64,000 bases of DNA from the NCBI GenBank assembly GCA_000993405.1, contig LBWB01000004.1, positions 4,861 through 68,860 of the forward strand, read 5' to 3'. Numbering within the stretch: the first letter of the stretch is position 1; each line of letters begins with the position of its first letter. Of this stretch, positions 1-64,000 are shown piece by piece. Under the pieces are notes generated by a model that saw nothing but the letters and a program-made list of their open reading frames with translations, did not search any database and was not told the DNA's origin. The DNA is from Candidatus Woesebacteria bacterium GW2011_GWB1_39_12 (GTDB taxonomy: Bacteria; Patescibacteriota; Microgenomatia; UBA8517). The position numbers and the translations under genes are program-made.

Positions 1-570
1 TTGGAAGGAGAAATGGGAGATGCCGTAATGGGAATGCAGGCAAGGCTCATGAGTCAAGCTTTAAGAAAGTTAACCGGGGCAATAAGTAAATCAAAAACGG
101 TTCTTATTTTTACTAACCAATTACGCCAAAAAATCGGAGTTATGTTTGGAAATCCCGAGACAACTCCGGGAGGCCTAGCTTTAAAGTTTTATTCATCAGT
201 GAGGTTGGATATTCGAAGAATAGAAGTTCTAAAAGACGGGGACTCTGTAATTGGCTCGCGTCATAGAGTTAGAGTTGTAAAAAATAAAGTAGCACCACCC
301 CTTCGTGTTGCCGAGCTGGACATCATGAGTGAGGAAGGCATCAGCAGGACCGGAGGACTGTTAGATGTTGCGGTTGACATGGCTTTAATGGAAAAGAAAG
401 GTTCATTTTTTAACTATGACGGAAAACCTTTAGCTCAAGGTAGAGAGGGTGCTAAAATGGCCTTGAGGGACGATAAAAAATTAGCAGAGGAAATTGAAAG
501 AAGAATTCGCGAAGCAGTTGCGGCAGGAAAAAAAGTGCCTAAGGAGTTGGGTGAAGAGAAAGAAGAGTAA
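1..570 (+). CDS. recA: RecA recombinase, C-terminal 189 aa (5' end lies outside the window)
   Basis: ORF-track protein (…[40 protein letters not shown]…) matches the RecA core/C-terminal domain; followed by recX as in the canonical operon. Confidence 0.9.
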
Positions 571-635
571 AATGGTTAAATAGCTGAGTGGTTGAATGGT
601 TTTTTCTAACCATCTGGCCATCTAACTATCTAACT

Positions 636-1268
636 ATGCCAACTGTTACTTCGATAAAACCTCAGAAAAATCAGAAACGCGTCAATATTTATTTAGACGA
701 CAAATTCGGATTCGGCCTAGATTTAGAAAACTTTGTAAAACTAGGGTTAAAAGTCGGACAAGAATTGACCGAGAAACAAATAGAGGAAATTGTCAAAAAG
801 GCGGAATTTCAGAAAGTTTATGACAAGATTTTAAGATTTGGAAGTTTGCGTCCCCGGTCGGAAAAAGAATATTTAACATGGCTAAGGAAGTATAAAGTTC
901 ACGAAAGCCTTTATAAAGAGCTGTTTAATAGACTAAAGCGATTAGAATTTCTTGATGATAAAAAGTTTACGGTCTGGTGGATTGGACAGAGATTACAATT
1001 TAAGTCTAAGTCTAAGAAGGAGTTAGTTCAGGAATTGAGAATTAAAGGAATAGATAAAGAAATAATTGATGCTGTTTTAGCTGAGTCTAAAATAGACGAA
1101 GTTGCAATGGCGAAAAAGTTATTAAAAAAGAGAAAATACATGTGGGAGAAATTGAGCGATTTTGAATCCCGCAAAAAAATGTCAGAATTTTTATTAAGGA
1201 AAGGTTTTAATTGGGAGGTTATTAGAGAAGTAATAAAAGGAATTGACGCAGACTCTTTTGATGTGTAG
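636..1268 (+). CDS. recX: RecX family regulatory protein (start moved to internal ATG at 636)
   Basis: Position just after recA; repeated helical RecX-like modules (…EKEYLTWLRKY…, LDDKKF…, ELRIKGIDKEII…). Confidence 0.7.
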   Translation: MPTVTSIKPQKNQKRVNIYLDDKFGFGLDLENFVKLGLKVGQELTEKQIEEIVKKAEFQKVYDKILRFGSLRPRSEKEYLTWLRKYKVHESLYKELFNRLKRLEFLDDKKFTVWWIGQRLQFKSKSKKELVQELRIKGIDKEIIDAVLAESKIDEVAMAKKLLKKRKYMWEKLSDFESRKKMSEFLLRKGFNWEVIREVIKGIDADSFDV

Positions 1269-1365
1269 AATTTGAGCTAGGAGAATGGAAAATATGGTTA
1301 AAGAAACATTACTTTTAGTTTCTTTTTCTACCAACGTACTTATTTAAGTGCGGACTTTCTTATTC

Positions 1366-1513
1366 TCCAATCTATAAATTCTAAGCACAAATTTCGAAAT
1401 ACTAAACAATATCAAAACTCTAAATTTAAATGTTCCAAACTGTTTGAAATTTTGATTTTTTAAAATTAGAATTTGTTTAGAATTTAGGATTTAGGATTTT
1501 GAATTTTAAACAT
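1366..1513 (-). repeat. Copy A of a ~140 bp intergenic repeat family, inverted relative to copies B and C, abutting the rny start
   Basis: Reverse complement aligns with 16040-16190: shared blocks aatcctaaatcctaaattc.aaacaaattc / tttggaac.ttt / gatattgttt…atttcg…tgcttaga.ttta. Confidence 0.6.
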
Positions 1514-1514
1514 T

Positions 1515-2759
1515 ATGGCTACAGATGACATCAAAATACTGATAGAAGATTTAAGACGCCAACAAGGAGCATTAGATAAACGTGAACAGAAATTAAAAGC
1601 CTATGAGGAAGATCTTAAAGAAAAACTTGCTAAAGCTTCCAAAGTAAGTATCGAAGAGGCAAAGAAGTTACTCCTGGAGTCGGTTGAAAAAGACATTAAA
1701 GAGGAAATGGCCAAGAGAATAAGGCGTCTTGAAGAAAGAGTCAAAATTGAGGCAAATGAAAAAGCTCAGGAGATTTTGGCTGACGCTATGAAGCATGGTG
1801 CAACCACCTATACTGCAGAATATACGGTTTCAACAATTTCAGTTCCTAACGAAGAAGTTAAGGGTAGGATAATCGGAGCAGGTGGAAGAAACATTAGGAC
1901 ATTTGAGAAAGAAACGGGAGTTGAACTCGAGCTGGATGAGACGGCTGAGATAAGGCTTTCTTCATTTGATTCGGTTAGAAGGGAGATTGCAAGGCGCGCA
2001 CTTGAAACTCTTATTAGAGATACAAGGATTCAACCTTCAAGAATCGAAGAGGTAGTTAGGCAGACAAAAGCTCAGATGGAGGATATTTTATTGGAGGAGG
2101 GGAAAAGAATTTCAGAAGATTGTGGTGTTTATAATCTGCCAACTGAGATATTGAACCTCATCGGGCGATACAAGTTTAGAACTTCTTATGGCCAAAATTT
2201 AGGACTTCATACAATTGAAGAGACAAAAATTGGAGTTGCTGTTGCCCATGAGATTGGTGCAAATGTCGAAACAGTCAGACTAGGCTGTCTTCTTCACGAC
2301 ATAGGTAAGGTAGTTACCGATGAGGAAGGAACTCACGTTGATGCGGGTGTAGCCGTTCTCAAAAAACACGGGTTTCCTAAGGAAGTAATTTCCTGTGTTG
2401 CTGAGCATCACGAAGATAGACAATTCTCGTCAGTTGAATCAGTAGTTGTTTGGATTGCAGATGCAATTTCCGGTTCCCGCCCCGGCGCCCGCTACGAACC
2501 CCACGAAGATTATATCAAAAGGATGGAAAATATTGAGGAAGTTGCCAAAAGATATGAAGGCGTTGAGGAAGCATTTGCATTTCAGGCAGGACGAGACGTG
2601 AGGGTAGTGGTAAAGCCGGAAGAGGTTGATGATGATGAATTAACAATTTTAGCCCATAAAATTGCAAAACAGCTTGAGAAGGAAGCCGAATATGCAGGAC
2701 AGATTAAGGTGACTGTTATACGAGAAGTAAGGGCAGTTGATACCACAGCTGCTAAGTAA
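1515..2759 (+). CDS. rny: Ribonuclease Y (coiled-coil + KH + HD); the usual N-terminal TM segment is not visible
   Basis: KH-type GxxG motif (IIGAGGRNIRTFEKETGV), HD motif (LLHDIGKV), C-terminal RNase Y region. Confidence 0.8.
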   Translation: MATDDIKILIEDLRRQQGALDKREQKLKAYEEDLKEKLAKASKVSIEEAKKLLLESVEKDIKEEMAKRIRRLEERVKIEANEKAQEILADAMKHGATTYTAEYTVSTISVPNEEVKGRIIGAGGRNIRTFEKETGVELELDETAEIRLSSFDSVRREIARRALETLIRDTRIQPSRIEEVVRQTKAQMEDILLEEGKRISEDCGVYNLPTEILNLIGRYKFRTSYGQNLGLHTIEETKIGVAVAHEIGANVETVRLGCLLHDIGKVVTDEEGTHVDAGVAVLKKHGFPKEVISCVAEHHEDRQFSSVESVVVWIADAISGSRPGARYEPHEDYIKRMENIEEVAKRYEGVEEAFAFQAGRDVRVVVKPEEVDDDELTILAHKIAKQLEKEAEYAGQIKVTVIREVRAVDTTAAK

Positions 2760-2773
2760 AAAATCCCGAACAC

Positions 2774-2802
2774 TTGACAGAATCTTTGTATTAATGTATC
2801 CT
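2774..2802 (+). promoter_or_regulatory. Sigma70-like promoter for hup: TTGACA, 17 nt spacer, TATCCT; implies a near-leaderless mRNA
   Basis: ttgaca at 2774-2779 and tatcct at 2797-2802, 10 nt before the hup ATG. Confidence 0.35.
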
Positions 2803-2812
2803 AGGTTTCGAT

Positions 2813-3088
2813 ATGACTAAAAGAGAGATTGTTGATTTGGTAGCCAGAAAAGCGCATCTGACTAAAAAAGCAGCGGTTGAGGCAGTTGAGACATTTTTGA
2901 ACGAAGTAGGAAGAACCCTATCCAAAGGAGAAAAAGTTGTTCTCTCAGGCTTCGGAACTTTTAGGGTAATCTCCATGAAAGGCAAGACAGTCAAGATTCC
3001 CAATACCGAAAAGTTGGTTACAATAAAATCGCATCGCTCCCCACGCTTCACTCCGGGTAAAAAGTTGAAAAGACAGGTAACGCGCTAA
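2813..3088 (+). CDS. hup: HU/IHF family DNA-binding protein with a basic C-terminal tail
   Basis: MTKREIVDLVA…GFGTF…IP…PRFTPGK is the canonical HU fold signature. Confidence 0.85.
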   Translation: MTKREIVDLVARKAHLTKKAAVEAVETFLNEVGRTLSKGEKVVLSGFGTFRVISMKGKTVKIPNTEKLVTIKSHRSPRFTPGKKLKRQVTR

Positions 3089-3094
3089 AGCGCG

Positions 3095-3210
3095 AAGTTT
3101 CTAATTCCTAAACAAATCCCAAACTCTAAATTCCAATATTTTAAACATTATTAATTTGAATTTAATTATTGTTTAGGATTTTGTGCTTAGTGCTTAGAGT
3201 TTCCGCTTCG
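3095..3210 (+). repeat. Copy C (more diverged) of the ~140 bp intergenic repeat, abutting the ABC operon
   Basis: Shares cctaaacaaatcc…ctaaattcc…attgtttaggattttgtgcttag(tgcttag)agttt with copy B; the gtgcttag unit is duplicated. Confidence 0.5.
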
Positions 3211-3228
3211 CGGTGTTATACTTTAGCC

Positions 3229-4251
3229 ATGAGTAAGGAGAATAAGGAAGCAGTTGAAAAAACAATAATTGTTGAACATTTGGTCAAAAATTTTGAAGTA
3301 ACAGAGAGAAAGCCGGGGTTGGCTGGAAGTATTTCTTCACTTTTTTCGCCCCAGAAAAAAATTATCAGAGCACTAAAAAGTATTTCTTTTAGTATTAACA
3401 AAGGTGAGCTGGTTGGGTTTATAGGTCCGAATGGAGCCGGAAAAACGACCACTCTTAAGGTTTTGTCAGGCCTTCTTTTTCCGACGGCCGGTTTTATTCA
3501 GGTAATGGGATTTGATCCCTGGACAAGACGTCCTGAATTTTTAAAGCAAATTTCCCTTATCATGGGACAAAAAAATCAGCTTTGGTGGGATCTTCCTGCG
3601 ATTGAAACACTGGAATTGAATCGTGCAATCTATGAAATTCCGCAAAATATTTATAAGGAAAGTTTTGACGAATTGGTCGAGCTTTTGGAAGTTAAAAAAT
3701 TTTTAAATACTCCGGTAAGAAAACTTTCATTGGGTCAAAGAATGAGACTAGAGCTGGTTGCGGCGCTTCTGCATCACCCCAAGGTGCTTTTTTTGGACGA
3801 ACCGACGATTGGGCTTGATGTTGTTGCTCAGCAAAAAGTTCGCGATTTTATATTCGAATATAACAGAAAGCATTCGGCGACAATTATGCTTACATCGCAT
3901 AATATGGATGACCTTATTGATTTGGCTAAAAGAGTAATAGTTATAGACAAAGGTCAGATCCTATTCGATGGGAATTTAAAGGAGTTGGTAGTTCAGTTTG
4001 CAAAAGAAAAAATTATAAAAGTTTATCTTTCAAAAGAAGCGGACATTAAAAAACTAGACGAGATTGGTAAAATCAAGCGTTTTGATTTTCCACAAGCAAT
4101 TCTTGCAGTTCCCCGAGAGGCAACAGCAGTTGCCGCAGCGGAACTTCTCCAGAATTTTCCGGTTGCGGATTTGACCATAGAAGAAGAACCGATTGAAGAA
4201 ATAATAAGACGTGTATTTAGAGGAGAGGTAATAAAGAAAAAAAATGGGTAA
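3229..4251 (+). CDS. ABC transporter ATP-binding protein (start trimmed to MSKENK)
   Basis: Walker A GPNGAGKTT, ABC signature LSLGQRMR, Walker B LFLDEPT. Confidence 0.8.
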   Translation: MSKENKEAVEKTIIVEHLVKNFEVTERKPGLAGSISSLFSPQKKIIRALKSISFSINKGELVGFIGPNGAGKTTTLKVLSGLLFPTAGFIQVMGFDPWTRRPEFLKQISLIMGQKNQLWWDLPAIETLELNRAIYEIPQNIYKESFDELVELLEVKKFLNTPVRKLSLGQRMRLELVAALLHHPKVLFLDEPTIGLDVVAQQKVRDFIFEYNRKHSATIMLTSHNMDDLIDLAKRVIVIDKGQILFDGNLKELVVQFAKEKIIKVYLSKEADIKKLDEIGKIKRFDFPQAILAVPREATAVAAAELLQNFPVADLTIEEEPIEEIIRRVFRGEVIKKKNG

Positions 4252-5047
4252 GTATCTGCAGGTTTTTAAGATTTCTTTTCAGCAGGAATTTGTATATCGC
4301 TTGAACTTCATAATGTGGAGGGTGAGAAACGTTTTACAAATTTTTATTGTATTTTTTTTGTGGGATACGGTATTTTCTGCTCAGGGTAGACAACTTTTCG
4401 GCTACGATAGGGATAAAATTCTGACCTATGTTTTCGGATTAATTTTTATCAAGGCATTTGTTCTGTCATCAAGAGTGCAGGATGTTGCAGGGGATATTGC
4501 CCGAGGAGAAATAATTAATTATCTTTTAAAACCTGTTAATTATTTTAAATACTGGTTGACAAGGGATATTTCAAGTAAAGCGCTAAACTTAGTCTTTGCT
4601 GTTGGGGAATTCAGCCTTCTTTATCTTATCTTGAGGCCACCTTTTTATTTTCAAAATAATCCATTTCTTATAATTCTTTTTTTAATAAGTATAATTCTGG
4701 CAATTTTTACATATTATATTTTGTTATTTATTGTGAATGCGATTCCTTTTTGGGCGCCTGAAATGGGTTGGGGCGGACACTTTTTGGTCACAGTTATAAT
4801 GGTTGAATTTCTTTCAGGGGCTCTTTTTCCTTTGGATATACTTCCGGCCTCACTTCAAAATGTTCTAAACTTTACTCCTTTTCCTTATTTAATCTTCTTT
4901 CCACTTCAAGTTTATTTGGGAAAAATTACCGGGTTTTTGCTTTTTAAAGGAATCTTTATCTCCACCATTTGGATTTTTATCTTGTGGTTTTTCATGAACT
5001 GGATTTGGAAGAAAGGATTTAAGGTTTATCAGGCTTACGGAAGGTGA
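4244..5047 (+). CDS. ABC-2 family transporter permease
   Basis: Polytopic membrane protein translationally coupled to the upstream ATPase (ATGA overlap). Confidence 0.55.
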   Translation: MGKYLQVFKISFQQEFVYRLNFIMWRVRNVLQIFIVFFLWDTVFSAQGRQLFGYDRDKILTYVFGLIFIKAFVLSSRVQDVAGDIARGEIINYLLKPVNYFKYWLTRDISSKALNLVFAVGEFSLLYLILRPPFYFQNNPFLIILFLISIILAIFTYYILLFIVNAIPFWAPEMGWGGHFLVTVIMVEFLSGALFPLDILPASLQNVLNFTPFPYLIFFPLQVYLGKITGFLLFKGIFISTIWIFILWFFMNWIWKKGFKVYQAYGR

Positions 5048-5050
5048 TAT

Positions 5051-5839
5051 ATGAAAAGATTGCTCTATTATCTTAGGATTTGGGTTTTCATGAGCAGGAA
5101 CTCATTTTTAATGGTTCTTAATCAAAGAAGCGTACTTTTGATTTTTTTGGCCGGTAAGGTGCTTCGATTTTTATTTTTCATTTCTTTTTTGTTTTTCCTA
5201 TTAAAAGGAGCAGAAAATCTTGCGGGTTATAATTCTACACAAACAATCTTTTTCTTTTTATCTTTTATGGTAGTCGATACAACTGCACAGTTTTTTTTCA
5301 GAGAAGTATATAGATTTCGATCTTACGTTGTAACAGGCGATTTTGATCTTATCTTGGCAAAACCAATGAATGCTTTATTTAGGGTTTTGATGGGAGGCGC
5401 AGATGTTATTGACTTAATAACATTACCACCTCTTTACGCCGCAACGGTCTATGTCGGAAAACTTTTAAATCCTTCCTTGGAGAATGTCTTTTTGTATTTA
5501 TTACTTCTCGTTTCAGGATTATTAATAACTGCAGCATTCCATATTATTGTAATTTCTTTCGGAATTATAACTTTGGAAGTCGATCATACAATTATGATTT
5601 ACCGAGACATTACAAGTATGGGAAGGTTTCCTGTCGACATTTACAAAGAGCCATTGAAAGGAATTCTAACGTATTTCATTCCTGTTGCAATAATGATGAC
5701 TCTACCGGCCAAGGCTTTTATGGGATTAGCCAGTTTTACTGGAGTATTGTCAGCTCTTATAATTTCTATCTTATTTATATTTATTTCTTTTCGCTTTTGG
5801 AATTTTGCTATGGAAAAATATTCGAGTGCGAGTAGCTAG
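5051..5839 (+). CDS. ABC-2 family transporter permease, second subunit
   Basis: Polytopic membrane protein immediately after the first permease. Confidence 0.55.
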   Translation: MKRLLYYLRIWVFMSRNSFLMVLNQRSVLLIFLAGKVLRFLFFISFLFFLLKGAENLAGYNSTQTIFFFLSFMVVDTTAQFFFREVYRFRSYVVTGDFDLILAKPMNALFRVLMGGADVIDLITLPPLYAATVYVGKLLNPSLENVFLYLLLLVSGLLITAAFHIIVISFGIITLEVDHTIMIYRDITSMGRFPVDIYKEPLKGILTYFIPVAIMMTLPAKAFMGLASFTGVLSALIISILFIFISFRFWNFAMEKYSSASS

Positions 5840-5880
5840 AAAAGGCCGTAGAAAAATGCTATTCTTGCTAAAAGCAATAT

Positions 5881-6867
5881 ATGCCGCAAAAAATCGAAAT
5901 ATCACAAAAAACTATCATCTTTACGGCTTTCTTTTTAGCAGGGTTGTGGATTGTCTACTATATTCGCGATATTATTCTGCAACTTTATCTTGCACTTTTG
6001 ATAACTACAGTTCTGAGTCCTATTATTGGAAAGCTATCAAAGTATAAAATACCTAAAACGGTTTCGATTCTTTTGGCTTATCTTACTCTTTTAACGATTA
6101 TTAGTTTTTCGGTAGCCGCCATTGTGCCACCCTTAGTCGAACAAACATCATCTTTTATTAGTAATCTTCCTCTCTTTCTTAAAAATGTAGGTTTTTCTGT
6201 AGTTATAAGTGACCAAATTGTTCAACAGCTCATCACCCAACTTGGTTCCCTACCTGCGCAGATTGCTAAACTTACTTTGTCACTCTTTTCCAATGTGATT
6301 GGGGTTGTTGCTGTTCTGGTCTTTGCCTTTTACTTGTTGTCTGAAAGAGAGAGGTTAGAAGAGCAACTTGCCCATTTTGTAGGCGAAAAGAAAAAAGACG
6401 AGTTAGTTAAAGTAATGAGTGCTCTTGAAATAAGACTTGGAAGCTGGGCGATTGGCCAAATAACACTAATGTTCGTTGTGGGCTTAACAAGTTATATAGG
6501 ATTGAGACTCTTAGGGATTCCTTTTGCACTTCCTCTGGCGATCCTGGCAGGGATTTTAGAAGTAATTCCTTATATTGGTCCGACTTTGGCTGCTATCCCG
6601 GCAGTCCTTATTGGTTTCGGCATCTCGCCGATATTGGGATTTGCGACCGCCGCCTTGGCTTTTTTGATTCAACAACTGGAAAATTACGTTTTTGTACCTC
6701 AAATAATGAGAAGATCTACCGGTGTTAATCCGGTTATAACACTCCTTGCTTTGGCGATTGGCTTTAGACTGGCAGGAATTATTGGAATACTTATTGCTGT
6801 TCCTGTTTATATTACAATTCAGGTTGTTACAAAAGAGTATTTTCTTAAAGGAGTGCGATCTTCTTAA
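5881..6867 (+). CDS. AI-2E family transporter (PerM/YhhT-like)
   Basis: 8-TM topology with a central loop and conserved C-terminal GxxG/proline-rich helices typical of AI-2E. Confidence 0.65.
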   Translation: MPQKIEISQKTIIFTAFFLAGLWIVYYIRDIILQLYLALLITTVLSPIIGKLSKYKIPKTVSILLAYLTLLTIISFSVAAIVPPLVEQTSSFISNLPLFLKNVGFSVVISDQIVQQLITQLGSLPAQIAKLTLSLFSNVIGVVAVLVFAFYLLSERERLEEQLAHFVGEKKKDELVKVMSALEIRLGSWAIGQITLMFVVGLTSYIGLRLLGIPFALPLAILAGILEVIPYIGPTLAAIPAVLIGFGISPILGFATAALAFLIQQLENYVFVPQIMRRSTGVNPVITLLALAIGFRLAGIIGILIAVPVYITIQVVTKEYFLKGVRSS

Positions 6868-6897
6868 TAATTTAGCTTCAATATGATATAATATGAA

Positions 6898-7264
6898 TGC
6901 TCTGGAGGAAGGACGGCTACTACGTTCAGTTTATATGAACGTAGAGGAAAGTCCAGGCAGCAGAAGACAGGGGACGGAGTGTAAGCTCCGACTGGCAACA
7001 GCTGGTGTTTCAGGGTTGAAAGATCTTGAAAACCGATTCTGAACAGACAGAATTGGAGAATCACAGAGACGATCATTAACCTGTACCCCGACGGGTATGG
7101 TAAATGGGTGAAACGTTGATAATCCCACTCGCTGCAACCTCCGAGGGAGTTTATAATCCCGTGAGGGCTTAGATAGATTGCCGTCTAGTCCTTCGGCAAG
7201 CTCAGGATTACCCTGAGTGAAATTGAAGGGCAAAACAGAACCTGGCTTACTAGCCTCCAGAGAC
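6898..7264 (+). ncRNA. rnpB: RNase P RNA, bacterial type A
   Basis: GAGGAAAGUCCAGGC universal P4 5' strand; 3' strand ACAGAACCUGGCUUA with compensatory CCAGG/CCUGG; P1 closing helix tctggagg…cctccaga; GC-rich island in AT-rich DNA. Confidence 0.85.
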
Positions 7265-7265
7265 T

Positions 7266-7295
7266 AAAAAATCCACCAATAGGGTGGATTTTTTA
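7266..7295 (+). terminator. Rho-independent terminator after rnpB, bidirectional (A-tract, stem, T-tract)
   Basis: aaaaaatccacc-aata-gggtggatttttt. Confidence 0.55.
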
Positions 7296-7357
7296 GTTAC
7301 AGAATAGCGGCTAGCCAAGGTTCTCGCAGAATGCGGGGTTCTTATTAGTCTCCAGAG

Positions 7358-7397
7358 TACGAAACGACCCCGATTTAATCGGGGTTTTTTCGTTTCG
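7358..7397 (+). terminator. Second, nested hairpin terminator
   Basis: cgaaacga ccccgat ttaa tcgggg ttttt tcgtttcg. Confidence 0.45.
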
Positions 7398-7592
7398 GAC
7401 GATAGAGGGGATCCAATGTTCTCGCGCAAAGCGCGAGGTTCTTCCTAACCTGCATTCGCCTAAGGCGAATGACAACAGATTTCACATCTTAACAGCTTAT
7501 AGTCTTGTAATTTTGTGAAAAATATGGAAGAATAAATATATAGAAGGCCACCGGCCCAGAGGGCCTCTGGCCCGGAGGGAGGTGAACAAGAT

Positions 7593-8276
7593 ATGAGAGG
7601 AGTTTCTATTTGGCAGCAAGCTTTAGTTTCTTCGTGGGGTACGGTCTGGACTTCTTTTTTAACTTTTTTACCAACTGTTTTAGGTGCAATTGTTATCTTT
7701 GCAATTGGTCTCATCCTAGCCTATTGGCTAAAACGACTGATAAGCGAAGTCTTGAAAGCAGTAAAGCTTGAAAAGCTTTCAGACTCTTTGGGGATAGACC
7801 AATATCTTAAAAAGGCCGAAATTAAACTTGATTTAGCTGGAATATTGGCGGTTTTTGTCCAGTGGATAATAATTCTTGTATTCTTCTTGGCAGCCGTTGA
7901 TATTCTGGGACTTTCGGTCGTTTCAGAAGTTCTTGCCAGGGTTCTTTCCTATATTCCTAACATTTTGGCTGCGGCCTTAATTTTCGGAGCTGGATATTTT
8001 GTTGCCGGAGTTGTGGAAAGTGTGGTTCGAGGTGCATTTGCCTCGGTTGATCACGAAGCCGCAAAACCTGTTGCTAAATTTAGTCGTTGGGTTATCGTAA
8101 TAGTAAGTTTCTTTGCGGCCGTTGAGCAGTTGCAGATTGCTCGTGGACTCATCGCAACATTTTTCCAAGGACTAACATACACAATAGTTTTGGTTGTCGG
8201 ACTTTCAGTCGGTCTTGGAGCGAAAGACGTCGTTGCCAAAATCCTGAACGATTGGTACGAGAAAGTGAAGAAATAG
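7593..8276 (+). CDS. Membrane protein with repeated conserved-TM-helix modules (MscS-associated type)
   Basis: Two repeats of a TM helix plus amphipathic segment; GC-rich hairpin and GGAGG RBS just upstream. Confidence 0.45.
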   Translation: MRGVSIWQQALVSSWGTVWTSFLTFLPTVLGAIVIFAIGLILAYWLKRLISEVLKAVKLEKLSDSLGIDQYLKKAEIKLDLAGILAVFVQWIIILVFFLAAVDILGLSVVSEVLARVLSYIPNILAAALIFGAGYFVAGVVESVVRGAFASVDHEAAKPVAKFSRWVIVIVSFFAAVEQLQIARGLIATFFQGLTYTIVLVVGLSVGLGAKDVVAKILNDWYEKVKK

Positions 8277-8379
8277 AAGTAAGAAGTTAGATATAAGATG
8301 TTAGTGATTTAGTATTTGGAGATAATTTGAGTATATCGCGCAATACATTTGTATTAGATATTTTTATATTGAAGTATAT

Positions 8380-8925
8380 TTATTCGAGATTATAATCCCA
8401 ACCGGGTTGCCAGGCTTTCTTTTTTCTCCAATCTTCTGCAAATGCTTGTTCCCATGTTTTTCCTTTAATAAGGACATCAAGTGCAAGTTGAGGAGCTTTA
8501 TGTGCAACAATGGCAACGTTTTTTCCGTCGTAATGTTTCTTTAAGAATTCAAGAAAGTCAGCAATCCTGGCTTTAACATCCTCATAACTTTCACCACCTG
8601 GAAATCTTTTTGTAATATTTTCTTCCTGCATGGGTTCGACTATGTCTGAAGGTTTGCCGTTGAATTCTCCGTAATTACACTCTCTTAGACGTTTATCCTC
8701 GATAATCGGCACGGATCGACCGAATATAATTTTTGTTGAATCAACAGCTCTTTTTAAATCCGAACAGAAAGCTGCGTCAAATTTCTTGCCTTCAATTCCT
8801 TTTATATTTGCTCGTGCGTGACCCTTTCCTACTTCTGTTAGTTGAACATCTTTCCATCCTGACGACAACCCTTTCTCATTATCAGTTGTTGTGCCGTGGA
8901 CGAAATATGTAATTTCAATTGCCAT
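8380..8925 (-). CDS. Histidine phosphatase superfamily (phosphoglycerate mutase-like) protein
   Basis: N-terminal catalytic motif (FVHGTT), downstream H/R residues, size 181 aa. Confidence 0.65.
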   Translation of the reverse strand: MAIEITYFVHGTTTDNEKGLSSGWKDVQLTEVGKGHARANIKGIEGKKFDAAFCSDLKRAVDSTKIIFGRSVPIIEDKRLRECNYGEFNGKPSDIVEPMQEENITKRFPGGESYEDVKARIADFLEFLKKHYDGKNVAIVAHKAPQLALDVLIKGKTWEQAFAEDWRKKKAWQPGWDYNLE

Positions 8926-9193
8926 GCTGGTTGATTATATCAAAAAGTTGAATGATGTAAAATTCAAAGGTATGGCTAATACGGAAAGAAGACCGTTTTT
9001 AGAAAGAGCAGCTGAAAAGTTCGCTGAATTTTCAAAAAAAGTAGATACAATTTTGATAGCGGCGGGTGCCGGAATATATGTTCTGGTCAATACCGCTGTT
9101 GGAGCTGCAATTGTAATAGGAAGCGTAATTACGATCGTACCTGCTCAAGCCTTTGAGCGCTTTCTTAAAAAACGCCGTGCAAGAGCCGCTTAG
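8924..9193 (+). CDS. Small hypothetical membrane protein
   Basis: ORF with one TM segment and basic C-terminus; 5' region overlaps the opposite-strand gene, so start uncertain. Confidence 0.3.
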   Translation: MLVDYIKKLNDVKFKGMANTERRPFLERAAEKFAEFSKKVDTILIAAGAGIYVLVNTAVGAAIVIGSVITIVPAQAFERFLKKRRARAA

Positions 9194-9251
9194 GCATAAT
9201 TACGATTGTTCTTGAAATCGGAATCTACTTTTAAATCTCTCTATTTTCCAT

Positions 9252-9259
9252 TGTATAAT
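9252..9259 (+). promoter_or_regulatory. Extended -10 element (TGTATAAT) upstream of pilB
   Basis: tgtataat about 65 nt before the pilB ATG. Confidence 0.35.
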
Positions 9260-9324
9260 GAAATGTACTAATATTAATTAGGTTAGTTTACTGATTTTAG
9301 CTGAATCTAATCATCTATCTGCCC

Positions 9325-11025
9325 ATGCACCTGCCAATCGAGACAATCAAAAAAATAATTGTAGGAAGCGGCTTCGTAAGCGAGGCGGATTTTGACGACG
9401 CGGCCAAGACCGCAAGCGAACTAAATAAAGATATAGTCGATATTTTAATCTTCAGAGGCGCAATTAACGAGGACACAATAGGAAAACTTATTGCTGAACA
9501 CTACGGTATCCCTTTTGCCAATATTCGACGTTTGGACATTCCTTCTGATGTTCTTTCCCTGATTCCCGAAAAAATGGCCAGAGTTTATAAAATTGTTCCT
9601 TTTGGCCAGGAAGGAAAAGTTCTTAAGGTCGCCATGGAGAATCCGGAAGATTTTGAAGCTCTGGAATTTGCAAAACGGCATACAGGATTAGAGATTGAAC
9701 AATATTTTGCAACTCGGGACGATTTGGTAAAGGGCTTAGGTCAATATAAAAAAGGAATAAAAGAGGATTTTGAGAAAATAATTTCCGAAAATATAAAGAA
9801 AATTGGGGCCCCTGAAGTGGGAAGCGAGGAAGAAGAGGATCTGGCTAAGCTTGCAGAAAAAGTGCCGATTATAAAAATTTTAGACACGATCTTTAGTTAC
9901 GCGATTAGCGAGAAAGCCTCAGATATTCATATAGAAAGACAAGAAGAAGAAGTTGTTATTCGTTTTAGAATTGATGGAGTTTTGAGAGATATTGTTAAGT
10001 TTCCGAAAGGTGTCGAAGCGGCGCTTGTTGCCAGAATAAAAATTCTGTCGAATCTGAAAATTGACGAGCACAGGGTTCCGCAGGACGGAAGATATAAATT
10101 TATTATTGATGAGGATGTCGTATCGCTTAGAATTTCAATTATTCCTGGGTTTTACGGCGAAAATGTTGTAATGAGACTTCTGCAAGAGACAAATAGACCC
10201 TCAAGCCTTGAGGAACTTGGTTTAGTAGGCCATAACCTTGAGATTATTAGAGCCAATATTACAAGGCCCCACGGTATGATTCTTGTGACCGGTCCAACGG
10301 GTTCGGGAAAAACGACGACGCTTTATTCAATACTAAACATATTGAACACAATTGAAGTAAAGATTTGTACAATAGAAGACCCAATAGAATATGCCATAGG
10401 CAGAGTTACACAGATTCAAGTAAATACAAAAACAGGAGTGGAATTTGCGACCGGACTTAGAGCTTTAATGCGTCATGACCCTGACATAATCATGGTTGGG
10501 GAGATTAGGGATAACGAAACCGCAGAAATCGCGATACATTCGGCATTGACAGGACATTTGGTTCTTTCTACTCTTCATACAAATACTGCAGCCGGTGCGA
10601 TTCCAAGATTTTTGGATATGGGTTCTGAAGATTTTCTTTTGGCCTCAACCTTAAATGTCGTTATTGCACAAAGGCTGGTAAGAAAAATTTGTTCCTCATG
10701 TATAGTCAAATATACCCCTGACGAGATGATACGGAAAAAACTTACAAAAGATTTAGGAAATAGTCTTGAAGGGCAGAAGTTTTACAAAGGTCAGGGTTGT
10801 GGTCAATGCAATCATAAAGGGTATGTCGGAAGAATAGGAATTTATGAGGCATTACCGGTTAACGAAAAAATAAGGAGTCTTATCACGCAAAGAGCAACCA
10901 GCGACGAGATTCAAAAACAGGCAATTGCCGAAGGAATGACGACGATGCTTCAAGACGGACTCGACAAAGTTTCGTCAGGATTAACAACGATCGAGGAAGT
11001 GATAAGAGTAGTCAGGGAGAACTGA
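9325..11025 (+). CDS. pilB: Type IV pilus assembly ATPase PilB/GspE
   Basis: N-terminal GSPII domain, Walker A GPTGSGKTT, Asp/His boxes, C-terminal tetracysteine (CSSC…CGQC). Confidence 0.9.
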   Translation: MHLPIETIKKIIVGSGFVSEADFDDAAKTASELNKDIVDILIFRGAINEDTIGKLIAEHYGIPFANIRRLDIPSDVLSLIPEKMARVYKIVPFGQEGKVLKVAMENPEDFEALEFAKRHTGLEIEQYFATRDDLVKGLGQYKKGIKEDFEKIISENIKKIGAPEVGSEEEEDLAKLAEKVPIIKILDTIFSYAISEKASDIHIERQEEEVVIRFRIDGVLRDIVKFPKGVEAALVARIKILSNLKIDEHRVPQDGRYKFIIDEDVVSLRISIIPGFYGENVVMRLLQETNRPSSLEELGLVGHNLEIIRANITRPHGMILVTGPTGSGKTTTLYSILNILNTIEVKICTIEDPIEYAIGRVTQIQVNTKTGVEFATGLRALMRHDPDIIMVGEIRDNETAEIAIHSALTGHLVLSTLHTNTAAGAIPRFLDMGSEDFLLASTLNVVIAQRLVRKICSSCIVKYTPDEMIRKKLTKDLGNSLEGQKFYKGQGCGQCNHKGYVGRIGIYEALPVNEKIRSLITQRATSDEIQKQAIAEGMTTMLQDGLDKVSSGLTTIEEVIRVVREN

Positions 11026-11026
11026 T

Positions 11027-12238
11027 ATGCCTTTATATAAATACAAAGCAAAAGATAAGGAAGGAAAAATTATCGAAGACGTGGTTCAGGCGGGGAATAA
11101 AAAGGAGGCCGTATCTTTTTTACAATCAGATGAGTTTCAGATACTGACGATTAAGGCTTTAGAAAAAGGTGGATTTAATATTTTCGGAGGTGGGGTCTCG
11201 GTTTCAGAAAAGGCAGCTTTTTGCAGATTTCTTGCAACCATGTTGCGGGCCGGTCTGCCTTTGCCGGAAGCGCTTGACATAATTCGGCAAGAGACTCAAA
11301 GTAAGAAGCTCAAGGAAGTTCTTTTTGACACCTCTTTTCATATACGAAAGGGAGAGAGTATATCTTCTGTCCTTGCCAGATATAAGGAGGACTTTGACGC
11401 GGTATTTTTGACGATGGTAAAAGCGGGAGAAGAGTCGGGAACTTTGGAAAAATCATTTGACTATTTGGCAAAGCAACTTTTATCTTCTTATGAGTTATCT
11501 CAGAAAGTAAAAAGTTCCATGATGTATCCTTCGGTAATTATTGCGGCCATGGTTGCAAATGCAGGCATCATGCTTGGCTTTGTACTTCCAAAAATGAGTG
11601 ACGTATTTCTTTCTCTTAATGTCGAATTACCAGTGATTACAAGATTTGTGTTAAATCTTGGAAAAGGCGTAAGTGAGAATTTGGCACTTACTTTCGGGGC
11701 ATTCTTCAGTCTGATTTTTATTTTTATAATGCTGTTTCTTATTAAAAGAACGAGAACCGTAATTTTTTCTTTTATTGTAAAGCTACCCGTAATTTCCAAG
11801 GTCATGGATCAACTTGATACGGCCCGCTTTGCGAGAACTTTATCTACACTTCTTAAAAGCGGAGTTCCAATAATGGTTGCACTCGACGTTTCATCTGATG
11901 TTTTAAGACAACCTCATCTTAAAAAACAGGCAAAGGAATTTTCTGCCGGCGTTGCCAAAGGAGAAAGCTTGGCCGAAATTCTGACTAAGCATAAGAAATC
12001 TTTCCCTGTAACGATGGTTCAGACAATTCGCGCAGGCGAAAAAACAGGAAGTTTGGAGGTTGTTTTGGAAGAACTGGCATCCTTTTATGAAATGGAGGTT
12101 GATTATAGTTTAAAGCGCGCAACAGCTTTACTTGAACCTCTTTTGATGCTTATTATTGGAATTGCGGTAGGGGTAATGGTTGTTATTATGATTACGCCGA
12201 TTTACTCAGTAGTTTCGGGGTTAGATTCGGGATTATAA
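11027..12238 (+). CDS. pilC: Type IV pilus platform protein PilC/GspF
   Basis: Two GspF repeats, three TM segments, directly after pilB. Confidence 0.85.
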   Translation: MPLYKYKAKDKEGKIIEDVVQAGNKKEAVSFLQSDEFQILTIKALEKGGFNIFGGGVSVSEKAAFCRFLATMLRAGLPLPEALDIIRQETQSKKLKEVLFDTSFHIRKGESISSVLARYKEDFDAVFLTMVKAGEESGTLEKSFDYLAKQLLSSYELSQKVKSSMMYPSVIIAAMVANAGIMLGFVLPKMSDVFLSLNVELPVITRFVLNLGKGVSENLALTFGAFFSLIFIFIMLFLIKRTRTVIFSFIVKLPVISKVMDQLDTARFARTLSTLLKSGVPIMVALDVSSDVLRQPHLKKQAKEFSAGVAKGESLAEILTKHKKSFPVTMVQTIRAGEKTGSLEVVLEELASFYEMEVDYSLKRATALLEPLLMLIIGIAVGVMVVIMITPIYSVVSGLDSGL

Positions 12239-12243
12239 AGGTT

Positions 12244-12579
12244 ATGGCAAAGAACGAGAAAGGTGATGAAAAAAAAGTTGACGCTCCAATTTTATTTATT
12301 ATAATTTTATTTTTATTTTTTGTATCTTTTGGAATTTTAGTCTTCGGCTTTTTCAAACAAAGTAAAGTGTCAAAGGGTGGTAAAGATGCAGTAATTTTGG
12401 AAGAAGGGCAAAGAAAAGAAGACTCGTCATTAAGTGAGTACTTTAATGAGGAGTTTACAAAAAAGAATAATTTTGAAAACGGAGACTCTCGAGAGAGCGA
12501 TCCGTTTAGAGAAATCTGCGAAAAATCGCCTAATGAAGATTCCCCTGTTGTTACCTCGAATACAGTTTGTTTTTATTAA
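12244..12579 (+). CDS. Hypothetical small membrane protein
   Basis: One TM segment then acidic low-complexity tail. Confidence 0.3.
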   Translation: MAKNEKGDEKKVDAPILFIIILFLFFVSFGILVFGFFKQSKVSKGGKDAVILEEGQRKEDSSLSEYFNEEFTKKNNFENGDSRESDPFREICEKSPNEDSPVVTSNTVCFY

Positions 12580-12602
12580 AGCATTCAAGAAAACCGTGGA
12601 CT

Positions 12603-14006
12603 TTAATTTGATTTTACTTCTTTCCAGGAAAGGAATTGGTAAGCTCCATATGAAGGAAAGTAAGGTGGAGGGTCTCCAAAATTAGTTGGATCGTAGTCTA
12701 GGGTTGTTTTGACGAAACCCGAGGCAGGAGATCCCTGTCCACTACTAAAATTCCAATAAGATCTCTGATTACTGATGAGCGATCCGTAAAAATTAAACTC
12801 ATTCTTTTGTGAGTCTTGGCCCTGTCCTTGTTCTCTACAACCTTGTTTATTATAGTGGTGTCTTATCGTTCTTCCATTTTGAGCGAGGACTGCAGCGTGC
12901 AAGTCGAAGTATTCTGGAACGTCCCGAGTGAAGATTATGTCCTTTTCGGCCACCAGCCCTAATTTATGATTGCCGTCTTTAGCAAGATAGGTAAGATCCC
13001 CCATGATCCAAATATTGGCGTTAAATGTTCCAAGTGGGAATCGGGCTGCGGCGAGAGTTGTTTTTCCATTGACGATTCCTTCTACCCAAACCTGATCTTC
13101 AGCAAAGATGATGGGAGTTTCTGATAGAGCATATGTTCCCAAAGACACCTCTGATGTTATAACCTGCTGTAGGATTTCGCATCCATATTCGAGTGAGTAG
13201 CCGTTGATTGGCGATGTTCCGGTAACTCTATAGACGTCTACGTTTCCGTCGCTTGTATAGACAAGGTGATACCCTTGGGCACCTGACGGGCCAAGGTAAC
13301 CAGTAGGATTAGCCTGCGCCGCATCTCTCATAATGTTAAAATCGACTTTTATACTGTCAAAGTCTATTGGTACGGAAGGAAATGACCAAAGTTCGTCTAT
13401 TTCTCCGTTTCCCCAGACTCCAGGTTTTGTTTCGGGATTGGGAATACATCCTGATTCAACTCCACAAGTGTAGGTTTCTTTAGCGCTTTCAACAGTTGAA
13501 GAATTATGTCCATCCAACCTTATACCTCCATTTGAAAATACCGGTCCGTTGACAGTGATGTCGTCACCAAACCACATGTTCGAGTTGTGCAAAAATGCAT
13601 ATCGAGTTAGTACTACTTTTCCGTACTGGACTTCGATTGTTCTTTTAACTTTAGGGTATTGGTATAACCAGCCGGTTGACCTGATGGTAACAACTTGATG
13701 ACTTTCGGTGGGGGCTTCGATTTCTAATGCAAATTTACCTATAGCCTCACCCTGAGGATCGTTATATTCATGTTCATAAGGTTGTAAGTCTGGATTATTT
13801 GTTCCGTCTGTATAGTCATCTGGATCAATATCAAGGTGCCAGTGATAGTAGTTGATTCCGGCTTCGGCGATATTAAGAGCCCTTTCATTGGCAATTTGCC
13901 TTTGAGCGAAGTCGAACTGTAAAGAAAGTATAAATAAAAGTCCATAAATGATAATAATAAAAGCAGAAGCGATTACAAGTAGAGCCGGGGTAATAGTTCC
14001 TTTCAT
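12603..14006 (-). CDS. Large secreted pilus-associated protein (candidate minor pilin/tip protein)
   Basis: N-terminal hydrophobic anchor; last gene of a minus-strand three-gene operon with a prepilin gene; no recognisable catalytic domain. Confidence 0.4.
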   Translation of the reverse strand: MKGTITPALLVIASAFIIIIYGLLFILSLQFDFAQRQIANERALNIAEAGINYYHWHLDIDPDDYTDGTNNPDLQPYEHEYNDPQGEAIGKFALEIEAPTESHQVVTIRSTGWLYQYPKVKRTIEVQYGKVVLTRYAFLHNSNMWFGDDITVNGPVFSNGGIRLDGHNSSTVESAKETYTCGVESGCIPNPETKPGVWGNGEIDELWSFPSVPIDFDSIKVDFNIMRDAAQANPTGYLGPSGAQGYHLVYTSDGNVDVYRVTGTSPINGYSLEYGCEILQQVITSEVSLGTYALSETPIIFAEDQVWVEGIVNGKTTLAAARFPLGTFNANIWIMGDLTYLAKDGNHKLGLVAEKDIIFTRDVPEYFDLHAAVLAQNGRTIRHHYNKQGCREQGQGQDSQKNEFNFYGSLISNQRSYWNFSSGQGSPASGFVKTTLDYDPTNFGDPPPYFPSYGAYQFLSWKEVKSN

Positions 14007-14007
14007 G

Positions 14008-14649
14008 TCAGTTAAGCATTCTCAGTCTAACATCAGATTCCAATCTAAAGTCAAATTCGGGACTGTCAGCTTTGGGATTTGTTATTAAAATGATTTTTAT
14101 TTGTCTGGTGTCGGAGATGCGCAGATTTGAAGGAAGAGGGTTATTTGTTGTATCCGTTGGCCAGTCTGAATTGTAATAATAAAAGACCGGATTTGACGCA
14201 TTTCTTACAATGTCTGTTACTATTTTAGTTTTTTCAGTATCCGCAGGATAAGTAGCTGGTTCTCCAACCGGCTCGATGACGCCTTTTGTGAGTTCTGTTC
14301 CCGACAGGGTGTATCTTACTCTTTCAATTTCTTCGTCGTAATCTATGTCCGAGTAAAAGACTATTTCTTGGTCGTTGGGAACTTCCAAAGGGTATCCTCC
14401 GGTTCCACTTTGACGGGCGTCTCTTAATTCGCGGCTTAAGTTTGAAAGACTTAAGTTTGCGGCCTCTATTGCCAAATAATTTCGCCATGCAGTTACCTGA
14501 TTTTGACTTATTATAAATTGTAATCCCAAAAATCCCGCGGCGAGAATTACCAAGATTGCTGCAGAAACAAGAACTTCTATTAATGTGAAACCCCCCTCGC
14601 GTTGCGAGGAATTTCCAATTTCCAATTTCCAATTTCCAATTTCTTTCAT
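14008..14649 (-). CDS. Type IV pilin/pseudopilin with prepilin-type N-terminal cleavage/methylation motif
   Basis: MKEIGNWKLEIGNSSQREG-GFTLIEVLVSAAILVILAAG is a class III signal peptide; ATGA overlap with the upstream gene. Confidence 0.75.
   Translation of the reverse strand: MKEIGNWKLEIGNSSQREGGFTLIEVLVSAAILVILAAGFLGLQFIISQNQVTAWRNYLAIEAANLSLSNLSRELRDARQSGTGGYPLEVPNDQEIVFYSDIDYDEEIERVRYTLSGTELTKGVIEPVGEPATYPADTEKTKIVTDIVRNASNPVFYYYNSDWPTDTTNNPLPSNLRISDTRQIKIILITNPKADSPEFDFRLESDVRLRMLN
14612..14639 (-). repeat. (TTGGAAA)x4 heptanucleotide tandem repeat inside the pilin leader-peptide codons
   Basis: Minus-strand sequence atgaaagaa a ttggaaa ttggaaa ttggaaa ttggaaa ttcc. Confidence 0.9.
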
Positions 14650-15971
14650 TCTGGTGTGAGTATTACGTCAGCTTTTGTATATCCAGATATATCAAAACTT
14701 GAGTTGTAGTCCAAAAATCCTGCCGCCGTGGCAGTAAGGTTATATGTATCCTGAGAAAGAGAAAAAAGAACCTGTCCAAAATCTGGATTTCCAGATTCCC
14801 CAGTTGTCTTTATTTGGTCAAATCCACCCGGTCCGGTCAAATGCGCTGACGCTGAAGCAATCAAAGTTTGTGAGGGATTTTTGACTGTTAGGAAAAAGCT
14901 ATTATCTGTGTGCGAGGTAACCGAGAAAGTGAAATCTAAACTTGACCCCGGAGAAAGATTTAGAGGCAAGACTGGGGATGTTCCTGAAATATCGTAGGAT
15001 GTAACTGCTGGCATAAGGACTTGATATACGTCCCACTCCATGTTCGTGAGAGATTTATTACCAGAAGCATCGCTTACTAAAATCTGATCATATTTATACA
15101 CGGGTTGCGCCAGCGTATCAGTGCCGATTATTTTATTACCTCTTAAACGAAAAGTAACATTACCGAGGGAGGCAAAGTTATTTTCTCTTGAGTCGCGTGA
15201 GGTAATATTTAAAGTTGTCTCTCTATCGATAGCAAAGCTTACCTGAGTGACATTGTCTTGAAATACACTTACGTGTGGTTTTAGTGGGTTTGCGACTTCG
15301 CCTGTCGAATAGGTTCTATCGGTTGAGTAGTCTTCCTTGGTGACGGTAATCTGATAGCATTCGATACAGGGTGTCGCACCAGGACGAACAACCCTACCGT
15401 CAGAGTTGGTTAATACCGTTAAATTGACTGGTGGGTCAATTCCGTTGGCCACAATTGTAACTTCGGCTTGCGGAACCGGGTCACCGCTTGCGTCGAAAAC
15501 CTGAATGACAAGACCTCCTCCTTCAACGTCTACCAATGTTCCTATCGCAACATCACTAATAAGGATAATTGGATTTTTTCTCGAAGCGGCTAAGCCTTCC
15601 CACGAGGCCTCAATTCTTACCCTTTTATAGTCGGTATCAGCTCCAGCCCCATTGAAAGGATCATCAACATAAGATATATCGGTTTTAACTGTATAATTTA
15701 AGTCGTTTCTACGCACAATTTCTTCTTGTTCGATTATGCCATCAGGAATGCCGCCAACCGTTCCGACGTCTTCATAAGCTAGATTTCTGATAAGTTCCAT
15801 TTTCTCCTGAGCCAAATGTCGGGCAGTTATTCTTGTTTTATTGAGAGAGACCAAATCAAAAGAAGCTGCAATCAGTGTAAAAAGTGCATTAACCAATATA
15901 GAAAAAACGGCAATTGCAATAAGAATTGACAGGAGAATTTGTCCTTGGTTAGGATGGTTTTTGGGCAGCAT
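14646..15971 (-). CDS. Large pilus-associated secreted protein with a pilin-like N-terminal anchor (non-canonical)
   Basis: N-terminus …GQILLSILIAIAVFSILV…; first gene of the minus-strand pilus operon. Confidence 0.4.
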   Translation of the reverse strand: MLPKNHPNQGQILLSILIAIAVFSILVNALFTLIAASFDLVSLNKTRITARHLAQEKMELIRNLAYEDVGTVGGIPDGIIEQEEIVRRNDLNYTVKTDISYVDDPFNGAGADTDYKRVRIEASWEGLAASRKNPIILISDVAIGTLVDVEGGGLVIQVFDASGDPVPQAEVTIVANGIDPPVNLTVLTNSDGRVVRPGATPCIECYQITVTKEDYSTDRTYSTGEVANPLKPHVSVFQDNVTQVSFAIDRETTLNITSRDSRENNFASLGNVTFRLRGNKIIGTDTLAQPVYKYDQILVSDASGNKSLTNMEWDVYQVLMPAVTSYDISGTSPVLPLNLSPGSSLDFTFSVTSHTDNSFFLTVKNPSQTLIASASAHLTGPGGFDQIKTTGESGNPDFGQVLFSLSQDTYNLTATAAGFLDYNSSFDISGYTKADVILTPE

Positions 15972-16039
15972 GGATTACTTTCAGGATGAGAAAAGAAAAT
16001 TCTTTCTCGATTGATATTAAGTATAGCATCTGTAATAAT

Positions 16040-16190
16040 CAATGTAGAAGAAATCCTAAATCCTAAATTCGAAACAAATTCAAAATACTAAATTCAAATA
16101 ATCAAAACTTTTATTGGTCTTGTTTTAGATTTGGAACCTTTGATATTAGATATTGTTTCGGATTTCGTGCTTAGAGTTTAGAATTTCCCT
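16040..16190 (+). repeat. Copy B of the ~140 bp intergenic repeat in a divergent promoter region
   Basis: See copy A; ends with gtgcttagagtttagaattt followed by hairpin ccctgcagagcaggg. Confidence 0.6.
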
Positions 16191-16210
16191 GCAGAGCAGG
16201 GACCTGCCCT

Positions 16211-17188
16211 ATGTTCGGAAAGTCATTCGTATCAATATATTTTTTGCCTAATAAACTTTTAGTAATCGAAGTTTCTTCAAACAGGAAGAAAGTCGTTAGA
16301 CATGCATCTGTAGATTTGCCAGACGGTTTAATTGAAAATTACAAAGTTATCGATCCTGTAAATTTGGCTAAGATTTTAAAAAGTGTCTGGAACAAATTTC
16401 ACTTCAATGAAAAAACGGTTGGACTAATCTTGCCTGAGTTTTCCATTTTTACGAAGTTATTGAAAATTCCCCGTCTTGCGATGTCGGAATTAAATGAGGC
16501 GGTTAATTGGCAGGCGCAAGAGTATTTACCTACACAAATAAGTCAACTCATTACTGACTGGAAAATCGTCGATAGGTCGAGTGGTGGTTTTGATATTTTG
16601 TTGGTGGCAGTAAATAAGGATCTTCTGATGGGATATGTGGAAGGGGTAGAGAAAGCCGGACTTTTTCCTTTGATGGTAGAAATCCCTTCGGTTGGTCTGG
16701 TTAGGCTTTTACAAAAAGGCGATATGGCAAATTTGATAATTTGTAAAAACTTTGGCGAGACGATCCTTATAATTTCTCAAAATGAAAAGATCATAGGCAC
16801 CTCGGTTATTCACAGTCAAAGTCCAGATGAATTAGTAAAAACAGCATTACGAATGATCAATCACTACAAAGAAACCAAAGTCGACAAAATATTATTTGGT
16901 GGACTTGAAATAAACGAGGAAATTACCCAGAAAGTTACCAATGCTATTAAGTTACCAATAGAGAGGCTAAAATTTAGCATTAAGAATCTTGATGAAAATA
17001 AGATTCAAGAATACCTTATTCCTTTGTCGATGTCGGGAACAGAGGTTTCTGAACCCTCAGATCCATCATCGCTTAATTTACTGCCTTTATACCTTGTCGA
17101 AAAGTACAAGAAAGAAAGATTAAAGCTTCAAGTTTGGAGTCTAACATTGACGATAACTTTATTTGTTTGGATTTCCTTTTTGGTATAA
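16211..17188 (+). CDS. pilM: Type IV pilus assembly protein PilM (actin-like ATPase fold); its 3' end encodes a PilN-like N-terminus
   Basis: PilM family N-terminus; C-terminal …SLNLLPLYLVEKYKKERLKLQVWSLTLTITLFVWISFLV equals the PilN INLLP motif plus TM helix. Confidence 0.75.
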   Translation: MFGKSFVSIYFLPNKLLVIEVSSNRKKVVRHASVDLPDGLIENYKVIDPVNLAKILKSVWNKFHFNEKTVGLILPEFSIFTKLLKIPRLAMSELNEAVNWQAQEYLPTQISQLITDWKIVDRSSGGFDILLVAVNKDLLMGYVEGVEKAGLFPLMVEIPSVGLVRLLQKGDMANLIICKNFGETILIISQNEKIIGTSVIHSQSPDELVKTALRMINHYKETKVDKILFGGLEINEEITQKVTNAIKLPIERLKFSIKNLDENKIQEYLIPLSMSGTEVSEPSDPSSLNLLPLYLVEKYKKERLKLQVWSLTLTITLFVWISFLV

Positions 17189-17558
17189 AGCCGAAAGTTT
17201 AAAAAATCAAAAAGTTACACAACAAGGGCAAGAAGCACTAAAGGATGTGACTTTAATAAATACAATTTCTGACAAAATTCTTAAAATCAAAAAGGAGTTT
17301 ACCTTGACACAGGAAATTTTAAATAAAATTCAAAGGGCAAGAGTGACGGGAATAATTCTCAATAGTTATGATCTAGATTTAGATAGGGGACTTGTTAGAT
17401 TGTCGGGTGTTTCATCTGACAGAAATACTTTGGTAGAGTTTAAAAGAAACCTGGAATCAAATGATGACTTTTCCGAAGTAGCCATACCGATATCCAATTT
17501 TGAGGAAGAATTCAATTTGGAATTTGAAATAACCTTTTCATATAAGGGCAGTAAATAA
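17163..17558 (+). CDS. pilN: PilN periplasmic-domain fragment in a different frame from the pilM 3' end (TTG start in ORF track)
   Basis: Follows the PilN-type TM encoded in the pilM frame; junction at T5 run 17176-17180. Confidence 0.45.
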   Translation: MFGFPFWYKAESLKNQKVTQQGQEALKDVTLINTISDKILKIKKEFTLTQEILNKIQRARVTGIILNSYDLDLDRGLVRLSGVSSDRNTLVEFKRNLESNDDFSEVAIPISNFEEEFNLEFEITFSYKGSK

Positions 17559-17561
17559 CAT

Positions 17562-18347
17562 ATGGCATCAAAAGATAATCAAACAAAAAAGGCGGGCCCT
17601 CAAGAGCAAAATCTTGAAACCGGTAATGAAAATAAATACTTAACCGATATAAAGGAGCTGCCGCCCGAGAATAAAGAGGAAAAGAAGAATCCTCAAGTTC
17701 AACCACAAAAGGAGACGAAAAAGATAGCTCCCGAGGTAAAAGCTGCCTTAGTTCCGAAAGAGCCTGTGGAAAACGAAAGTATTTCTGAAGAAGAGGAAGT
17801 CGGTGGAACTAAAAACTTCCCGCTATCTGCTAAAGACGTTATTTTAGGAATAATAAATTTAGTTTCGATTATACTTCTTATTATTATTCTTGTCAGACTT
17901 CCAGAAAAAGCTAAGGAATTGAAAGACCTAAAGTCCGAGAAAATTTTAAGCGAAGCCAATATCTCGTATGAGTTTTTAGAAATAGAAGAGGCCAAGGAAA
18001 GGATAGTTACACTTGAGGCACTTTTTTTGGACGAACCGGGGGTTGTAAATTTTGTTAACGAAGTTGAAAAATTAAAAACTGAAGGAAGTGTAATTCAGAA
18101 AGTTACGTTCGTAAGCCAAAAGGTCGTGAAGGACAAAACCGGGAGCTACGGAATACCGATAGTGATTGAGCTTGTAGGCGGTTGGGAGGCAATTGCGGCA
18201 GATCTTGAAAAAATAGACTCCCTACCTTTTCTTTTTAGACCTATTAGAGTGGAAGCTGAAAAGTCACTCAAAGAGGAAGAAGCGGGTGTGATAGTATATA
18301 AATACGGAGTTTTCTTATATGTCAAAGATGAATTGGGAAAAGATTGA
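17562..18347 (+). CDS. PilO-like bitopic pilus assembly protein (hypothetical)
   Basis: Lys/Glu-rich N-terminus, single TM, position after pilM/pilN. Confidence 0.35.
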   Translation: MASKDNQTKKAGPQEQNLETGNENKYLTDIKELPPENKEEKKNPQVQPQKETKKIAPEVKAALVPKEPVENESISEEEEVGGTKNFPLSAKDVILGIINLVSIILLIIILVRLPEKAKELKDLKSEKILSEANISYEFLEIEEAKERIVTLEALFLDEPGVVNFVNEVEKLKTEGSVIQKVTFVSQKVVKDKTGSYGIPIVIELVGGWEAIAADLEKIDSLPFLFRPIRVEAEKSLKEEEAGVIVYKYGVFLYVKDELGKD

Positions 18348-18555
18348 TAAATTTTATATAGTTTTTGTCGTCGTAATGATACTCTTGGCCGTTCTTGTTA
18401 TTATGTCTTTTCGTGGAGTCTTTAATGCCTACCTTATTGCTTTTGAGATAGACCAAAAGGGGGAAGATGAACTTATCATTAAGAAAGATAATTTGAATGA
18501 AGCTTATTCTTGGGCATTGGAAAAAAAGACTTTACCGCTGGAGGTAAGAGAATGA
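18319..18555 (+). CDS. Small single-TM protein preceding the pilin gene
   Basis: ORF with N-terminal TM helix. Confidence 0.3.
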   Translation: MSKMNWEKIDKFYIVFVVVMILLAVLVIMSFRGVFNAYLIAFEIDQKGEDELIIKKDNLNEAYSWALEKKTLPLEVRE

Positions 18556-19064
18556 AAAAAATTGGAAATTGGAAATTGGAAATTGGAAATTTGCCGCGAA
18601 GCGTGCGGGGGTTTACTCTGATGGAACTTTTGGTTGTAATGGCTATAATAGGGATCTTGTCAACGGTAATCATAGTTGGGGTGAACCCAGGGAGACAATT
18701 AGCAAAAGCAAGAGATACAGAAAGAAATACTGACCTCGTAGCCATACTTTCTTCGATCCTGCAGTATTCTCAGGAACATAGCGGTGATCTTCCTGATACG
18801 GATGGGGATCCGGATACGAGTAATTTTCCCACGTCAGCAACCTGTATTGGGACGGGAGTTGGTTGTTTTGATTTAGCCGGAGCCGGAGAGACAGGAGATG
18901 AAATCGTGCCTGTATATATGGTTACAATGCCGACTGATCCTAAATTTGCGGATGGAACCGATCCACAAGCCGACACCGGCTACACAATTTATGTTGATAC
19001 CAACGGCCGCCTTCACACTTCAGCAACAGGAGAAATCGATACCCCAATAACTGTGGATAGGTAG
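18552..19064 (+). CDS. pilA: Type IV pilin (PilA-like, candidate major pilin); start at MKKIGN with GGAGGT RBS
   Basis: MKKIGNWKLEIGNLPRSVRG-FTLMELLVVMAIIGILS class III signal; RBS ggaggt at 18539-18544. Confidence 0.8.
   Translation: MKKIGNWKLEIGNLPRSVRGFTLMELLVVMAIIGILSTVIIVGVNPGRQLAKARDTERNTDLVAILSSILQYSQEHSGDLPDTDGDPDTSNFPTSATCIGTGVGCFDLAGAGETGDEIVPVYMVTMPTDPKFADGTDPQADTGYTIYVDTNGRLHTSATGEIDTPITVDR
18562..18589 (+). repeat. (TTGGAAA)x4 heptanucleotide tandem repeat inside the pilin leader-peptide codons
   Basis: atgaaaaaa a ttggaaa ttggaaa ttggaaa ttggaaa tttgcc. Confidence 0.9.
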
Positions 19065-19111
19065 AACTTTTTTCCGGGACAAGTACAAGGAGGAAGGAAA
19101 TTATCTTAAAG

Positions 19112-19310
19112 GTAAAGAAATTGACAGAACTATTTGAGAAGATTGAGTTGGATGAGATAATTTCCGCAAGAGCTGGAATTCTAGTTCGCGATTTGGATAT
19201 GACCTGATTATATAATTGCTGCTACCGCCTTAGAGTTAGGTGCCTCTATCGTGACCCTCAACAAAAAACACTTCGAAAAGATTTCAGGAATTTCAATATA
19301 TCCACTTTGA
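19112..19310 (+). pseudogene. vapC: Remnant of a PIN-domain toxin (VapC), 3' half only, with a frameshift
   Basis: …ISARAGILVRDLDMT* then, in +1 frame, DYIIAATALELGASIVTLNKKHFEKISGISIYPL* (classic VapC C-terminus); no N-terminal half or antitoxin present. Confidence 0.5.
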
Positions 19311-19388
19311 TGCCGACGAGCGTCTTCATTAATCGTACAAAAGTTGATTGTAGTACAAAAAAAAACGTATTATATAGTTATAATCAGC

Positions 19389-19883
19389 ATGAAATTATAC
19401 GTTATGTCGGGAAAAGGTTACGGGAAGACTACCCTCTCCGCATTTGACGCGGCGCTTAAGGATGCGGGTGTTTATAATTATAACCTTATAACGCTATCTT
19501 CCATTATTCCACCGGGCTCAAAAGTGATATTCAAAAAAAGATTGAAGCAGCCCACAGGAAGTTATGGAAATAAACTATATGTTGTTAAATCTGAAATAAG
19601 AAGCAGAGAGTCGGGCAAATACATAGGTTCTTCTTTAGGCTGGTATCAGCTTTCTGATGGGCGAGGGGTGTTTGTTGAACATGAAGAAATTGGTGAAACA
19701 GAAGAAGCGGTAAAAGCTAATCTTACTGAAGAAGTAAAAAAATCTTTAATCGATCTTTGTGAGTTTCGCAGGTTCCCCATTGTCAAAAAGAAAATGAAGA
19801 TGAAGATTAATATTGCAAAGGTGGAAGATACAGCTGCAAGTACACTAATATTGGCAGTCTATAAAGACGAGGGATGGGAGTAA
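19389..19883 (+). CDS. pdaD: Pyruvoyl-dependent arginine decarboxylase (PvlArgDC/AaxB family)
   Basis: LSAFDAALKDAGVYNYNLITLSSIIPP aligns to the PvlArgDC self-cleavage region (NLIRISS/IMPP) with the Ser-Ser pair. Confidence 0.65.
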   Translation: MKLYVMSGKGYGKTTLSAFDAALKDAGVYNYNLITLSSIIPPGSKVIFKKRLKQPTGSYGNKLYVVKSEIRSRESGKYIGSSLGWYQLSDGRGVFVEHEEIGETEEAVKANLTEEVKKSLIDLCEFRRFPIVKKKMKMKINIAKVEDTAASTLILAVYKDEGWE

Positions 19884-20029
19884 AATGGACATATCTAGAG
19901 CAAGAATTATAATACTTATAATTGTATTAACTCTTCTCTCGGGGTGGGGTATTTGTAGAACACGAATGAATCGGAAATTAAATTCAAAATAACTCGATCA
20001 CTTCAAGATCTCTGTAAGTTTTAAAGAAT

Positions 20030-20908
20030 TTAAGAACTGAAAAGAAAGGCGCTTCCTATTAATATTGCGAAAATGCCTAGATATTGAATCAATATGAGTT
20101 TCTCTTTTAATATAAAATAACCGAGGACTGCCGAAATTAATGGGATCATGGAGGACATAATTACTACAATGCTTGTTAAGGAAGTATTATAAAAACCCCA
20201 ATTGGTTGCGATTACTGCAATAGTGTTTGCAACACCGCCTAAAATCATTATCTTTGAGCTTTTATCAAAGCCAAGGAATTTTTCCTTTTTAGTTGCTAGA
20301 TACCCCCCAAAAATAAGAGCCATGAGAGAATCACCTATGGTAACCCAGAAAAGCCAGCCTTCTTGCTGTCCCAAGAAAGAATCCCAAAAAGGGAAAAATA
20401 AGGATAGAATGATTGCCGCCGTTAAAACATATGGCCAACCCTTGATTATTGTTAGTTTCGAAGCGTTTTGGATTGACACTCCAAGTATTCCCATAAAAAC
20501 TATCAAAAGAGAAAGAATTCTAAAGAGTGATGTTTGTTCACCAAAAAAGAGTATCGATATTACTGCAGATCCAACTGCATAAGTGCTGAAGATGGTACTA
20601 ATAGTACTAAGATTACCTAAACGTAAGGCATGGAAAAACAATAAGTATGCTACTACATTGGCCACTGCAAATAACGTTAATTTTATTGTGAGAGTTAATG
20701 ATAAAGGACTAATTGACTCACCCGTGATAAATACAATTATCCAAAGTAAGATTGAGGTAGTTAAGTAAAGAGTAAAAGTTGCGCTTGCTTCACTGTATTT
20801 TTGACGCTTTACTGCTTTTATTGAGAAGAAATCGGCAAAACCCCAACCAAGAGCTCCGCCGAGGCCAGCTAAAAAAGCATTTATTAATTCACCTTGCTGA
20901 AATAACAT
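20030..20908 (-). CDS. DMT superfamily (EamA-like) transporter
   Basis: 10-TM protein with duplicated EamA-like halves. Confidence 0.6.
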   Translation of the reverse strand: MLFQQGELINAFLAGLGGALGWGFADFFSIKAVKRQKYSEASATFTLYLTTSILLWIIVFITGESISPLSLTLTIKLTLFAVANVVAYLLFFHALRLGNLSTISTIFSTYAVGSAVISILFFGEQTSLFRILSLLIVFMGILGVSIQNASKLTIIKGWPYVLTAAIILSLFFPFWDSFLGQQEGWLFWVTIGDSLMALIFGGYLATKKEKFLGFDKSSKIMILGGVANTIAVIATNWGFYNTSLTSIVVIMSSMIPLISAVLGYFILKEKLILIQYLGIFAILIGSAFLFSS

Positions 20909-21773
20909 ATTTTTTGAGAAATTTGGCTGGATGCCAAGAAAGTTTTGTTTTGCGTAGACCTTCTAATCCTAAATCTTGTTCGTAATTCAAGTATTGACAA
21001 CCACTTTTATACCAATGTTTTACTGCCTGAAAAAAAAGCATGTCATAAATATGTTTATAAGATATGTCTGCTTTCATGAAATGACCCAAAGCGTACCTAC
21101 CCAATTTTTCATCGAGAACAAACCCAACAAGCTCATCTTTATCCCAAAGTCCGATTAGAGTTATTGTTAATTTGTCAATGAATTTAAGTAAACGGTAAAG
21201 AGCAACTCTCTCGTGCGCTGAGTCGGAGTTTTTTTTTGTTGCCCATTTATCAAACAATTTCATAATTTGCGTCTTTTCATTTTTGCTTTTGCCATTTGAG
21301 ATTTTAAGTAAACAGCCAGAATTGAATTTTCTAAATTGGCTTAAATGGTGTCGTTTATGAATAAAATTTCTTCCCATTAAAGATGATGTGATTTTTGTCG
21401 AAGTGATATAATCGAAGTTGTTTCGATCTGCTTTGACTATTAAATCTGGATTGGACAATACCTTTTTATTCACAGATTGCTCTGGAACTAGTCGGAGTTT
21501 TTTTTCTACTCCTTCGCTCCCAGCTATGGTCAAAAGGTTGTTCACTAACTCAGATGTACTGTTTTTTGATAAAAACGAGTAAATTGGCTTGTTAGTTAAA
21601 TAATCTCTAAGCCTGATAACAAATACGTTTTTATCTAAAAAATATTCAACGTCGTTTTCAATGTTGTAACACCAAAGGCTTGTAAAATTGAAGTCAGAAT
21701 AAGGATAAAACTGGCCCGTAAACTCCTGGATGTTTTTCTTATCTTTAAAAGTGAGCCTTTTAAACTTAATCAC
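20889..21773 (-). CDS. DUF2156-like protein (lysyl-phosphatidylglycerol synthase C-terminal-like GNAT fold)
   Basis: N-terminal …YPYSDFNFTSLWCYNIEND… resembles the DUF2156 signature. Confidence 0.4.
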   Translation of the reverse strand: MIKFKRLTFKDKKNIQEFTGQFYPYSDFNFTSLWCYNIENDVEYFLDKNVFVIRLRDYLTNKPIYSFLSKNSTSELVNNLLTIAGSEGVEKKLRLVPEQSVNKKVLSNPDLIVKADRNNFDYITSTKITSSLMGRNFIHKRHHLSQFRKFNSGCLLKISNGKSKNEKTQIMKLFDKWATKKNSDSAHERVALYRLLKFIDKLTITLIGLWDKDELVGFVLDEKLGRYALGHFMKADISYKHIYDMLFFQAVKHWYKSGCQYLNYEQDLGLEGLRKTKLSWHPAKFLKKYVISAR

Positions 21774-21795
21774 ATCTAAATTATAAACTAAAAAA

Positions 21796-22644
21796 TTGAC
21801 TTTGCTATTTGATTTATTTAATCTAAGAGTAATGTTTACTTATGTTAAGAAAGAATTGACAGCAAAAGTTACATTGCTATTATTTATCCTCTTCTCATTT
21901 TGGTGGATATGGCTTCATCTTACGGATGCTACTCTTATTCAAAAACAAGCCTTCAGTGCATTTTATGGATTAATAGCACTTTTTGGGTCGATCTGTGGTT
22001 TTAGTATTGCGCGTAAATGGGGAGGTTTTAAAAGTTTAATGGGTAAATCCATTATTATGTTCTCTATGGGACTTCTTGCCCAGGAGTTTGGTCAGATCGT
22101 ATATTCTGCCCTAAATTTCTTTCTGCAGATTGTTGTTCCATATCCCTCACTTGGAGACATTGGTTATTTTGGTAGTATTCCTTTATACATACTAGGTGCT
22201 TACTATTTAGCTAGGGTGTCGGGCGTGAACATCTCCCTAAGAACTTTGAGAAGCAAGATATTAGTATTGATTGTCCCTTTATTATTATTAACTATTTCTT
22301 ATTTTCTCTTCCTCCAAGGCTATGAGCTTGAGGAGACCCCGATAATAACTATTTTTCTAGATTTTGGATATCCTTTCGGACAGGCTATCTATGTATCAAT
22401 TGCCTTACTTGCATTCTTATTGTCCAAAAAGATACTCGGCGGAATTATGAAAAACAAGATATTATTTATTTTGTTCGCGCTTCTAGTGCAGTATTTTTCC
22501 GATTTTTCTTTTTTGTACATCTCACGTTATGGAGAGATGGGTCCTGGAGAAATCGTTGATTACATGTACCTCGTTTCTTACTTTCTAATGTCACTCGGAC
22601 TTATTCAGTTGAAAACTGTGTCTAATGAACTAAATGGACATTGA
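21796..22644 (+). CDS. Hypothetical polytopic membrane protein
   Basis: About 8 predicted TM helices. Confidence 0.3.
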   Translation: MTLLFDLFNLRVMFTYVKKELTAKVTLLLFILFSFWWIWLHLTDATLIQKQAFSAFYGLIALFGSICGFSIARKWGGFKSLMGKSIIMFSMGLLAQEFGQIVYSALNFFLQIVVPYPSLGDIGYFGSIPLYILGAYYLARVSGVNISLRTLRSKILVLIVPLLLLTISYFLFLQGYELEETPIITIFLDFGYPFGQAIYVSIALLAFLLSKKILGGIMKNKILFILFALLVQYFSDFSFLYISRYGEMGPGEIVDYMYLVSYFLMSLGLIQLKTVSNELNGH

Positions 22645-22648
22645 GTAA

Positions 22649-22936
22649 ATGGAAGAAAACATAGAAAAGTCCAAATTGATAAAGATTATTGTTGAAAGGC
22701 AGGTTGGAATTATTGGCCATCTTGCAATAGAGCAAGCGAACAGAGTCGGCGGGGTTAAAGTATCCGACGATTTGAGCTCGGTGAGTATTTCAGGTAACTT
22801 AAAGGATGTTTTGGAAAAGTTGGTGCTACAGTACGAGCGGCTATTTGGCCAAGCTTCCGTAGAAGCCTGTAAGGATGCTTTGAGAGAGGTAAAATCGAAT
22901 ATCAGTCAAGAAGAATTGCCATCTATTCTTCGATGA
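22649..22936 (+). CDS. Hypothetical small protein upstream of a sensor kinase
   Basis: ORF only. Confidence 0.25.
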   Translation: MEENIEKSKLIKIIVERQVGIIGHLAIEQANRVGGVKVSDDLSSVSISGNLKDVLEKLVLQYERLFGQASVEACKDALREVKSNISQEELPSILR

Positions 22937-22950
22937 GATAGTATTATTTA

Positions 22951-24297
22951 ATGCCTCCAGTCACTGAAACCAGAGAATTTAAAAAGCTTGCAGAAGAGCT
23001 CTACAAAAAAAATCTTAGTCTTTTTAATGCTAATCGCACCTTGATGATCTTACAAAAATTGTATCAGGTTATGGCTTCTTCTTTTGAAATGGAAATAATG
23101 GTACAGAAGTATATTGATGCAATTATAACGGACATGAATTTTCTAATGGGCGCAGTTTATATAAAGTATCCTCAGGAAAATTTTTTAAGACTTCTTGCTT
23201 TATCGCTAGCAAAGCCGACTTCGAACAGCAAACCTGACTTTGTAGCTAAACTACAGAATTTAAAAGTTGGATTGGGAGGTATGGACAATATTATGGCGCT
23301 GGTGTATAAGTCCGGCATGAAAAAATTCGTAACTTCACTGCTCGACGTTTTCTCTTTTGTTGAAGACAAAGATGTGATCGAAAAAATGGAATCTACTGTA
23401 GGAATTAAATCCACAGCCGTCTACCCTATTGTTTTTGGAAGCGAAACGCTAGGTGTGTTTTTAGTGTCGATGGGCGTTAAGGAAAAAGATCTTTCTCAGA
23501 CAGATAATGAAATTTTGAGTAGAGTGTCGACTGTTTTTGGAGTGGCTGTAGATAGATTGATGATTTATTTAAATCTTCAAAAAGTAAATGAGAAATTGAA
23601 AGCCCTTGATGCGCAGAAGGATGAATTCATTTCGATGGCTGCGCATGAACTAAGAACGCCGATGACGGCAATCAAAGGTTATGTCTCAATGATTATCGAA
23701 GGAGACACTGGAGATATACCTGAAAAGGCCAGAGGGTTCTTAGCAGACGCCAATGCCATAAACGAAAGGCTTATCAGGCTCGTCAATAACATGCTCAATG
23801 TTTCTCGGATAGAAGAAGGAAGGATGGTATATCAGGAAGAAGAGGAGAATTTGTCAAGCGCCGTAAGAACGGTATTTTCCCAATTTAGGCCAGAAGCAGA
23901 AAGAAAGGGACTTGAATTGAAACTTGACGTTCCCGCTTCGATTACGGATAAAGTACGCGTTGACCCGGATAGAATTCAGGAGGTTATTGGTAATCTTCTG
24001 AGTAATGCTGTTAAATATACCGACAAAGGGTCGGTTGTAGTTCGTCTTGTCCAACCAAACGCGAACATGGTCAGATTTGAAGTAGAAGATACTGGTTCGG
24101 GAATTTCGAAAGAGGAGCAGGAAAAGCTTTTCAGAAAGTTTTCAAGAGCTGAATCAACAGTCGGTAAGACTACAGGAACCGGCCTTGGGCTTTACATATC
24201 AAAACTTCTTGTGGAAAAATTTGGTGGGAGTATAGGTTTATCTTCCGAAATAGCCAAGGGAAGTACTTTTTGGTTCGAATTACCTCTTGTTTCCTAA
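22951..24297 (+). CDS. Cytoplasmic sensor histidine kinase (GAF-like sensor + HisKA + HATPase_c)
   Basis: H-box SMAAHELRTPMTAIKGY, N box LLSNAVKYT, G boxes DTGSGIS / GTGLGL. Confidence 0.8.
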   Translation: MPPVTETREFKKLAEELYKKNLSLFNANRTLMILQKLYQVMASSFEMEIMVQKYIDAIITDMNFLMGAVYIKYPQENFLRLLALSLAKPTSNSKPDFVAKLQNLKVGLGGMDNIMALVYKSGMKKFVTSLLDVFSFVEDKDVIEKMESTVGIKSTAVYPIVFGSETLGVFLVSMGVKEKDLSQTDNEILSRVSTVFGVAVDRLMIYLNLQKVNEKLKALDAQKDEFISMAAHELRTPMTAIKGYVSMIIEGDTGDIPEKARGFLADANAINERLIRLVNNMLNVSRIEEGRMVYQEEEENLSSAVRTVFSQFRPEAERKGLELKLDVPASITDKVRVDPDRIQEVIGNLLSNAVKYTDKGSVVVRLVQPNANMVRFEVEDTGSGISKEEQEKLFRKFSRAESTVGKTTGTGLGLYISKLLVEKFGGSIGLSSEIAKGSTFWFELPLVS

Positions 24298-24299
24298 AT

Positions 24300-24914
24300 T
24301 TACCCTCTTGAACGAGTTACAACAAATATAAGTCCTATGATTGCCACGAGTGCAACGAGTGCCGCAATGCCGGCTCGTCTTAAAGCCAACAATAATTTTT
24401 GTCTTGTTGTAAGATTCTCCTGGGGTGTCTCGGTCTTTTCTTCCTCTTCAACCTTTTCCTTTTCTTCCTCTTCAGGACTCGGAGTAGGAGTTGATACTTC
24501 TTCTAAAAATTCAACAGGAGAAATCTCTCCCTTCATTACGGTTTGGCCTTGAGGAGTTTTAGTTTCTTTACTTGCCTCAGTTGTGACAAAAAGACCTGTG
24601 AAGGTTTTCTTGGTTTTAAATTCGCCCTTTCCAAGGCCAAGGGTACCAAGTTTAACTGAGTTTCCCCCATCCTTAGGCGTTGCCCAAACGACGTAGTTAA
24701 ATATATTCTCATCAGCTGGATATATCAGGTATTTGCAAGTGAAAGGAATTCGGTATTCTTGATTTTGCATCCTTACTGAAGCTGCCCAACAACGGTATGG
24801 TTCGCCAGTTGTGCTTCGAAGTTCAACGGTTCCTTCAGATGCGAATGCTTTTTCGGCAAGCAGAAATAAGCCAGCAGTAACCAGAAAGAAAGTAAGATAA
24901 TGTCTTAGTTTCAT
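24300..24914 (-). CDS. Secreted protein with signal peptide, acidic Glu-rich linker and C-terminal TM anchor
   Basis: MKLRHYLTFFLVTAGLFLLAEKAFA signal; EEEEKEKVEEEEK; C-terminal …IAALVALVAIIGLIFVVTRSRG. Confidence 0.4.
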   Translation of the reverse strand: MKLRHYLTFFLVTAGLFLLAEKAFASEGTVELRSTTGEPYRCWAASVRMQNQEYRIPFTCKYLIYPADENIFNYVVWATPKDGGNSVKLGTLGLGKGEFKTKKTFTGLFVTTEASKETKTPQGQTVMKGEISPVEFLEEVSTPTPSPEEEEKEKVEEEEKTETPQENLTTRQKLLLALRRAGIAALVALVAIIGLIFVVTRSRG

Positions 24915-25018
24915 CTAAAATGAGTATATATTAACTAAAAGGCTTTTAACAAGTCAGATTTCTCCAATTGAAAACACTATATTACTGGCTTAATATTAGA
25001 ATGGAAAGATAATCTTAA

Positions 25019-25432
25019 ATGACCGATACACCTCAGACAAACCAAGAGTCAAACCGAGAAAGCCAGTCGGTAATTCTCATAGTCGAAGACGATCCCGTTC
25101 TTTTAAAAATGTATACGGAAAAGTTTGGCTTCGAAGGTTTCAAAGTCCTTAATGCCAAAGATGGAGAGGAAGCGTTGAAACTCTCACTTGTGGAGAAAAT
25201 AGACATTATACTTCTTGACATTATGCTTCCCAGAATGAGTGGGACTGATTATTTAGCCAGATTTCGCCAAAATGAGAAAGGCAAGAATGTTCCGGTTGTT
25301 GCTCTCACTAATCTTGCCGAGGAAGAGGAAAAACAGAAAGCATTAAAACTTGGCGTAAAAGAATATTTGGTAAAAGCGATGCAAACGCCGGAGAAGGTTG
25401 TGGAAACAATCAAAAAGTATATTCGGAGTTAG
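25019..25432 (+). CDS. Stand-alone response regulator receiver domain (CheY-like)
   Basis: ILIVEDD…phospho-acceptor Asp in IILLDIMLP…conserved Lys near C-terminus; no output domain. Confidence 0.8.
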   Translation: MTDTPQTNQESNRESQSVILIVEDDPVLLKMYTEKFGFEGFKVLNAKDGEEALKLSLVEKIDIILLDIMLPRMSGTDYLARFRQNEKGKNVPVVALTNLAEEEEKQKALKLGVKEYLVKAMQTPEKVVETIKKYIRS

Positions 25433-27060
25433 GAGTAAAGTAATTTTTTATATTCTTCAAGAACCCTCTCGGTCGTAAAATCTTTTGAGAGTTCAATTGA
25501 GGCCCGCATTCTTTTTAACCATTCGACGGGTATGCCGTCAACTCTATCTTCATAATAGAGCGGTGCGATTTTATTCTCCAGGATATTATAAAAACTTTCA
25601 GAAATATTTTCCGGGTCAAGTACCCAGCCTGCATCTTCCCAATTTACTTCATAAGTCCATCCGTCGAGTACTGTACAATTCAGGACCCCGTTTGCGCTAG
25701 CCTTCATGCCGCTTGTTCCGCAGGCTTCCAGATTCCCCTTTGGAGTGTTAAGCCAAATATCGCTTCCAGAAGTCAAATGATTGGCTAGAGCTATATTATA
25801 ATTCGGGACGAATATTGCATATTTGGCCAAATCGGTCGAAAAAATCTTGATGATTTCTTCAATTATGGATTTGGCATTAGGGTCTCCTGTATGGGAATTT
25901 CCTGCAAAAAGAAGTTGAACCGGGTATTTTGGATTAGAGAGTAAATCTTTAAGCCTTTTTACATCGGCAAAAATTGCTCTCGGCTGCTTATAGTCCGCAA
26001 GCCTTCTGGCCCAAGTAATTACCAATCGGGATGGATCGTATCCAATTCCGGTTCTTTTTGTTACTGAACTCATGAGCTCTCTTTTTTTAATCAAATGTTG
26101 ATCCCATAGATCTCTATCGTTTAAGTCGCGCCTGAAGTCGCTGTCTTGCCAGCGGGGCATATGAATGGCATTAGTAATTGGAATCCATTCGTAATCGGGC
26201 CACTGGCCTTTGCAGTATTTTTGGTGAACTTTAGATACACTTGAGTGTTTTTTGGAAATATTCAGGGCAAAAAAAGTTGTACTAAACGTATTTGCATCCG
26301 TTAATCCGTCTTTAATTAAAAGGTCAGTTTCGACTCCCATTTCTTTTGCAAACGGCGATGCCCATTTTTCAACCAAACTTTTGGAATAGACAAGATTTCC
26401 GGCTGTAACCAGGGTGTGATTGGTATATACAATTTTTTCTTTTGCCAGCTTCCATGCTTTATCAAATGTTTTTTTCTCATCTTGCATGATATTTTTTACA
26501 ATTTCCCAGATGATGAATTCAGGTCTTCCTTCGTTGATATGAAATACGGCAGGCTTTATATTTAAAAGATTTAAAAGTTTTACACCGCCTACGCCAAGAA
26601 GTATCTGTTGCCTTAACTGACTCTCGCTATCGCCGTAATATAACGCATTCATGTCGTTTACCCATTCGGGCGGATTGCCGTCAACGTCGGTTGATAAGAA
26701 GAAAGATACGGTTTTATCCCCAAGTCTTATATGGTAGGACTTAACACTAACTTTGTAACTTTCTAGGTTTAAATTAAAAAGGATAGGTTTTCCGTCAATT
26801 GTAGTGGGACGTAAAAATGAGGTATCGTGGTCGAATTCAGAGTCTCTGGTTTCGGCTTTTCCCTCGCCGGTTATGTGTTGCATAAAATCTTTACCTTTGT
26901 AAAGAATTCCTATACCGACCATCGGAAAATGTTGGAGTGCGGCTTCGTTCATTACGTCGCCGGCCAAAATTCCCAAGCCTCCCGAGTATGTAGGAAGATC
27001 GTTATCGATTCCGAATTCGGAACAAAGGTATGCGACAGGATTTTTTAAGTCAAGAATCAT
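25429..27060 (-). CDS. glgP: Alpha-glucan (glycogen/maltodextrin) phosphorylase, short GT35 form
   Basis: N-terminal …EFGIDNDLPTYSGGLGILAGD… and overall GT35 architecture. Confidence 0.75.
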   Translation of the reverse strand: MILDLKNPVAYLCSEFGIDNDLPTYSGGLGILAGDVMNEAALQHFPMVGIGILYKGKDFMQHITGEGKAETRDSEFDHDTSFLRPTTIDGKPILFNLNLESYKVSVKSYHIRLGDKTVSFFLSTDVDGNPPEWVNDMNALYYGDSESQLRQQILLGVGGVKLLNLLNIKPAVFHINEGRPEFIIWEIVKNIMQDEKKTFDKAWKLAKEKIVYTNHTLVTAGNLVYSKSLVEKWASPFAKEMGVETDLLIKDGLTDANTFSTTFFALNISKKHSSVSKVHQKYCKGQWPDYEWIPITNAIHMPRWQDSDFRRDLNDRDLWDQHLIKKRELMSSVTKRTGIGYDPSRLVITWARRLADYKQPRAIFADVKRLKDLLSNPKYPVQLLFAGNSHTGDPNAKSIIEEIIKIFSTDLAKYAIFVPNYNIALANHLTSGSDIWLNTPKGNLEACGTSGMKASANGVLNCTVLDGWTYEVNWEDAGWVLDPENISESFYNILENKIAPLYYEDRVDGIPVEWLKRMRASIELSKDFTTERVLEEYKKLLYS

Positions 27061-27114
27061 TCCCTTCCATTTTAATTGTTGTAGTTATTTTATTAAAGAA
27101 TTAAAATTTATCTT

Positions 27115-27387
27115 GTGAGTATAAGCGATTTTTTCTCGCCTAGTGTTATGGCCTTTTTCCGTTTTAGTGCGGTTGCCGGTTTACTTGCAACGACTGTACT
27201 TTTGATTAACCTTAATCATAAGGCTTTTGACAGAGTATTGGGCCCAAAATCAAAATCTTTATGGTGGCTTTTTGTCTTATTTTCAGTAGTACCCCTTCTT
27301 TTGTTTTTGTATATTTTTACCTTTCTTTTTGGAAAGATGAATCTGCGTGAGCAGGGAGAATTGGTCTTAAATCTTTTTGCCAGATAG
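27115..27387 (+). CDS. Small 2-TM membrane protein, paralog 1
   Basis: SAVAGLLATTVLLI…WWLFVLFSVVPLLLFLYIF. Confidence 0.4.
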   Translation: MSISDFFSPSVMAFFRFSAVAGLLATTVLLINLNHKAFDRVLGPKSKSLWWLFVLFSVVPLLLFLYIFTFLFGKMNLREQGELVLNLFAR

Positions 27388-27393
27388 CCATAT

Positions 27394-27612
27394 ATGCAAA
27401 ATTCACTACTACCACCAGGTTTTTTTATATTTATCAAAGTTTCGGCAGTCGCAGGATTTTTTGCGGCCGGAGCACTTATTGTTGCCTTAATATATAAAGG
27501 ATTTAAAAAGGTCTTTGGCGAAGATGAGGTAGAAAAATACCGCTGGATTTTTATTGTAGTAAATATTCCCCTCCTTTTCGTTCTCGTCTACATTTTTTTT
27601 ATTTTCTTTTAA
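27394..27612 (+). CDS. Small 2-TM membrane protein, paralog 2 (tandem duplicate)
   Basis: SAVAGFFAAGALIV…YRWIFIVVNIPLLFVLVYIF. Confidence 0.4.
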   Translation: MQNSLLPPGFFIFIKVSAVAGFFAAGALIVALIYKGFKKVFGEDEVEKYRWIFIVVNIPLLFVLVYIFFIFF

Positions 27613-27653
27613 AACGCTTTGACATTGGGGTCCAAAAAAAATAATCTTAAGTA

Positions 27654-29000
27654 ATGAGTCTTTCAATAAAGATAGTAGAAAAACTCAAAGGTATTAAAAA
27701 ACCCGTCTTAGCAATCTATCCAGTCATCATAATCATTACCATTCCTTCGCTTTTGATAATTAATACTATTTGGAATCTAAAGTCGTTCAATAGAGATGCT
27801 AACTTTATTGTCAGGCATCAAGCCTTAAGTATTGCCGAGGTTCTGACCCCGATTATTAAAGAGAAAATTAGCTCTCCCAACGACTTGAAAAGGTTACTCA
27901 ACGAAGCAGATGCCTCTAATGAAGACGTAATCTCTGCAGCACTTTTAAAAGAGGAAGATGGAGATTTTAGTATTTATGTTTCGACAAGGGAAGATGATTC
28001 TCAGGAAGGTGAAATGGCAGCTTTAAATCAACTTGCAAAAGGATTTAACCAACCGATTGCTGGATTAACTTACGATCCTAATTTGCAGAAGGACGTTTGG
28101 AATGTAATTGTTCCTGTTGTTAATGAAGAAAATGGTAATTTTTTTCTAAAGATTGTTTTAGATACAAAGTCGGTTTCCGAAATACTGTCACGAACTACAA
28201 AAGATTCAGTCGTCATCTTAGTTCTTTTGGTCGTAGTAACCATAATCTTAATTGCTAATCACTTTGTTTTTTACCTAAGATCGTTAAAAACCAAGCAACT
28301 GGAAGAGCTCGACAGGCTCAAAGACGAGTTTATTTCAATTGCGGCTCATGAGTTGAGAGCGCCAATGACCGCCCTTATCGGCTATCTTGAACTTCTCAGG
28401 GGTAAAATTGCACCAAGCGAGGTAGAAAAAATAAAGCCAGATCTCGAGATTTTAAATTCTCTAATAGGCGATCTTGACGGTCTGATCAACGAACTCTTGG
28501 ATGTATCAAGAATCGAGCAGGGCAGATTTCAGGTAAATTTGGTTGATGTAAAGGTTGAAGAAGTTATCGAGAAGGTTGTAAACGTAATGTTACCGCAGGC
28601 CAGGCAAAAGGGATTAGATGTGGTTTTTGCAAAGGTTGACTTGCCTAGCATAAAAAGTGATCCTGATAGATTAAGACAGGTATTTACCAATATTATTAGT
28701 AATTCGATTAAATACACCTTGGAAGGAAGAGTGAATGTGAGTGCAAATTTGGAAGGAAAGTTTATTAAAATTGTTGTTAAGGATACCGGAATCGGCATAC
28801 CAGGAGAAGAATTAACAAAGCTTTTTTCCAAGTTTCATAGAGTCCAAGATAAAAAGACGATTGAAGTCAGGGGAACAGGTTTGGGGCTTTGGATTACAAA
28901 ACAAATTGTCGAAATTTTGGGAGGCAGAATTGGCGTCGAATCAATTTATGGAACCGGAACCAGCGTCATCATCACCCTTCCCGTCGGTAGTTCTTCGTAA
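27654..29000 (+). CDS. Membrane-anchored sensor histidine kinase
   Basis: Two TM helices flanking an extracytoplasmic domain; H-box SIAAHELRAPMTALIGY; G boxes DTGIGIP / GTGLGL. Confidence 0.8.
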   Translation: MSLSIKIVEKLKGIKKPVLAIYPVIIIITIPSLLIINTIWNLKSFNRDANFIVRHQALSIAEVLTPIIKEKISSPNDLKRLLNEADASNEDVISAALLKEEDGDFSIYVSTREDDSQEGEMAALNQLAKGFNQPIAGLTYDPNLQKDVWNVIVPVVNEENGNFFLKIVLDTKSVSEILSRTTKDSVVILVLLVVVTIILIANHFVFYLRSLKTKQLEELDRLKDEFISIAAHELRAPMTALIGYLELLRGKIAPSEVEKIKPDLEILNSLIGDLDGLINELLDVSRIEQGRFQVNLVDVKVEEVIEKVVNVMLPQARQKGLDVVFAKVDLPSIKSDPDRLRQVFTNIISNSIKYTLEGRVNVSANLEGKFIKIVVKDTGIGIPGEELTKLFSKFHRVQDKKTIEVRGTGLGLWITKQIVEILGGRIGVESIYGTGTSVIITLPVGSSS

Positions 29001-31376
29001 GTTATCTCCCTTTTTATTTTTAACGACCATTTTCAGAAAGTTTACTACCTGAATAACGATTACTATGATAAAGGCAAAGCCAACTGTCAAGACACCAAGG
29101 CGAATAAACTTGCCCCTTACTCCTTGGGAAACATCTTCCTGCTCAAGAAAAACTTGCTTACTTTCTTCAGCCGCAACGACCGTGAAATCAAAAACCGAGG
29201 ACCTGACCGATTTTCCGGATGAAGTTTTTACAGTTGCATAAGCTATATGCTTATCGCCTTCCAGAGGTTGATCAAGTTCATAAACCCAGTCGCCGTTTTC
29301 ATCGGTTTTTGTTGTAACAACAATTGGCTCTGAATAAATATATATATAAACGACTGAATTGGCTGGTCCGATACCGCTAAAGGTAAGCTTTCCACCAACA
29401 TCCTTTCCTTTTATTTCTTTAGCTTCCTCTTTGACTTCAGAAAGATTGATGGTGTTGGGATCTTCTTCTAAGAACGGAACTTCTTCCGGTGGGTGCGGCA
29501 GGAATTTAAGTTGATCGCTATTAAGTTTGGCAAAGCAAGATTCACCTTTAGCTTTCTCGTCATCCGAGGGATTTCCTTTTCCGGAGTTTATTTCATTAAA
29601 CCTTGATTCACCTATATTTTGTGTGAGACAGGTCTTGACTTCGTCCGGTATTTTATACACCCTGCCTTCTTCAAAAGCTTGTGGGTTAATACCAAAACAT
29701 CGGTTTACCTCTTCCCTTGCCTCATAAGGAACATCGGTTTGACCGGATTTAATCCTAGTGTAGTAACTTTTGAGAGTTTGTCGTAGGCAGGTGTCGGTTT
29801 CTTTTGGAAATTCGGCGTCGTTTGTGTAGTAAGTGAGGCTAGTTATCTTTCTTTCACCGTAACACCCTTCATACAAAAGATGTTCCTCATATGTTGGTTG
29901 TCTGACTCCGTAATAAATGTCTTTGTACGCTTTTTCTCCCAAGCTTTTAAGCAAACACCCTTCGTATTCAATGGGTGCTTTGGAGGTTTGACCTGTGGGC
30001 ATCGGACCTCCTTCTTTTGTTGTGGTATAACCCCAACAGGATTTAACTTTGTTTCCCAAATTCATAATTTCATTCTGTTCGTCATTGGTCGTGGGAATAA
30101 AGTAGCGAAGCCTGTCAAATTCGTACTGGTTCAATGCCGATTTAACGCAGCTTATCCTTTCTGATGATTCGTATGCTAGCCTGTCAAAATTCTCTTGCTG
30201 GTAATACGGATAGTAGGAGTTACAGGAACATGAGTAGGAATCCCAATAGGAATTAGTTCCACAACCCGAACTTGGGGCATAGCAGGGAGTGACGTTTGGA
30301 CTGGGTTTACACATACAACTTGCTGAATCCCAGTAATAGTTGTAGCCACAACCAGTGGAAGGTGAATAACAAGTCGTAGTTGTTCCCTGGTATGCTTTGC
30401 AAGAACAGTCGTAGTAATCCCAGTAATAATTATTTCCACAACCATTTGTTGGAGGACTACAAGATGTGGTTGAGGACTTACACGAGCACGAATAGGAATC
30501 CCAATAGTAATTGTAGCCACAGCCATATGACGGAGGATAGCAGGTAGAAGTTCCGCTTGTGTAAGATCTACAAGAACATGCTGAGTAATCCCAGTATTTG
30601 TCTGAGGCACAACCTTCGGTGGGAGGGTAGCAGGTAGTTGTTGTTTGATACGGCTTGCAGGAACAGTAGTACTGATCCCAATAGTAATTCGTGCCGCATC
30701 CGGATGATGGAGGACTGCAAGAAGAAGTTGTTCCTTCAGGACTGCAGGAGCATGAGGAAGAGTTCCAGTAATAGCCTGAGCCGCACCCTTGAGAAGGCGG
30801 ACTACAGCTTCCGAATGACTTGCAAGAACAGGATGCAGTATCCCAGTATTTTTCACTGCCGCAGCCGCTTGATGGTGGGTAGCAGGAAGACGTCGGTGTC
30901 GCATAATATTGGCAAGAACAGGAATTGTAATCCCAATAATAGTTAGCCGGACAGCCCGAGGAAGGAGAATTGCAGGTTGAAGTTGACGACTTACACATAC
31001 ATGCTGCCGAATCCCAGTAGTAATTTGTTCCACAGCCGCTTGATGGTGGGCTGCAAGAGGAAGTGGTTGAAGATTGTTTGCAGGAACAAGTCGATGAATC
31101 CCAGTAGTAGTTGTCCCCACATCCGCCTGATGGATAGGAACATGAGGATTGGCAGGTGCACGTGCTTGAGTTCCAATAATATCCGCTTCCGCAACCGCCG
31201 CTTGGTTCAGTACATCCCTCTGCAATCAATCCCTGGTAACCCAATGTGCTACCTTTTTCCCTACTTTTAAATGAACCGAATATTTGTAAGCCCGTTTGAA
31301 GAATGACTAAAGTCCCCAGAAAAGACGCAAAAAAGGTAAAAAGGAGTTTACCTCTCATTATTTTAAGTGTATACAC
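28941..31376 (-). CDS. Large secreted surface protein with 12 tandem 27-30 aa Cys-rich repeats, Ig-like region and C-terminal TM anchor
   Basis: Signal peptide; repeat unit C-x-PPS-x-GCG-x-NYYWD-xxx-C-x-CK with 4 Cys; C-terminal …GVLTVGFAFIIVIVIQVVNFLKMVVKNKK. Confidence 0.6.
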   Translation of the reverse strand: MYTLKIMRGKLLFTFFASFLGTLVILQTGLQIFGSFKSREKGSTLGYQGLIAEGCTEPSGGCGSGYYWNSSTCTCQSSCSYPSGGCGDNYYWDSSTCSCKQSSTTSSCSPPSSGCGTNYYWDSAACMCKSSTSTCNSPSSGCPANYYWDYNSCSCQYYATPTSSCYPPSSGCGSEKYWDTASCSCKSFGSCSPPSQGCGSGYYWNSSSCSCSPEGTTSSCSPPSSGCGTNYYWDQYYCSCKPYQTTTTCYPPTEGCASDKYWDYSACSCRSYTSGTSTCYPPSYGCGYNYYWDSYSCSCKSSTTSCSPPTNGCGNNYYWDYYDCSCKAYQGTTTTCYSPSTGCGYNYYWDSASCMCKPSPNVTPCYAPSSGCGTNSYWDSYSCSCNSYYPYYQQENFDRLAYESSERISCVKSALNQYEFDRLRYFIPTTNDEQNEIMNLGNKVKSCWGYTTTKEGGPMPTGQTSKAPIEYEGCLLKSLGEKAYKDIYYGVRQPTYEEHLLYEGCYGERKITSLTYYTNDAEFPKETDTCLRQTLKSYYTRIKSGQTDVPYEAREEVNRCFGINPQAFEEGRVYKIPDEVKTCLTQNIGESRFNEINSGKGNPSDDEKAKGESCFAKLNSDQLKFLPHPPEEVPFLEEDPNTINLSEVKEEAKEIKGKDVGGKLTFSGIGPANSVVYIYIYSEPIVVTTKTDENGDWVYELDQPLEGDKHIAYATVKTSSGKSVRSSVFDFTVVAAEESKQVFLEQEDVSQGVRGKFIRLGVLTVGFAFIIVIVIQVVNFLKMVVKNKKGDNLRRTTDGKGDDDAGSGSIN

Positions 31377-31441
31377 ACCTTGACAATACTTGCAAGTCTT
31401 AAATTATCGACATTAATCTCCATTATCATTAATATTAATTA

Positions 31442-32971
31442 ATGCTCGCTAAAATTACTTCCGGGGCTACTATCGGATTAAATGCAACTTTGGTGGATGT
31501 CGAGGTGGATATTCCGGATGAAGGTTTACCTTCTTTTACAATAGTCGGACTTCCGGATAAAGCCGTGGAGGAAGCGAAAGAGAGAGTTCGCTCGGCAATT
31601 AAAAATACCGGAGCCGATTTCCCGACAACCAGAATTACGGTAAATCTTGCACCCGCCGATCTTCCAAAAGTCGGCCCCGCATATGACCTGCCAATTGCAT
31701 TAGGAATTTTGATCGCTTCAAGACAAATCGCGCCTGAAATTTCTGATTCGTTTTTCTTCGGAGAATTATCTTTGGACGGAAGTCTTCGGCATACAAACGG
31801 GATTCTGCCCATGGCCTATTTGGCTAGGGAAAAAAGACTAAAGAGAATATTTATTCCCAAAATTAATCAGAAGGAAGCGGCTGTTGTTCCGGGAATAAAG
31901 GTTTATCCCATAGAGAATCTTATCGAACTTTTGAGATTTTTTAGGGGTGTAGTAGAGATTGTTCCTGCTAAAAAAGTTCGTCTGGAAGGTCTTTTAAAAA
32001 CCTCTGAAGCAGAATTTGATTTTTCCGAAATTATCGGTCAGGAACATGCAAAGCGGGCAATGGAGATAGTAGCTGCCGGAAGCCATAATATTTACATGCG
32101 TGGAACACCGGGATCTGGAAAGACTATGTTGGCAAGGGCACTGCCGGGAATACTGCCGAGGTTAACCGCGGATGAGGCTTTAGAGGTGACTAAAATATAC
32201 TCAATAACCGGAAACTTATTTTCCGGTCAGGCAACAGTAAAAACTCGGCCCTTTAGAAGTCCGCACCATACAACTAGCCGGATTGGCCTGATTGGCGGCG
32301 GGAGTAATCCAACGCCGGGCGAAGTCTCGCTTGCCCACAGGGGAGTTTTATTTTTGGATGAGTTCCCCGAATTTCCCAGGCATGTTTTGGAGTCTATTCG
32401 CCAGCCTATGGAGGACGGGGTCGTGACCATATCTCGGGCAAAAGGTTCGGTTACCTATCCTGCACAATTTCTTTTAGTCAGCGCGAGTAATCCCTGTCCA
32501 TGCGGATATTACGGCGACCCGAAAAGAGCCTGTAAATGTCTTCCGGGAGCAATTATGAGATATCAAAAAAGAGTTTCGGGTCCAATTCTTGACAGGATTG
32601 ACATTCACGTTCATTTGCCGGCAGTAGAAACAGAAAAGCTGGTTGGAAATAAGGACAAAGCAGAAAGTTCTAAAAGTATTCAGGCTAGAGTTCAGAAGGC
32701 TAGGGATATGCAAATTAAACGCTTTAAGGGTTCTAAGTTCAAATCGAATAGTGAAATGAGTTCAAAAGCTGTTAAAGAATTCTGCAAGTTATCTCCTGAC
32801 TGCTATGCAATTTTGAGAAGTGCGGTTGCTTCAATGAATTTGACCGCTCGTTCTTACCACAAAGTAATAAAAGTCGCTAGAACAATAGCTGATTTGGAAG
32901 GAGCAAAGGATATAACCACAAATCATTTAGCTGAGGCTTTACAATACCGTCCTACTGAAGATGACTTGTAA
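31442..32971 (+). CDS. comM: ComM/YifB family Mg-chelatase-like AAA+ ATPase
   Basis: N-terminal Lon-like substrate domain, Walker A GTPGSGKT, Walker B VLFLDEF, C-terminal ChlI-type domain. Confidence 0.85.
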   Translation: MLAKITSGATIGLNATLVDVEVDIPDEGLPSFTIVGLPDKAVEEAKERVRSAIKNTGADFPTTRITVNLAPADLPKVGPAYDLPIALGILIASRQIAPEISDSFFFGELSLDGSLRHTNGILPMAYLAREKRLKRIFIPKINQKEAAVVPGIKVYPIENLIELLRFFRGVVEIVPAKKVRLEGLLKTSEAEFDFSEIIGQEHAKRAMEIVAAGSHNIYMRGTPGSGKTMLARALPGILPRLTADEALEVTKIYSITGNLFSGQATVKTRPFRSPHHTTSRIGLIGGGSNPTPGEVSLAHRGVLFLDEFPEFPRHVLESIRQPMEDGVVTISRAKGSVTYPAQFLLVSASNPCPCGYYGDPKRACKCLPGAIMRYQKRVSGPILDRIDIHVHLPAVETEKLVGNKDKAESSKSIQARVQKARDMQIKRFKGSKFKSNSEMSSKAVKEFCKLSPDCYAILRSAVASMNLTARSYHKVIKVARTIADLEGAKDITTNHLAEALQYRPTEDDL

Positions 32972-32981
32972 AGCCGAAGTC

Positions 32982-33038
32982 CTGAGTGGTGAGCGAATTA
33001 CAATCCTGAGCGCAGTCGAAGGAGTCGAACCATCGAAG
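32982..33038 (+). repeat. Left arm of a 57 bp inverted repeat; partner at 42353-42409
   Basis: ctgagtggtgagcgaattacaatcctgagcgcagtcgaaggagtcgaaccatcgaag equals the reverse complement of 42353-42409 at 56 of 57 positions. Confidence 0.9.
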
Positions 33039-33236
33039 GGCCGAGACACTCCAATATCGACTTCAAGAAGAAGACTTTTAATGTGCTGAATTCTTCTTTG
33101 ATTTGTGACACTTCTATCTTCTTTCTGCTGTCCAAACTTTGTTCCACCAGGAGCTAGGTTTTTGAATGTAAATTTCCATAGCTAGTTTTTTAGCTGATTT
33201 ACTAAAAAGTCTTTTCTCTTGTTCTCGTCCTTTTAA

Positions 33237-33710
33237 TCAAGCTGAAGCCTCATTATTACCTACCCATTCATATTCTCGGAGAAGAAGAATTTGATCAAGA
33301 AGATCTGCATCTTTTGCTAAATGAGCTTCCAAAGACTCTCTTTCATCGTACTCCCCCATAATTTTAGTCAACTCATCTCCAAATGGCTTATCTGCTAATT
33401 GATCTTTTTGTATATCTTCATCAAAAACTTTAAGGTATTTTTTATGTATCCAATTCTGATCACCACTTCTGGATTCTGAGAAATCATGGAAAAGACTCAT
33501 AAGAACGACTTTATACGGATCAGCTCTCTCTATTTTTGCTAGATACCACCCTATAATCGAAACTCGGAATGAATGCGAAGCAATGTTATCAGAAAGATCA
33601 TCAGTTAAAAGTATCTGCCTATGACTTCGAATCGTTTTTCTTAGGGATCCAGCTTCGAAAAACATAGCAATTACTCTCTCATGAGTTTTTTTATTATCTT
33701 TATAATTCAT
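33237..33710 (-). CDS. HD-domain hydrolase, YfbR-like 5'-deoxynucleotidase family
   Basis: H…HD…D metal-binding pattern (ASHSFRV…LFHDFSESRSGD). Confidence 0.6.
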   Translation of the reverse strand: MNYKDNKKTHERVIAMFFEAGSLRKTIRSHRQILLTDDLSDNIASHSFRVSIIGWYLAKIERADPYKVVLMSLFHDFSESRSGDQNWIHKKYLKVFDEDIQKDQLADKPFGDELTKIMGEYDERESLEAHLAKDADLLDQILLLREYEWVGNNEASA

Positions 33711-33821
33711 AATTTCAAGGTATTATACAACAGTTCCATCAGGCGCAAAAGTTACCCGCATTTTGGTGTTAAACTCGATTTTTGATATTCAAAATGCTAA
33801 TATCAGCTTCACATTGAACAA

Positions 33822-35408
33822 ATGAGCAATATTCTCTCAACGATATTCTGGTTATTAATTATTGCGATTTGCATACGATCATTGTCTAATTTCTTTAATT
33901 TACTCTCAAATTTGAAGTGGGTTGCAAATAAAAATGTCAGTTATAAGAAAAAAAGCACTCGGGCAACCGATGAAGAGTTTATTATTTGTATTCCAATGCT
34001 ACGGGAGCAGCGTGTAGTTTCTGAAACATTGAAGTACTTTAGTCAGTTGAACTACCCGAAAGATAAATACCATATTGTCGTTGTAACTACAAACAAAGAA
34101 ATCGCAGAAAAGACCCGAATGTCAAGGTTTCTAAGTGAACTAGCAGGAGATGTTTCGCAAGGAAAAGCTCTAAAAACAATTCAAGATAGATACTCAGGTC
34201 TATTTCCATTTGATCAACTGAGAAGGGTATATGAGAAATATCGATTAGAAAGCTATACGGTTGTATTTAAAAAAGTAAAGAGTATATATAAACAACTACC
34301 AACAACATTCAATTTAGCCATTAAGGAGGCGGAAATTATAAATGCTCATTTTAAATCAAAATTAATAACTGTTATGAATTATCCACGCAGCCAAGGTGTG
34401 ATGAGCCATCAAATAAACTATGTTATCAAAAAGCTTGCAAAATATAAGCAGAGTACAAATTCCATTTTTGCGGTGTATAACGCTGACTCTCGTCCCAATC
34501 CGAATACTCTAAGAAATGTCGCTTATGCTTTAAAAGAATTTGAAGAAGAAACCGGCATCAAACCAAATATAGTACAGCAGTCGTCCTTGTTTACATTGAA
34601 TTACAGTAAGTACTCCAAAACTTTTACTGGTTATTCTCTCAAGGCGGCGGCGTTGTTTCAAACAAAGTGGACTTTAGTACGAGAATTGACCCGTTTTCGC
34701 TCACAATCGCGCAGTGTTATTACCTATAAGGATAATTTCATTTCAAAATTATTTAATACTAAAATTTCTCACTGTGTAGGGCATGGATTGTTCGTACGAT
34801 TTGGAATCTTAAAAAACGAATACCTTCCTACTGAAACTATTAACGAGGACTTGCCGTTTGGATTTTACCAATGCTGTAAAGGTGAACCTATTCTACCATT
34901 GCCTATTTTGGAAAATTCTGAAACTCCCGATACATTAAAGGGTCTGATGAATCAAAAACGTTTTTGGTTTACTCCATACTTACAATATCAATATTGTAGA
35001 GATAGGGTATTACAGCTCAAGAAATATCGCTCAAGGTTAGAGGTTGAAATACTTACTATTCAAGCCGAACTTACTGGTTTTATCTGGTTTTTGCAATCGT
35101 TTGTGTTGTTTATGCCCTTAATTATAGGTTTGTATCTACATAGTTTATCTATGATTGCGCTATGGAGTATTGGGCTACTTATTTACTGGTTTGTACCAAT
35201 TGGGTTAATTTACACAAATCTGAACAAATTAGAAGATATCGCTGGAAAATCAGTATCTAAAACCGACTTTAAAGATTATATCCTAACGTCATTTTTTGGA
35301 CTTTATATTTTGTTGACTCACTCCATCGGGCCGATTCTGTGTGTGAGAGATTTTGCTTTAGCAAAATTTATTGATAAGCCGATTACTAAATTAAAAACAG
35401 AAAGATGA
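33822..35408 (+). CDS. Membrane-bound glycosyltransferase family 2-like protein
   Basis: N-terminal TM, GT-A-like core, four C-terminal TM helices. Confidence 0.4.
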   Translation: MSNILSTIFWLLIIAICIRSLSNFFNLLSNLKWVANKNVSYKKKSTRATDEEFIICIPMLREQRVVSETLKYFSQLNYPKDKYHIVVVTTNKEIAEKTRMSRFLSELAGDVSQGKALKTIQDRYSGLFPFDQLRRVYEKYRLESYTVVFKKVKSIYKQLPTTFNLAIKEAEIINAHFKSKLITVMNYPRSQGVMSHQINYVIKKLAKYKQSTNSIFAVYNADSRPNPNTLRNVAYALKEFEEETGIKPNIVQQSSLFTLNYSKYSKTFTGYSLKAAALFQTKWTLVRELTRFRSQSRSVITYKDNFISKLFNTKISHCVGHGLFVRFGILKNEYLPTETINEDLPFGFYQCCKGEPILPLPILENSETPDTLKGLMNQKRFWFTPYLQYQYCRDRVLQLKKYRSRLEVEILTIQAELTGFIWFLQSFVLFMPLIIGLYLHSLSMIALWSIGLLIYWFVPIGLIYTNLNKLEDIAGKSVSKTDFKDYILTSFFGLYILLTHSIGPILCVRDFALAKFIDKPITKLKTER

Positions 35409-36082
35409 CAGAGAGTGAACTTAAAATTGGTGCTGTTGAAGGGAATTCCTTTAGTGGCAAAACTACTTTAGTAAAAGAGCTTGAAGCTGAATATGGGTTA
35501 TCTGTTGTCTGGGAACCAAGCGCTTATCTCAGTAAGTTCCCTAGTTTTCCACCCGAAACATATGCAGAGGCAAAAAAAGCTATCGATATTTTTGTAGATG
35601 TAGAAAAAAGAAGATCCACAGATGCTATCGAACTCGCTCAAAAAAATGGTATTGTTGTTATGGATCGTTCCCTGTGGACATATTCTGCTTTTCAATATGT
35701 TGTGATGAAAAGAATGCCCAATATCCCCAACTCGTATTTATATAGTCTCGATATTCTGCAAAGACACATTGATAATAAAGAAATCGTTGTGCCTGGCGCA
35801 GTTGTAAGCCTTATACCTAAAAACCAAGAAGAATTTGAAAGAAGAGTAAGAGAAAGAGGAAGAGTAGGAATAGGATTCTTAAACGATTGGGGAACAACCG
35901 TCTTGATAGAACAATTGTATGGGATTGTAATCAATTGTGTTTATGCAAAAAACAATGGGAGAAGTGTTATCACTTCAGATAACGTAAAAGAGTTAGCAGC
36001 TGAAACGAGCCAATTTTTACAACAATCAGACTGTTTTGTCGATGCAATTTTAGCCTTTGATCAACTCCGTATCTTAAAATAA
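35405..36082 (+). CDS. Deoxynucleoside kinase family protein (dNK/dCK/dGK-like P-loop kinase)
   Basis: P-loop GNSFSGKTT, DRS motif (VMDRSLWTYSAF), Arg-rich lid FERRVRERGR. Confidence 0.55.
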   Translation: MTESELKIGAVEGNSFSGKTTLVKELEAEYGLSVVWEPSAYLSKFPSFPPETYAEAKKAIDIFVDVEKRRSTDAIELAQKNGIVVMDRSLWTYSAFQYVVMKRMPNIPNSYLYSLDILQRHIDNKEIVVPGAVVSLIPKNQEEFERRVRERGRVGIGFLNDWGTTVLIEQLYGIVINCVYAKNNGRSVITSDNVKELAAETSQFLQQSDCFVDAILAFDQLRILK

Positions 36083-36090
36083 ATACAAGT

Positions 36091-37305
36091 ATGCATATTG
36101 GCTTTTTAACCTCAGAATATCCTTTGAATAACACCAAAACTGGAGGTTTGGGTACATATATCAGAAAAACTGCGCTAGAGCTCAATAAAAGAGGTCAAAA
36201 AGTATCAATATTTTGGGAATCAATACGTAATGCTAAATCGAACGATAGAGGAATCGTTGTTTATGAAATAAAATGTCCCCCACTTTATTATGCTCTCAAT
36301 TCACAGTCTTTGATAAAACAACTTATAAGAGTTAGTTACGTTTTGTATTCTGCTTTCAAAATAAGAAATAAAGTGTTTCAGGTTCACAAAGAAACGCCGT
36401 TAGAGATAATCCAAGCACCTAACCATCTTGCCCCAGGCTATTTTATCAAACAGAATAATAAAATTCCGGTGGTTGCTCGTGTATCAAGTTATGCACCTTT
36501 ATATCATGCTGCTTTTGGTGTCCCTCGCACGTTTGGCGATTATCTGATTGACTATTTAGAACTCAGACAGGTTACGGGTGCTAAAGCAGGCTTTTCTCCT
36601 AGCCATTTTATGCAAAAGGTATATTCACGATACGAAAATTGCAATTTAGATTTTGTGCCTACTGCAGTCGAGGTTAGAAAACCTGAAAAAACAGACAATT
36701 CTGTATTAAAAAAGATACTGAGGCAATTTCCCTCAAAACAATACCTTCTTTACTTTGGAAGCATGAGTCGCATAAAAGGCGTTGATCTTATGGCAGATGT
36801 GATAAATAAGCTCGCACCAAAGTATCCAAGATTGTGTTTTGTTTTTATAGGTGTAGATTATGGTCTACCAAGTGGAGAACCAATTTCTAGCTTCATTTTT
36901 AAAAACTGTGATAAATATAAAGAAAGGATTATATTTCTACCATTCAAACAGCACTGGACTCTTTATCCCGTGATTAAACGTTCGTTAGTAGTGGTAGCTC
37001 CATCGAGAGTTGATAATTATCCTAATGCTTGTATTGAAGCACAATCTTTGGGTATACCAGTGATAGGAACCACAGATTCTAGTATCGATGAGATTATAGT
37101 AGATGGTAAAACGGGATTTATAGCTGAAAATTCATCAGCTATAAGTCTTGTCTCAAAAATAGAAAAATTAATTAATATGAATAAAAAAGAAAGAGTTGAA
37201 ATGAGAAAAAATATAGAGAAAAATATGATTGCCATATTTGCAGAGGATAGAATAAAATTATTAATAAAATATTATGAAAAGGTTATTCAGAAAAACAAAG
37301 AGTGA
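36091..37305 (+). CDS. Glycosyltransferase family 4 (GT-B, glycos_transf_1)
   Basis: C-terminal GT-B half with EAQSLGIPVIGT…DGKTGF signature. Confidence 0.7.
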   Translation: MHIGFLTSEYPLNNTKTGGLGTYIRKTALELNKRGQKVSIFWESIRNAKSNDRGIVVYEIKCPPLYYALNSQSLIKQLIRVSYVLYSAFKIRNKVFQVHKETPLEIIQAPNHLAPGYFIKQNNKIPVVARVSSYAPLYHAAFGVPRTFGDYLIDYLELRQVTGAKAGFSPSHFMQKVYSRYENCNLDFVPTAVEVRKPEKTDNSVLKKILRQFPSKQYLLYFGSMSRIKGVDLMADVINKLAPKYPRLCFVFIGVDYGLPSGEPISSFIFKNCDKYKERIIFLPFKQHWTLYPVIKRSLVVVAPSRVDNYPNACIEAQSLGIPVIGTTDSSIDEIIVDGKTGFIAENSSAISLVSKIEKLINMNKKERVEMRKNIEKNMIAIFAEDRIKLLIKYYEKVIQKNKE

Positions 37306-37951
37306 AACTAAAAAGCTACAGGCAGTATTAATAGATTGGAATGGTACTCTTTCCCCGACCAACTACTGGTCACAGTTAGAAAAGTCTGAAAAACAAAGTG
37401 AGCGCGATCTATTTAAAATTTGGTCGTATTCAATGTTTGTCAAACATAAAGATAAAATTATTCCTTGGATGAAGGGAGAGTATGTAAGCGAGGACCTTCT
37501 TTCTTTGGTTTCAAAAGAAACAAATACAGACTTCGAATTTCTTTTAAAAGAGTTTGTTATAGGCTGTGAGCGCATGGAATATTCTTCTCCAAACATACCT
37601 AAGCTGGTTCAAGACTTGAGAGATAAATCGATTATTGTTGGTATCGCTACAAATAATATGGACTCTTTTACAAGGTGGACCATCCCTTATATGAAACTTG
37701 ATACGCTTTTTAATGAGATACTAAATTCATTTTATCTCAAAGCAATGAAACATGATTTAGACAAAAACGGTCAATCTTTATTCTTTGGAAATTTTTTCAA
37801 TAAATATGATATAGAACCTACAAAATGTATTTTTATCGATGACGGCGAAGACAAGATGGGGGTAATTAACAAACTCGGTATGAATTATAGAAGAGTCAAT
37901 GCTTTCAATACCCTCGAACAAGAACTGCGAAATATTTTAAAGACTCTCTAA
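37274..37951 (+). CDS. HAD-like hydrolase, atypical motif I (DWNGTL)
   Basis: Motif II GIATNN and motif IV IFIDDGEDK present. Confidence 0.4.
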   Translation: MKRLFRKTKSETKKLQAVLIDWNGTLSPTNYWSQLEKSEKQSERDLFKIWSYSMFVKHKDKIIPWMKGEYVSEDLLSLVSKETNTDFEFLLKEFVIGCERMEYSSPNIPKLVQDLRDKSIIVGIATNNMDSFTRWTIPYMKLDTLFNEILNSFYLKAMKHDLDKNGQSLFFGNFFNKYDIEPTKCIFIDDGEDKMGVINKLGMNYRRVNAFNTLEQELRNILKTL

Positions 37952-38235
37952 GTCTTATGTAGTTGAGACCCCTTCCATGATTTGCTTGTGGGCAAAGGTA
38001 AAAACTCCTTCGGTTTTACTTTAAGAGTCCGAGTAATTTTGTTAATAGTTTAAGTTGGAGAATTAAATACGATTATAGTTTGGTTTGAAAAGGAAACTGA
38101 TTAGCACATGTCATTGCGTTTGTTGGAAACCGATAGAAAACCACATTTTTCAGTCTTAAGTCGAAGTGTGACATCTGTAAATTGGTTGGAAACAAAGAAA
38201 AAGAAGAAAATTCAAAAGAAATTTTAACAGATCAT

Positions 38236-38280
38236 AGCAGAGACACTTCAGTATAGACCTTCGAGTGAAGAGGAATTTTA
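38236..38280 (+). repeat. 45 bp direct repeat copy 1, just upstream of the CYTH-like gene
   Basis: agcagagacacttcagtatagaccttcgagtgaagaggaatttta; 40 of 45 identical to 40356-40400. Confidence 0.85.
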
Positions 38281-38321
38281 GTTACTTCGCATAAAATCTA
38301 TTTTTAGCGATATAATCAAAC

Positions 38322-38894
38322 ATGATTGAAATTGAAATAAGAGGAAAGCTGAACAGGAAGGAATTTGGTAAATTAAAGTCCTTTTTGGATAGAAAGGCGA
38401 AACAAAAAGATTGTTATAAAAGAATATCTGTTGATATTTCTCCTGGTTTTGATCCAATAACTAGGACTTGGAAAAATTCAAGCTTCGATTTAAGGCTTAA
38501 AAAATCTGGTACCACCGAAAAGATTAGTTTAAAAGTTGGGAAATTTCACCTTAAAGAGCGAGAAGAAATTGAAGTAAAACTGAAGGAAGGGCAATTTTTA
38601 GATGCATTAAAAATGTTTGAAACGTTAGGTTTTGATAAAGGAATGATTTACTTTTGGGAGAGTTGGGAATATGAATATCAAGGTTTTGAAGTTAAAATCT
38701 CAAAATATACAAATGACTATTATATATGGGAAATTGAATCCGATAATCCTAAAAAAGATCCTCACGATTTAGCAAATACCCTCTCCCTCAAACCATACTC
38801 TGAAGAAGAATATAGGAAAGCTATAGATTGGGAAAATCAAAACATACATAAGCTGTACTCACTCGAATTAGTAAAAGAATTATTAAGGAAATGA
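38322..38894 (+). CDS. CYTH-like (triphosphate tunnel metalloenzyme/CyaB-like) protein
   Basis: N-terminal MIEIEIRGKL ExE motif and alternating charged beta-strand pattern. Confidence 0.4.
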   Translation: MIEIEIRGKLNRKEFGKLKSFLDRKAKQKDCYKRISVDISPGFDPITRTWKNSSFDLRLKKSGTTEKISLKVGKFHLKEREEIEVKLKEGQFLDALKMFETLGFDKGMIYFWESWEYEYQGFEVKISKYTNDYYIWEIESDNPKKDPHDLANTLSLKPYSEEEYRKAIDWENQNIHKLYSLELVKELLRK

Positions 38895-39301
38895 ATAAAC
38901 ATCAAAAAGTAGCAGTAATTGTTTGGACGATAGATCCGGAAGGAATTAAAAGATTTCTTTTAAGACATAATAAACCTTTTAATGGCTACGATGATGAGTG
39001 GACAGTTATTTTTGGAGACATTGAGGTTGGCGAGAGCTTAGAAGATGCTGCAAAAAGAGAGGCTTCCGAAGAGTTTCGAATAAGTAACTTTGAACAAATT
39101 AATGATCTAAATTATACGACTGAGTTTGAAGGAAAACATGGTTTGACTGAAGTCCATTTTGTTGCATTAAAAGTATTAGATATTAATACCCAGATAGTTT
39201 TAAACGAGGAAAGTATCGGTTATGACTGGATGCTTATCGACCAAGTTAAAGGGGTTATGAAAAATGATGATGAAAAACAAGCCTTTGATTTAATAAAATG
39301 A
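38891..39301 (+). CDS. NUDIX hydrolase
   Basis: Nudix box GDIEVGESLEDAAKREASEEFRI. Confidence 0.7.
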   Translation: MNKHQKVAVIVWTIDPEGIKRFLLRHNKPFNGYDDEWTVIFGDIEVGESLEDAAKREASEEFRISNFEQINDLNYTTEFEGKHGLTEVHFVALKVLDINTQIVLNEESIGYDWMLIDQVKGVMKNDDEKQAFDLIK

Positions 39302-39867
39302 AAATTTTATATTTTGCAACATCAAATTCCTGGAAATTTAATCTGATGAAAAGGTTTTTTGATAAAGGAGAAATTGATCTAAAACAGTATGACATTGATA
39401 TGCCGGAATCAAGAAGCGAAGAAGGTGAAGAAATTGCTAAAGAGAAAGCAGAATTTGCATTCTCAAAATTAAGAAAGCCTTTATTTGTGCTAGACGGATC
39501 ATTCCAAATCCGAGCTTTGAATAATTTCCCTAAATCTTATGTTAAGTTTACCGACAGGTACATTGGTGCTGAAGGAATACTAAAGTTAATGGAAGGGAAG
39601 AAAGACAGGTATTGGGAGTTTTTAAATATCCTTTGTTATAAAGATAGCGAATTTGAAAATCTTTTTACCGGCACTCAAAGAGGTCAAATTGTTCAAAAAT
39701 TAACTCACAGTAAGAAGGGGCAAATAAGAGACTTTGATCGAGTATTAGTTCCTGAAGGATATAATAAAACATTTGCAGAGTTTACTAAGAAGGAAATTAA
39801 GGAATATGACGACAAGGTCTGGCCAGAAGTTGTCGTCAAGTTTATAGATTGGTATAAACATAAATGA
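39298..39867 (+). CDS. Ham1/RdgB-like non-canonical purine NTP pyrophosphatase (ITPase family)
   Basis: N-terminal ILYFATSNSWKF (ATxNxxK) and VLDGSFQIRALNNFPKSYVKF (DDSGLxVDALNGxPGxYSAR-like). Confidence 0.5.
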   Translation: MKILYFATSNSWKFNLMKRFFDKGEIDLKQYDIDMPESRSEEGEEIAKEKAEFAFSKLRKPLFVLDGSFQIRALNNFPKSYVKFTDRYIGAEGILKLMEGKKDRYWEFLNILCYKDSEFENLFTGTQRGQIVQKLTHSKKGQIRDFDRVLVPEGYNKTFAEFTKKEIKEYDDKVWPEVVVKFIDWYKHK

Positions 39868-39868
39868 A

Positions 39869-40330
39869 ATGAAGGTGGAAAACAAAATCAATGTTCGGGT
39901 GAGATTGGTGATAATTCATGACAGGAAAGTTCTTGTTCAATACAGACAAAAGGGTGATTTCTATCATTACATTGGTGGACATTTGGAATACGGAGAAACA
40001 GTAAAAGCTGCTTGCACAAGAGAAACTAAAGAAGAGTGTGGAGATCAGGTTAATTTTGATCTCCAGAAAATTCTTTATATCCGCGACTTTATTATTCCTG
40101 ATGAAAATGAACATAGTCTAGAATTATTCATATTAGGAAGTATTGATAAAACCGATAATTTAGAAGGATTAAGAGATCCGGAACACTCAGATGGATCAGT
40201 CTGGTTAACTTGGCTTGATATTGACAACTTGCCGGACAACCTATTACCAAAATCTTTATCTCCAAAATTGTTGAAAGATTTTAACAGTGGATTTCCAAAA
40301 GAAGGAGAATATATTGGAGAAATAGAATAA
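39869..40330 (+). CDS. NUDIX hydrolase
   Basis: Nudix box GGHLEYGETVKAACTRETKEECG. Confidence 0.75.
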   Translation: MKVENKINVRVRLVIIHDRKVLVQYRQKGDFYHYIGGHLEYGETVKAACTRETKEECGDQVNFDLQKILYIRDFIIPDENEHSLELFILGSIDKTDNLEGLRDPEHSDGSVWLTWLDIDNLPDNLLPKSLSPKLLKDFNSGFPKEGEYIGEIE

Positions 40331-40355
40331 ATGAAACTTTAAATTCATATAACAA

Positions 40356-40400
40356 AGCTGAGGCATTTCAATATAGACCTTCAAGTGAAGAGGAATTTTA
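40356..40400 (+). repeat. 45 bp direct repeat copy 2
   Basis: agctgaggcatttcaatatagaccttcaagtgaagaggaatttta. Confidence 0.85.
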
Positions 40401-40424
40401 ATAAACCTGTGATATAGTCAGTGT

Positions 40425-40634
40425 ATGGGCTTCATAGAGAAAATCTGGCGGTTTTTTGCAGAATATTTTGTTTTTGTGGGGGGATTTTTGTTTATTTTTG
40501 CGATTGGTGCTCTTTATGCTTATTTAAGACCTCAGGGAGTTCTTTTTAACGTCATTTTTTTGATAATTACCATAGGTTGGATAGTCTTTCTGATCAGATA
40601 TTTTTGGGATTTGTTGGAAAAGAAAAAGCCTTGA
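40425..40634 (+). CDS. Small 2-TM membrane protein
   Basis: ORF with two hydrophobic helices. Confidence 0.3.
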   Translation: MGFIEKIWRFFAEYFVFVGGFLFIFAIGALYAYLRPQGVLFNVIFLIITIGWIVFLIRYFWDLLEKKKP

Positions 40635-40644
40635 TACATGAAGT

Positions 40645-41076
40645 ATGAGATTAGTAGTTCAAAGAGTGAAGACGGCTTCAGTCAAAGTTAAGAAAAATGT
40701 TGTAGGCAAGATTGACGTAGGGCTATTTGTGCTTGTTGGGGTGGGTAAGGATGATAGCGAGAAAGATGCGCAAATTCTAGCAGAAAAACTTGTAAAACTG
40801 CGTATAATGGCAGACAGTCAAGAAAAGATGAATCTTTCTGTAAAAGACGTTGGGGGGAAGGTGCTGGCTGTTTCCCAGTTTACTTTGTACGCAGATACTA
40901 CCGGTGGTAATAGGCCTTCTTTTATAAAAGCAGCCGAGCCCGATAAAGCGGAGAAAATTTATAACCGCTTTATCGAAAGCTTAAAAGAGTTTGGAGTAGA
41001 CGTGGAAACAGGAAGGTTTGGTGAATATATGGAGATTGAAGCAAGACTTGATGGGCCGGTAACGATAATTATCTGA
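40645..41076 (+). CDS. dtd: D-aminoacyl-tRNA deacylase
   Basis: MRLVVQRV…SQFTLYADT…GNRPSF Dtd signature. Confidence 0.8.
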   Translation: MRLVVQRVKTASVKVKKNVVGKIDVGLFVLVGVGKDDSEKDAQILAEKLVKLRIMADSQEKMNLSVKDVGGKVLAVSQFTLYADTTGGNRPSFIKAAEPDKAEKIYNRFIESLKEFGVDVETGRFGEYMEIEARLDGPVTIII

Positions 41077-41087
41077 GGAAAAATTAT

Positions 41088-41717
41088 ATGGGAATTAGAT
41101 TTTCATTAAAAATCGTTTTGAAAACCTTTCTTACGGTATTTGCTTTTGTTTTGTTTTTTGCATCCCTTTTTGGGGTCTATTTTTTGGGAATGGTTAATGG
41201 TTATAAAATGGCTCAAAGGGAAACGGAGGCAGATATATCAAGTTTCCTGGAAGATTTTATCAAAAGGCAGAGCCTGAATAGAGTTAGTCCGACTCCCACA
41301 GTAGCACCTACTAAAAGTCCTCCGAAGGCGGTGAGTCCACAAGTTTCTTGGGGCGGGCCTGAATTATGGGCGGCCGTGAACAAAAGAAGGACTGAGTTGG
41401 GAGTAAACCCTCTTTCCCAGAAAGATGAACTTTGCACAATTGCCTCGATTCGATTAAATGAACTATTAGATTTAGGAAAATTGGACGGGCATGTTGGGTT
41501 CAGTAATTTGGAGGAAAGGCGAGCCGACTTGAAATGGATTTTTGATAAGTACTCAAACATGGCAGAATTTTTGGCGGTCGGCGGGAAAACTCCCGAAGAA
41601 ACAGTAAGTTTATGGGAGAATACTTTAGGACATAAAAAACTTTTAACCGGTGGAGAATATGTTTGGGGTTGCATTTACGCCCAAAACACTTTTGCGGTTG
41701 CCATTACTGCATTTTAA
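41088..41717 (+). CDS. CAP/SCP/PR-1 family domain protein, membrane anchored
   Basis: N-terminal TM, Pro-rich linker, CAP core (…LNELLDLGKLDGHVGF…YVWGC…). Confidence 0.5.
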   Translation: MGIRFSLKIVLKTFLTVFAFVLFFASLFGVYFLGMVNGYKMAQRETEADISSFLEDFIKRQSLNRVSPTPTVAPTKSPPKAVSPQVSWGGPELWAAVNKRRTELGVNPLSQKDELCTIASIRLNELLDLGKLDGHVGFSNLEERRADLKWIFDKYSNMAEFLAVGGKTPEETVSLWENTLGHKKLLTGGEYVWGCIYAQNTFAVAITAF

Positions 41718-42339
41718 AATCTAGACTTTCTTTTCTTAAAAATTCCTCGAGCCTTTTTTTGGTTGTGTATTGACGGCCGATGGATACAAAGAGTCTGTTA
41801 ATTTCGCTCCAATATTTTTTGGGAAGGATTTTGACAAGTTCTTTTTCCGTTTGTTCGGGAGTTTTTGTTTTTACCCAACCAAGCATGTTAGAAATTCTGT
41901 GAACATGAGTATCAACCGCTATTGCAGGAATTCCAAAAGCACGGTTTAAGACTAAATTTGCAGTTTTTCTTCCAACCCCGGGGAGACTCATTAATTCTTC
42001 ACGGGTTTCCGGAATTTCACCTCTAAATGCCTCTAAAATCCTATATGCAAGCATCTTTAGATGCTTTGCTTTAGTTTTATAAAATCCTACTGGATATATT
42101 AAACCTTGAATTGATCTAATTTCTAATTGACCTAATTGCTCTAAATTTTTTGCTTTAGAAAAAAGTCTTTTGGATGCTTTGAGAGTTACTTCATCTTTAG
42201 TTCTCGAAGATAGAACTGTTGATATGAGGGTTTTATAAGGATCATCTTTGAATAGTTCCAAGGGAACTTGATTGTAATGTTTACGGAAAGTTTTGAAGAC
42301 CTTTTCGAAGTTATAATTTGTCATTTGAAGTATTTTCAA
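41704..42339 (-). CDS. nth: HhH-GPD family DNA glycosylase (endonuclease III-like) lacking the C-terminal Fe-S motif
   Basis: HhH-GPD with LPGVGRKTANLVL and catalytic …AVDTHV…; no CX6CX2CX5C. Confidence 0.65.
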   Translation of the reverse strand: MKILQMTNYNFEKVFKTFRKHYNQVPLELFKDDPYKTLISTVLSSRTKDEVTLKASKRLFSKAKNLEQLGQLEIRSIQGLIYPVGFYKTKAKHLKMLAYRILEAFRGEIPETREELMSLPGVGRKTANLVLNRAFGIPAIAVDTHVHRISNMLGWVKTKTPEQTEKELVKILPKKYWSEINRLFVSIGRQYTTKKRLEEFLRKESLDFKMQ

Positions 42340-42352
42340 ACCAAGAGAAACT

Positions 42353-42409
42353 CTTCGATGGTTCGACTCCTTCGACTGCTCTCAGGATTGTAATTCGCTC
42401 ACCACTCAG
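42353..42409 (-). repeat. Right arm of the 57 bp inverted repeat
   Basis: Reverse complement is gagcactctgagtggtgagcgaattacaatcctgagagcagtcgaaggagtcgaaccatcgaag. Confidence 0.9.
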
Positions 42410-42445
42410 AGTGCTCTTGGAATATATTTCAAGAAGGACTAGATC

Positions 42446-42583
42446 TTAGGCATTACCCAAAATCTTGAACATCTTAGTTCCGCAAACTTCACAGACAGCT
42501 CTCATTGCTTTCTTTCCATTCTTCATGGTTACGGTTTCTTGATTTTTTCCTTCTCTTTTTGTTCTACATTTTACGCAGTACAT
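42446..42583 (-). CDS. 45 aa zinc-ribbon protein (DUF5679-like), below the ORF-track size cutoff
   Basis: Manual translation MYCVKCRTKREGKNQETVTMKNGKKAMRAVCEVCGTKMFKILGNA with a CxxC…CxxC pattern. Confidence 0.45.
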   Translation of the reverse strand: MYCVKCRTKREGKNQETVTMKNGKKAMRAVCEVCGTKMFKILGNA

Positions 42584-42620
42584 TAAGCTTCACCCCCTTC
42601 CTTAGGACAGGTATTTTAAT

Positions 42621-42899
42621 TTACCATAGTAAGTATAGCACCACTTCTGAAGCTAGAATGATTACTGCTAATATCAGGCTTTTTGTGATATCTTTCTTAA
42701 TCGAAGCTAAATTTACGATTTGATCCGAGTAATCGGAATGTTTTGTTTTTAAGTCATCCCCTTTTTTTGTTTTTTTGTTAGTTTCTATTTGCCTCTTGAC
42801 ACTAGGTTCAGAATCAGTTTTTTTAGCCTCAGGTTTCCAGCTTATCGTGAATGTGTGTTTCGCTTCTTGTTTTTGTTTCCTTGTACGTCTTTTGGCCAT
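42621..42899 (-). CDS. Hypothetical basic protein with C-terminal TM anchor
   Basis: ORF only; Lys-rich N-terminus. Confidence 0.25.
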   Translation of the reverse strand: MAKRRTRKQKQEAKHTFTISWKPEAKKTDSEPSVKRQIETNKKTKKGDDLKTKHSDYSDQIVNLASIKKDITKSLILAVIILASEVVLYLLW

Positions 42900-43096
42900 T
42901 TTGGATATTATAATACACCCTCCTTGACCCCAGCACTACACTTCCTTGCTCCCGAGGTTTACGTCCTCGCATCGCAGGGCGTGAGTGCGGGGTCTGCGCC
43001 ACAACAAATTCATATGGTTGTGGCTTGACAGCTAGTGCTCCAGATGCAAAAATGTTTGAGTCATTTATTTACCCAAGGTAATTTATTGCTGGAAGT

Positions 43097-43555
43097 ATGG
43101 AGATCGTTTTTTTTGTTTTGGCAGGATTTTTTGTCTGGCTAGTAATTTTAAGCATAATTACCTTTTGGGAATTCAGATTTTTCAAGAGGCTCTCAAAGCA
43201 AATTGATAGGGGGAATTTAGTAAGCGTCTTAGAGGAAATTGTAAGAAGAGAAAAGATAAATGCGAAGGGATTAGAAGAGCTTCGAAGTAAGTTTTTTGGT
43301 CTTGAAGGAGACGTTCAGTTTCATATCCAGAAATTAGGCATGGTGCGATTTAATCCTTTTAAAGAATTGGGTGGAGATCATAGTTTTTCACTTGCACTTT
43401 TGAATGCCAAAGATTCTGGGGTAATTATTACAGGTTTGCATACCCGCGAGAGAACGAGGGTATATGTTAAAGATATCAAAAGGGGAAAAAGTGAGTTAGA
43501 ACTTTCCGAAGAAGAAAAACGTGCTTTTAAAAAAGCTCAGAAGATAAAAGTTTAA
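43097..43555 (+). CDS. DUF4446-like membrane-anchored protein
   Basis: N-terminal TM; conserved GLxxxRFNPFxExGGDxSF motif. Confidence 0.45.
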   Translation: MEIVFFVLAGFFVWLVILSIITFWEFRFFKRLSKQIDRGNLVSVLEEIVRREKINAKGLEELRSKFFGLEGDVQFHIQKLGMVRFNPFKELGGDHSFSLALLNAKDSGVIITGLHTRERTRVYVKDIKRGKSELELSEEEKRAFKKAQKIKV

Positions 43556-43556
43556 A

Positions 43557-44780
43557 ATGAAAGATAATATTTCAAAAGTAAAAAATACAAAAAATTTAAT
43601 GCTCATAGTGAGTTTCCTGGGCTTATATCTGGTTTCTGCCGGAAGTTCATGGGCACTATTTTCTTTTTTGAAAGGAGAGCCGGGTAGCTCGAAGACTACT
43701 GCTGAAGGAAGAGGAAGGATTGATCCGAATTTACCTAAAACAGAAGAATGTCCAATTAACGGCAAAATGTATTCCAAGCCTGAGAGAGACATTTGGGAAA
43801 CGAGACGGCCCATTACCGCTGTCATTGAAAATCATTTAGAGTCAAGGCCTCAATCTGGATTATCCTTTGCAGATGTCGTTTATGAGGCTGTTGCCGAAGG
43901 TGGCATCACCCGATTTTTGTCGGTTTTTTATTGTGGGGCCTCTGCGCAGGACATAAAAATTGCTCCAATCAGAAGCATAAGGGTTTATTTTATTAATTGG
44001 GCGGCAGAATATAGCAATAATCCTCTATTAGTCCACTCAGGAGGAGCAAATAATATCTGTAGCAACTGTCCGGGTGGAATAAAAGTAAGGGGAGACGTTG
44101 CACCGGAAGTTGATGCACTCAAACTATTGGTCAAACTTTCTTGGAGGGCTCCAAATGGAAATGCCATGGATGCGGGAACAAACTTAGGTTATCCTGCCGT
44201 TAAGAGAGATCAATATAGGCTTGGAGAAAAAGCGGCCTGGGAACATTCTTACGAAGGTTATACGGACAAAATATTTGATGAGGGGGTAAAAAGAGAATTT
44301 GGGTATAAAAATGAGGAAGGGGAAACATGGGATGAAAACTTTGTAAAATGGAGATTTTCCGACGGTAAACCATTGGCAAGTCCCAAAGCAAGTGAAATCT
44401 CTTTTGAATTTTGGAGCAATAAACCTGAGTATGATGTTTCTTGGAAATACGACGCTTCTAATAATAGATACCTGAGATTTAGTGGCGGAAAGGAACATGC
44501 TGATCATGAAACCAAGGAGCAGATTACGACTTCGAATGTAGTCGTTCAGAAAGTTCGCGAAAAAGGACCCGTTGACAAAGAAGGTCATATGTTCTATACA
44601 ACAATCGGTGAGGGAGATGCTTTGATTTTCCAAAACGGCGACGTAATTGAGGGTACTTGGCGTAAAAGGACTCAGGATGACAGAACACGCTTTTTTGATA
44701 AAGGAGGTGCTGAAGTAAGTTTTGTAAAAGGAGCCATATGGATCGAAGCGATTCCAGATGGTAATGAAATTAAATATTAA
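43557..44780 (+). CDS. DUF3048 (YerB-like) lipoprotein/secreted protein
   Basis: Signal anchor; RPITAVIENHLESRPQSGLSFADVVYE…GGITRFL signature. Confidence 0.55.
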   Translation: MKDNISKVKNTKNLMLIVSFLGLYLVSAGSSWALFSFLKGEPGSSKTTAEGRGRIDPNLPKTEECPINGKMYSKPERDIWETRRPITAVIENHLESRPQSGLSFADVVYEAVAEGGITRFLSVFYCGASAQDIKIAPIRSIRVYFINWAAEYSNNPLLVHSGGANNICSNCPGGIKVRGDVAPEVDALKLLVKLSWRAPNGNAMDAGTNLGYPAVKRDQYRLGEKAAWEHSYEGYTDKIFDEGVKREFGYKNEEGETWDENFVKWRFSDGKPLASPKASEISFEFWSNKPEYDVSWKYDASNNRYLRFSGGKEHADHETKEQITTSNVVVQKVREKGPVDKEGHMFYTTIGEGDALIFQNGDVIEGTWRKRTQDDRTRFFDKGGAEVSFVKGAIWIEAIPDGNEIKY

Positions 44781-44798
44781 TCCTGCCTCAAAAGCTAC

Positions 44799-45383
44799 AT
44801 GGCAGATTTAGCCGACATAATTACTTCTAGAGTAAGAATAAAGATACTCGAACTTTTTTTGTCAGATACGACCGAGATGTATCATGTTCGGGGTATCGTT
44901 AGGGAAATAAAGGAAGAGATAAATGCGGTCAGACGCGAACTTGAGAGGCTGGAGACGGGAGGATTACTAAGAAAGGAACCAAGGGGAAACAGAGTCTATT
45001 ACTGGATTCGGGACGATTATCCCTTTTTTGAGGATCTTTTGTCGATGGTTTCCAAAACAACCGGTTTGGGAGCAGATATAATAAGTAATAGAACCAAAGT
45101 AGGAAAGCTAAATTTGGTGATGTTTTCCGGAAAGTTCACAAGAAAGAAAGATAGGAAGAAAGAGGAAGAAGTAGACATTTTAGTCGTAGGAGAAGTCGTA
45201 TTACCCGAACTTGCAGCCCTTATACGTCGTGAAGAGTCAAAAAGGGGAAAAGAAATAAATTATACTGTAATGAGCAAAGAAGAATTTGAATTCAGAAAAA
45301 AAAGAAGGGATCCATTTTTACTTGGCATATTGGCAGGAAGTCGAGTTATGATAATAGGGAATGAAGAAGAGCTTGTCGGATAA
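44799..45383 (+). CDS. Winged-helix transcription regulator-like protein
   Basis: N-terminal wHTH-like segment (RIKILELF…VRGIVREI…LERLETGGLL). Confidence 0.35.
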   Translation: MADLADIITSRVRIKILELFLSDTTEMYHVRGIVREIKEEINAVRRELERLETGGLLRKEPRGNRVYYWIRDDYPFFEDLLSMVSKTTGLGADIISNRTKVGKLNLVMFSGKFTRKKDRKKEEEVDILVVGEVVLPELAALIRREESKRGKEINYTVMSKEEFEFRKKRRDPFLLGILAGSRVMIIGNEEELVG

Positions 45384-45401
45384 CTTCATTTATTATTTAT
45401 T

Positions 45402-46709
45402 ATGTTTACACCTCTAAGAAAGGTTATTCTCATTTTTTTTCTAACCTTAATCGCAGGGTATATTAGTTTACCCAAAGAAGTTAGTTTGTTTGGAAAAAAA
45501 TTTATCCGACGTGATATTAACATTTCCTATGGAAGGATTATTATTCAAAGAAACTTCGATTTGGTTTTGGGACTCGATCTTGCAGGGGGATCACACCTAG
45601 TTTTTGAAGCAGACGTTTCAAAAATTGATGAAAGCGAGAGAAAAGACGCGATTACGGCCCTTAAGGAGGTTATAGAACGAAGAGTAAATCTTTTCGGTAT
45701 CTCAGAACCGAATGTCCAAAGCTCTTCTTTTGAAGGAAAGGAGAGAATTATTGTCGAACTTCCTGGCATAAAGGACACCAAGGAAGCGATCGGTTTAATT
45801 GGTCAAACAGCCGAGCTTATCTTTGCCGAGATAGGAACCCAGGAGGAGCCCGACTTTTTTAAACCAACCAATCTAACGGGAGCCGATTTGAAAAAGGCGT
45901 CTGTGACTTTTGATACGCAGACGGGAAAGCCGGTTGTTCAACTGGTGTTCAGTCAAGAGGGAGGCGAAAAGTTTGCCGATTTAACAGAAAAGAATGTTGA
46001 TAAACCTCTTCCAATACTACTTGACGGAAGTCCGGTTTCGTCCCCTGTAGTTCAGGAGAAAATTACTGGTGGTTCAGCAATAATAACAGGTGAATTTAGT
46101 CTTCAGGAAGCCAAAAATTTAAGTATTCAATTAAATGCGGGTGCTCTTCCTATCCCGGTTAAGTTAGTCGAGCAAAGAACGGTAGGAGCAAGCTTAGGAG
46201 CCGAATCGATAGAAAAAAGTGTTCGCGCTGGGTTGGTAGGACTGGGGATGGTACTTTTGTTTATGTTTTTGATTTATGGAAAGCTTGGATTAGTTGCCAA
46301 TTTTGCTCTTATTGTTTTTGGAGTAATTACTCTGGCACTTTATAAACTAATTCCGGTCGTACTTACCTTACCCGGCATTGCTGGATTCCTATTATCAGTC
46401 GGAATGGCAGTTGACTCCAATATTTTAATTTTTGAGAGGTTAAAAGAAGAGAGGGGTAAACGTCAATTGATAGATGCGCTTGAAGTTTCATTTGGGAGAG
46501 CTTGGGACTCGATAAGAGATGCCAATATTGCAACGCTGGTAACTGCTTTTGTGTTGGCAAATCCCTTGGATTTTTCATTTTTACATACTTCGGGCCCTGT
46601 AAGAGGATTTGCAATAACGCTTTCTTTGGGAATATTAATAAGTCTTTTTACAGGAATAGTTGTCAGCAGAAATTTGTTGAGAGTATTTATTAGAGAAGGT
46701 AAAAGGTAA
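45402..46709 (+). CDS. secD: Protein translocase subunit SecD
   Basis: LGLDLAGGSHLVFEAD motif, periplasmic domain, C-terminal 6-TM bundle. Confidence 0.85.
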   Translation: MFTPLRKVILIFFLTLIAGYISLPKEVSLFGKKFIRRDINISYGRIIIQRNFDLVLGLDLAGGSHLVFEADVSKIDESERKDAITALKEVIERRVNLFGISEPNVQSSSFEGKERIIVELPGIKDTKEAIGLIGQTAELIFAEIGTQEEPDFFKPTNLTGADLKKASVTFDTQTGKPVVQLVFSQEGGEKFADLTEKNVDKPLPILLDGSPVSSPVVQEKITGGSAIITGEFSLQEAKNLSIQLNAGALPIPVKLVEQRTVGASLGAESIEKSVRAGLVGLGMVLLFMFLIYGKLGLVANFALIVFGVITLALYKLIPVVLTLPGIAGFLLSVGMAVDSNILIFERLKEERGKRQLIDALEVSFGRAWDSIRDANIATLVTAFVLANPLDFSFLHTSGPVRGFAITLSLGILISLFTGIVVSRNLLRVFIREGKR

Positions 46710-46771
46710 ATGGTGAAGGGTAAAAGAAGTGAAACTTCCGACTTTTACCTCTTGCCTTTTACCTGAATAAT

Positions 46772-47653
46772 ATGGATTGGATGAAATACAAAAAAATTTA
46801 CTTTGCCTTTTCTGGACTATTGAGCGCCATAGGCCTCTTTAGTCTCATTAAGTGGGGACTTATTCTTGGCGTTGATTTTAAAGGTGGGACAATCGCTGAA
46901 TATGCCTTTGAGGAATCCATTTCCACTGAAGAGATGACGGCTAAACTCGAAGATGTTGGAATTGATGTTGCCTCGGTCCAGTCGACGGGAGAGATGCAAT
47001 ATATTATCAGGATGGCTCCAATTGATGAAGGGGGGAAGGAAAAATTAAAAACCGTTCTCGAGGAAATGACAAAAGGAGTTGGAGGAGAAGAACTTAGGTT
47101 TGAGACCGTTGGGCCGTCAATTGGACCAGAGTTGGTCAAGAAAACCTTTTATGCAATATTTATTGCTTCTTTCGGGATTCTTCTTTGGGTCGCATACCAA
47201 TTCAGAAGTTTGAAATTTGGAACTTCCGCGATTTTGGCAATGTTTCATGACACCTTTAATTTAGTTGGATTATTCGCGCTGTTTGGTTATTTATTTAATG
47301 CCGAAACCGATTTTCTTTTTGTAACAGCTGTTCTCACAACTTTATCTTTTTCTGTTCACGACACAATTGTTGTTTACGACAGGATTCGTGAGTCTCAAAA
47401 AAGATATGGGGGTACGTTATATGATCTTGCAAACAAAGCTATAACAGAAACGATGGTTCGTTCTCTTAATAATTCATTTACAATAATTTTCATGCTTGTT
47501 GCGCTTGTACTTTTGGGCGGCTCAACAATCAAATGGTTTGCAGTTGCACTTTTCGTAGGAACGATTTTGGGAACATATTCTTCACCTTTTGTGGCAGTTC
47601 CTCTTCTTGTTACTTTGGATGAAGTTTCAAAGAAATTACATCTAAAAAAGTAA
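46772..47653 (+). CDS. secF: Protein translocase subunit SecF
   Basis: GVDFKGGT motif and 6-TM C-terminal domain, adjacent to secD. Confidence 0.85.
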   Translation: MDWMKYKKIYFAFSGLLSAIGLFSLIKWGLILGVDFKGGTIAEYAFEESISTEEMTAKLEDVGIDVASVQSTGEMQYIIRMAPIDEGGKEKLKTVLEEMTKGVGGEELRFETVGPSIGPELVKKTFYAIFIASFGILLWVAYQFRSLKFGTSAILAMFHDTFNLVGLFALFGYLFNAETDFLFVTAVLTTLSFSVHDTIVVYDRIRESQKRYGGTLYDLANKAITETMVRSLNNSFTIIFMLVALVLLGGSTIKWFAVALFVGTILGTYSSPFVAVPLLVTLDEVSKKLHLKK

Positions 47654-47660
47654 TTTAAAA

Positions 47661-48449
47661 ATGCTTAGAGGAAAGCACCTTCTTATTGGTTCGCTTCTAC
47701 TTAATTTAATTTTCATTTTTATTCTTACTTATAAAGCTCAAAAGCCTACTCTTAAAGAGCTTTCGGATGAGAACGAGATATCTGAGCTTATAAAAGATGA
47801 AAATAATAATGCTCAAGTTATCGGAGCCGAAGAAGAAATCGATTTGCAAAAAGTAATAAAAGTGATCGACGGGGATACGATTGTTTTGGAAAATAGTGAA
47901 ACAGTCCGATATATCGGAATCGATACTCCTGAAGTTTCTCAGGGAAGAGAATGCTTTTCAAAAGAATCGACAGAGAAAAATATAGAGCTAGTGTTAGGTA
48001 AAGAAATTCGATTGAAAAAAGATGTTTCAGAGAGAGATAGATATGGAAGGTTATTACGTTATGTTTATGTCGGAGACACTTTTATTAATGAAACATTAGT
48101 TAGAGATGGATTTGCATTCTCCTACACATATCCACCGGACGTAAAGTACTCGGAACTATTTAAAGAAGCCGAAAAAGATGCAAGAGAAAATAAACGTGGA
48201 TTATGGGGAAAATGTAACGAAAGTTTAAGAATAAGTCCAAGTTTAAGAGAAGAAAAAACTGATGGTTCTGCCAATTCAAGTCAGAACTTAAACTTAGACT
48301 TAAACTGTTCTTCTAATTCATATAATTGTACTGATTTTAAAACTCAAGCCGAAGCGCAGTCAGTTTTTGAATCCTGCGGGGGAACTTCCAATGATATTCA
48401 TAAATTGGATCGAGATGGAGACGGACGCGTTTGTGAAACACTCCCTTAA
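47661..48449 (+). CDS. Thermonuclease (SNase-like) with C-terminal Excalibur calcium-binding domain
   Basis: SNase core VIDGDTI…RYIGIDTPE…RLLRYVY; C-terminal CTDF…DRDGDGRVCE. Confidence 0.75.
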   Translation: MLRGKHLLIGSLLLNLIFIFILTYKAQKPTLKELSDENEISELIKDENNNAQVIGAEEEIDLQKVIKVIDGDTIVLENSETVRYIGIDTPEVSQGRECFSKESTEKNIELVLGKEIRLKKDVSERDRYGRLLRYVYVGDTFINETLVRDGFAFSYTYPPDVKYSELFKEAEKDARENKRGLWGKCNESLRISPSLREEKTDGSANSSQNLNLDLNCSSNSYNCTDFKTQAEAQSVFESCGGTSNDIHKLDRDGDGRVCETLP

Positions 48450-48760
48450 GTAAAAGCAAGTTGGATGAAGCCAAGTATAATTCCCATTAAAGAGAAAGCT
48501 ATCGCCGCAAGTAAAATAATTATTACAGCCGATATTTTTCTGTTATAAGGGTGAAGAATTTTAAGAGATAAAAACGGGATCATAACGATGAGAGAATAAA
48601 AAATTATTTTAAAAAATTGTGTAAAGTAGGTAGCTATCAATGCAGGGTTTTTGTAGGGATTAAAATTATGAGTGTATTGGTTTAAAATCTGGGTTAAATT
48701 CGAATCAAAAATTTTATAACTCTGAATTAATTTTCCGACAATTTTATTTAATGAAGTCAT
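48446..48760 (-). CDS. Hypothetical membrane protein
   Basis: ORF with 2-3 TM helices. Confidence 0.3.
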   Translation of the reverse strand: MTSLNKIVGKLIQSYKIFDSNLTQILNQYTHNFNPYKNPALIATYFTQFFKIIFYSLIVMIPFLSLKILHPYNRKISAVIIILLAAIAFSLMGIILGFIQLAFT

Positions 48761-50148
48761 TTCAATTCGTTTAGTCTTTTGAGTAAATCCGATCTTTCAT
48801 TATCCATTTTCTTCTCAACGACTTCATCGAAAAGTTTTTGAAGGATTTCCCCAACTTTGGGTCCAGGTGGAATTCCCATAATTTCCATTACGTCATTACC
48901 CTTTATTTTCAAGTCATGGACGGTAAATGGTTGTTTTTGTACTTCGATGAGGCGTTTTTTAAATTCTTCAAGACGCCATGAAGTTTCTCTTGCGCCGCCT
49001 CCGAGTCTGTCTCCGGTTCTTAAATCCAATATATCAGCAAGATTTTCAAGTCCAACTCTCCTGATAAATCTTCTTAAAGCCGAATCTGTCTGATGTTCGT
49101 CCACACTGAACTGATGCCAGCGAACGAGTCGGTAAAACTTATCCTTCTCTTTATTAGAAAACCTGAGTCTATCGGCAATCCTTTTAGCAATTATGGCCCC
49201 CAAGATTTCGTGATTGTAAAAAGTGATTGTGCCAGTTTCTAATTTTTTGAAAGTAATAGGTTTGGCGATGTCATGAATTAAAGTTGCCAGTCGTACAATC
49301 GGATTCTTGTTTTTTTCTGCGACGTACTTTAGAGAAAGCATGCTGTGGGTTCCAACATCATAAATATGGTGTCTTCCCGGAGATTTTTGTTCAACTCCGA
49401 AAGTTTTCTCCATTTCAGGTAAAATTTCCTGCATCAAAAGTGAATTTTTGAAAAGCAGCATTCCATCATATGGATTAGGGGAAGCAAGTATTTTCAAGAG
49501 CTCGTCTTTAACCCTCTCTTTACTAATTTTATTGATTAAAGTAGCATTTACATTAATTGCTTCAAACGTTTTTTCTTCGATTGTAAAACCTAATTCCGCC
49601 GCGATTCGAATGGCGCGCATCATTCTTAGTGCGTCTTCGGAAAAACGCTCATTGGGATCTCCTACAGCACGGATGAGCCTCTTTTTTATATCGGATTGGC
49701 CATTGAATAGATCAATAATTTTAGCTTCAACTGTTATTAAAGTGTGATCGGTGGTCGGTGATCGGTGATCAGTAATATCCAATGCAAGCGCATTGATTGT
49801 GAAATCGCGTCTTTTCAAATCCTCCTCCAATGTTTTTCCCCATTCGACTTTGTCCGGCCGTCTCGCGTCCGAATAGCCGTGTTCGGTTCTGAAAGTGGTT
49901 ATTTCATACGGCCTTTCACCTTCAATATCGGAAGAGATCCCAATTGTTCCGAAAACATTGTCGTAAAAAGCATCGGGAAAAATTTTGAGCATTTTATCCG
50001 GAGTAGCATTTGTTGTGAAGTCCCAATCGTAAACAGACTTTCCCATCAGAATGTCACGTACTGCTCCGCCGACGATATAAATTTCGTAGTTTGCCTTCTC
50101 GAACTTGTCTAATATTTTCGCAACCTGCGTGGGTATTTCCAGTTTCAT
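48757..50148 (-). CDS. cca: CCA-adding tRNA nucleotidyltransferase with HD domain
   Basis: PolyA_pol head IYIVGGAVRD with DxD, C-terminal HD domain; the in-window tRNA lacks encoded CCA. Confidence 0.8.
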   Translation of the reverse strand: MKLEIPTQVAKILDKFEKANYEIYIVGGAVRDILMGKSVYDWDFTTNATPDKMLKIFPDAFYDNVFGTIGISSDIEGERPYEITTFRTEHGYSDARRPDKVEWGKTLEEDLKRRDFTINALALDITDHRSPTTDHTLITVEAKIIDLFNGQSDIKKRLIRAVGDPNERFSEDALRMMRAIRIAAELGFTIEEKTFEAINVNATLINKISKERVKDELLKILASPNPYDGMLLFKNSLLMQEILPEMEKTFGVEQKSPGRHHIYDVGTHSMLSLKYVAEKNKNPIVRLATLIHDIAKPITFKKLETGTITFYNHEILGAIIAKRIADRLRFSNKEKDKFYRLVRWHQFSVDEHQTDSALRRFIRRVGLENLADILDLRTGDRLGGGARETSWRLEEFKKRLIEVQKQPFTVHDLKIKGNDVMEIMGIPPGPKVGEILQKLFDEVVEKKMDNERSDLLKRLNELK

Positions 50149-50238
50149 ATTATTTATTATATTCTATGCGATACGAATACACGAATCGAGTCAGACTCGA
50201 CGAATGCATGCGAATGACGCGAATGGTAATATAGGAAC

Positions 50239-51951
50239 ATGAATGACAAAAATTTAAAGTGGGAAATAGTTGGAAAACTAAAAAACTTAAGAATTAAAGA
50301 ACTTAAGAATAAAGATGTGGTTGATATTTTATTGGAAAACAGGGGATTAAAGACTGAAATACAAAAAAGGAAGTTTTTCAATCCAACACCACCAGAAAAG
50401 ATAGCAGTTAAAAGTTTAAGTATAAGTGAAAAAGAATTGTCAAAAGCAATAAAAAGGATTAAGGAAGCCATTAAAAAGGACGAGGAAATAATAATTTATG
50501 GCGATTATGATGCTGATGGGATTTGTGCAACAGCGATTTTATGGGAATGTTTGTATTCACTCACCAAGACTGTTTATCCATATATTCCAAGCAGATTCGA
50601 TGAGGGGTATGGGATTAACGCTGAAAGCGTTGAAAAACTCAAAAACTCCAAACATCCAAATCTCCAATTAATAATTACTGTCGATAATGGGATTGTCGCG
50701 TCAAACGCGATTGATATTGCAAACAAACTTGGTATTGATGTGATTGTTACCGACCACCATCAACCCGGAAAGAAACTTCCGAAAGCATTCTCCATTATTC
50801 ATACGGATAAGATTAGTGGCTCAGGTATTGCTTGGATTTTGGCAAGAGAAGTTTTAGCCAAGCTACCAGCTACAAGCTACCAGCTACAAAGTTCTTTAGA
50901 ACTTGCTGTCATTGGAACAATTGCGGATCAACTACCTTTGCTTGGTCCAAACCGTTCTTTTGCAAAATACGGTCTGGAGGCATTAAATTTTACACAAAGA
51001 CCGGGATTACTGGCCTTATTCGAGGAGGCTGGTTTAGTTGATAGTCAAACCCGCCTCCGCAAAAAGGCTACGGCGAGGCAAGTGGGAACTTATGAAGTAA
51101 ATTTTGTTATTGCACCACGCATTAATGCAATGGGGAGAATGGAACATGCAATTGATTCATTGCGGCTTTTATGTACAAAAAACGCTTTAAAGGCAAAGGA
51201 ACTTGCCGAGTTTCTTGGAAGAACAAATAGAGAAAGACAAAGAGTAGTTGAGGAGGTAGTTTTGCACGCCATGCGCCTTGCTCAGGGTAAACTCGCTAGG
51301 GGGACGATAGTAATAGCTGGCGATTATCATGAGGGAGTTATTGGGCTGGCTGCTTCAAAGTTAGTTGAAGAATTTTACAGGCCGGCGATAGTTTTATCAA
51401 AAGGCCAGAAGATCTCAAAAGCGTCGGCCCGTTCTATTTCTGGATTTAATATTATCGAATCGATAAGAAAACTTGATAACATTACTCTCGGCGGTGGAGG
51501 TCATCCCATGGCGGCCGGTTTTAGCATAGAAACAGATAAAATCGAAATATTTAGTCAAAAGTTTGAAGAAATAACGTCACCGTTATTAACGGACGAGATC
51601 TTAACCAGGAAGCTTAAGATTGATGCGGAAATTGATTTTGGCGTTTTGAGTTTGGAACTTGCCGATAAATTGAGCGAGTTTGAGCCAACTGGAATCGGGA
51701 ATTCGACACCCACTTTTGCTACTTATGGCGTAGGGATTATTGACGCACGGACCGTAGGTAATGATGGAAAACATTTGAAACTTACTCTTGAGAAGGGTGA
51801 TAAGAAGTTTGGTGCCATAGCTTTTGGGAAAGGGGAAATGTTTCCTAAGCTTTCATCCAATAAAAAGATTGATATTGCCTACAATATAACTGCTGACGCT
51901 TGGAATGGCAATAAAAGCTTACAATTAAAGGTGAAAGATATAAAAATGTGA
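50239..51951 (+). CDS. recJ: Single-stranded-DNA-specific exonuclease RecJ
   Basis: DHH motifs (IIYGDYDADGICATA, VTDHH), DHHA1 GGGGH, C-terminal OB-like domain. Confidence 0.85.
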   Translation: MNDKNLKWEIVGKLKNLRIKELKNKDVVDILLENRGLKTEIQKRKFFNPTPPEKIAVKSLSISEKELSKAIKRIKEAIKKDEEIIIYGDYDADGICATAILWECLYSLTKTVYPYIPSRFDEGYGINAESVEKLKNSKHPNLQLIITVDNGIVASNAIDIANKLGIDVIVTDHHQPGKKLPKAFSIIHTDKISGSGIAWILAREVLAKLPATSYQLQSSLELAVIGTIADQLPLLGPNRSFAKYGLEALNFTQRPGLLALFEEAGLVDSQTRLRKKATARQVGTYEVNFVIAPRINAMGRMEHAIDSLRLLCTKNALKAKELAEFLGRTNRERQRVVEEVVLHAMRLAQGKLARGTIVIAGDYHEGVIGLAASKLVEEFYRPAIVLSKGQKISKASARSISGFNIIESIRKLDNITLGGGGHPMAAGFSIETDKIEIFSQKFEEITSPLLTDEILTRKLKIDAEIDFGVLSLELADKLSEFEPTGIGNSTPTFATYGVGIIDARTVGNDGKHLKLTLEKGDKKFGAIAFGKGEMFPKLSSNKKIDIAYNITADAWNGNKSLQLKVKDIKM

Positions 51952-51968
51952 TCTAAGAAATCTGTGAT

Positions 51969-53459
51969 ATGGAAGAAGAATATAAAAAACTAGTTACAAA
52001 AATAAAACATTATAACCCCAATCCCAATCTTGAATTGGTTTCAAAGGCATGGGAATTTGCGAAATTGGCCCATTACGGCCAGGAAAGGTTGTCGGGTGAT
52101 CCCACAATTTCTCATCCATTGGCAGTTACCCACATTCTGGCGGACTGGAAACTTGACTCTATATCTATAGCTTCAGGACTTTTGCACGATACAATTGAGG
52201 ACTGTGGCATTAAAAAAGAAGAGCTTGTCGACGAATTCGGTGAGGACGTGGCTAACCTTGTCGACGGTGTTACCGACATTAGTAAGTTAAAGCTTCGAGG
52301 AAGCAAAGACGAGGAATTTGTTGATAACTTGAGAAAGATGCTTCTGGTTATGGCAAAGGACTTGAGGGTCGTATTTGTGAGGCTTGCCGATAGACTTCAC
52401 AACATGCGTACACTGGAATTTTTGTCGGAAGAAAAGCAAAAAAGAATTGCAAGAGAAACTTTGGAAGTATTTGCTCCGTTAGCAGAAAGACTTGGAATTG
52501 GGGAGGTAAAAAGTGAGCTGGAAGATCTGGCCTTCCCGTATGTTTATCCCGATGAATATAAAAAGGTTAGTGAGTTATCTAAACCTCAATATAAAAAGGC
52601 AGAAGATCATATTAAAAAGATGAAAAGGGTTTTACATAAAAAATTGGGTATTCAGGGTATACGGGCAAAAATTCACTCCAGAAAAAAACATCTTTATTCG
52701 CTTTGGAGAAAATTAGAACGTTCGGAGATAAACTGGGATTTTGAAAAAATACAGGATATTGTTGCATTAAGGATCTTGGTAGAAACTGTTGAAAATTGTT
52801 ATACAGCGCTTGGAATTGTACATAATACTTATAAACCCGTACCCCAGATAGCAATTTCTGATTTTATTTCCCAACCTAAACCCAATGGATACCGTTCCAT
52901 TCACACAAAAGTCTTCGGACCGGGAGATAGGATAGTTGAGGTTCAAATAGCGACTTTTGAAATGTATGAGGAAAATGAATACGGTCTTGCATCACACTGG
53001 TATTATTCATTGATGAAAAGCGGAAAAGCCAGCGATAAAGTTGTAGAACGGGGATTTTTTGCACCTACTGAAAAAATAAATTGGGTAAAACAGCTTGTTG
53101 ATTGGCAGAAAAAAGAGGCGGACAGCGATGAATTTATAAGAGCGGTAAAATTTGATGCACTGGCAGAGAGAATCTTTGTTTTTTCACCTAAGGGCGACGT
53201 TTTTGATCTGCCTATTAATGCAAGCCCCGTTGACTATGCTTTTGCCGTGCATACAGACTTAGGAGCATACATAAAAGCAGCCAAAGTCAACGGGAAAATG
53301 ATTCCGCTTTCGTATAAATTAAAAAGTAGCGACGTTGTCGAGATTATCAAATCCAAAGAAAAAAGAAAACCAAGCCATGACTGGCTGGAGTTTGTTGTTA
53401 CAACCGAAGCCCGTCGCGAAATCGAGAAACATTTGAGAAAGGAAGGCTTAAAGAGTTAA
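51969..53459 (+). CDS. rel: RelA/SpoT-family (p)ppGpp synthetase/hydrolase, short form (HD + synthetase + TGS, no ACT)
   Basis: HD motif LLHDTIEDC, synthetase region DIVALRILV…GYRSIH, TGS segment. Confidence 0.85.
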   Translation: MEEEYKKLVTKIKHYNPNPNLELVSKAWEFAKLAHYGQERLSGDPTISHPLAVTHILADWKLDSISIASGLLHDTIEDCGIKKEELVDEFGEDVANLVDGVTDISKLKLRGSKDEEFVDNLRKMLLVMAKDLRVVFVRLADRLHNMRTLEFLSEEKQKRIARETLEVFAPLAERLGIGEVKSELEDLAFPYVYPDEYKKVSELSKPQYKKAEDHIKKMKRVLHKKLGIQGIRAKIHSRKKHLYSLWRKLERSEINWDFEKIQDIVALRILVETVENCYTALGIVHNTYKPVPQIAISDFISQPKPNGYRSIHTKVFGPGDRIVEVQIATFEMYEENEYGLASHWYYSLMKSGKASDKVVERGFFAPTEKINWVKQLVDWQKKEADSDEFIRAVKFDALAERIFVFSPKGDVFDLPINASPVDYAFAVHTDLGAYIKAAKVNGKMIPLSYKLKSSDVVEIIKSKEKRKPSHDWLEFVVTTEARREIEKHLRKEGLKS

Positions 53460-53468
53460 AATACGAAG

Positions 53469-54860
53469 ATGGAGAGAACGTTAGTTGTTGAAACATTAAA
53501 AAAAGTTGGTGAAGAAGTGAAACTTCAAGGTTGGATTGATTCAATTCGGGATCACGGAAAGATTACCTTCATTGATTTAAGGGATAGAAGCGGGAAGTTG
53601 CAATGTGTGGGCAACAATTTGCCAAAGGTTACGGTTGAGAGCGTTATCGAAGTTATCGGGAAAGTTACAGACCGTCCCGAAAAACTCATAAACCAGAATT
53701 TAGATACGGGTAAAGTTGAAGTCCAGATAGAAGAACTTTCATTGGTTTCTTCCGCAAGCGAAATTCCGATTCCATTAGATACAGACGGTTATGATATCGA
53801 GGAAGAGGTAAGAATGAAATATCGGTATTTGGATTTAAGAAGAAGGAGAATGGCACGCAATTTAAGAATTCGTTCAAAAGTTGCAAACTTCATGCGCAGA
53901 TGGCTTTTAGAGCGTGATTTTGTGGAAATCGAAACACCCATTTTGACAAAGACGACTCCCGAAGGAGCAAGAGACTTTTTGGTTCCTTCCAGGCTTCAGC
54001 GCGGAAAGTTTTACGCTCTCCCTCAAAGCCCGCAACAGTACAAACAGCTTTTGATGGTCGCCGGTTTTGAAAGGTATTTTCAGCTTGCAAGATGTTTCAG
54101 GGACGAAGATCCTCGACGCGACAGAGCATATGGTGAGTTTACGCAACTTGATATTGAAATGTCCTTTATAACTCAGGAAGACATACTTAATCTTACTGAA
54201 GCGCTATTTACGGAGCTTGTAAAAGAAGTGTTTCCGGAAAAGAAAATAACCAAATCTCCATGGCCAAGAATTTCCCATAAAGACGCCATTTCTAAATATA
54301 AAAGCGACAAGCCTGATTTAAGGAAGAATAAAAATGATCCTGATGAGTTGGCTTTTGCCTGGATAATTGATTTTCCGCTATTTTCAGAGCAATCCAAAGA
54401 AGATTTTTATTACGGTTCAGGTTCTTCCAAATTTGCACCATCACACCATATGTTTACTGCTCCACATCCTGAAGATATTTCTCTTCTTGAAACGGATCCG
54501 ACTAAAGTTCGCGGACTTCAGCATGATATGGTACTTAATGGTTATGAGGTTGGAGGTGGAAGTATCAGGATTCATCAGCCGGAAATACAGGCAAAGATTT
54601 TTGACCTTATCGGATTTTCGGAAAAGCAGAAAAAAGAATTTGAACATATGTTGACAGCATTTAAATATGGAGTTCCGCCTCATGGAGGAATAGCCCCCGG
54701 AGTTGATAGATTCACTTACGTTACGCTTGGAGAACCGAGTATTCGGGAAGTTATGGCGTTTCCGACCTCGGCGTCAGGCCAGACAGCTGTAATGGATGCA
54801 CCAAGCGAAGCTTCTCAGGGACAGCTTGAAGAGTTGGGAATTAAAATAGGAAAAAAATAA
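53469..54860 (+). CDS. aspS: Aspartyl-tRNA synthetase, short archaeal/eukaryal-type
   Basis: N-terminal OB fold, class II motifs (FRDE…, GGGSIRIH, GxAPGxDR), about 460 aa. Confidence 0.9.
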   Translation: MERTLVVETLKKVGEEVKLQGWIDSIRDHGKITFIDLRDRSGKLQCVGNNLPKVTVESVIEVIGKVTDRPEKLINQNLDTGKVEVQIEELSLVSSASEIPIPLDTDGYDIEEEVRMKYRYLDLRRRRMARNLRIRSKVANFMRRWLLERDFVEIETPILTKTTPEGARDFLVPSRLQRGKFYALPQSPQQYKQLLMVAGFERYFQLARCFRDEDPRRDRAYGEFTQLDIEMSFITQEDILNLTEALFTELVKEVFPEKKITKSPWPRISHKDAISKYKSDKPDLRKNKNDPDELAFAWIIDFPLFSEQSKEDFYYGSGSSKFAPSHHMFTAPHPEDISLLETDPTKVRGLQHDMVLNGYEVGGGSIRIHQPEIQAKIFDLIGFSEKQKKEFEHMLTAFKYGVPPHGGIAPGVDRFTYVTLGEPSIREVMAFPTSASGQTAVMDAPSEASQGQLEELGIKIGKK

Positions 54861-54873
54861 CCCCTATTTTTAT

Positions 54874-55803
54874 ATGAAACTTTTATATTTGGCAATTATT
54901 TCCTTTTTCTTTATTGCAACTTCGACGCTTGCCATCAATTCCTTTAATGTTAAACCCCAAGAGCCTAGTAGCCCAAACCCGACTCGATTGATAAATGATG
55001 AAATAAGTTTAGTACCCCTGCCCGTTTTAACAAGGAGTGATTCATTACCTGTACTTTCCGCTTATTCCGTACTGGCGGTTGACGTGGATTCAGGAGTTTC
55101 CCTTTATGAAAAAAATCCCGACACGTCGCTTTTACCCGCTTCAACAACAAAAATAGTAACCTCTTTGGTTGCTATTGACTATTATCATCCTGATGAGGTT
55201 CTGACAGTCGGACCCGAAGTAAATGTGGAAGGACAAAAAATGAGATTGGTAATTGGAGAAAAAATAAAAGTAAATGATCTTTTATACGGACTTTTAGTTT
55301 ATAGCGCAAATGATGCTGCTGAAGTTTTGGCTAAGAATTATCCGGGCGGGAGAGGATCATTTGTAACTGCCATGAATTTAAAGGCGAGGGACTTGAACCT
55401 TCACAATTCAAACTTTACTAACCCAACCGGACTTGATGGAAGCAGCCATGTAAGCTCAGCCCGGGATTTGGTAAGAATTTCCGCCTTCGCCATGAGAAAT
55501 CCTTATTTTAGAAAGATTGTGGGGACTAAAGAAACCGTTGTAAAAAGTAGTGATGAGAAGTTTGTCCACAGACTTACGAATATTAATGAGCTTTTGGGAG
55601 AAGTTGAAGGAGTTTTGGGTGTCAAAACCGGCTGGACTGAAAACGCCCAGGAAAATTTGGTCACCTATGTTGAGAGAGGCGACAGAAAAGTTATGATTGC
55701 AGTTCTGGGAAGTAATGACAGATTTGGAGAAACTTCAAACTTAATTGAATGGATATTTGGAAACTACGAGTGGAGAAGTGTTCAAAAACCCTACTTTCCG
55801 TAG
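54874..55803 (+). CDS. D-alanyl-D-alanine carboxypeptidase (S11, PBP5/6-like)
   Basis: Signal peptide; SxxK (ASTTK), SxN (YSAND), KTG triad. Confidence 0.75.
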   Translation: MKLLYLAIISFFFIATSTLAINSFNVKPQEPSSPNPTRLINDEISLVPLPVLTRSDSLPVLSAYSVLAVDVDSGVSLYEKNPDTSLLPASTTKIVTSLVAIDYYHPDEVLTVGPEVNVEGQKMRLVIGEKIKVNDLLYGLLVYSANDAAEVLAKNYPGGRGSFVTAMNLKARDLNLHNSNFTNPTGLDGSSHVSSARDLVRISAFAMRNPYFRKIVGTKETVVKSSDEKFVHRLTNINELLGEVEGVLGVKTGWTENAQENLVTYVERGDRKVMIAVLGSNDRFGETSNLIEWIFGNYEWRSVQKPYFP

Positions 55804-56846
55804 AACTCGTCTGTCACTGCCGGCACATAGGCAAAAAAATTGTTATCTCCTTCAAAAACTACCACAGGTTGGTAATATTCCTGATATTGTCCTGCGTCAT
55901 AGTAGGCAAGATAAACTTTGCGGATGGTTGCGCTGTCTTTATTATCACCCAAGTTTGCAATAAAACCTTTTCCATTTTTTAGTTCTTCGAAAGCTTGATC
56001 AGACTTTTTAAGTGGATATGTGGAAAATTTAGTTGCGTCAAGTGGAAAGTAGTGGTATTCGCCAATAATTATTTGTCCTCCGCGTCCTCCCGAAATAATA
56101 AACCAGACGTTTGCTTCGGGCATATCGGGGGTAACGCTTTGGATACTATCATTTATTCCATACCCCTTTCTAAAAAGATTGATTTTAATGAGATTTGATT
56201 CGGACAAAGATGATACCGAATTAAAGTTTGTTGCCTCGTATCTTAAAAACTGGTGAGTAAAAGGACTTTCTTTCAAATCCTCGGCCAAAAGTTTTGCGTT
56301 TCGTAATAAATCCCGTGCAGTTTGAGTACCCTCCTCGGGTGCAGGAGGAACTCCCTGGAGAATAAGCGGATCTTCTTCGATATTGTAACTCATAGAGAAG
56401 ATTCCGGTGATGATATTAAGAGTAAGTTTTGAAGGTAAAGATCCTTTTTCAAAAATGTAGACGTTGGGAATACTTTCGACGACTCTTTTTCCTTCCGTTT
56501 TAAAACCCAAAGAATTAGCTTTCTCATTGGCATCCTCAAGTGCTTTTATATTAGTTACAAATGGAGGCATGGTATAGATTTCCGTAAGCTCAGCAATCTC
56601 CGGCAGTTTTCCTTCAGGGAGTTCCAAAGCGTAATTAATCGTTGGATTAGGCTTTTGCGGAAAAGGCAATTTGGGAAGTTTGCCAAAGGCGGTGGTCGGC
56701 TTGGGTTTTGGAGGTGGGACAAGTCTTCTATAAACGGTAGCTCCAATATTAAAAACAAATCTTCCGATAACAATAAGAATTATTATATAAATTCCGTAGC
56801 GGATTACTCTTCTTGAGGTGATTGATATTTGGGTTAAGGAAGCCAT
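55791..56846 (-). CDS. Hypothetical membrane-anchored secreted protein
   Basis: N-terminal TM then Pro/Lys-rich linker; degenerate heptamer tract upstream. Confidence 0.3.
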   Translation of the reverse strand: MASLTQISITSRRVIRYGIYIIILIVIGRFVFNIGATVYRRLVPPPKPKPTTAFGKLPKLPFPQKPNPTINYALELPEGKLPEIAELTEIYTMPPFVTNIKALEDANEKANSLGFKTEGKRVVESIPNVYIFEKGSLPSKLTLNIITGIFSMSYNIEEDPLILQGVPPAPEEGTQTARDLLRNAKLLAEDLKESPFTHQFLRYEATNFNSVSSLSESNLIKINLFRKGYGINDSIQSVTPDMPEANVWFIISGGRGGQIIIGEYHYFPLDATKFSTYPLKKSDQAFEELKNGKGFIANLGDNKDSATIRKVYLAYYDAGQYQEYYQPVVVFEGDNNFFAYVPAVTDEFYGK

Positions 56847-56861
56847 ATAGTCGCTTACGCT

Positions 56862-56894
56862 CCAATTTCTAATTTCAAATTTCTAATTTCCAAT
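56862..56894 (-). repeat. Degenerate heptanucleotide tract related to the pilin TTGGAAA repeats, containing an in-frame TAG
   Basis: Minus strand ATG AAT CTC A TTGGAAA TTAGAAA TTTGAAA TTAGAAA TTGGAGC; the upstream ATG is in frame with the 55791-56846 ORF but blocked by the TAG. Confidence 0.7.
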
Positions 56895-56951
56895 GAGATT
56901 CATTCTTGCTCCTTTGAGTATACAATCCTAGAGTGCTAAAATTCAATCAGG

Positions 56952-58415
56952 ATGGAGGAAAAAAGAGTAAGAACTCGAATGGCGCCAAGTCCGACAGGTG
57001 AATACCACATTGGACACATTAGAACGCTTCTTTACAATTGGGCTTTTGCCAAAAAATATAACGGAGACTTTATTCTAAGAATCGAGGACACGGATAGAGA
57101 AAGATTTGTTGCGGGTGCCACCGACAGAATTTTAGAGGTTATTAAATCTTATGGCTTGGTGTGGGACGAAGGTCCACAAGTAGGAGGCCCTCATGAACCC
57201 TATTTTCAGTCTCAGAGGCTTGAAATTTACCAGAAACACGCTCAAATTCTTCTTGATAAAGGTGCAGCTTATTATTGTTTTTGTACTGAAGAGCGCTTGG
57301 AAAAAATGCGTGAGGAACAAAAGGCTCGACATGTAGTTTCTACTAAGTATGATAGGCTTTGTTTAAAACTTGATAAAAGCGAAATCGAAAAGAAACTCAA
57401 AGATAAAGTGCCATATGTAATCAGAATGAAAGTTCCGGATAACAAAGAAATCACTTTTAATGATTTGGTTATCGGTGACATATCAGTTCCTTCCAGTGAT
57501 ATAGATGATCAGGTACTTATTAAATCAGATGGTTTTCCTACCTACCATTTTGCAGTTGTTATCGATGATCATCTGATGGAGATTTCCCATGTTATGAGGG
57601 GTAACGATTGGATTCCTTCCACGCCCAAACACGTACTTTTGTATCAAGCTTTTGGGTGGGATATGCCTTACTTTGCTCATATTCCTAATCTTAAAGAAAT
57701 GGGAGCGGGAAAAAAATTGTCGAAGAGGTTTGGAGCTGTCGCGGCAAAAGAATTCTTGGACGAGGGTTATCTTCCTGAAGCAGTACTTAATTTCTTAATG
57801 TTTTTGGGTTGGAATCCGGGTACGGATAAGGAAATATACACTCTTAACGAATTTGTAAAGGATTTTTCAATCGAAAAAATTCATAAAACTGATTTAGTCG
57901 CTTTTGATAGAAACAAGCTTCTCTGGATGAATAGTCAGTATATTCAAAAATCTCAGATCTCAGATTTGCCCGACGGCAAGGCGGGTCTCAAATCTCAAAT
58001 TTTTAAATTTTTTGGCGGAAAATATGACGCAGCAGTAATTGAAAAAATTCTTCCCCTGCTTCAGACAAGGATAAAGACTTTGAAAGAATTTGCAGATTTA
58101 GCTGGATTTTTCTTTGAAAAACCCAAGGTTGACAAAAAGATACTGAGTAATAATTGGAAGAATCACTTGTCTATGGCAGTCGAAGTTTTAGAAAGCTTGG
58201 AAAAATGGGGAAAGAGCGATATTGATGAAGGGTTGTTATCCGCCGTAAAGGAGAAAAATTTTAAAACCGGAGAATTTTTCATGGATTTCCGTATCGCAGT
58301 GACGGGAAGTAAATTTACTCCGCCCATTAATGAGTCAATTGTGATTTTAGGTAAGTATGAGGTTCTAAAAAGACTGAAGGCTGTTCTAGGTTCTAAATCA
58401 AATATTAAATATTAA
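56952..58415 (+). CDS. gltX: Glutamyl-tRNA synthetase
   Basis: HIGH (EYHIGHIRT) and KMSKS-type (KLSKR) class I motifs. Confidence 0.9.
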   Translation: MEEKRVRTRMAPSPTGEYHIGHIRTLLYNWAFAKKYNGDFILRIEDTDRERFVAGATDRILEVIKSYGLVWDEGPQVGGPHEPYFQSQRLEIYQKHAQILLDKGAAYYCFCTEERLEKMREEQKARHVVSTKYDRLCLKLDKSEIEKKLKDKVPYVIRMKVPDNKEITFNDLVIGDISVPSSDIDDQVLIKSDGFPTYHFAVVIDDHLMEISHVMRGNDWIPSTPKHVLLYQAFGWDMPYFAHIPNLKEMGAGKKLSKRFGAVAAKEFLDEGYLPEAVLNFLMFLGWNPGTDKEIYTLNEFVKDFSIEKIHKTDLVAFDRNKLLWMNSQYIQKSQISDLPDGKAGLKSQIFKFFGGKYDAAVIEKILPLLQTRIKTLKEFADLAGFFFEKPKVDKKILSNNWKNHLSMAVEVLESLEKWGKSDIDEGLLSAVKEKNFKTGEFFMDFRIAVTGSKFTPPINESIVILGKYEVLKRLKAVLGSKSNIKY

Positions 58416-58508
58416 AAATTAAATATACAAATTAAAAAACTTAAAAATATTTTTAATTCTTTAATATGTATTTTTGCTATTTGATTTTTCATTTTTGATT
58501 TATTTATA

Positions 58509-59426
58509 ATGTCTGCCCACAAATATAAGCCGAGAATTACTTCCGAAGAGCTGCGAAATAGGCTTAAGCTAAAGCATTTTGAGTCAAGCAGAAGGCTTTT
58601 GGAAAAACATCCGCATGTTGATGCGTTTTTTAAATCAAAGGCGCTTGAACTGTCAAAAATTCGTGACCACTCGGCAAAAATTTTAAGTACAAGTGCCCTT
58701 GCCGGGACGCTTCTTCTTTCTTCTCCATCGAATTTATATCTTCCGACTCCTTCCGAAATTATAGAAAAACTCAGGTTACCGGAGTTGGAAGGAAAAAAGG
58801 ATGAGAAAGAAAAAATGCTCGCAGACACTTTAAAATCGACTCTTCCTAAACGTCCAAGACCCTTAATAAGGGACGAAGAAAAGTTACTTGAACAGGTTTT
58901 TCGTAACGTTTTGGGAGTATCTGCAAGAGCGGCCCTTGAAGGAGAACACCTTAATTCAACTTATGGGTTTATTGGAGCTGAGCAGCATTTGCGCCGCTTT
59001 CCAGGTGATACTTTAAAGGAACATGGTGAAAGCGAGATTTTAAAAGAAGGAATGGCACCTGGTCTCGGTGCTTTTGGCTACTTTGCAAGTTCCAGACAAA
59101 CTTTAACAAAAGACTTAGAAGAAAAAGAGCGTTGGTATGCTGTAGTTCAGACTCTATACTTGCCCGACTGGAGCAGGCGGCAGCCGTACCTTAAAGACTG
59201 GTATAAACACAGAAAGGTCTTAATTGTGAATACGGTAAATGGGAAAGCTATTATTGCCGTAATTGCCGATTCCGGTCCTGCTGCCTGGACAGGCAAACAA
59301 TTTGGAGGTAGTCCTGAGGTAATGCATTATCTCGGTGGGGTAAAATACAAAAAAGGACCCGTTATTGTATTTTTTGTCGACGATCCGGAAAATAAGGTTC
59401 CGTTGGGACCTGTTGAGTATAATTGA
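58509..59426 (+). CDS. Hypothetical protein with signal anchor
   Basis: ORF only. Confidence 0.25.
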   Translation: MSAHKYKPRITSEELRNRLKLKHFESSRRLLEKHPHVDAFFKSKALELSKIRDHSAKILSTSALAGTLLLSSPSNLYLPTPSEIIEKLRLPELEGKKDEKEKMLADTLKSTLPKRPRPLIRDEEKLLEQVFRNVLGVSARAALEGEHLNSTYGFIGAEQHLRRFPGDTLKEHGESEILKEGMAPGLGAFGYFASSRQTLTKDLEEKERWYAVVQTLYLPDWSRRQPYLKDWYKHRKVLIVNTVNGKAIIAVIADSGPAAWTGKQFGGSPEVMHYLGGVKYKKGPVIVFFVDDPENKVPLGPVEYN

Positions 59427-59746
59427 TTATGTCGAAGTTATTTTTCGATCACTTAATAATTCTTGAAGATCTTGAAACAGAGATAAAAGAAGTTGCCGAA
59501 TCTCCGGAAGAGAAGGAAGAGTTGTGGCAACTCATTGATGAGATTTTACATCATCGGATTTTGGGATGTATATTGGACAGTTTACCCGCCGAACATCATC
59601 ACAATTTTTTGGAAATGTTTCATCAATCCCCGCATGATGAAAGGATAATCCATTTTTTAAATAAAAAGATAGAGGGCGATATAGAAGGTGTGATTCGGGA
59701 AGAGATAAAGCTTTTAGAAAAAGAAATATTGGAAGAAATAAAATAG
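59423..59746 (+). CDS. Hypothetical acidic protein, translationally coupled to the upstream gene
   Basis: ORF only, 4-bp overlap. Confidence 0.25.
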   Translation: MIMSKLFFDHLIILEDLETEIKEVAESPEEKEELWQLIDEILHHRILGCILDSLPAEHHHNFLEMFHQSPHDERIIHFLNKKIEGDIEGVIREEIKLLEKEILEEIK

Positions 59747-59810
59747 TTAAATTGCTAAATGGTTTTTAAGAAACAATTGTGTAGCCATATAACCATCGAG
59801 CCATCTTTCC

Positions 59811-60122
59811 ATGAATAAAAATTACGGTGGGGTAATTTGGACGAACCATGCCATATCCCGTCTTCGGGATCGGAAGATTAAACAGGGTGATGCTTGGGCT
59901 ACATTGAAAAATCCCGATAAGTCAAGATTTTCCAAGTCAAAACATGCCTTTGTTTATGAAAGAAACTTCGGAAGTCAAGTTGTTGAAGTAGTGGCAAAGA
60001 AAAATGACAAAAACGAGTGGGTTATACTTTCGGTTTGGAATAAATCAGGCTTCAAATTAAAGGAGAAAAAGATCAGTGGTTTCCCAAACTTCTTAAGAAA
60101 ACTTTTAAGTATTCGCATTTAA
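59811..60122 (+). CDS. DUF4258-like small protein (putative toxin-family fold)
   Basis: …WTNHAISRLRDRKIKQGD… resembles the DUF4258 N-terminal signature. Confidence 0.3.
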   Translation: MNKNYGGVIWTNHAISRLRDRKIKQGDAWATLKNPDKSRFSKSKHAFVYERNFGSQVVEVVAKKNDKNEWVILSVWNKSGFKLKEKKISGFPNFLRKLLSIRI

Positions 60123-60132
60123 TCTTTGCATT

Positions 60133-60141
60133 TGGTATAAT
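60133..60141 (+). promoter_or_regulatory. Extended -10 promoter (TGgTATAAT) with long 5' UTR for the RRM protein gene
   Basis: tggtataat about 135 nt before the ATG at 60275. Confidence 0.4.
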
Positions 60142-60274
60142 ACCTAATTAGGTTTACACTTTTTCTTTTACAGGTTTTGTTTTCTGAGACTTAAACCTTA
60201 GTAGGAATTGTTTTCAGCATAAACACCTTAAATAGTAAAAGAACGTGAGCAAGATAGAATGGAGGTGATAATTT

Positions 60275-60598
60275 ATGGCATCTAAACTATTCGTTGGAGG
60301 TTTGTCTTGGGGAACAACCGATGATAAACTTCGCGAGTTTTTCGCTCAAGCTGGTACAGTAGTTTCGGCAACAGTTATTACAGATAGATATAGTGGAAGG
60401 TCAAAAGGCTTCGGTTTTGTAGAAATGTCTAATGAGAAGGAGGCTGAGGAAGCTAAAAAGCTTAACGGTCAAGTTCTTGACGAAAGGACAATTGCAGTAG
60501 CTGACGCAAGACCACAGGAACCTAGAGAAGGTGGTGGAGATTTTAGAAGAGGTGGAGGATCTGATAGACCCAGAAGAAGCGGCGGAAACCGTTATTAA
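60275..60598 (+). CDS. RRM-type RNA-binding protein with Gly/Arg-rich tail
   Basis: RNP-2 LFVGGL and RNP-1 KGFGFVEM; RGG-type tail. Confidence 0.8.
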   Translation: MASKLFVGGLSWGTTDDKLREFFAQAGTVVSATVITDRYSGRSKGFGFVEMSNEKEAEEAKKLNGQVLDERTIAVADARPQEPREGGGDFRRGGGSDRPRRSGGNRY

Positions 60599-60719
60599 AC
60601 TTCAAACCCGAAAAGTCGGTTAAATTTCCATAATCCCTTTTTTAGTCAGTATTATGGATTGTTTGGCGTGGAAGAAAAAAAGGGCTAAAATATAAGGTAA
60701 ACAGAGATATTATTTGTAT

Positions 60720-60790
60720 TGCCCGGTCGGCTAATGGTAGGCCAGATGGCTCTGAACCATCTAATCCACGTTCGAATCGTGGCTGGGCAG
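60720..60790 (+). tRNA. tRNA-Gln (anticodon CUG); 3' CCA not encoded
   Basis: Manual fold: acceptor tgcccgg/ctgggca, D stem ggc/gcc, anticodon stem gatgg/ccatc with loop ctCTGaa, T arm ccacg-ttcgaat-cgtgg, discriminator g, then caaat. Confidence 0.8.
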
Positions 60791-60795
60791 CAAAT

Positions 60796-61128
60796 ATGAA
60801 AATTTTACAATGGTCGATGACAATTCCTAAGGAAAAACAGAAAGATTTTGTTACGTGGTTTAATAAAATTGCCGGTCCTACATTTAGTAAATTCGGCGCC
60901 AAGAAACATGAATTATATAAAGTTGAGGGAGAGCAAGTTATTGGAAGACAATTTATCGAAAAAGACCGATTTATAGAAAGAGTCTATTTTGATGACAAAT
61001 TTAATATTTCTGATTACTTTGAAGCTGTAAAGCAAAATCCTCAGGCATGGAAAATATCAAGAGAATATGAAGGAAAATTTGGTGCGACAAATATTGAATT
61101 ACGAGTTCTAAAACCTGTTGGTAATTGA
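60796..61128 (+). CDS. Hypothetical protein immediately after the tRNA
   Basis: ORF only. Confidence 0.3.
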   Translation: MKILQWSMTIPKEKQKDFVTWFNKIAGPTFSKFGAKKHELYKVEGEQVIGRQFIEKDRFIERVYFDDKFNISDYFEAVKQNPQAWKISREYEGKFGATNIELRVLKPVGN

Positions 61129-61177
61129 TCAGTTATAGGCTCGAATGGTACTAGACCGAACTGCTCAGCTACACTTT

Positions 61178-61206
61178 TTGACAGACAAGTCTGTTTGGTT
61201 TAATAT
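61178..61206 (+). promoter_or_regulatory. tetR promoter with overlapping palindromic operator ACAGACaaGTCTGT (autoregulatory site)
   Basis: ttgACAGACaaGTCTGTttggtt TAATAT: -35 TTGACA and -10 TAATAT at 17 nt spacing, palindrome inside. Confidence 0.6.
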
Positions 61207-61212
61207 AAGGGC

Positions 61213-61806
61213 GTGAATAAAGCTCAGACATCGGATTCGGCGAAGATACGGGTTTTAAAGACAGCATCGGATCTTTTTTACCGACAGGGCTACCGATCTA
61301 CCGGAACAAACGAAATTATTAAGAAGGCGGGGGTAGCTAAAGCCAGTTTTTTCTATCATTTTCCAACTAAAGAAGCCTTGGCGCTTGCCTACCTTAAAGA
61401 CCTTCATGCTCGGGAAGCGGGGAATCTTCTTGCCTTTGTTGACAAAAGGAAAACGCCTTATGACCGTTTTCTTGCGGTGATCAAGTGGATTGAACCTTGG
61501 ATCAAATCGAATGAACTGCGCGGTTGCGGTTTTTTAAACATGGTTTCTGAAGTGCCCGATAAACGTAGCAAACTTCGCAAAATGGCAAAAAAACATTACG
61601 AAGTCCTCGGTGGCCTGATTGCACAATTGACGCAGGAGCTTATTGATTCCGATCCAAAACGCTACCGCCATTTGGACGTTTCTGGCGTTACCAATAGCTA
61701 CCTTGTGATAGTCGTAGGGGCGATTGCATTTAGTGAAACAAGCCAGGACGCCCAACCCAGCCGTAGAGCTGTGGAAGCAGTCAAATCTCTTATCGGTCCA
61801 CAATAA
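61213..61806 (+). CDS. TetR/AcrR family transcriptional regulator
   Basis: N-terminal HTH (…YRSTGTNEIIKKAGVAKASFFYHF…). Confidence 0.75.
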   Translation: MNKAQTSDSAKIRVLKTASDLFYRQGYRSTGTNEIIKKAGVAKASFFYHFPTKEALALAYLKDLHAREAGNLLAFVDKRKTPYDRFLAVIKWIEPWIKSNELRGCGFLNMVSEVPDKRSKLRKMAKKHYEVLGGLIAQLTQELIDSDPKRYRHLDVSGVTNSYLVIVVGAIAFSETSQDAQPSRRAVEAVKSLIGPQ

Positions 61807-61879
61807 TTTTTGACACAACTTCTTAAGTAGTTCTTCAGTTCTACATCTCAAACATAGTAACTCTCTTTAATTTTGACTA

Positions 61880-61908
61880 TTGACAGACCAGTCTGTATGA
61901 CTTATTTT
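61880..61908 (+). promoter_or_regulatory. Second copy of the operator ACAGACcaGTCTGT overlapping a TTGACA -35, upstream of the OsmC-family gene
   Basis: ttgACAGACcaGTCTGTatgac. Confidence 0.55.
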
Positions 61909-61950
61909 AAGTAAAGAAGTAAAGATTGTACAGATTTATCGAGAAAGGGG

Positions 61951-62514
61951 GTGAAAAACAACATGGCAAAAGTAAATGGATTAGAGGTTAACGATATTGT
62001 GAAGTTGGTTGATGAAGTTAAACGTAACCCTGCGGGATTCCAATCGACATTTTATGCTAATACCTCATGGAAGAGTGGTTTCAATGTCGTAGCGGAAACC
62101 GGTAAATTTAAGGTTGGTGGGACAACGCTCAAACACAAGACATTCAAGATTGAGGGTGATCACCCTAAAGAGTTCCTCGGTACCGATAATGGACCATCTG
62201 CGGTAGAGATAACCCTCTCTGCTTTGGGTCACTGCATTGCTGGTGGCTGGGGTGTCAACGGTACCGCTCTTGGCGTTCCACTTGAAAGTGTAAGAATAGA
62301 AGTTGAGGGCGACCTTGATCCTCAAGGTATGCTTGGATTGCCGGAAGCGGGTAAAGTACGACCGGGATTCCAAAATATACGGGTAACCCATTACGTTAAA
62401 AGCAACGCTCCAAAGGAAAAGTTAGAGCATGTAAAACAGATGGCTGAGGATCTGTCACCGGTTAAGGATTCTTTAAGAGCGATAAACTATTCTTCTAAGT
62501 TGGTGATTCAGTAG
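61951..62514 (+). CDS. OsmC/Ohr family peroxiredoxin-like protein
   Basis: Size and conserved Cys-containing segments (ALGHCIAG…) typical of OsmC-like proteins. Confidence 0.6.
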   Translation: MKNNMAKVNGLEVNDIVKLVDEVKRNPAGFQSTFYANTSWKSGFNVVAETGKFKVGGTTLKHKTFKIEGDHPKEFLGTDNGPSAVEITLSALGHCIAGGWGVNGTALGVPLESVRIEVEGDLDPQGMLGLPEAGKVRPGFQNIRVTHYVKSNAPKEKLEHVKQMAEDLSPVKDSLRAINYSSKLVIQ

Positions 62515-62681
62515 AAAAAGCAAAAATGACCCATTCGGGTATCTGGAGCAATTCTTTACGATCCAGCCTGATGGGTCATTTTGTTGCAGTAAAATAAGCG
62601 GGATACTACCTATTTTACTCCAGAAGTGATTTATTAATACCTCCCGTAATTAAAATATCGAAAATTTGTTAAAATTGGGTA

Positions 62682-63101
62682 ATGGAGACAACAAATACAT
62701 TATCTGATGTCAAAGAACTAACTAGTGATGAAATATTAAAGAATGTAGTTGGAAAATTTGAGTCTTTTAAAAATTATTATCTAAAAGATGATATTGAATC
62801 TAATCAGAAAGGGTTTCGACTTCGGGGTGAAGAAGATGCAGTTAATCGCGCGCTTGAACAAACTTTAGGAAGATCAAGTAATCTTAATAGTTGTAATTTT
62901 CCTAAAGAGGAAGAGGAAATGCGGGACGTTTGTAAATTAGTAATTAATCATTTTTCTGAAAATAATCCTCAAGCTTTGAAAATATTCACCAATACACACA
63001 GATCATCTTATAAATATGAATTTATTTTAGATCCGCGAATTATCGAATTAGTAGAGTTGGCAATAATCAAGATAGACGAGATAGAGAAAAAAGAATCCTG
63101 A
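62682..63101 (+). CDS. Hypothetical protein
   Basis: ORF only. Confidence 0.25.
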   Translation: METTNTLSDVKELTSDEILKNVVGKFESFKNYYLKDDIESNQKGFRLRGEEDAVNRALEQTLGRSSNLNSCNFPKEEEEMRDVCKLVINHFSENNPQALKIFTNTHRSSYKYEFILDPRIIELVELAIIKIDEIEKKES

Positions 63102-63373
63102 TGAAAAAGAAAAATTGGTCTGGAGAAGTTACAAAACACTCAATTGCGCTGGATCTGGAAGAAGGAGTTTTTACTTGGGATGACCCCGAGAAAATTGCCG
63201 AATCTTTGAAATTTTCAGCCGAAAATAGCACGCGGAGAAAAGCTACACCTTTTGCTTCTGCAATGAGCATGCTTAATTTTTATATTAATCGTGCAGGAAA
63301 AAATTTAGATACTAAGCAAAAAGAAATATTAGAAGAAGCAAAAATCGAACTTCGAAAAATTTTTGGAAAGTGA
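63101..63373 (+). CDS. DUF3175-like small protein
   Basis: 90 aa; pattern …SLKFSAENSTRRKATPFASAMSMLNFYINRAGKNL… matches the DUF3175 signature. Confidence 0.4.
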   Translation: MKKKNWSGEVTKHSIALDLEEGVFTWDDPEKIAESLKFSAENSTRRKATPFASAMSMLNFYINRAGKNLDTKQKEILEEAKIELRKIFGK

Positions 63374-63394
63374 GTACAATAGTAGATTATTTGT

Positions 63395-63769
63395 ATGGAA
63401 GATAAGGACTTCGAAGAATTAGTCAGTCAGGCTCTTGATTATTTACCGCAAGAATTCTTGGAAAAGCTGGAGAATTTAAATGTAACCATTGCCGATTGGC
63501 CGACTCCTGGCCAAATTGGGGGAAGAGGAGGTTTGCTTCTGGGTCTTTATGAAGGAGTTCCGCAAACAAGAAGGGGAAGGTATGGAATTGGTGGTGTTTT
63601 ACCCGACAAAATAACCATTTTTAAAATTCCTATTTTGATGATTTCAAGATCGTTGGAGGATATCAGAGAAAATGTGAGAGATACCGTAATCCATGAGATA
63701 GCTCACCATTTCGGTTTTAGTGAGGAAGGTATAATCAAAGCGAAGAGAGAAAAACGAAAAAACTTGTAA
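63395..63769 (+). CDS. Zincin-like metallopeptidase family protein (DUF1025/Zincin_1-like)
   Basis: HExxH-type motif VIHEIAHHFGFSEEGI near the C-terminus. Confidence 0.5.
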   Translation: MEDKDFEELVSQALDYLPQEFLEKLENLNVTIADWPTPGQIGGRGGLLLGLYEGVPQTRRGRYGIGGVLPDKITIFKIPILMISRSLEDIRENVRDTVIHEIAHHFGFSEEGIIKAKREKRKNL

Positions 63770-63772
63770 AAC

Positions 63773-64000
63773 ATGTTTAAATTTGGTTTGGCGGTATTTA
63801 TGTTGGGAATTTTCATGGGTTTTAGTGGGATGCGTTTTTTCGATAGAGATCTTTTAAAAGGAGAAGTTCTTTCTCAAGAATTTGAGGAAGTTGTTTCACC
63901 TACGGTTACTCCGACACCCACTCCGTCGCCTTCTCCAACCCCGTCTCCGACGCCAACTTTGATTCCCACGCCAACGTTAACTCCAATGCCCACACCAACT
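63773..64000 (+). CDS. Partial gene (3' end beyond window): signal-anchor protein with Pro/Thr/Ser-rich low-complexity linker
   Basis: MFKFGLAVFMLGIFMGFSG… then PTVTPTPTPSPSPTPSPTPT…. Confidence 0.3.
   Translation, partial: MFKFGLAVFMLGIFMGFSGMRFFDRDLLKGEVLSQEFEEVVSPTVTPTPTPSPSPTPSPTPTLIPTPTLTPMPTPT

Follow-up and report, generated by a model that had tools for sequence, protein, structure and literature searches.

Inverted 57-nt repeats around a comM-linked segment of a Woesebacteria genome are probably two copies of a nested, REP-like hairpin element

The locus and its inverted repeats

The window is a stretch of 64,000 nucleotides from Candidatus Woesebacteria bacterium GW2011_GWB1_39_12. 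Downstream of comM, two inverted 57-nt arms bracket a group of genes:

31442..32971, plus strand: comM, a Mg-chelatase-like AAA+ gene whose 3' end is an insertion hot spot
32982..33038, plus strand: left arm, the 57-nt compound hairpin element (repeat search, nested parse)
33040..33081, plus strand: relic R0 of the comM C-terminus (AETLQYRLQEEDF, then stop), directly past the left arm
38234..38281, plus strand: relic R1 of the comM C-terminus (IAETLQYRPSSEEEF, then stop), at the end of module A
40357..40401, plus strand: relic R2 of the comM C-terminus (AEAFQYRPSSEEEF, then stop), at the end of module B and of the variable island
40425..42339, no single strand assigned: conserved core (small TM ORF, dtd, CAP-like gene, nth on the minus strand), its order kept in relatives
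42353..42409, minus strand: right arm, the same element (56/57, A for C at arm position 30)
42446..42899, minus strand (that of nth): upstream of the right arm, the DUF5679 zinc-ribbon gene and an ORF of 92 aa, both kept as neighbours in relatives

The arms (32982-33038 and 42353-42409) are reverse complements of each other at 56 of 57 positions (98% complementary), they are separated by 9314 nt, and their identity ends sharply at both edges. The only mismatch is at arm position 30, which is C in the left arm (window 33011) and A in the right arm (42380, read in arm orientation). The left arm begins 10 nt past the comM stop codon; on the right, where both neighbouring genes are on the minus strand, the arm separates the stop of DUF5679 (42446) from the start of nth (42324/42339). 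The repeat search thus bears out the inverted pair of the original prediction, and the internal direct sub-repeats that it described (GTCGAAGG and GTCGAACC) are present in the arms. With up to 3 mismatches tolerated, the window contains exactly two copies of the 57-mer, and none of the 100 dinucleotide shuffles that served as the null contains any match, in agreement with the earlier view that a chance origin is unlikely.

No third copy is found in ~104 kb of this genome (the window and a further 40 kb), nor is any found elsewhere across 80 comM loci. A 20-mer from the arm has no match in genome_contigs; in metagenome_contigs it matches the right arm itself and, by chance, one site in GC-rich coding DNA. 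The arm-specific 20-mer and 23-mer have no match in two scans of viral_contigs (IMG/VR). When the peptides of every open frame of the arm are compared with 5.8 billion protein clusters, a single candidate has words in common with them, and there is no scoring match. In the related strain L088, both copies are unchanged, as expected from a divergence of ~1%, while both sites lack the 57-mer in the other relatives examined (L007, L097, L099, L100 and L101). Two copies in ~104 kb are too few to establish the 57-mer as a repeat dispersed in many copies.

The DNA between the arms

The 13 genes of the original prediction and their labels broadly stand, except that the assignments of CYTH (TIGR00318, E=3.5e-6, below cutoff) and CAP (E=0.0036, below cutoff) are weak. 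The absence of a transposase or integrase that the original prediction noted holds for the Pfam scan: no recombinase or transposase domain is detected in the 13 internal genes or in the neighbours on each side.

The 9.3 kb between the arms is not one unit but a comM-3'-end island followed by a conserved core in its ancestral orientation. The low-GC variable island spans 33040-40401 and consists of module A (HD, GT2, dNK-like, GT4 and HAD) and module B (CYTH-like, Nudix, Ham1 and Nudix), and the core part of the bracket spans 40404-42339. The GC dip (0.31-0.36) is confined to 33-41 kb. In related Woesebacteria, the order is comM, 0-4.6 kb of variable DNA, dtd, the CAP-like gene, nth (reverse) and DUF5679 (reverse), without the repeat; the cargo of the comM site varies and, in L100, comM directly adjoins dtd. 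The earlier suggestion of an island footprint is therefore right for the low-GC variable DNA past comM and wrong for its boundary, which lies at a comM relic at ~40.4 kb and not at the right arm, since dtd, the CAP-like gene and nth belong to the core.

Genomic islands integrate at the 3' ends of genes (tRNA, tmRNA and protein genes such as dusA), leaving the displaced end as a direct repeat, and tandem arrays occur at one site (PMC4482086). The DNA between the arms, as distinct from the arms themselves, resembles these islands in its lower GC content, its differing cargo and the relic of the comM C-terminus that follows each module: R0, R1 and R2 all have the plus-strand orientation of comM, so that direct repeats of the 3' end of the target gene bound the island. 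A regular expression for this C-terminal motif gives one match, likely due to chance, in 1.37 Mb. The inter-arm DNA differs from such islands in two respects. First, no integrase gene is found in the window or in the islands of L007, L019 and L041, which also carry the relic signature (L007 has a degenerate counterpart of R0 at the equivalent place). Second, all the relics are R0-like (ending in EE, E or D, F and the stop) and unlike the end of the working comM, which suggests that the recombining site is an old relic rather than comM itself. A reading of the island as a known defence system was rejected, as PADLOC returns weak Nudix matches only. The comM end is a hot spot in Woesebacteria-like genomes and some Chloroflexi, where integrase-less modules accumulate and each ends in a comM C-terminal relic; it offers a defined place for studying gene gain in CPR genomes.

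In another reading, the segment would be a non-autonomous transposon or a composite island of 9.4 kb that moved whole, with the arms as its terminal inverted repeats. The inverted terminal sequences with their sharp outer edges and the low-GC interior fit this idea, as does L088, in which the whole region is present at 99% identity while the right flank is only 83% identical. However, the 99% tract of L088 runs from 32057 to ~42901 and not from arm to arm, and the low-GC part stops at R2 (~40.4 kb). In relatives without the repeat, the variable part ends before dtd, and the distal third of the segment (dtd, CAP-like, nth) has kept its position. The flanks show no target-site duplication in any register (CCGAAGTC before the left arm and AGTGCTCT after the right one, that is ..GAAGTC / AGTGCT..), and no transposase is encoded; the arms are 57 nt long, non-coding and not copies of insertion sequences, and the right one takes the place of a simple hairpin within a lower stem that is conserved (see below). 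Transposition of the segment as a unit is thus highly improbable. Attachment sites of a large serine recombinase were also considered and rejected: the L088 junction at 32057 is unlike the arms, and identical inverted att sites are not the product of integration.

Orientation of the segment

The original prediction gave as its first option an invertible segment. The 57-bp repeats would then be the substrate for RecA-mediated or site-specific inversion of 9.3 kb, which would swap what follows comM and DUF5679 and could, for example, place nth under comM read-through. The repeat pair is long and nearly perfect, and the genome encodes RecA and RecX (L203). The arms share uninterrupted identities of 29 and 27 nt, close to the minimum that is usually quoted for RecA pairing. 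Against inversion, up to 36 contig records were read, and the 15 loci retrieved among them, which come from 13 samples, have identical junctions and a single orientation; in all 15, the C stays with the left arm and the A with the right arm. Because this mismatch splits the identity into 29 and 27 nt, assemblies built with k=31 traverse the arms unambiguously. Short-read assemblies give the majority orientation, so that rare inversions, being minority variants, would be missed; a rare RecA-mediated inversion, unseen in the assemblies, may occur.

The comparison with relatives, which had been proposed as a check, points the same way: the segment is neither inverted nor missing as a unit, and the order and orientation of comM, dtd, nth and DUF5679 are the same in relatives without the repeat. 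Moreover, the comM relics inside the segment point the same way as comM, the GC skew within the segment equals that of its flanks, no invertase or integrase is encoded in or next to it, and no promoter-like site adjoins either arm. The likeness to switches of the Hin/Gin/Fim type and to shufflons is limited to a segment bounded by inverted repeats (57 nt, 56/57); here there is no recombinase, one orientation is seen, neither a promoter nor an alternative gene end lies at the borders, and the repeats exceed the typical length of crossover sites. It is therefore very unlikely that the segment is a switch. An invertible or mobile segment of 9 kb in a reduced CPR genome would have been notable, and this claim should be dropped.

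Nested anatomy of the arm and the site of the right copy

The unit from which the arms are built is a hairpin whose 12-nt loop, GAGCGAAGTCGA, is closed by a stem of 4 bp (N-CCT/AGG-N' or N-GGT/ACC-N'). Each arm consists of three nested copies of this hairpin (N-CCT-GAGCGAAGTCGA-AGG-N'), the left one being parsed as CTGAG / T / GGT / GAGCGAA / TTACAA / TCCT / GAGCGCAGTCGA / AGGA / GTCGA / ACC / A / TCGAAG. The parts of the arms and of the right-arm site are as follows.

32987..33032, plus strand: middle unit of the left arm, T-GGT-GAGCGAA, a 26-nt insert, then GTCGA-ACC-A (nested parse)
33004..33023, plus strand: inner intact unit of the left arm, TCCT-GAGCGCAGTCGA-AGGA, 1 nt off the family 18-mer CCTGAGCGAAGTCGAAGG
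42341..42347, minus strand: one half of the 7-bp lower stem (CCAAGAG / CTCTTGG) that encloses the right arm
42368-42387, minus strand: inner unit of the right arm, counterpart of 33004..33023
42414..42420, minus strand: the half of this lower stem that pairs with 42341..42347

Taking the 26-nt insert out of the middle unit leaves GGTGAGCGAAGTCGAACC, with the consensus loop and a compensatory stem. The bases that flank the 57-nt identity can pair at both sites, in different ways (C..G on the left, T..A on the right). The 57-mer alone folds no better than its shuffles (z +0.27), and the left arm has no enclosing stem and no stable fold.

Other identities were considered for the arm. Its minus strand contains GGTTCGACTCC, which resembles a T-arm, as would the 3' fragment of a tRNA or tmRNA that served as an integrase target; this reading was dropped because ARAGORN and Rfam are empty at both arms and the nested hairpins explain the arm better. 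The core boxes of the hammerhead, k-turn and integron attC do not fit by eye, and Rfam lends them no support: the Rfam 15 covariance models match neither arm at E up to 10.

The site of the right arm already holds a hairpin in a relative that lacks the 57-mer. In L101, the orthologous spacer between DUF5679 and nth reads CCAAGAG-taac-CCTGAGCGAAGTCGAAGG-gttt-CTCTTGG followed by TTTT, and that of the window reads CCAAGAG-cact-(57-mer)-agttt-CTCTTGG, with the same lower stem. Their predicted folds have energies of -18.8 kcal/mol (z -4.2) and -25.6 kcal/mol (z -2.2), respectively. On the left, an older simple hairpin, which would make the arm partly ancestral, is only suggested: the spacer of L007 gives a plausible-looking alignment with the arm, and this similarity is not significant (261/2000 shuffles), so that the candidate was set aside.

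The hairpin family beyond the window

The consensus 18-mer CCTGAGCGAAGTCGAAGG occurs in 101 IMG/VR stretches, compared to none for a reversed control of the same composition. The bases on either side of it (+/-1) pair in 94 of 99 distinct contexts (C-G in 43, T-A in 35), whereas shuffling gives a mean of 63 and a maximum of 73. The variant stem behaves in the same way: GGTGAGCGAAGTCGAACC, in which GGT/ACC replaces CCT/AGG and the loop GAGCGAAGTCGA is kept, is intact in 23 IMG/VR stretches, and its +/-1 flanks pair in 23 of 24 instances. The stems therefore co-vary, as in REP-type hairpins with compensatory changes.

Among comM loci of Patescibacteria and Chloroflexi that total 1.46 Mb, five further family matches are found with at most 2 mismatches, compared to ~0.06 expected. 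One further simple member lies in the same genome, 6 kb outside the window, which gives a density of ~3 per 100 kb (two compound copies and one simple copy in ~104 kb). The 18-mer is common to Patescibacteria, Herpetosiphon and viral contigs of 24-74% GC and is thus not lineage-specific. A widespread REP-like repeat was what the original prediction had set against its own reading; this applies in part, since the hairpin from which the 57-mer is built is REP-like and very widespread, while the full 57-mer is not.

Among the IMG/VR members, 25 of 101 have an inverted partner within 60 nt, while the window copies are nested instead. A T-run follows only 8 of 102 members. Their orientation relative to ORFs is random, as judged from rough ORF calling, for which intragenic counts are unreliable in GC-rich contigs. 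No gathering-score match to Rfam is obtained for 11 IMG/VR loci that carry the motif, and literature searches by sequence and by repeat-encoded peptides return nothing relevant to this hairpin family.

Nested family copies are also seen in IMG/VR, and the arms of the window show triple nesting.

Origin and possible role of the two copies

The arms are probably two copies of a REP-like compound hairpin element, and the bracketing would then be incidental, with the comM-3'-end island and the core lying between them. One copy lies 10 nt past the comM stop, and the other in the apex of an older, terminator-like DUF5679-nth hairpin. The second copy may have been copied into a site that already held a simple family member, by loop insertion or by short-tract gene conversion. 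The arms are opposite in orientation only because their host genes are on opposite strands; their polarity relative to the upstream gene is the same.

This equal polarity, just past a stop codon in both cases, also fits a selected cis-regulatory pair, that is a shared operator, attenuator or mRNA 3'-end element that would co-regulate comM and the DUF5679-nth operon and whose function would keep the arms identical. The right copy extends a conserved hairpin with a short T-run after it, and both copies are unchanged in L088, where little change is expected anyway (~1% divergence). On the other hand, both sites lack the 57-mer in the other five relatives, the family has no orientation preference relative to genes, the left copy lacks a stable fold, and no regulator is known. 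Such a pair is unlikely, even if the pair of cis elements came closest among the three options of the original prediction: there are indeed two copies of a hairpin element, the right one extending a hairpin found at the same spot in a relative.

Neither arm qualifies as a canonical intrinsic terminator. In view of this, of the rarity of T-runs in the family and of its random orientation, any role at the RNA level is putative. If the elements act, they would do so locally, through DNA or RNA hairpins at the ends of genes, putatively as terminators or stabilisers.

Comparison with small palindromic repeats

REP and REPIN sequences are imperfect palindromes of ~20 nt which form hairpins, lie mostly between genes, often past stop codons, and are mobilised by RAYT transposases; REP families are lineage-specific, with hundreds of copies and a single RAYT gene (PMC3116915, PMC3337134). 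The family described here is similar in that it consists of hairpin palindromes of ~20 nt which encode nothing. Its members may likewise be mostly intergenic, often past stop codons, and may form singlets and inverted doublets as REPs do, about a quarter of those in IMG/VR having an inverted partner nearby. It differs in that the loop GAGCGAAGTCGA spans Patescibacteria to Chloroflexi and viral contigs and in its low density in this genome. The window units are nested in one another's loops, whereas REPs are paired side by side. No RAYT is found: tblastn with an IS200 TnpA query, a test of low sensitivity, gives no match in the window and the additional 40 kb.

It is conceivable, though doubtful, that the hairpin N-CCT/GGT-GAGCGAAGTCGA-AGG/ACC-N' defines an undescribed, cross-phylum family of minimal elements that nest in loops and insert in frame. 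The activity that mobilises or recognises them would then be common to very different bacteria and viruses and would read the 12-nt loop on single-stranded DNA or RNA, and the 57-mers would be a recently copied compound member. The hairpin has an invariant 12-nt loop and co-varying stems from 24% to 74% GC, is absent from Rfam and can nest; should it prove to be undescribed, it offers a tractable candidate for a minimal element of a new kind, either mobile or recognised by a protein.

Rickettsia palindromic elements, like other small palindromic repeats of this kind, insert in frame into genes; they are 100-150 bp long and restricted to Rickettsia. The present family differs from them by its units of ~20 nt and its cross-phylum spread, and resembles them in that members lie within coding regions without breaking the frame: one, at 16571-16588 of L205, is found in a 406-aa gene, whose frame is kept, and a related motif in the dtd gene of L100 encodes ..LRQAQD..

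The inverted repeat and its orientation

A repeat search of the window returned two inverted copies of a 57-nt sequence, which are separated by 9314 nt and differ by one mismatch:

32982-33038 (+), left arm, starting 10 nt past the stop codon of comM (31442-32971)
42353-42409 (-), right arm, between the stop of the DUF5679 zinc-ribbon gene (42446-42583, -) and the start of nth (41704-42324/42339, -)

The location, length and near-identity of the pair are therefore as originally predicted. No other copy occurs within the 64 kb at ≤3 mismatches (0/100 in dinucleotide shuffles), and the similarity ends sharply on either side of both arms. The list of 13 bracketed genes is broadly correct, except that the CYTH and CAP labels are weak, below-cutoff matches. 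Recombinase and transposase domains are absent from these genes and their neighbours, in agreement with the original prediction. Another inverted pair is present at 14566-14652/18549-18635 (87 nt, 80%, 3.9 kb apart). It rests on perfect (AATTTCC)n arrays (14610-14643 and 18559-18591), and AT-rich repeats of a similar kind are found at 1389-1499, 3095-3157 and 16051-16119.

Exact-protein look-ups (12 contig records read for comM, 24 for nth) gave 14 loci, and a metagenome pattern scan added one (L006), which makes 15 loci from 13 samples (ENA, JGI, Logan). Every locus that reaches an arm has the same junctions, comM-arm-R0 (R0 being a relic of the comM C-terminus) and DUF5679-arm-nth, and the single variable arm position is always C on the left and A on the right. 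Because of this difference, the uninterrupted identities between the arms are 29 and 27 nt long; assemblies with k=31 therefore cross the arms unambiguously, and an abundant inverted form would be expected to yield its own contigs. The inverted orientation is found in none of the arm-reaching loci. The GC skew is positive within the segment, as in its flanks. The proposal of an invertible segment was rejected, as it fails several defining tests of that class; the transposon reading likewise fails several of its own. A rare inversion between the arms is possible, since the source genome encodes RecA, but nothing indicates that it occurs or matters.

The distal part of the segment

The source organism is a Woesebacteria-like member of Patescibacteria. 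Its closest nth homologues (72-82% identity) bear Woesebacteria names, and the first 12.8 kb of the window are 99.8-100% identical to the NCBI MAG contig LBWA01000003.1 and to assembly GCA_000993365.1. Some 6-10 kb before the window begins, LBWA01000003.1 (locus L204, 100-3516) contains a 3.4-kb insertion relative to locus L203, with a 522-aa Resolvase-domain protein, four small ORFs and a 7-nt overlap at the junctions. These features identify it as a serine-recombinase element that is polymorphic in the source population.

The contexts of three nth homologues (L097, L100 and L101) show the layout in relatives: comM, variable DNA, dtd, a CAP-like gene, an optional rhomboid gene, next, all three on the opposite strand, nth, DUF5679 and a small ORF, and finally DUF4446, DUF3048 and SecDF. 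In L100, dtd adjoins comM directly, while 3.4-4.6 kb of unrelated genes separate them in L097 and L101. From comM to the zinc-ribbon gene, the interval proposed for a check on absence or inversion of the segment, dtd, the CAP-like gene, nth and DUF5679 are in place and in the same orientation in all three. By this conserved order, 40425-42339, which holds the small TM ORF, dtd, the CAP-like gene and nth at the distal end of the bracket, is core genome in its ancestral orientation. The 9.3-kb segment is thus not a real unit, and of the mobilised island that had been considered only the proximal part stands. The value of the findings lies in by-products rather than in the original 9.3-kb claim.

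Some strain differences touch this region. One assembly (L095 355-364) has an 85-nt deletion relative to window 42499-42583, which removes most of the DUF5679 gene beside the right arm. In one contig (L094 1-2501), the neighbour of DUF3048 at window ~45063 is a ribosomal-protein/SecY cluster and not the 194-aa gene and SecDF; this reflects either a rearrangement in the strain or chimerism of the assembly. A related strain (L088; ERZ27254728 k141_139883) is 99% identical to window 32057-42901 over 10.8 kb, then 83% and 73% identical rightward, a pattern which suggests that the whole block was recently exchanged between diverged lineages.

The comM 3' end

The closest GTDB relative (L007), whose comM is 90% identical, has nothing in common with the window downstream of this gene; the homology breaks at 32984, in the first bases of the left arm. 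The island which follows (33040-40401) has a GC content of 0.31-0.36 compared to ~0.39 for the window, so a lower GC is found in this proximal part and not across the whole bracket. Three relics of the comM C-terminus, all in direct orientation, divide the island, and relics with the signature AE[AT][LF]QYRP.. are also present 3' of comM in three other loci.

Relics of the comM C-terminus
33040-33081, direct, relic R0, AETLQYRLQEEDF*
38234-38281, direct, relic R1
40357-40401, direct, relic R2
L007 2330-2375 and 10263-10358, two relics downstream of comM
L019 12762-13160, relics downstream of comM
L041 near 10848, relic downstream of comM

The motif regex gives one likely chance match in 1.37 Mb. 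All relics end in ..EE[E/D]F*, like R0, unlike working comM genes (..DDL*, ..DEL*), from which we infer that the recombining site would be an R0-type repeat and not the comM end itself. The island encodes HD 5'-nucleotidase-like, dNK-like, HAD, two Nudix, Ham1 and CYTH-like proteins, which are nucleotide-housekeeping types, and two glycosyltransferases; none matches a known defence system. The comM island resembles the integrative islands at gene 3' ends (e.g., dusA, PMC4482086), but no integrase was found in the modules of the window, L007, L019 or L041. The comM 3' end is thus a tandem insertion hot spot for integrase-less cargo modules in Woesebacteria-like and Chloroflexi genomes.

In L088, comM is interrupted at a junction equivalent to window 32057 (~residue 205). 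Upstream, its frame runs on into an unrelated ORF, and the tail of this ORF has weak similarity to the C-terminal part of the phage integrase family phrog_95 (E=0.0011); this comM likely carries an inserted large serine recombinase element. Directly upstream of comM in the window, an 811-aa ORF (28941-31376, -) with ~10 degenerate tandem repeats of 81-90 nt (families D1-D4) has a weak Big_13 domain match and is split differently by gene callers between assemblies.

A family of hairpins

The decisive clue to what the arms are is the orthologous DUF5679-nth spacer of L101, which reads CCAAGAG-taac-CCTGAGCGAAGTCGAAGG-gttt-CTCTTGG, then TTTT. The 57-mer of the window is enclosed by an identical lower stem (CCAAGAG/CTCTTGG). 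Each spacer folds as one long hairpin, at -18.8 kcal/mol in L101 (z -4.2) and at -25.6 kcal/mol in the window (z -2.2).

The consensus simple unit, an 18-mer, matches the arm centre at 1-2 mismatches. At ≤2 mismatches, 1.46 Mb of Patescibacteria and Herpetosiphon comM loci contain five further matches to it, for ~0.06 expected. The exact 18-mer occurs in 101 viral contig stretches of IMG/VR with GC contents of 24-74%, compared to none for a reversed control of the same composition, and is not private to the source lineage. The bases which flank it pair in 94 of 99 distinct contexts (C-G 43, T-A 35; shuffle mean 63, maximum 73), which indicates that the unit is a hairpin whose 4-bp stem closes an invariant loop of 12 nt, GAGCGAAGTCGA. 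No Rfam model matches the arms or motif loci, and literature searches with the hairpin sequence and the encoded peptides found nothing.

The source genome has one more member ~6 kb past the window end:

L205 16567-16592, ~6.2 kb past the right end of the window, simple family member GTCCTGAGCGTAGTCGAAGGAC, inside a 406-aa gene, opposite strand

It is translated in frame as ..SPSTTLRT.., and L100 has a related motif within dtd, where it encodes ..LRQAQD..; hairpins of the family can sit within coding regions.

The 57-mer parses exactly as three hairpin units, each within the next.

Nested units of the 57-mer
Inner unit, TCCT-GAG(C/A)GCAGTCGA-AGGA
Middle unit, T-GGT-GAGCGAA^[26 nt]^GTCGA-ACC-A
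Outer unit, (C/T)CTGAG...TCGAAG(G/A)

Without its 26-nt insert, the middle unit is GGTGAGCGAAGTCGAACC, a sequence with the consensus loop in which two of the stem pairs are flipped. The parse had led us to expect this sequence, and intact copies were then found in 23 IMG/VR stretches; the flanks are T..A or C..G in 23 of the 24 instances. Just beyond the 57-nt identity, the outer unit is closed by C-G at the left arm and by T-A at the right arm, a compensatory difference. Both observations support the nested parse. Nested copies with the same outer break are present in 4 of the 101 IMG/VR members (0 in a swapped control), and for about a quarter of the members a partner in inverted orientation lies at most 60 nt away.

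Origin and role of the arms

Our conclusion is that a single compound REP-like hairpin element is present twice, once as each arm. The two copies are oriented alike with respect to the gene upstream of them, and their mutual inversion is due solely to the opposite strands of comM and DUF5679. The L101 spacer shows that a simple family member was present at the right site in an ancestor, and the same may be true of the left site. The left arm and L007 have GTCCTG... and ...TCGGAGGG in common at their edges, a similarity which is not significant. With the right site, and possibly the left, already occupied, the identical 57 nt would most likely have been made by copying into an existing hairpin, through loop-directed insertion or short-tract conversion. 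A weak test (tblastn with an IS200 TnpA sequence, over the window and a further 40 kb) identified no mobilising enzyme.

The arms work like REP/REPIN repeats (PMC3116915, PMC3337134) and form hairpins as these do, but their family lacks the lineage specificity of REP/REPIN; they are therefore filed as a variant and not as REP/REPIN proper. The right copy, with its stem and short T-run, could plausibly act locally as a 3'-end hairpin; for the left copy such a role has no support. Family members are oriented at random with respect to ORFs and seldom have T-runs, which points to a DNA-level or orientation-independent property.

Elsewhere in the window, a bacterial class A RNase P RNA (6901-7265, +; 76 bits, E=2e-23) scores below the Rfam gathering score of 100 and was missed by the default scan. 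It contains an extra 44-nt hairpin (7186-7230), CCTTCGGCAAGCTCAGG-atta-CCCTGAGTGAAATTGAAGG, which resembles an inverted doublet of the hairpin family.

What the first reader, a model, noticed from the sequence alone, without database searches (positions are those of the whole stretch)
38236..40400. Four consecutive (d)NTP phosphohydrolase genes bracketed by 45 bp direct repeats
Between two 45 bp direct repeats (38236-38280 and 40356-40400, 40 of 45 identical) lie four translationally coupled genes. Each encodes a different nucleoside-triphosphate pyrophosphatase/phosphatase fold: CYTH/triphosphate-tunnel, Nudix, Ham1/ITPase-like and a second Nudix. Upstream in the same inverted-repeat-bounded island are a deoxynucleoside-kinase-like P-loop protein and a YfbR-like HD 5'-deoxynucleotidase. 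This is an unusually dense set of nucleotide-pool-modifying enzymes. It could be a salvage and house-cleaning module for an organism lacking de novo nucleotide synthesis. More speculatively it could be a nucleotide-depletion or signal-nucleotide-degrading module with a defence or counter-defence role. The direct repeats sit 25-40 nt upstream of the next start codon, so they may be shared operator/promoter elements or duplication/insertion scars.
Basis: partly seen in the sequence, partly recalled or inferred. Interest (0 to 1): 0.7.

Follow-up and report, generated by a model that had tools for sequence, protein, structure and literature searches.

The report
NTP-hydrolase genes between yifB gene-end relics
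The four nucleotide-triphosphate hydrolase genes are real, but the "direct repeats" around them are decayed copies of the tail of the neighbouring yifB/comM gene, which marks a spot where foreign DNA has repeatedly inserted in this group of tiny groundwater bacteria.

Summary
The repeats are 40/45 identical. The four overlapping genes encode a CYTH/triphosphate-tunnel fold, a Nudix, a Ham1/ITPase-like protein and a second Nudix. The window is Candidatus Woesebacteria (CPR).

The repeats are not regulatory elements. Each is an in-frame relic of the last ~14 codons plus stop of the yifB/comM-like gene at 31442-32971 (AE[AT][LF]QYRP...*). A third relic lies at 33040-81. Relic 1 extends back to 38088.

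In relatives, yifB is followed by one to three extra 3' fragments. All start at codon ~384. Cargo between them varies and often includes Nudix genes. Other relatives have an empty site (yifB then TM69/Dtd). 3'-end phylogeny disagrees with 5'-end phylogeny.

So yifB is a recurrent insertion hot spot. Incoming DNA brings a new 3' end and displaces the old one downstream, as with icd/e14 and tandem island arrays. No integrase was found in the islets, so the catalyst is unknown.

A Ham1 gene followed by a Nudix gene recurs in this neighbourhood across the clade. CYTH+Nudix1 is a lineage-specific addition; CYTH stands alone in most relatives.

The most likely function is nucleotide-pool sanitation. 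No defence signal was found. This is a new example of a known kind, of moderate interest.

The parts
31442..32971 (+). Intact yifB/comM-like gene (509 aa; ChlI, Mg_chelatase, Mg_chelatase_C). It is the source and target of the repeated 3'-end relics. C-terminus: ...ITTNHLAEALQYRPTEDDL*
32982..33038 (+). Left copy of a 57-nt dispersed repeat, the 'inverted repeat' arm. It lies between the yifB stop and relic 3. It is not a tRNA.
33040..33081 (+). Relic 3: the last 13 codons plus stop of a yifB allele (AETLQYRLQEEDF*). The composite [yifB end - ~65 nt - short relic] also occurs in relatives L036, L038 and L041.
   Evidence: (nhmmer E 7.5e-4)
33083..38087 (.). Islet A, low GC (0.342). Genes: HD/YfbR-like 33237-33710 (-), GT2-like 33822-35408, P-loop kinase-like 35405-36082, GT4 36091-37305, HAD phosphatase 37274-37951. 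None of these genes was found at yifB loci of relatives.
38088..38281 (+). Relic 1 (contains repeat copy 1, 38236-38280). It is a decayed yifB 3' fragment. It starts at the same breakpoint as fragments in relatives (AAAGGAAACTGAT|TAGCACATGTCATTGCG = D*HMSLRLLETD). It continues with KLVGNKEKEENSKEI (YifB aa 399-413), then a ~75-codon deletion and frameshifts, then AETLQYRPSSEEEF*.
   Evidence: blastn to relatives' fragments, E down to 6e-13
38311..38316 (+). TATAAT -10-like box 5 nt upstream of the CYTH ATG, a leaderless-type arrangement. It lies outside the repeat.
   Evidence: sequence reading; not found by the two-hexamer scan
38322..38894 (+). CYTH/triphosphate-tunnel metalloenzyme-like gene (190 aa). 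The family is conserved across Woesebacteria and Shapirobacteria. Invariant residues: E3, E5, R7, R58, K60, K67, R80, E82, K125, E137, E139.
38891..39301 (+). Nudix hydrolase 1 (136 aa). Nudix box GDIEVGESLEDAAKREASEEFRI, with R in place of the box's final G.
39298..39867 (+). Ham1/ITPase-like gene (189 aa). Closest solved relative is M. jannaschii Mj0226 (1b78, E 3e-25). K13, E37 and D66 are conserved. The C-terminal SHR motif is absent, as in the whole CPR clade.
39869..40330 (+). Nudix hydrolase 2 (153 aa). Complete Nudix box GHLEYGETVKAACTRETKEECGD. Closest solved relatives are NUDT15/MutT-type. It is 88% identical to the L036 copy and 78% to the L039 copy.
40331..40401 (+). Relic 2 (contains repeat copy 2, 40356-40400). 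ATGAAAC is a remnant of the start of a third Nudix gene that is longer in L039 and L036. It is followed by ...NKAEAFQYRPSSEEEF*, the last codons of yifB.
40425..42339 (.). Conserved ancestral flank: TM69 40425-40634, Dtd 40645-41076, p209 41088-41717, endonuclease III 41704-42339 (-). In relatives it follows yifB or the last yifB fragment.
42353..42409 (-). Right copy of the 57-nt dispersed repeat (98% identical), upstream of nth.

Best explanation
The 45-bp 'direct repeats' are pseudogene relics of the 3' end of the adjacent yifB/comM-like gene.

In this Woesebacteria clade, a site near codon 384 of yifB is a recurrent recombination and insertion point. Incoming DNA carries its own yifB 3' module (aa ~384-509) followed by cargo genes. 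After insertion, yifB stays intact with the new 3' end. The old 3' end is pushed downstream, where it decays.

Repeated events leave an array: yifB | islet A (HD, GT2, P-loop, GT4, HAD) | relic 1 | islet B (CYTH, Nudix1, Ham1, Nudix2) | relic 2 | ancestral flank TM69-Dtd-p209-Nth.

The four genes are intact and probably form one leaderless-type transcript. A Ham1 gene followed by a Nudix gene is the recurring core of this neighbourhood. CYTH+Nudix1 were added in this lineage.

Their most likely role is hydrolysis of non-canonical or damaged (d)NTPs and tri/polyphosphates, that is, nucleotide-pool sanitation. By general knowledge, CPR bacteria rely on nucleotide salvage.

Shown: relic identity, the shared breakpoint, variable cargo, empty sites, mosaic 3' ends, and the protein folds.
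Inferred: that the insertion is integrase-catalysed, co-transcription of the four genes, and the enzymatic substrates.
For: Relic identity:
- All three relics read in frame as AE[AT][LF]QYR + acidic tail + stop, like the YifB C-terminus. That peptide pattern has only 5 six-frame hits in the 64-kb window, and 4 of them are these sites.
- An nhmmer profile built from the two repeats finds relic 3 (E 7.5e-4) and the true gene end (E 0.028).
- Relic 1 also contains YifB aa 399-413 (11/15 identical) and the 'HMSLRLLETD' start. By blastn it matches yifB fragments of relatives at E down to 6e-13.

Shared breakpoint:
- Nine long fragments on eight relatives' contigs begin at the same point (RID|xH, codon ~382-385), each with unrelated sequence upstream. 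A further fragment (L036) starts at codon ~353. Relic 1 has the same boundary as the nine.

Empty and occupied sites:
- L040 has yifB followed by TM69. L048 has yifB followed by Dtd-Nth. L051, L088 and L036 have the last fragment followed (in L036 after Ham1, Nud2 and ~5 kb of other genes) by (TM69)-Dtd-p209-Nth.

Mosaicism:
- N-terminal parts are 78-94% identical among the closer relatives (68-71% to L048). The C-terminal part of the full L042 gene is only 65% identical to L030, while the displaced fragment L042b is 93% identical to it.

Composition:
- Islet GC is 0.32-0.34, against 0.38 for the window.

Recombinases and precedent:
- Large serine recombinases lie directly against truncated yifB in L033/L032 (codon ~350, in-frame fusion; Pfam) and in L029/L075 (codon ~216).
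- yifB is a published integrative-element target (PMC7192596). Phage WO integrates into a Mg-chelatase gene (PMC9203015).

Genes:
- Ham1 is directly followed by a Nudix gene in the window, L036, L035/L027 and L028.
- A yifB fragment lies 28-47 nt upstream of Ham1 in L036, L035 and L056.
Against: - No integrase gene was found inside islets A or B, or in the relatives' islets that were examined. The recombinases seen target other codons of yifB.
- No free element or viral contig carrying a yifB 3' module was found.
- Relics 1 and 2 are more alike (39-40/45) than either is to the positional counterparts in L036 or L039. This implies gene conversion or a local duplication rather than two fully independent displacements.
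- CYTH is a widely conserved gene that stands in unrelated chromosomal contexts in most relatives. It is therefore not typical mobile cargo.
- Enzyme substrates, co-transcription and any link to salvage are untested.
Confidence: 0.72

Rival explanations
1. The repeats are shared cis-regulatory elements (operator, UP or promoter) that co-regulate the four-gene operon and the TM69-Dtd operon. The cluster is a dedicated salvage/house-cleaning regulon.
For: Both copies lie upstream of a -10-like box that is followed 5-6 nt later by an ATG. The four genes overlap and share a strand.
Against: The distance from repeat to -10 box differs by 18 nt (30 nt against 12 nt). There is no promoter or terminator consensus in the repeats and no RNA structure. 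The same sequence is the coding end of yifB and occurs as relics in many relatives, in front of unrelated genes. Relic 3 has no gene downstream on its strand.
Confidence: 0.07
2. The array arose without a site-specific recombinase. DNA taken up from related cells was integrated by homologous recombination anchored in conserved yifB, with an illegitimate join on the other side. Local duplication and gene conversion then produced the near-identical relics 1 and 2. The analogy is displaced 'orphan' 3' ends downstream of rhs/cdiA genes.
For: No integrase is present in any islet. Relics 1 and 2 are 89% identical to each other, more than to their positional counterparts. The 3' modules are mosaic. 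YifB/ComM is itself a transformation protein (general knowledge).
Against: Nine fragments share one sharp breakpoint with a semi-conserved AAAGGWAYTGAT junction. Homology-anchored illegitimate joins would be expected to scatter.
Confidence: 0.17
3. The cluster is a defence or counter-defence module that depletes nucleotides or degrades signalling nucleotides, carried on a mobile island.
For: It sits in a variable, low-GC insertion hot spot. Nudix genes recur as cargo at this hot spot in the clade: 14 Nudix-box ORFs on 10 Woesebacteria-clade yifB loci (about 113 kb by hand sum of their lengths), and none on any of the more distant yifB loci scanned. A HAM1-like protein (KomB) exists in a solved defence system.
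Against: PADLOC gives only weak generic Nudix hits. Ham1 matches archaeal housekeeping ITPase at 3e-25 but KomB only at 5e-6. There is no effector, sensor or cyclase partner. No viral-contig relatives were found. CYTH and Ham1 families are broadly conserved in the clade, like housekeeping genes.
Confidence: 0.04

Closest known systems
Prophage e14 / phage 21 integration into icd (displaced icd 3' pseudogene), and tandem arrays of integrative genetic elements at one target gene
   Same: An intact conserved host gene is followed, after inserted DNA, by direct-repeat copies of its own 3' end. The incoming DNA supplies a replacement 3' end, so the gene stays functional. Successive events stack islets (tandem arrays, function-preserving integration and icd-targeting elements are mentioned in PMC7192596; the details of e14/phage 21 are from general knowledge).
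   Different: Here no integrase is left in the islets, and the islets are tiny (2-5 kb) metabolic cassettes. The replaced module is long (~125 codons). The host is a CPR bacterium.
Large-serine-recombinase elements that target Mg-chelatase-like/yifB genes (phage WO sr1WO; yifB as a 'regulated gene integrity' target)
   Same: The target gene family is the same. LSR genes abut truncated yifB in relatives L033/L032, L029 and L075 (PMC9203015, PMC7192596).
   Different: Those insertions split the gene at codons ~216 or ~350. The array in this window uses codon ~384, and yifB remains intact.
House-cleaning NTP pyrophosphatases: ITPase/RdgB/Mj0226, MutT/NUDT15-type Nudix enzymes, and triphosphate tunnel metalloenzymes (SaTTM, ygiF, CyaB)
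   Same: The folds and catalytic cores match.
   Different: The CPR Ham1 clade lacks the SHR motif. The CYTH protein has ExExR rather than ExExK and fails the Pfam and NCBIfam cut-offs. Substrates are unknown. Four such genes in a row is unusual, but the arrangement is lineage-specific.
Orphan C-terminal modules downstream of rhs/cdiA genes
   Same: An array of displaced 3' gene ends, each followed by cargo, downstream of a full-length gene, with mosaic 3' ends.
   Different: yifB is not a toxin gene and the cargo is not immunity genes. The resemblance comes from general knowledge and was not tested here.

Membership tests
CYTH / triphosphate tunnel metalloenzyme | Eight-stranded beta-barrel tunnel fold | tested here: met
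   AF2 pLDDT 94.2, pTM 0.86. Foldseek PDB top hits are all TTMs: 7nsd E 5.6e-8 with TM 0.68/0.73, then 2dc4, 1yem, 5a60, 2fjt. A profile search hits 1yem and 2dc4 at E 1e-3.
CYTH / triphosphate tunnel metalloenzyme | N-terminal ExExK motif plus basic and acidic tunnel residues | tested here: inconclusive
   E3-x-E5-x-R7 (R in place of K) is invariant in 42 homologues, along with R58, K60, K67, R80, E82, K125, E137 and E139. This is compatible with the motif but not canonical.
CYTH / triphosphate tunnel metalloenzyme | Curated profile score (Pfam CYTH; NCBIfam cyaB) | tested here: not met
   No Pfam hit at E<=0.1. TIGR00318 scores 27 bits against a cut-off of 57.95.
Nudix hydrolase | Pfam PF00293 above the gathering score, and the Nudix box GX5EX7REUXEEXGU | tested here: met
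   50.7 and 44.4 bits against 21.1. The box is complete in Nudix2. In Nudix1 the last G is R.
Ham1/ITPase (RdgB/Mj0226) | Pfam PF01725 above the gathering score, and a conserved catalytic Lys/Glu/Asp core | tested here: met
   75 bits against 22.5. 1b78 at E 3e-25. K13, E37 and D66 are invariant.
Ham1/ITPase (RdgB/Mj0226) | C-terminal S-H-R specificity motif | tested here: not met
   Absent from the window protein and the whole CPR clade. Present in the archaeal relatives P0166 and P0169-P0171. NCBIfam equivalog scores are all below their cut-offs.
Tandem integrative-island array with target-gene 3'-end duplication | Direct-repeat copies of the target gene's 3' end downstream of an intact copy | tested here: met
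   Relics at 33040-81, 38088-38281 and 40331-40401, all on the + strand downstream of yifB.
Tandem integrative-island array with target-gene 3'-end duplication | The same breakpoint in independent genomes, and an empty site in relatives | tested here: met
   The breakpoint at codon ~382-385 is shared by nine long fragments on eight relatives' contigs and by relic 1. Empty sites are seen in L040 and L048.
Tandem integrative-island array with target-gene 3'-end duplication | An integrase (int-attP module) in or beside the island | tested here: not met
   None in the window's islets. None in the relatives' islets that were scanned. The LSRs seen insert at other yifB codons.
Known anti-phage defence systems (PADLOC) | A significant match to a defence-system protein model, together with partner genes | tested here: not met
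   Only PDC-S07 (a Nudix candidate) at 1.8e-7 and 2.7e-5. There are no partner genes.
Sigma-70 promoter / intrinsic terminator / structured RNA (for the repeats) | Consensus hexamers, a stem-loop with a T-run, or a stable fold | tested here: not met
   No site lies inside the repeats. Fold z-scores are +1.3 to +1.5. There is no Rfam match.

The most novel reading that the evidence does not exclude
The yifB 3' region of Woesebacteria acts as a gene-capture platform. Small integrase-less cassettes, each tied to a replaceable yifB 3' module, are exchanged between lineages at codon ~384 by a recombination system not yet identified. The cargo is selectively enriched for Nudix and other nucleotide-pool enzymes. 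One possible reason is a functional coupling to ComM/YifB-dependent DNA uptake and nucleotide scavenging. Another is counter-defence.
Probability: 0.15. Interest if true: 0.65.

Novelty: new member of a known kind. Interest (0 to 1): 0.38.

Why it matters
The result turns an apparent regulatory repeat into a datable scar. It shows that this nucleotide-hydrolase cluster was assembled recently at an insertion hot spot and is not an ancient operon.

It documents in CPR bacteria the classical pattern of target-gene 3'-end replacement and tandem islet accretion. I did not find the pattern described for CPR in the papers searched. It also points to yifB/comM as a landmark for finding horizontally acquired genes in these reduced genomes.

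The recurrent Nudix cargo and the recurring Ham1-then-Nudix arrangement give concrete candidates for studying how salvage-dependent bacteria keep their nucleotide pools clean.

Tried and rejected
- tRNA genes as the inverted-repeat arms: rejected. ARAGORN and Rfam find only one tRNA, at 60720.
- Repeat as a structured RNA, terminator or promoter: rejected.
- More copies of the exact 29-nt core in the window: none. A profile search was needed to find relic 3.
- Conserved four-gene synteny: rejected. CYTH stands without the other three genes in L011-L015. The 189-aa and Nudix genes beside CYTH in L014 are not homologues of the window's Ham1 or Nudix genes.
- Strain variants lacking the island among same-species contigs: none found.
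- GTDB genome scan with Ham1: only two distant archaeal hits.
- IMG/VR scans with the yifB C-terminal part and with Ham1: nothing relevant.
- Integrase inside the islets: not found. A 301-aa tyrosine recombinase and an LSR lie about 8-9 kb downstream of yifB in L030. The locus ends before any displaced fragment could be seen.
- Shared internal-deletion junction between relics 1 and 2: the similarity upstream of the 45-nt core is only ~54% in A-rich sequence. I judged it too weak to use.
- A palindromic core site around the breakpoint: it cannot be separated from coding conservation, so I make no claim.
Full report
**Source and observation**

The CYTH-like protein is 100% identical to a protein of Candidatus Woesebacteria bacterium GW2011_GWB1_39_12, a member of Microgenomates in the CPR, from the Rifle aquifer. 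Same-species contigs from several Rifle samples carry the same gene order.

The reported repeats are real. Positions 38236-38280 and 40356-40400 are 40/45 identical. The similarity extends to 84 nt at 73%. The 29-nt core occurs exactly twice, against zero expected by chance.

Between the repeats lie four + strand genes: 38322-38894, 38891-39301, 39298-39867 and 39869-40330. Two junctions are ATGA overlaps and one has a 1-nt gap.

**The four proteins**

- The two Nudix calls pass Pfam at 50.7 and 44.4 bits, against a cut-off of 21.1. Both have recognisable Nudix boxes, complete in Nudix2 and with G replaced by R at the last box glycine in Nudix1.
- By sequence, Nudix1 is weakly MTH1/NudI-like and Nudix2 is NUDT15/MutT-like.
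- The Ham1-like protein passes Pfam at 75 bits against 22.5. Its closest solved relative is the archaeal XTP/ITP pyrophosphatase Mj0226 (1b78, E 3e-25). The defence protein KomB matches only at 5e-6.
- An alignment of 26 Ham1 relatives shows K13, E37 and D66 invariant. The whole CPR clade lacks the C-terminal SHR motif that the archaeal relatives keep.
- The first protein has no Pfam hit and only a sub-threshold NCBIfam cyaB hit. It belongs to a family of more than 200 proteins in Woesebacteria and Shapirobacteria. An AlphaFold2 model built on 42 homologues has pLDDT 94.2. Its best PDB matches are all triphosphate tunnel metalloenzymes: SaTTM 7nsd at E 5.6e-8, then 2dc4, 1yem, ygiF and class IV adenylate cyclase. 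Its N-terminal motif is ExExR rather than ExExK, and it is invariant.

Upstream, the HD/YfbR-like gene exists but lies on the minus strand (33237-33710). The dNK-like call is weak. A HAD phosphatase at 37274-37951 was missed.

**What the repeats are**

A profile built from the two repeats found a third copy at 33039-33082 (E 7.5e-4). More weakly, it found the 3' end of the yifB/comM-like gene at 31442-32971 (E 0.028).

Read in frame, the copies are:
- AETLQYRPSSEEEF* (relic 1)
- AEAFQYRPSSEEEF* (relic 2)
- AETLQYRLQEEDF* (relic 3)
- AEALQYRPTEDDL* (the C-terminus of YifB itself)

Relic 1 extends further upstream. Positions 38179-38223 encode KLVGNKEKEENSKEI, matching YifB aa 399-413 at 11/15. 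Positions 38100-38136 encode D*HMSLRLLETD. By blastn, these stretches match yifB fragments of relatives at E down to 6e-13. Relic 1 is therefore a ~190-nt decayed yifB 3' fragment with frameshifts and a ~75-codon deletion.

The repeats contain no promoter or terminator consensus. They have no RNA structure, with z-scores of +1.3 to +1.5, and no Rfam match. Their spacing to the -10-like boxes that precede the next ATG differs, 30 nt in one case and 12 nt in the other.

**Relatives**

I scanned JGI metagenomes with YifB aa 386-509. This returned 64 loci, which I compared with all window proteins by tblastn.

Many Woesebacteria contigs carry one to three stand-alone yifB 3' fragments, in several cases downstream of a full yifB on the same contig: L033, L034, L042, L043/44, L051, L036, L039, L041, L088 and L035. 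Others carry shorter relics (L037, L038; further short relics).

All but one of the long fragments begin at the same point, codon ~382-385 (RID|xH); the L036 fragment starts at codon ~353. They are preceded by a semi-conserved AAAGGWAYTGAT and then by unrelated sequence. Relic 1 has this same boundary.

Some relatives have an empty site. In L040, yifB is followed by TM69. In L048, yifB is followed by Dtd-Nth. In L051 and L088, the last fragment is followed by (TM69)-Dtd-p209-Nth, which is the flank that follows relic 2 in the window; in L036 that flank follows ~5 kb after the Ham1-Nud2 pair.

Cargo between fragments varies. It includes Nudix, histidine phosphatase, APH kinases, YcaO/nitroreductase, radical SAM enzymes, methyltransferases, a deaminase and Bro-N.

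Full-length YifB proteins are mosaic:
- N-terminal parts are 78-94% identical among the closer relatives (68-71% to L048).
- The C-terminal part of the full L042 gene is only 65% identical to that of L030.
- The displaced fragment L042b is 93% identical to L030.

The islets have lower GC than the window, 0.32-0.34 against 0.38.

Together this is the signature of repeated insertion at one site in yifB. Incoming DNA provides a replacement 3' module and the resident one is displaced. The pattern resembles the displaced icd 3' end left by e14 and phage 21 (general knowledge). It also resembles tandem integrative-element arrays (PMC7192596).

yifB is a published integrative-element target. A Mg-chelatase gene is the target of phage WO serine recombinases (PMC9203015). 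In the relatives studied here, large serine recombinases sit directly against truncated yifB at codon ~350 (L033/L032, an in-frame fusion) and at codon ~216 (L029, L075).

No integrase was found in the islets that use codon ~384, and no free element was found. The catalyst is unknown. A homology-anchored, transformation-driven route remains a serious rival.

**History of the four-gene cluster**

The CYTH gene is not linked to Ham1 or to homologues of Nud1 or Nud2 in six other relatives:
- L011, L012, L013, L014 and L015 show no such linkage. Unrelated Nudix genes lie within ~2 kb of CYTH in L011 and L014.
- In L016, the closest relative at 75% identity, CYTH lies directly upstream of Dtd-p209.

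By contrast, Ham1 is directly followed by a Nudix gene in L036 (Nudix2, 88% identical), L035/L027 and L028. In L036, L035 and L056 a yifB fragment ends 28-47 nt upstream of Ham1. CYTH+Nudix1 (38282-39297) therefore look like an insertion between relic 1 and Ham1 in this lineage.

After Nudix2, L039 and L036 carry a truncated third Nudix gene fused to a yifB relic. The window keeps only its ATGAAAC start before relic 2.

Relics 1 and 2 are more similar to each other than to those positional counterparts. This points to gene conversion or local duplication. I cannot separate the two.

A Nudix-box pattern finds only the two cluster genes in the 64-kb window. It finds 14 ORFs on 10 Woesebacteria-clade yifB loci (about 113 kb by hand sum of their lengths) and none on any of the more distant yifB loci scanned. 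Nudix genes are therefore recurrent residents of this hot spot. The reason is unknown.

**Function**

PADLOC and PHROGs give only generic hits. The enzyme types match house-cleaning NTP pyrophosphatases. CPR bacteria generally depend on nucleotide salvage (general knowledge). I therefore favour nucleotide-pool sanitation as the function. It is an inference.

The 'inverted-repeat-bounded island' is not a unit. The arms are two copies of a 57-nt dispersed repeat (98% identical). One copy is embedded in a [yifB end - spacer - short relic] composite whose layout also occurs in L036, L038 and L041, although the 57-nt repeat sequence itself was matched, in part, only in L038. The other copy lies upstream of nth. 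The conserved flank genes lie between the two arms.

**Verdict**

This is a new example of a known kind of genome architecture, of moderate interest.

Noticed in passing
window 28941-31376 (-): An 811-aa ORF with many tandem Cys-rich repeats (…CSPPSSGCGTNYYWDS…) and a C-terminal TM segment. It is probably a repetitive surface protein. Gene callers split it in same-species contigs.
   Followed up: no
window 32982-33038 (+) and 42353-42409 (-): A 57-nt repeat in inverted orientation, 98% identical and 9.3 kb apart. L038 carries the two ends of the element without its middle. It could be a small mobile or recombinogenic element.
   Followed up: partly
L033:8225-10378 (also L032): A single 717-aa ORF: a large serine recombinase (Resolvase + Recombinase + Zn_ribbon_recom) fused in frame to YifB aa ~350-509. 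The recombinase gene reads straight into the target gene at the junction.
   Followed up: partly
L029:11030-13238: yifB is truncated at codon 217 by an element carrying a large serine recombinase, Prim-Pol/DnaB_C and PBECR2. A ParE/Phd pair and a Ham1 homologue lie just upstream of yifB.
   Followed up: partly
window 38311-38322, 40411-40425; L035, L036, L039, L056: Genes that follow a yifB end have a -10-like box only 5-9 nt before the ATG and no obvious Shine-Dalgarno sequence. This suggests leaderless transcripts.
   Followed up: no
alignment A2 (Ham1 homologues): The whole CPR Ham1 clade replaces the ITPase C-terminal SHR motif with Y(D/N)xxxW, and FG(F/Y)DP with RDFDR. This may mean an altered substrate specificity.
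   Followed up: partly
window 33822-35408; L001/L002: The GT2-like gene of islet A varies between strains: 528 aa, 498 aa, or split into 216 + 297 aa. This may be strain-level decay or a start-codon or frameshift polymorphism.
   Followed up: no
window 37990-38030: A hairpin (GTAAAAACTCCTTCGGTTTTAC) followed by TTTAA lies downstream of the HAD gene. It may be a weak terminator that the scan missed because of its low GC.
   Followed up: no
Woesebacteria-clade yifB loci L030-L052: Nudix-box ORFs cluster around yifB and its fragments in this clade, and are absent from yifB loci of more distant bacteria.
   Followed up: partly
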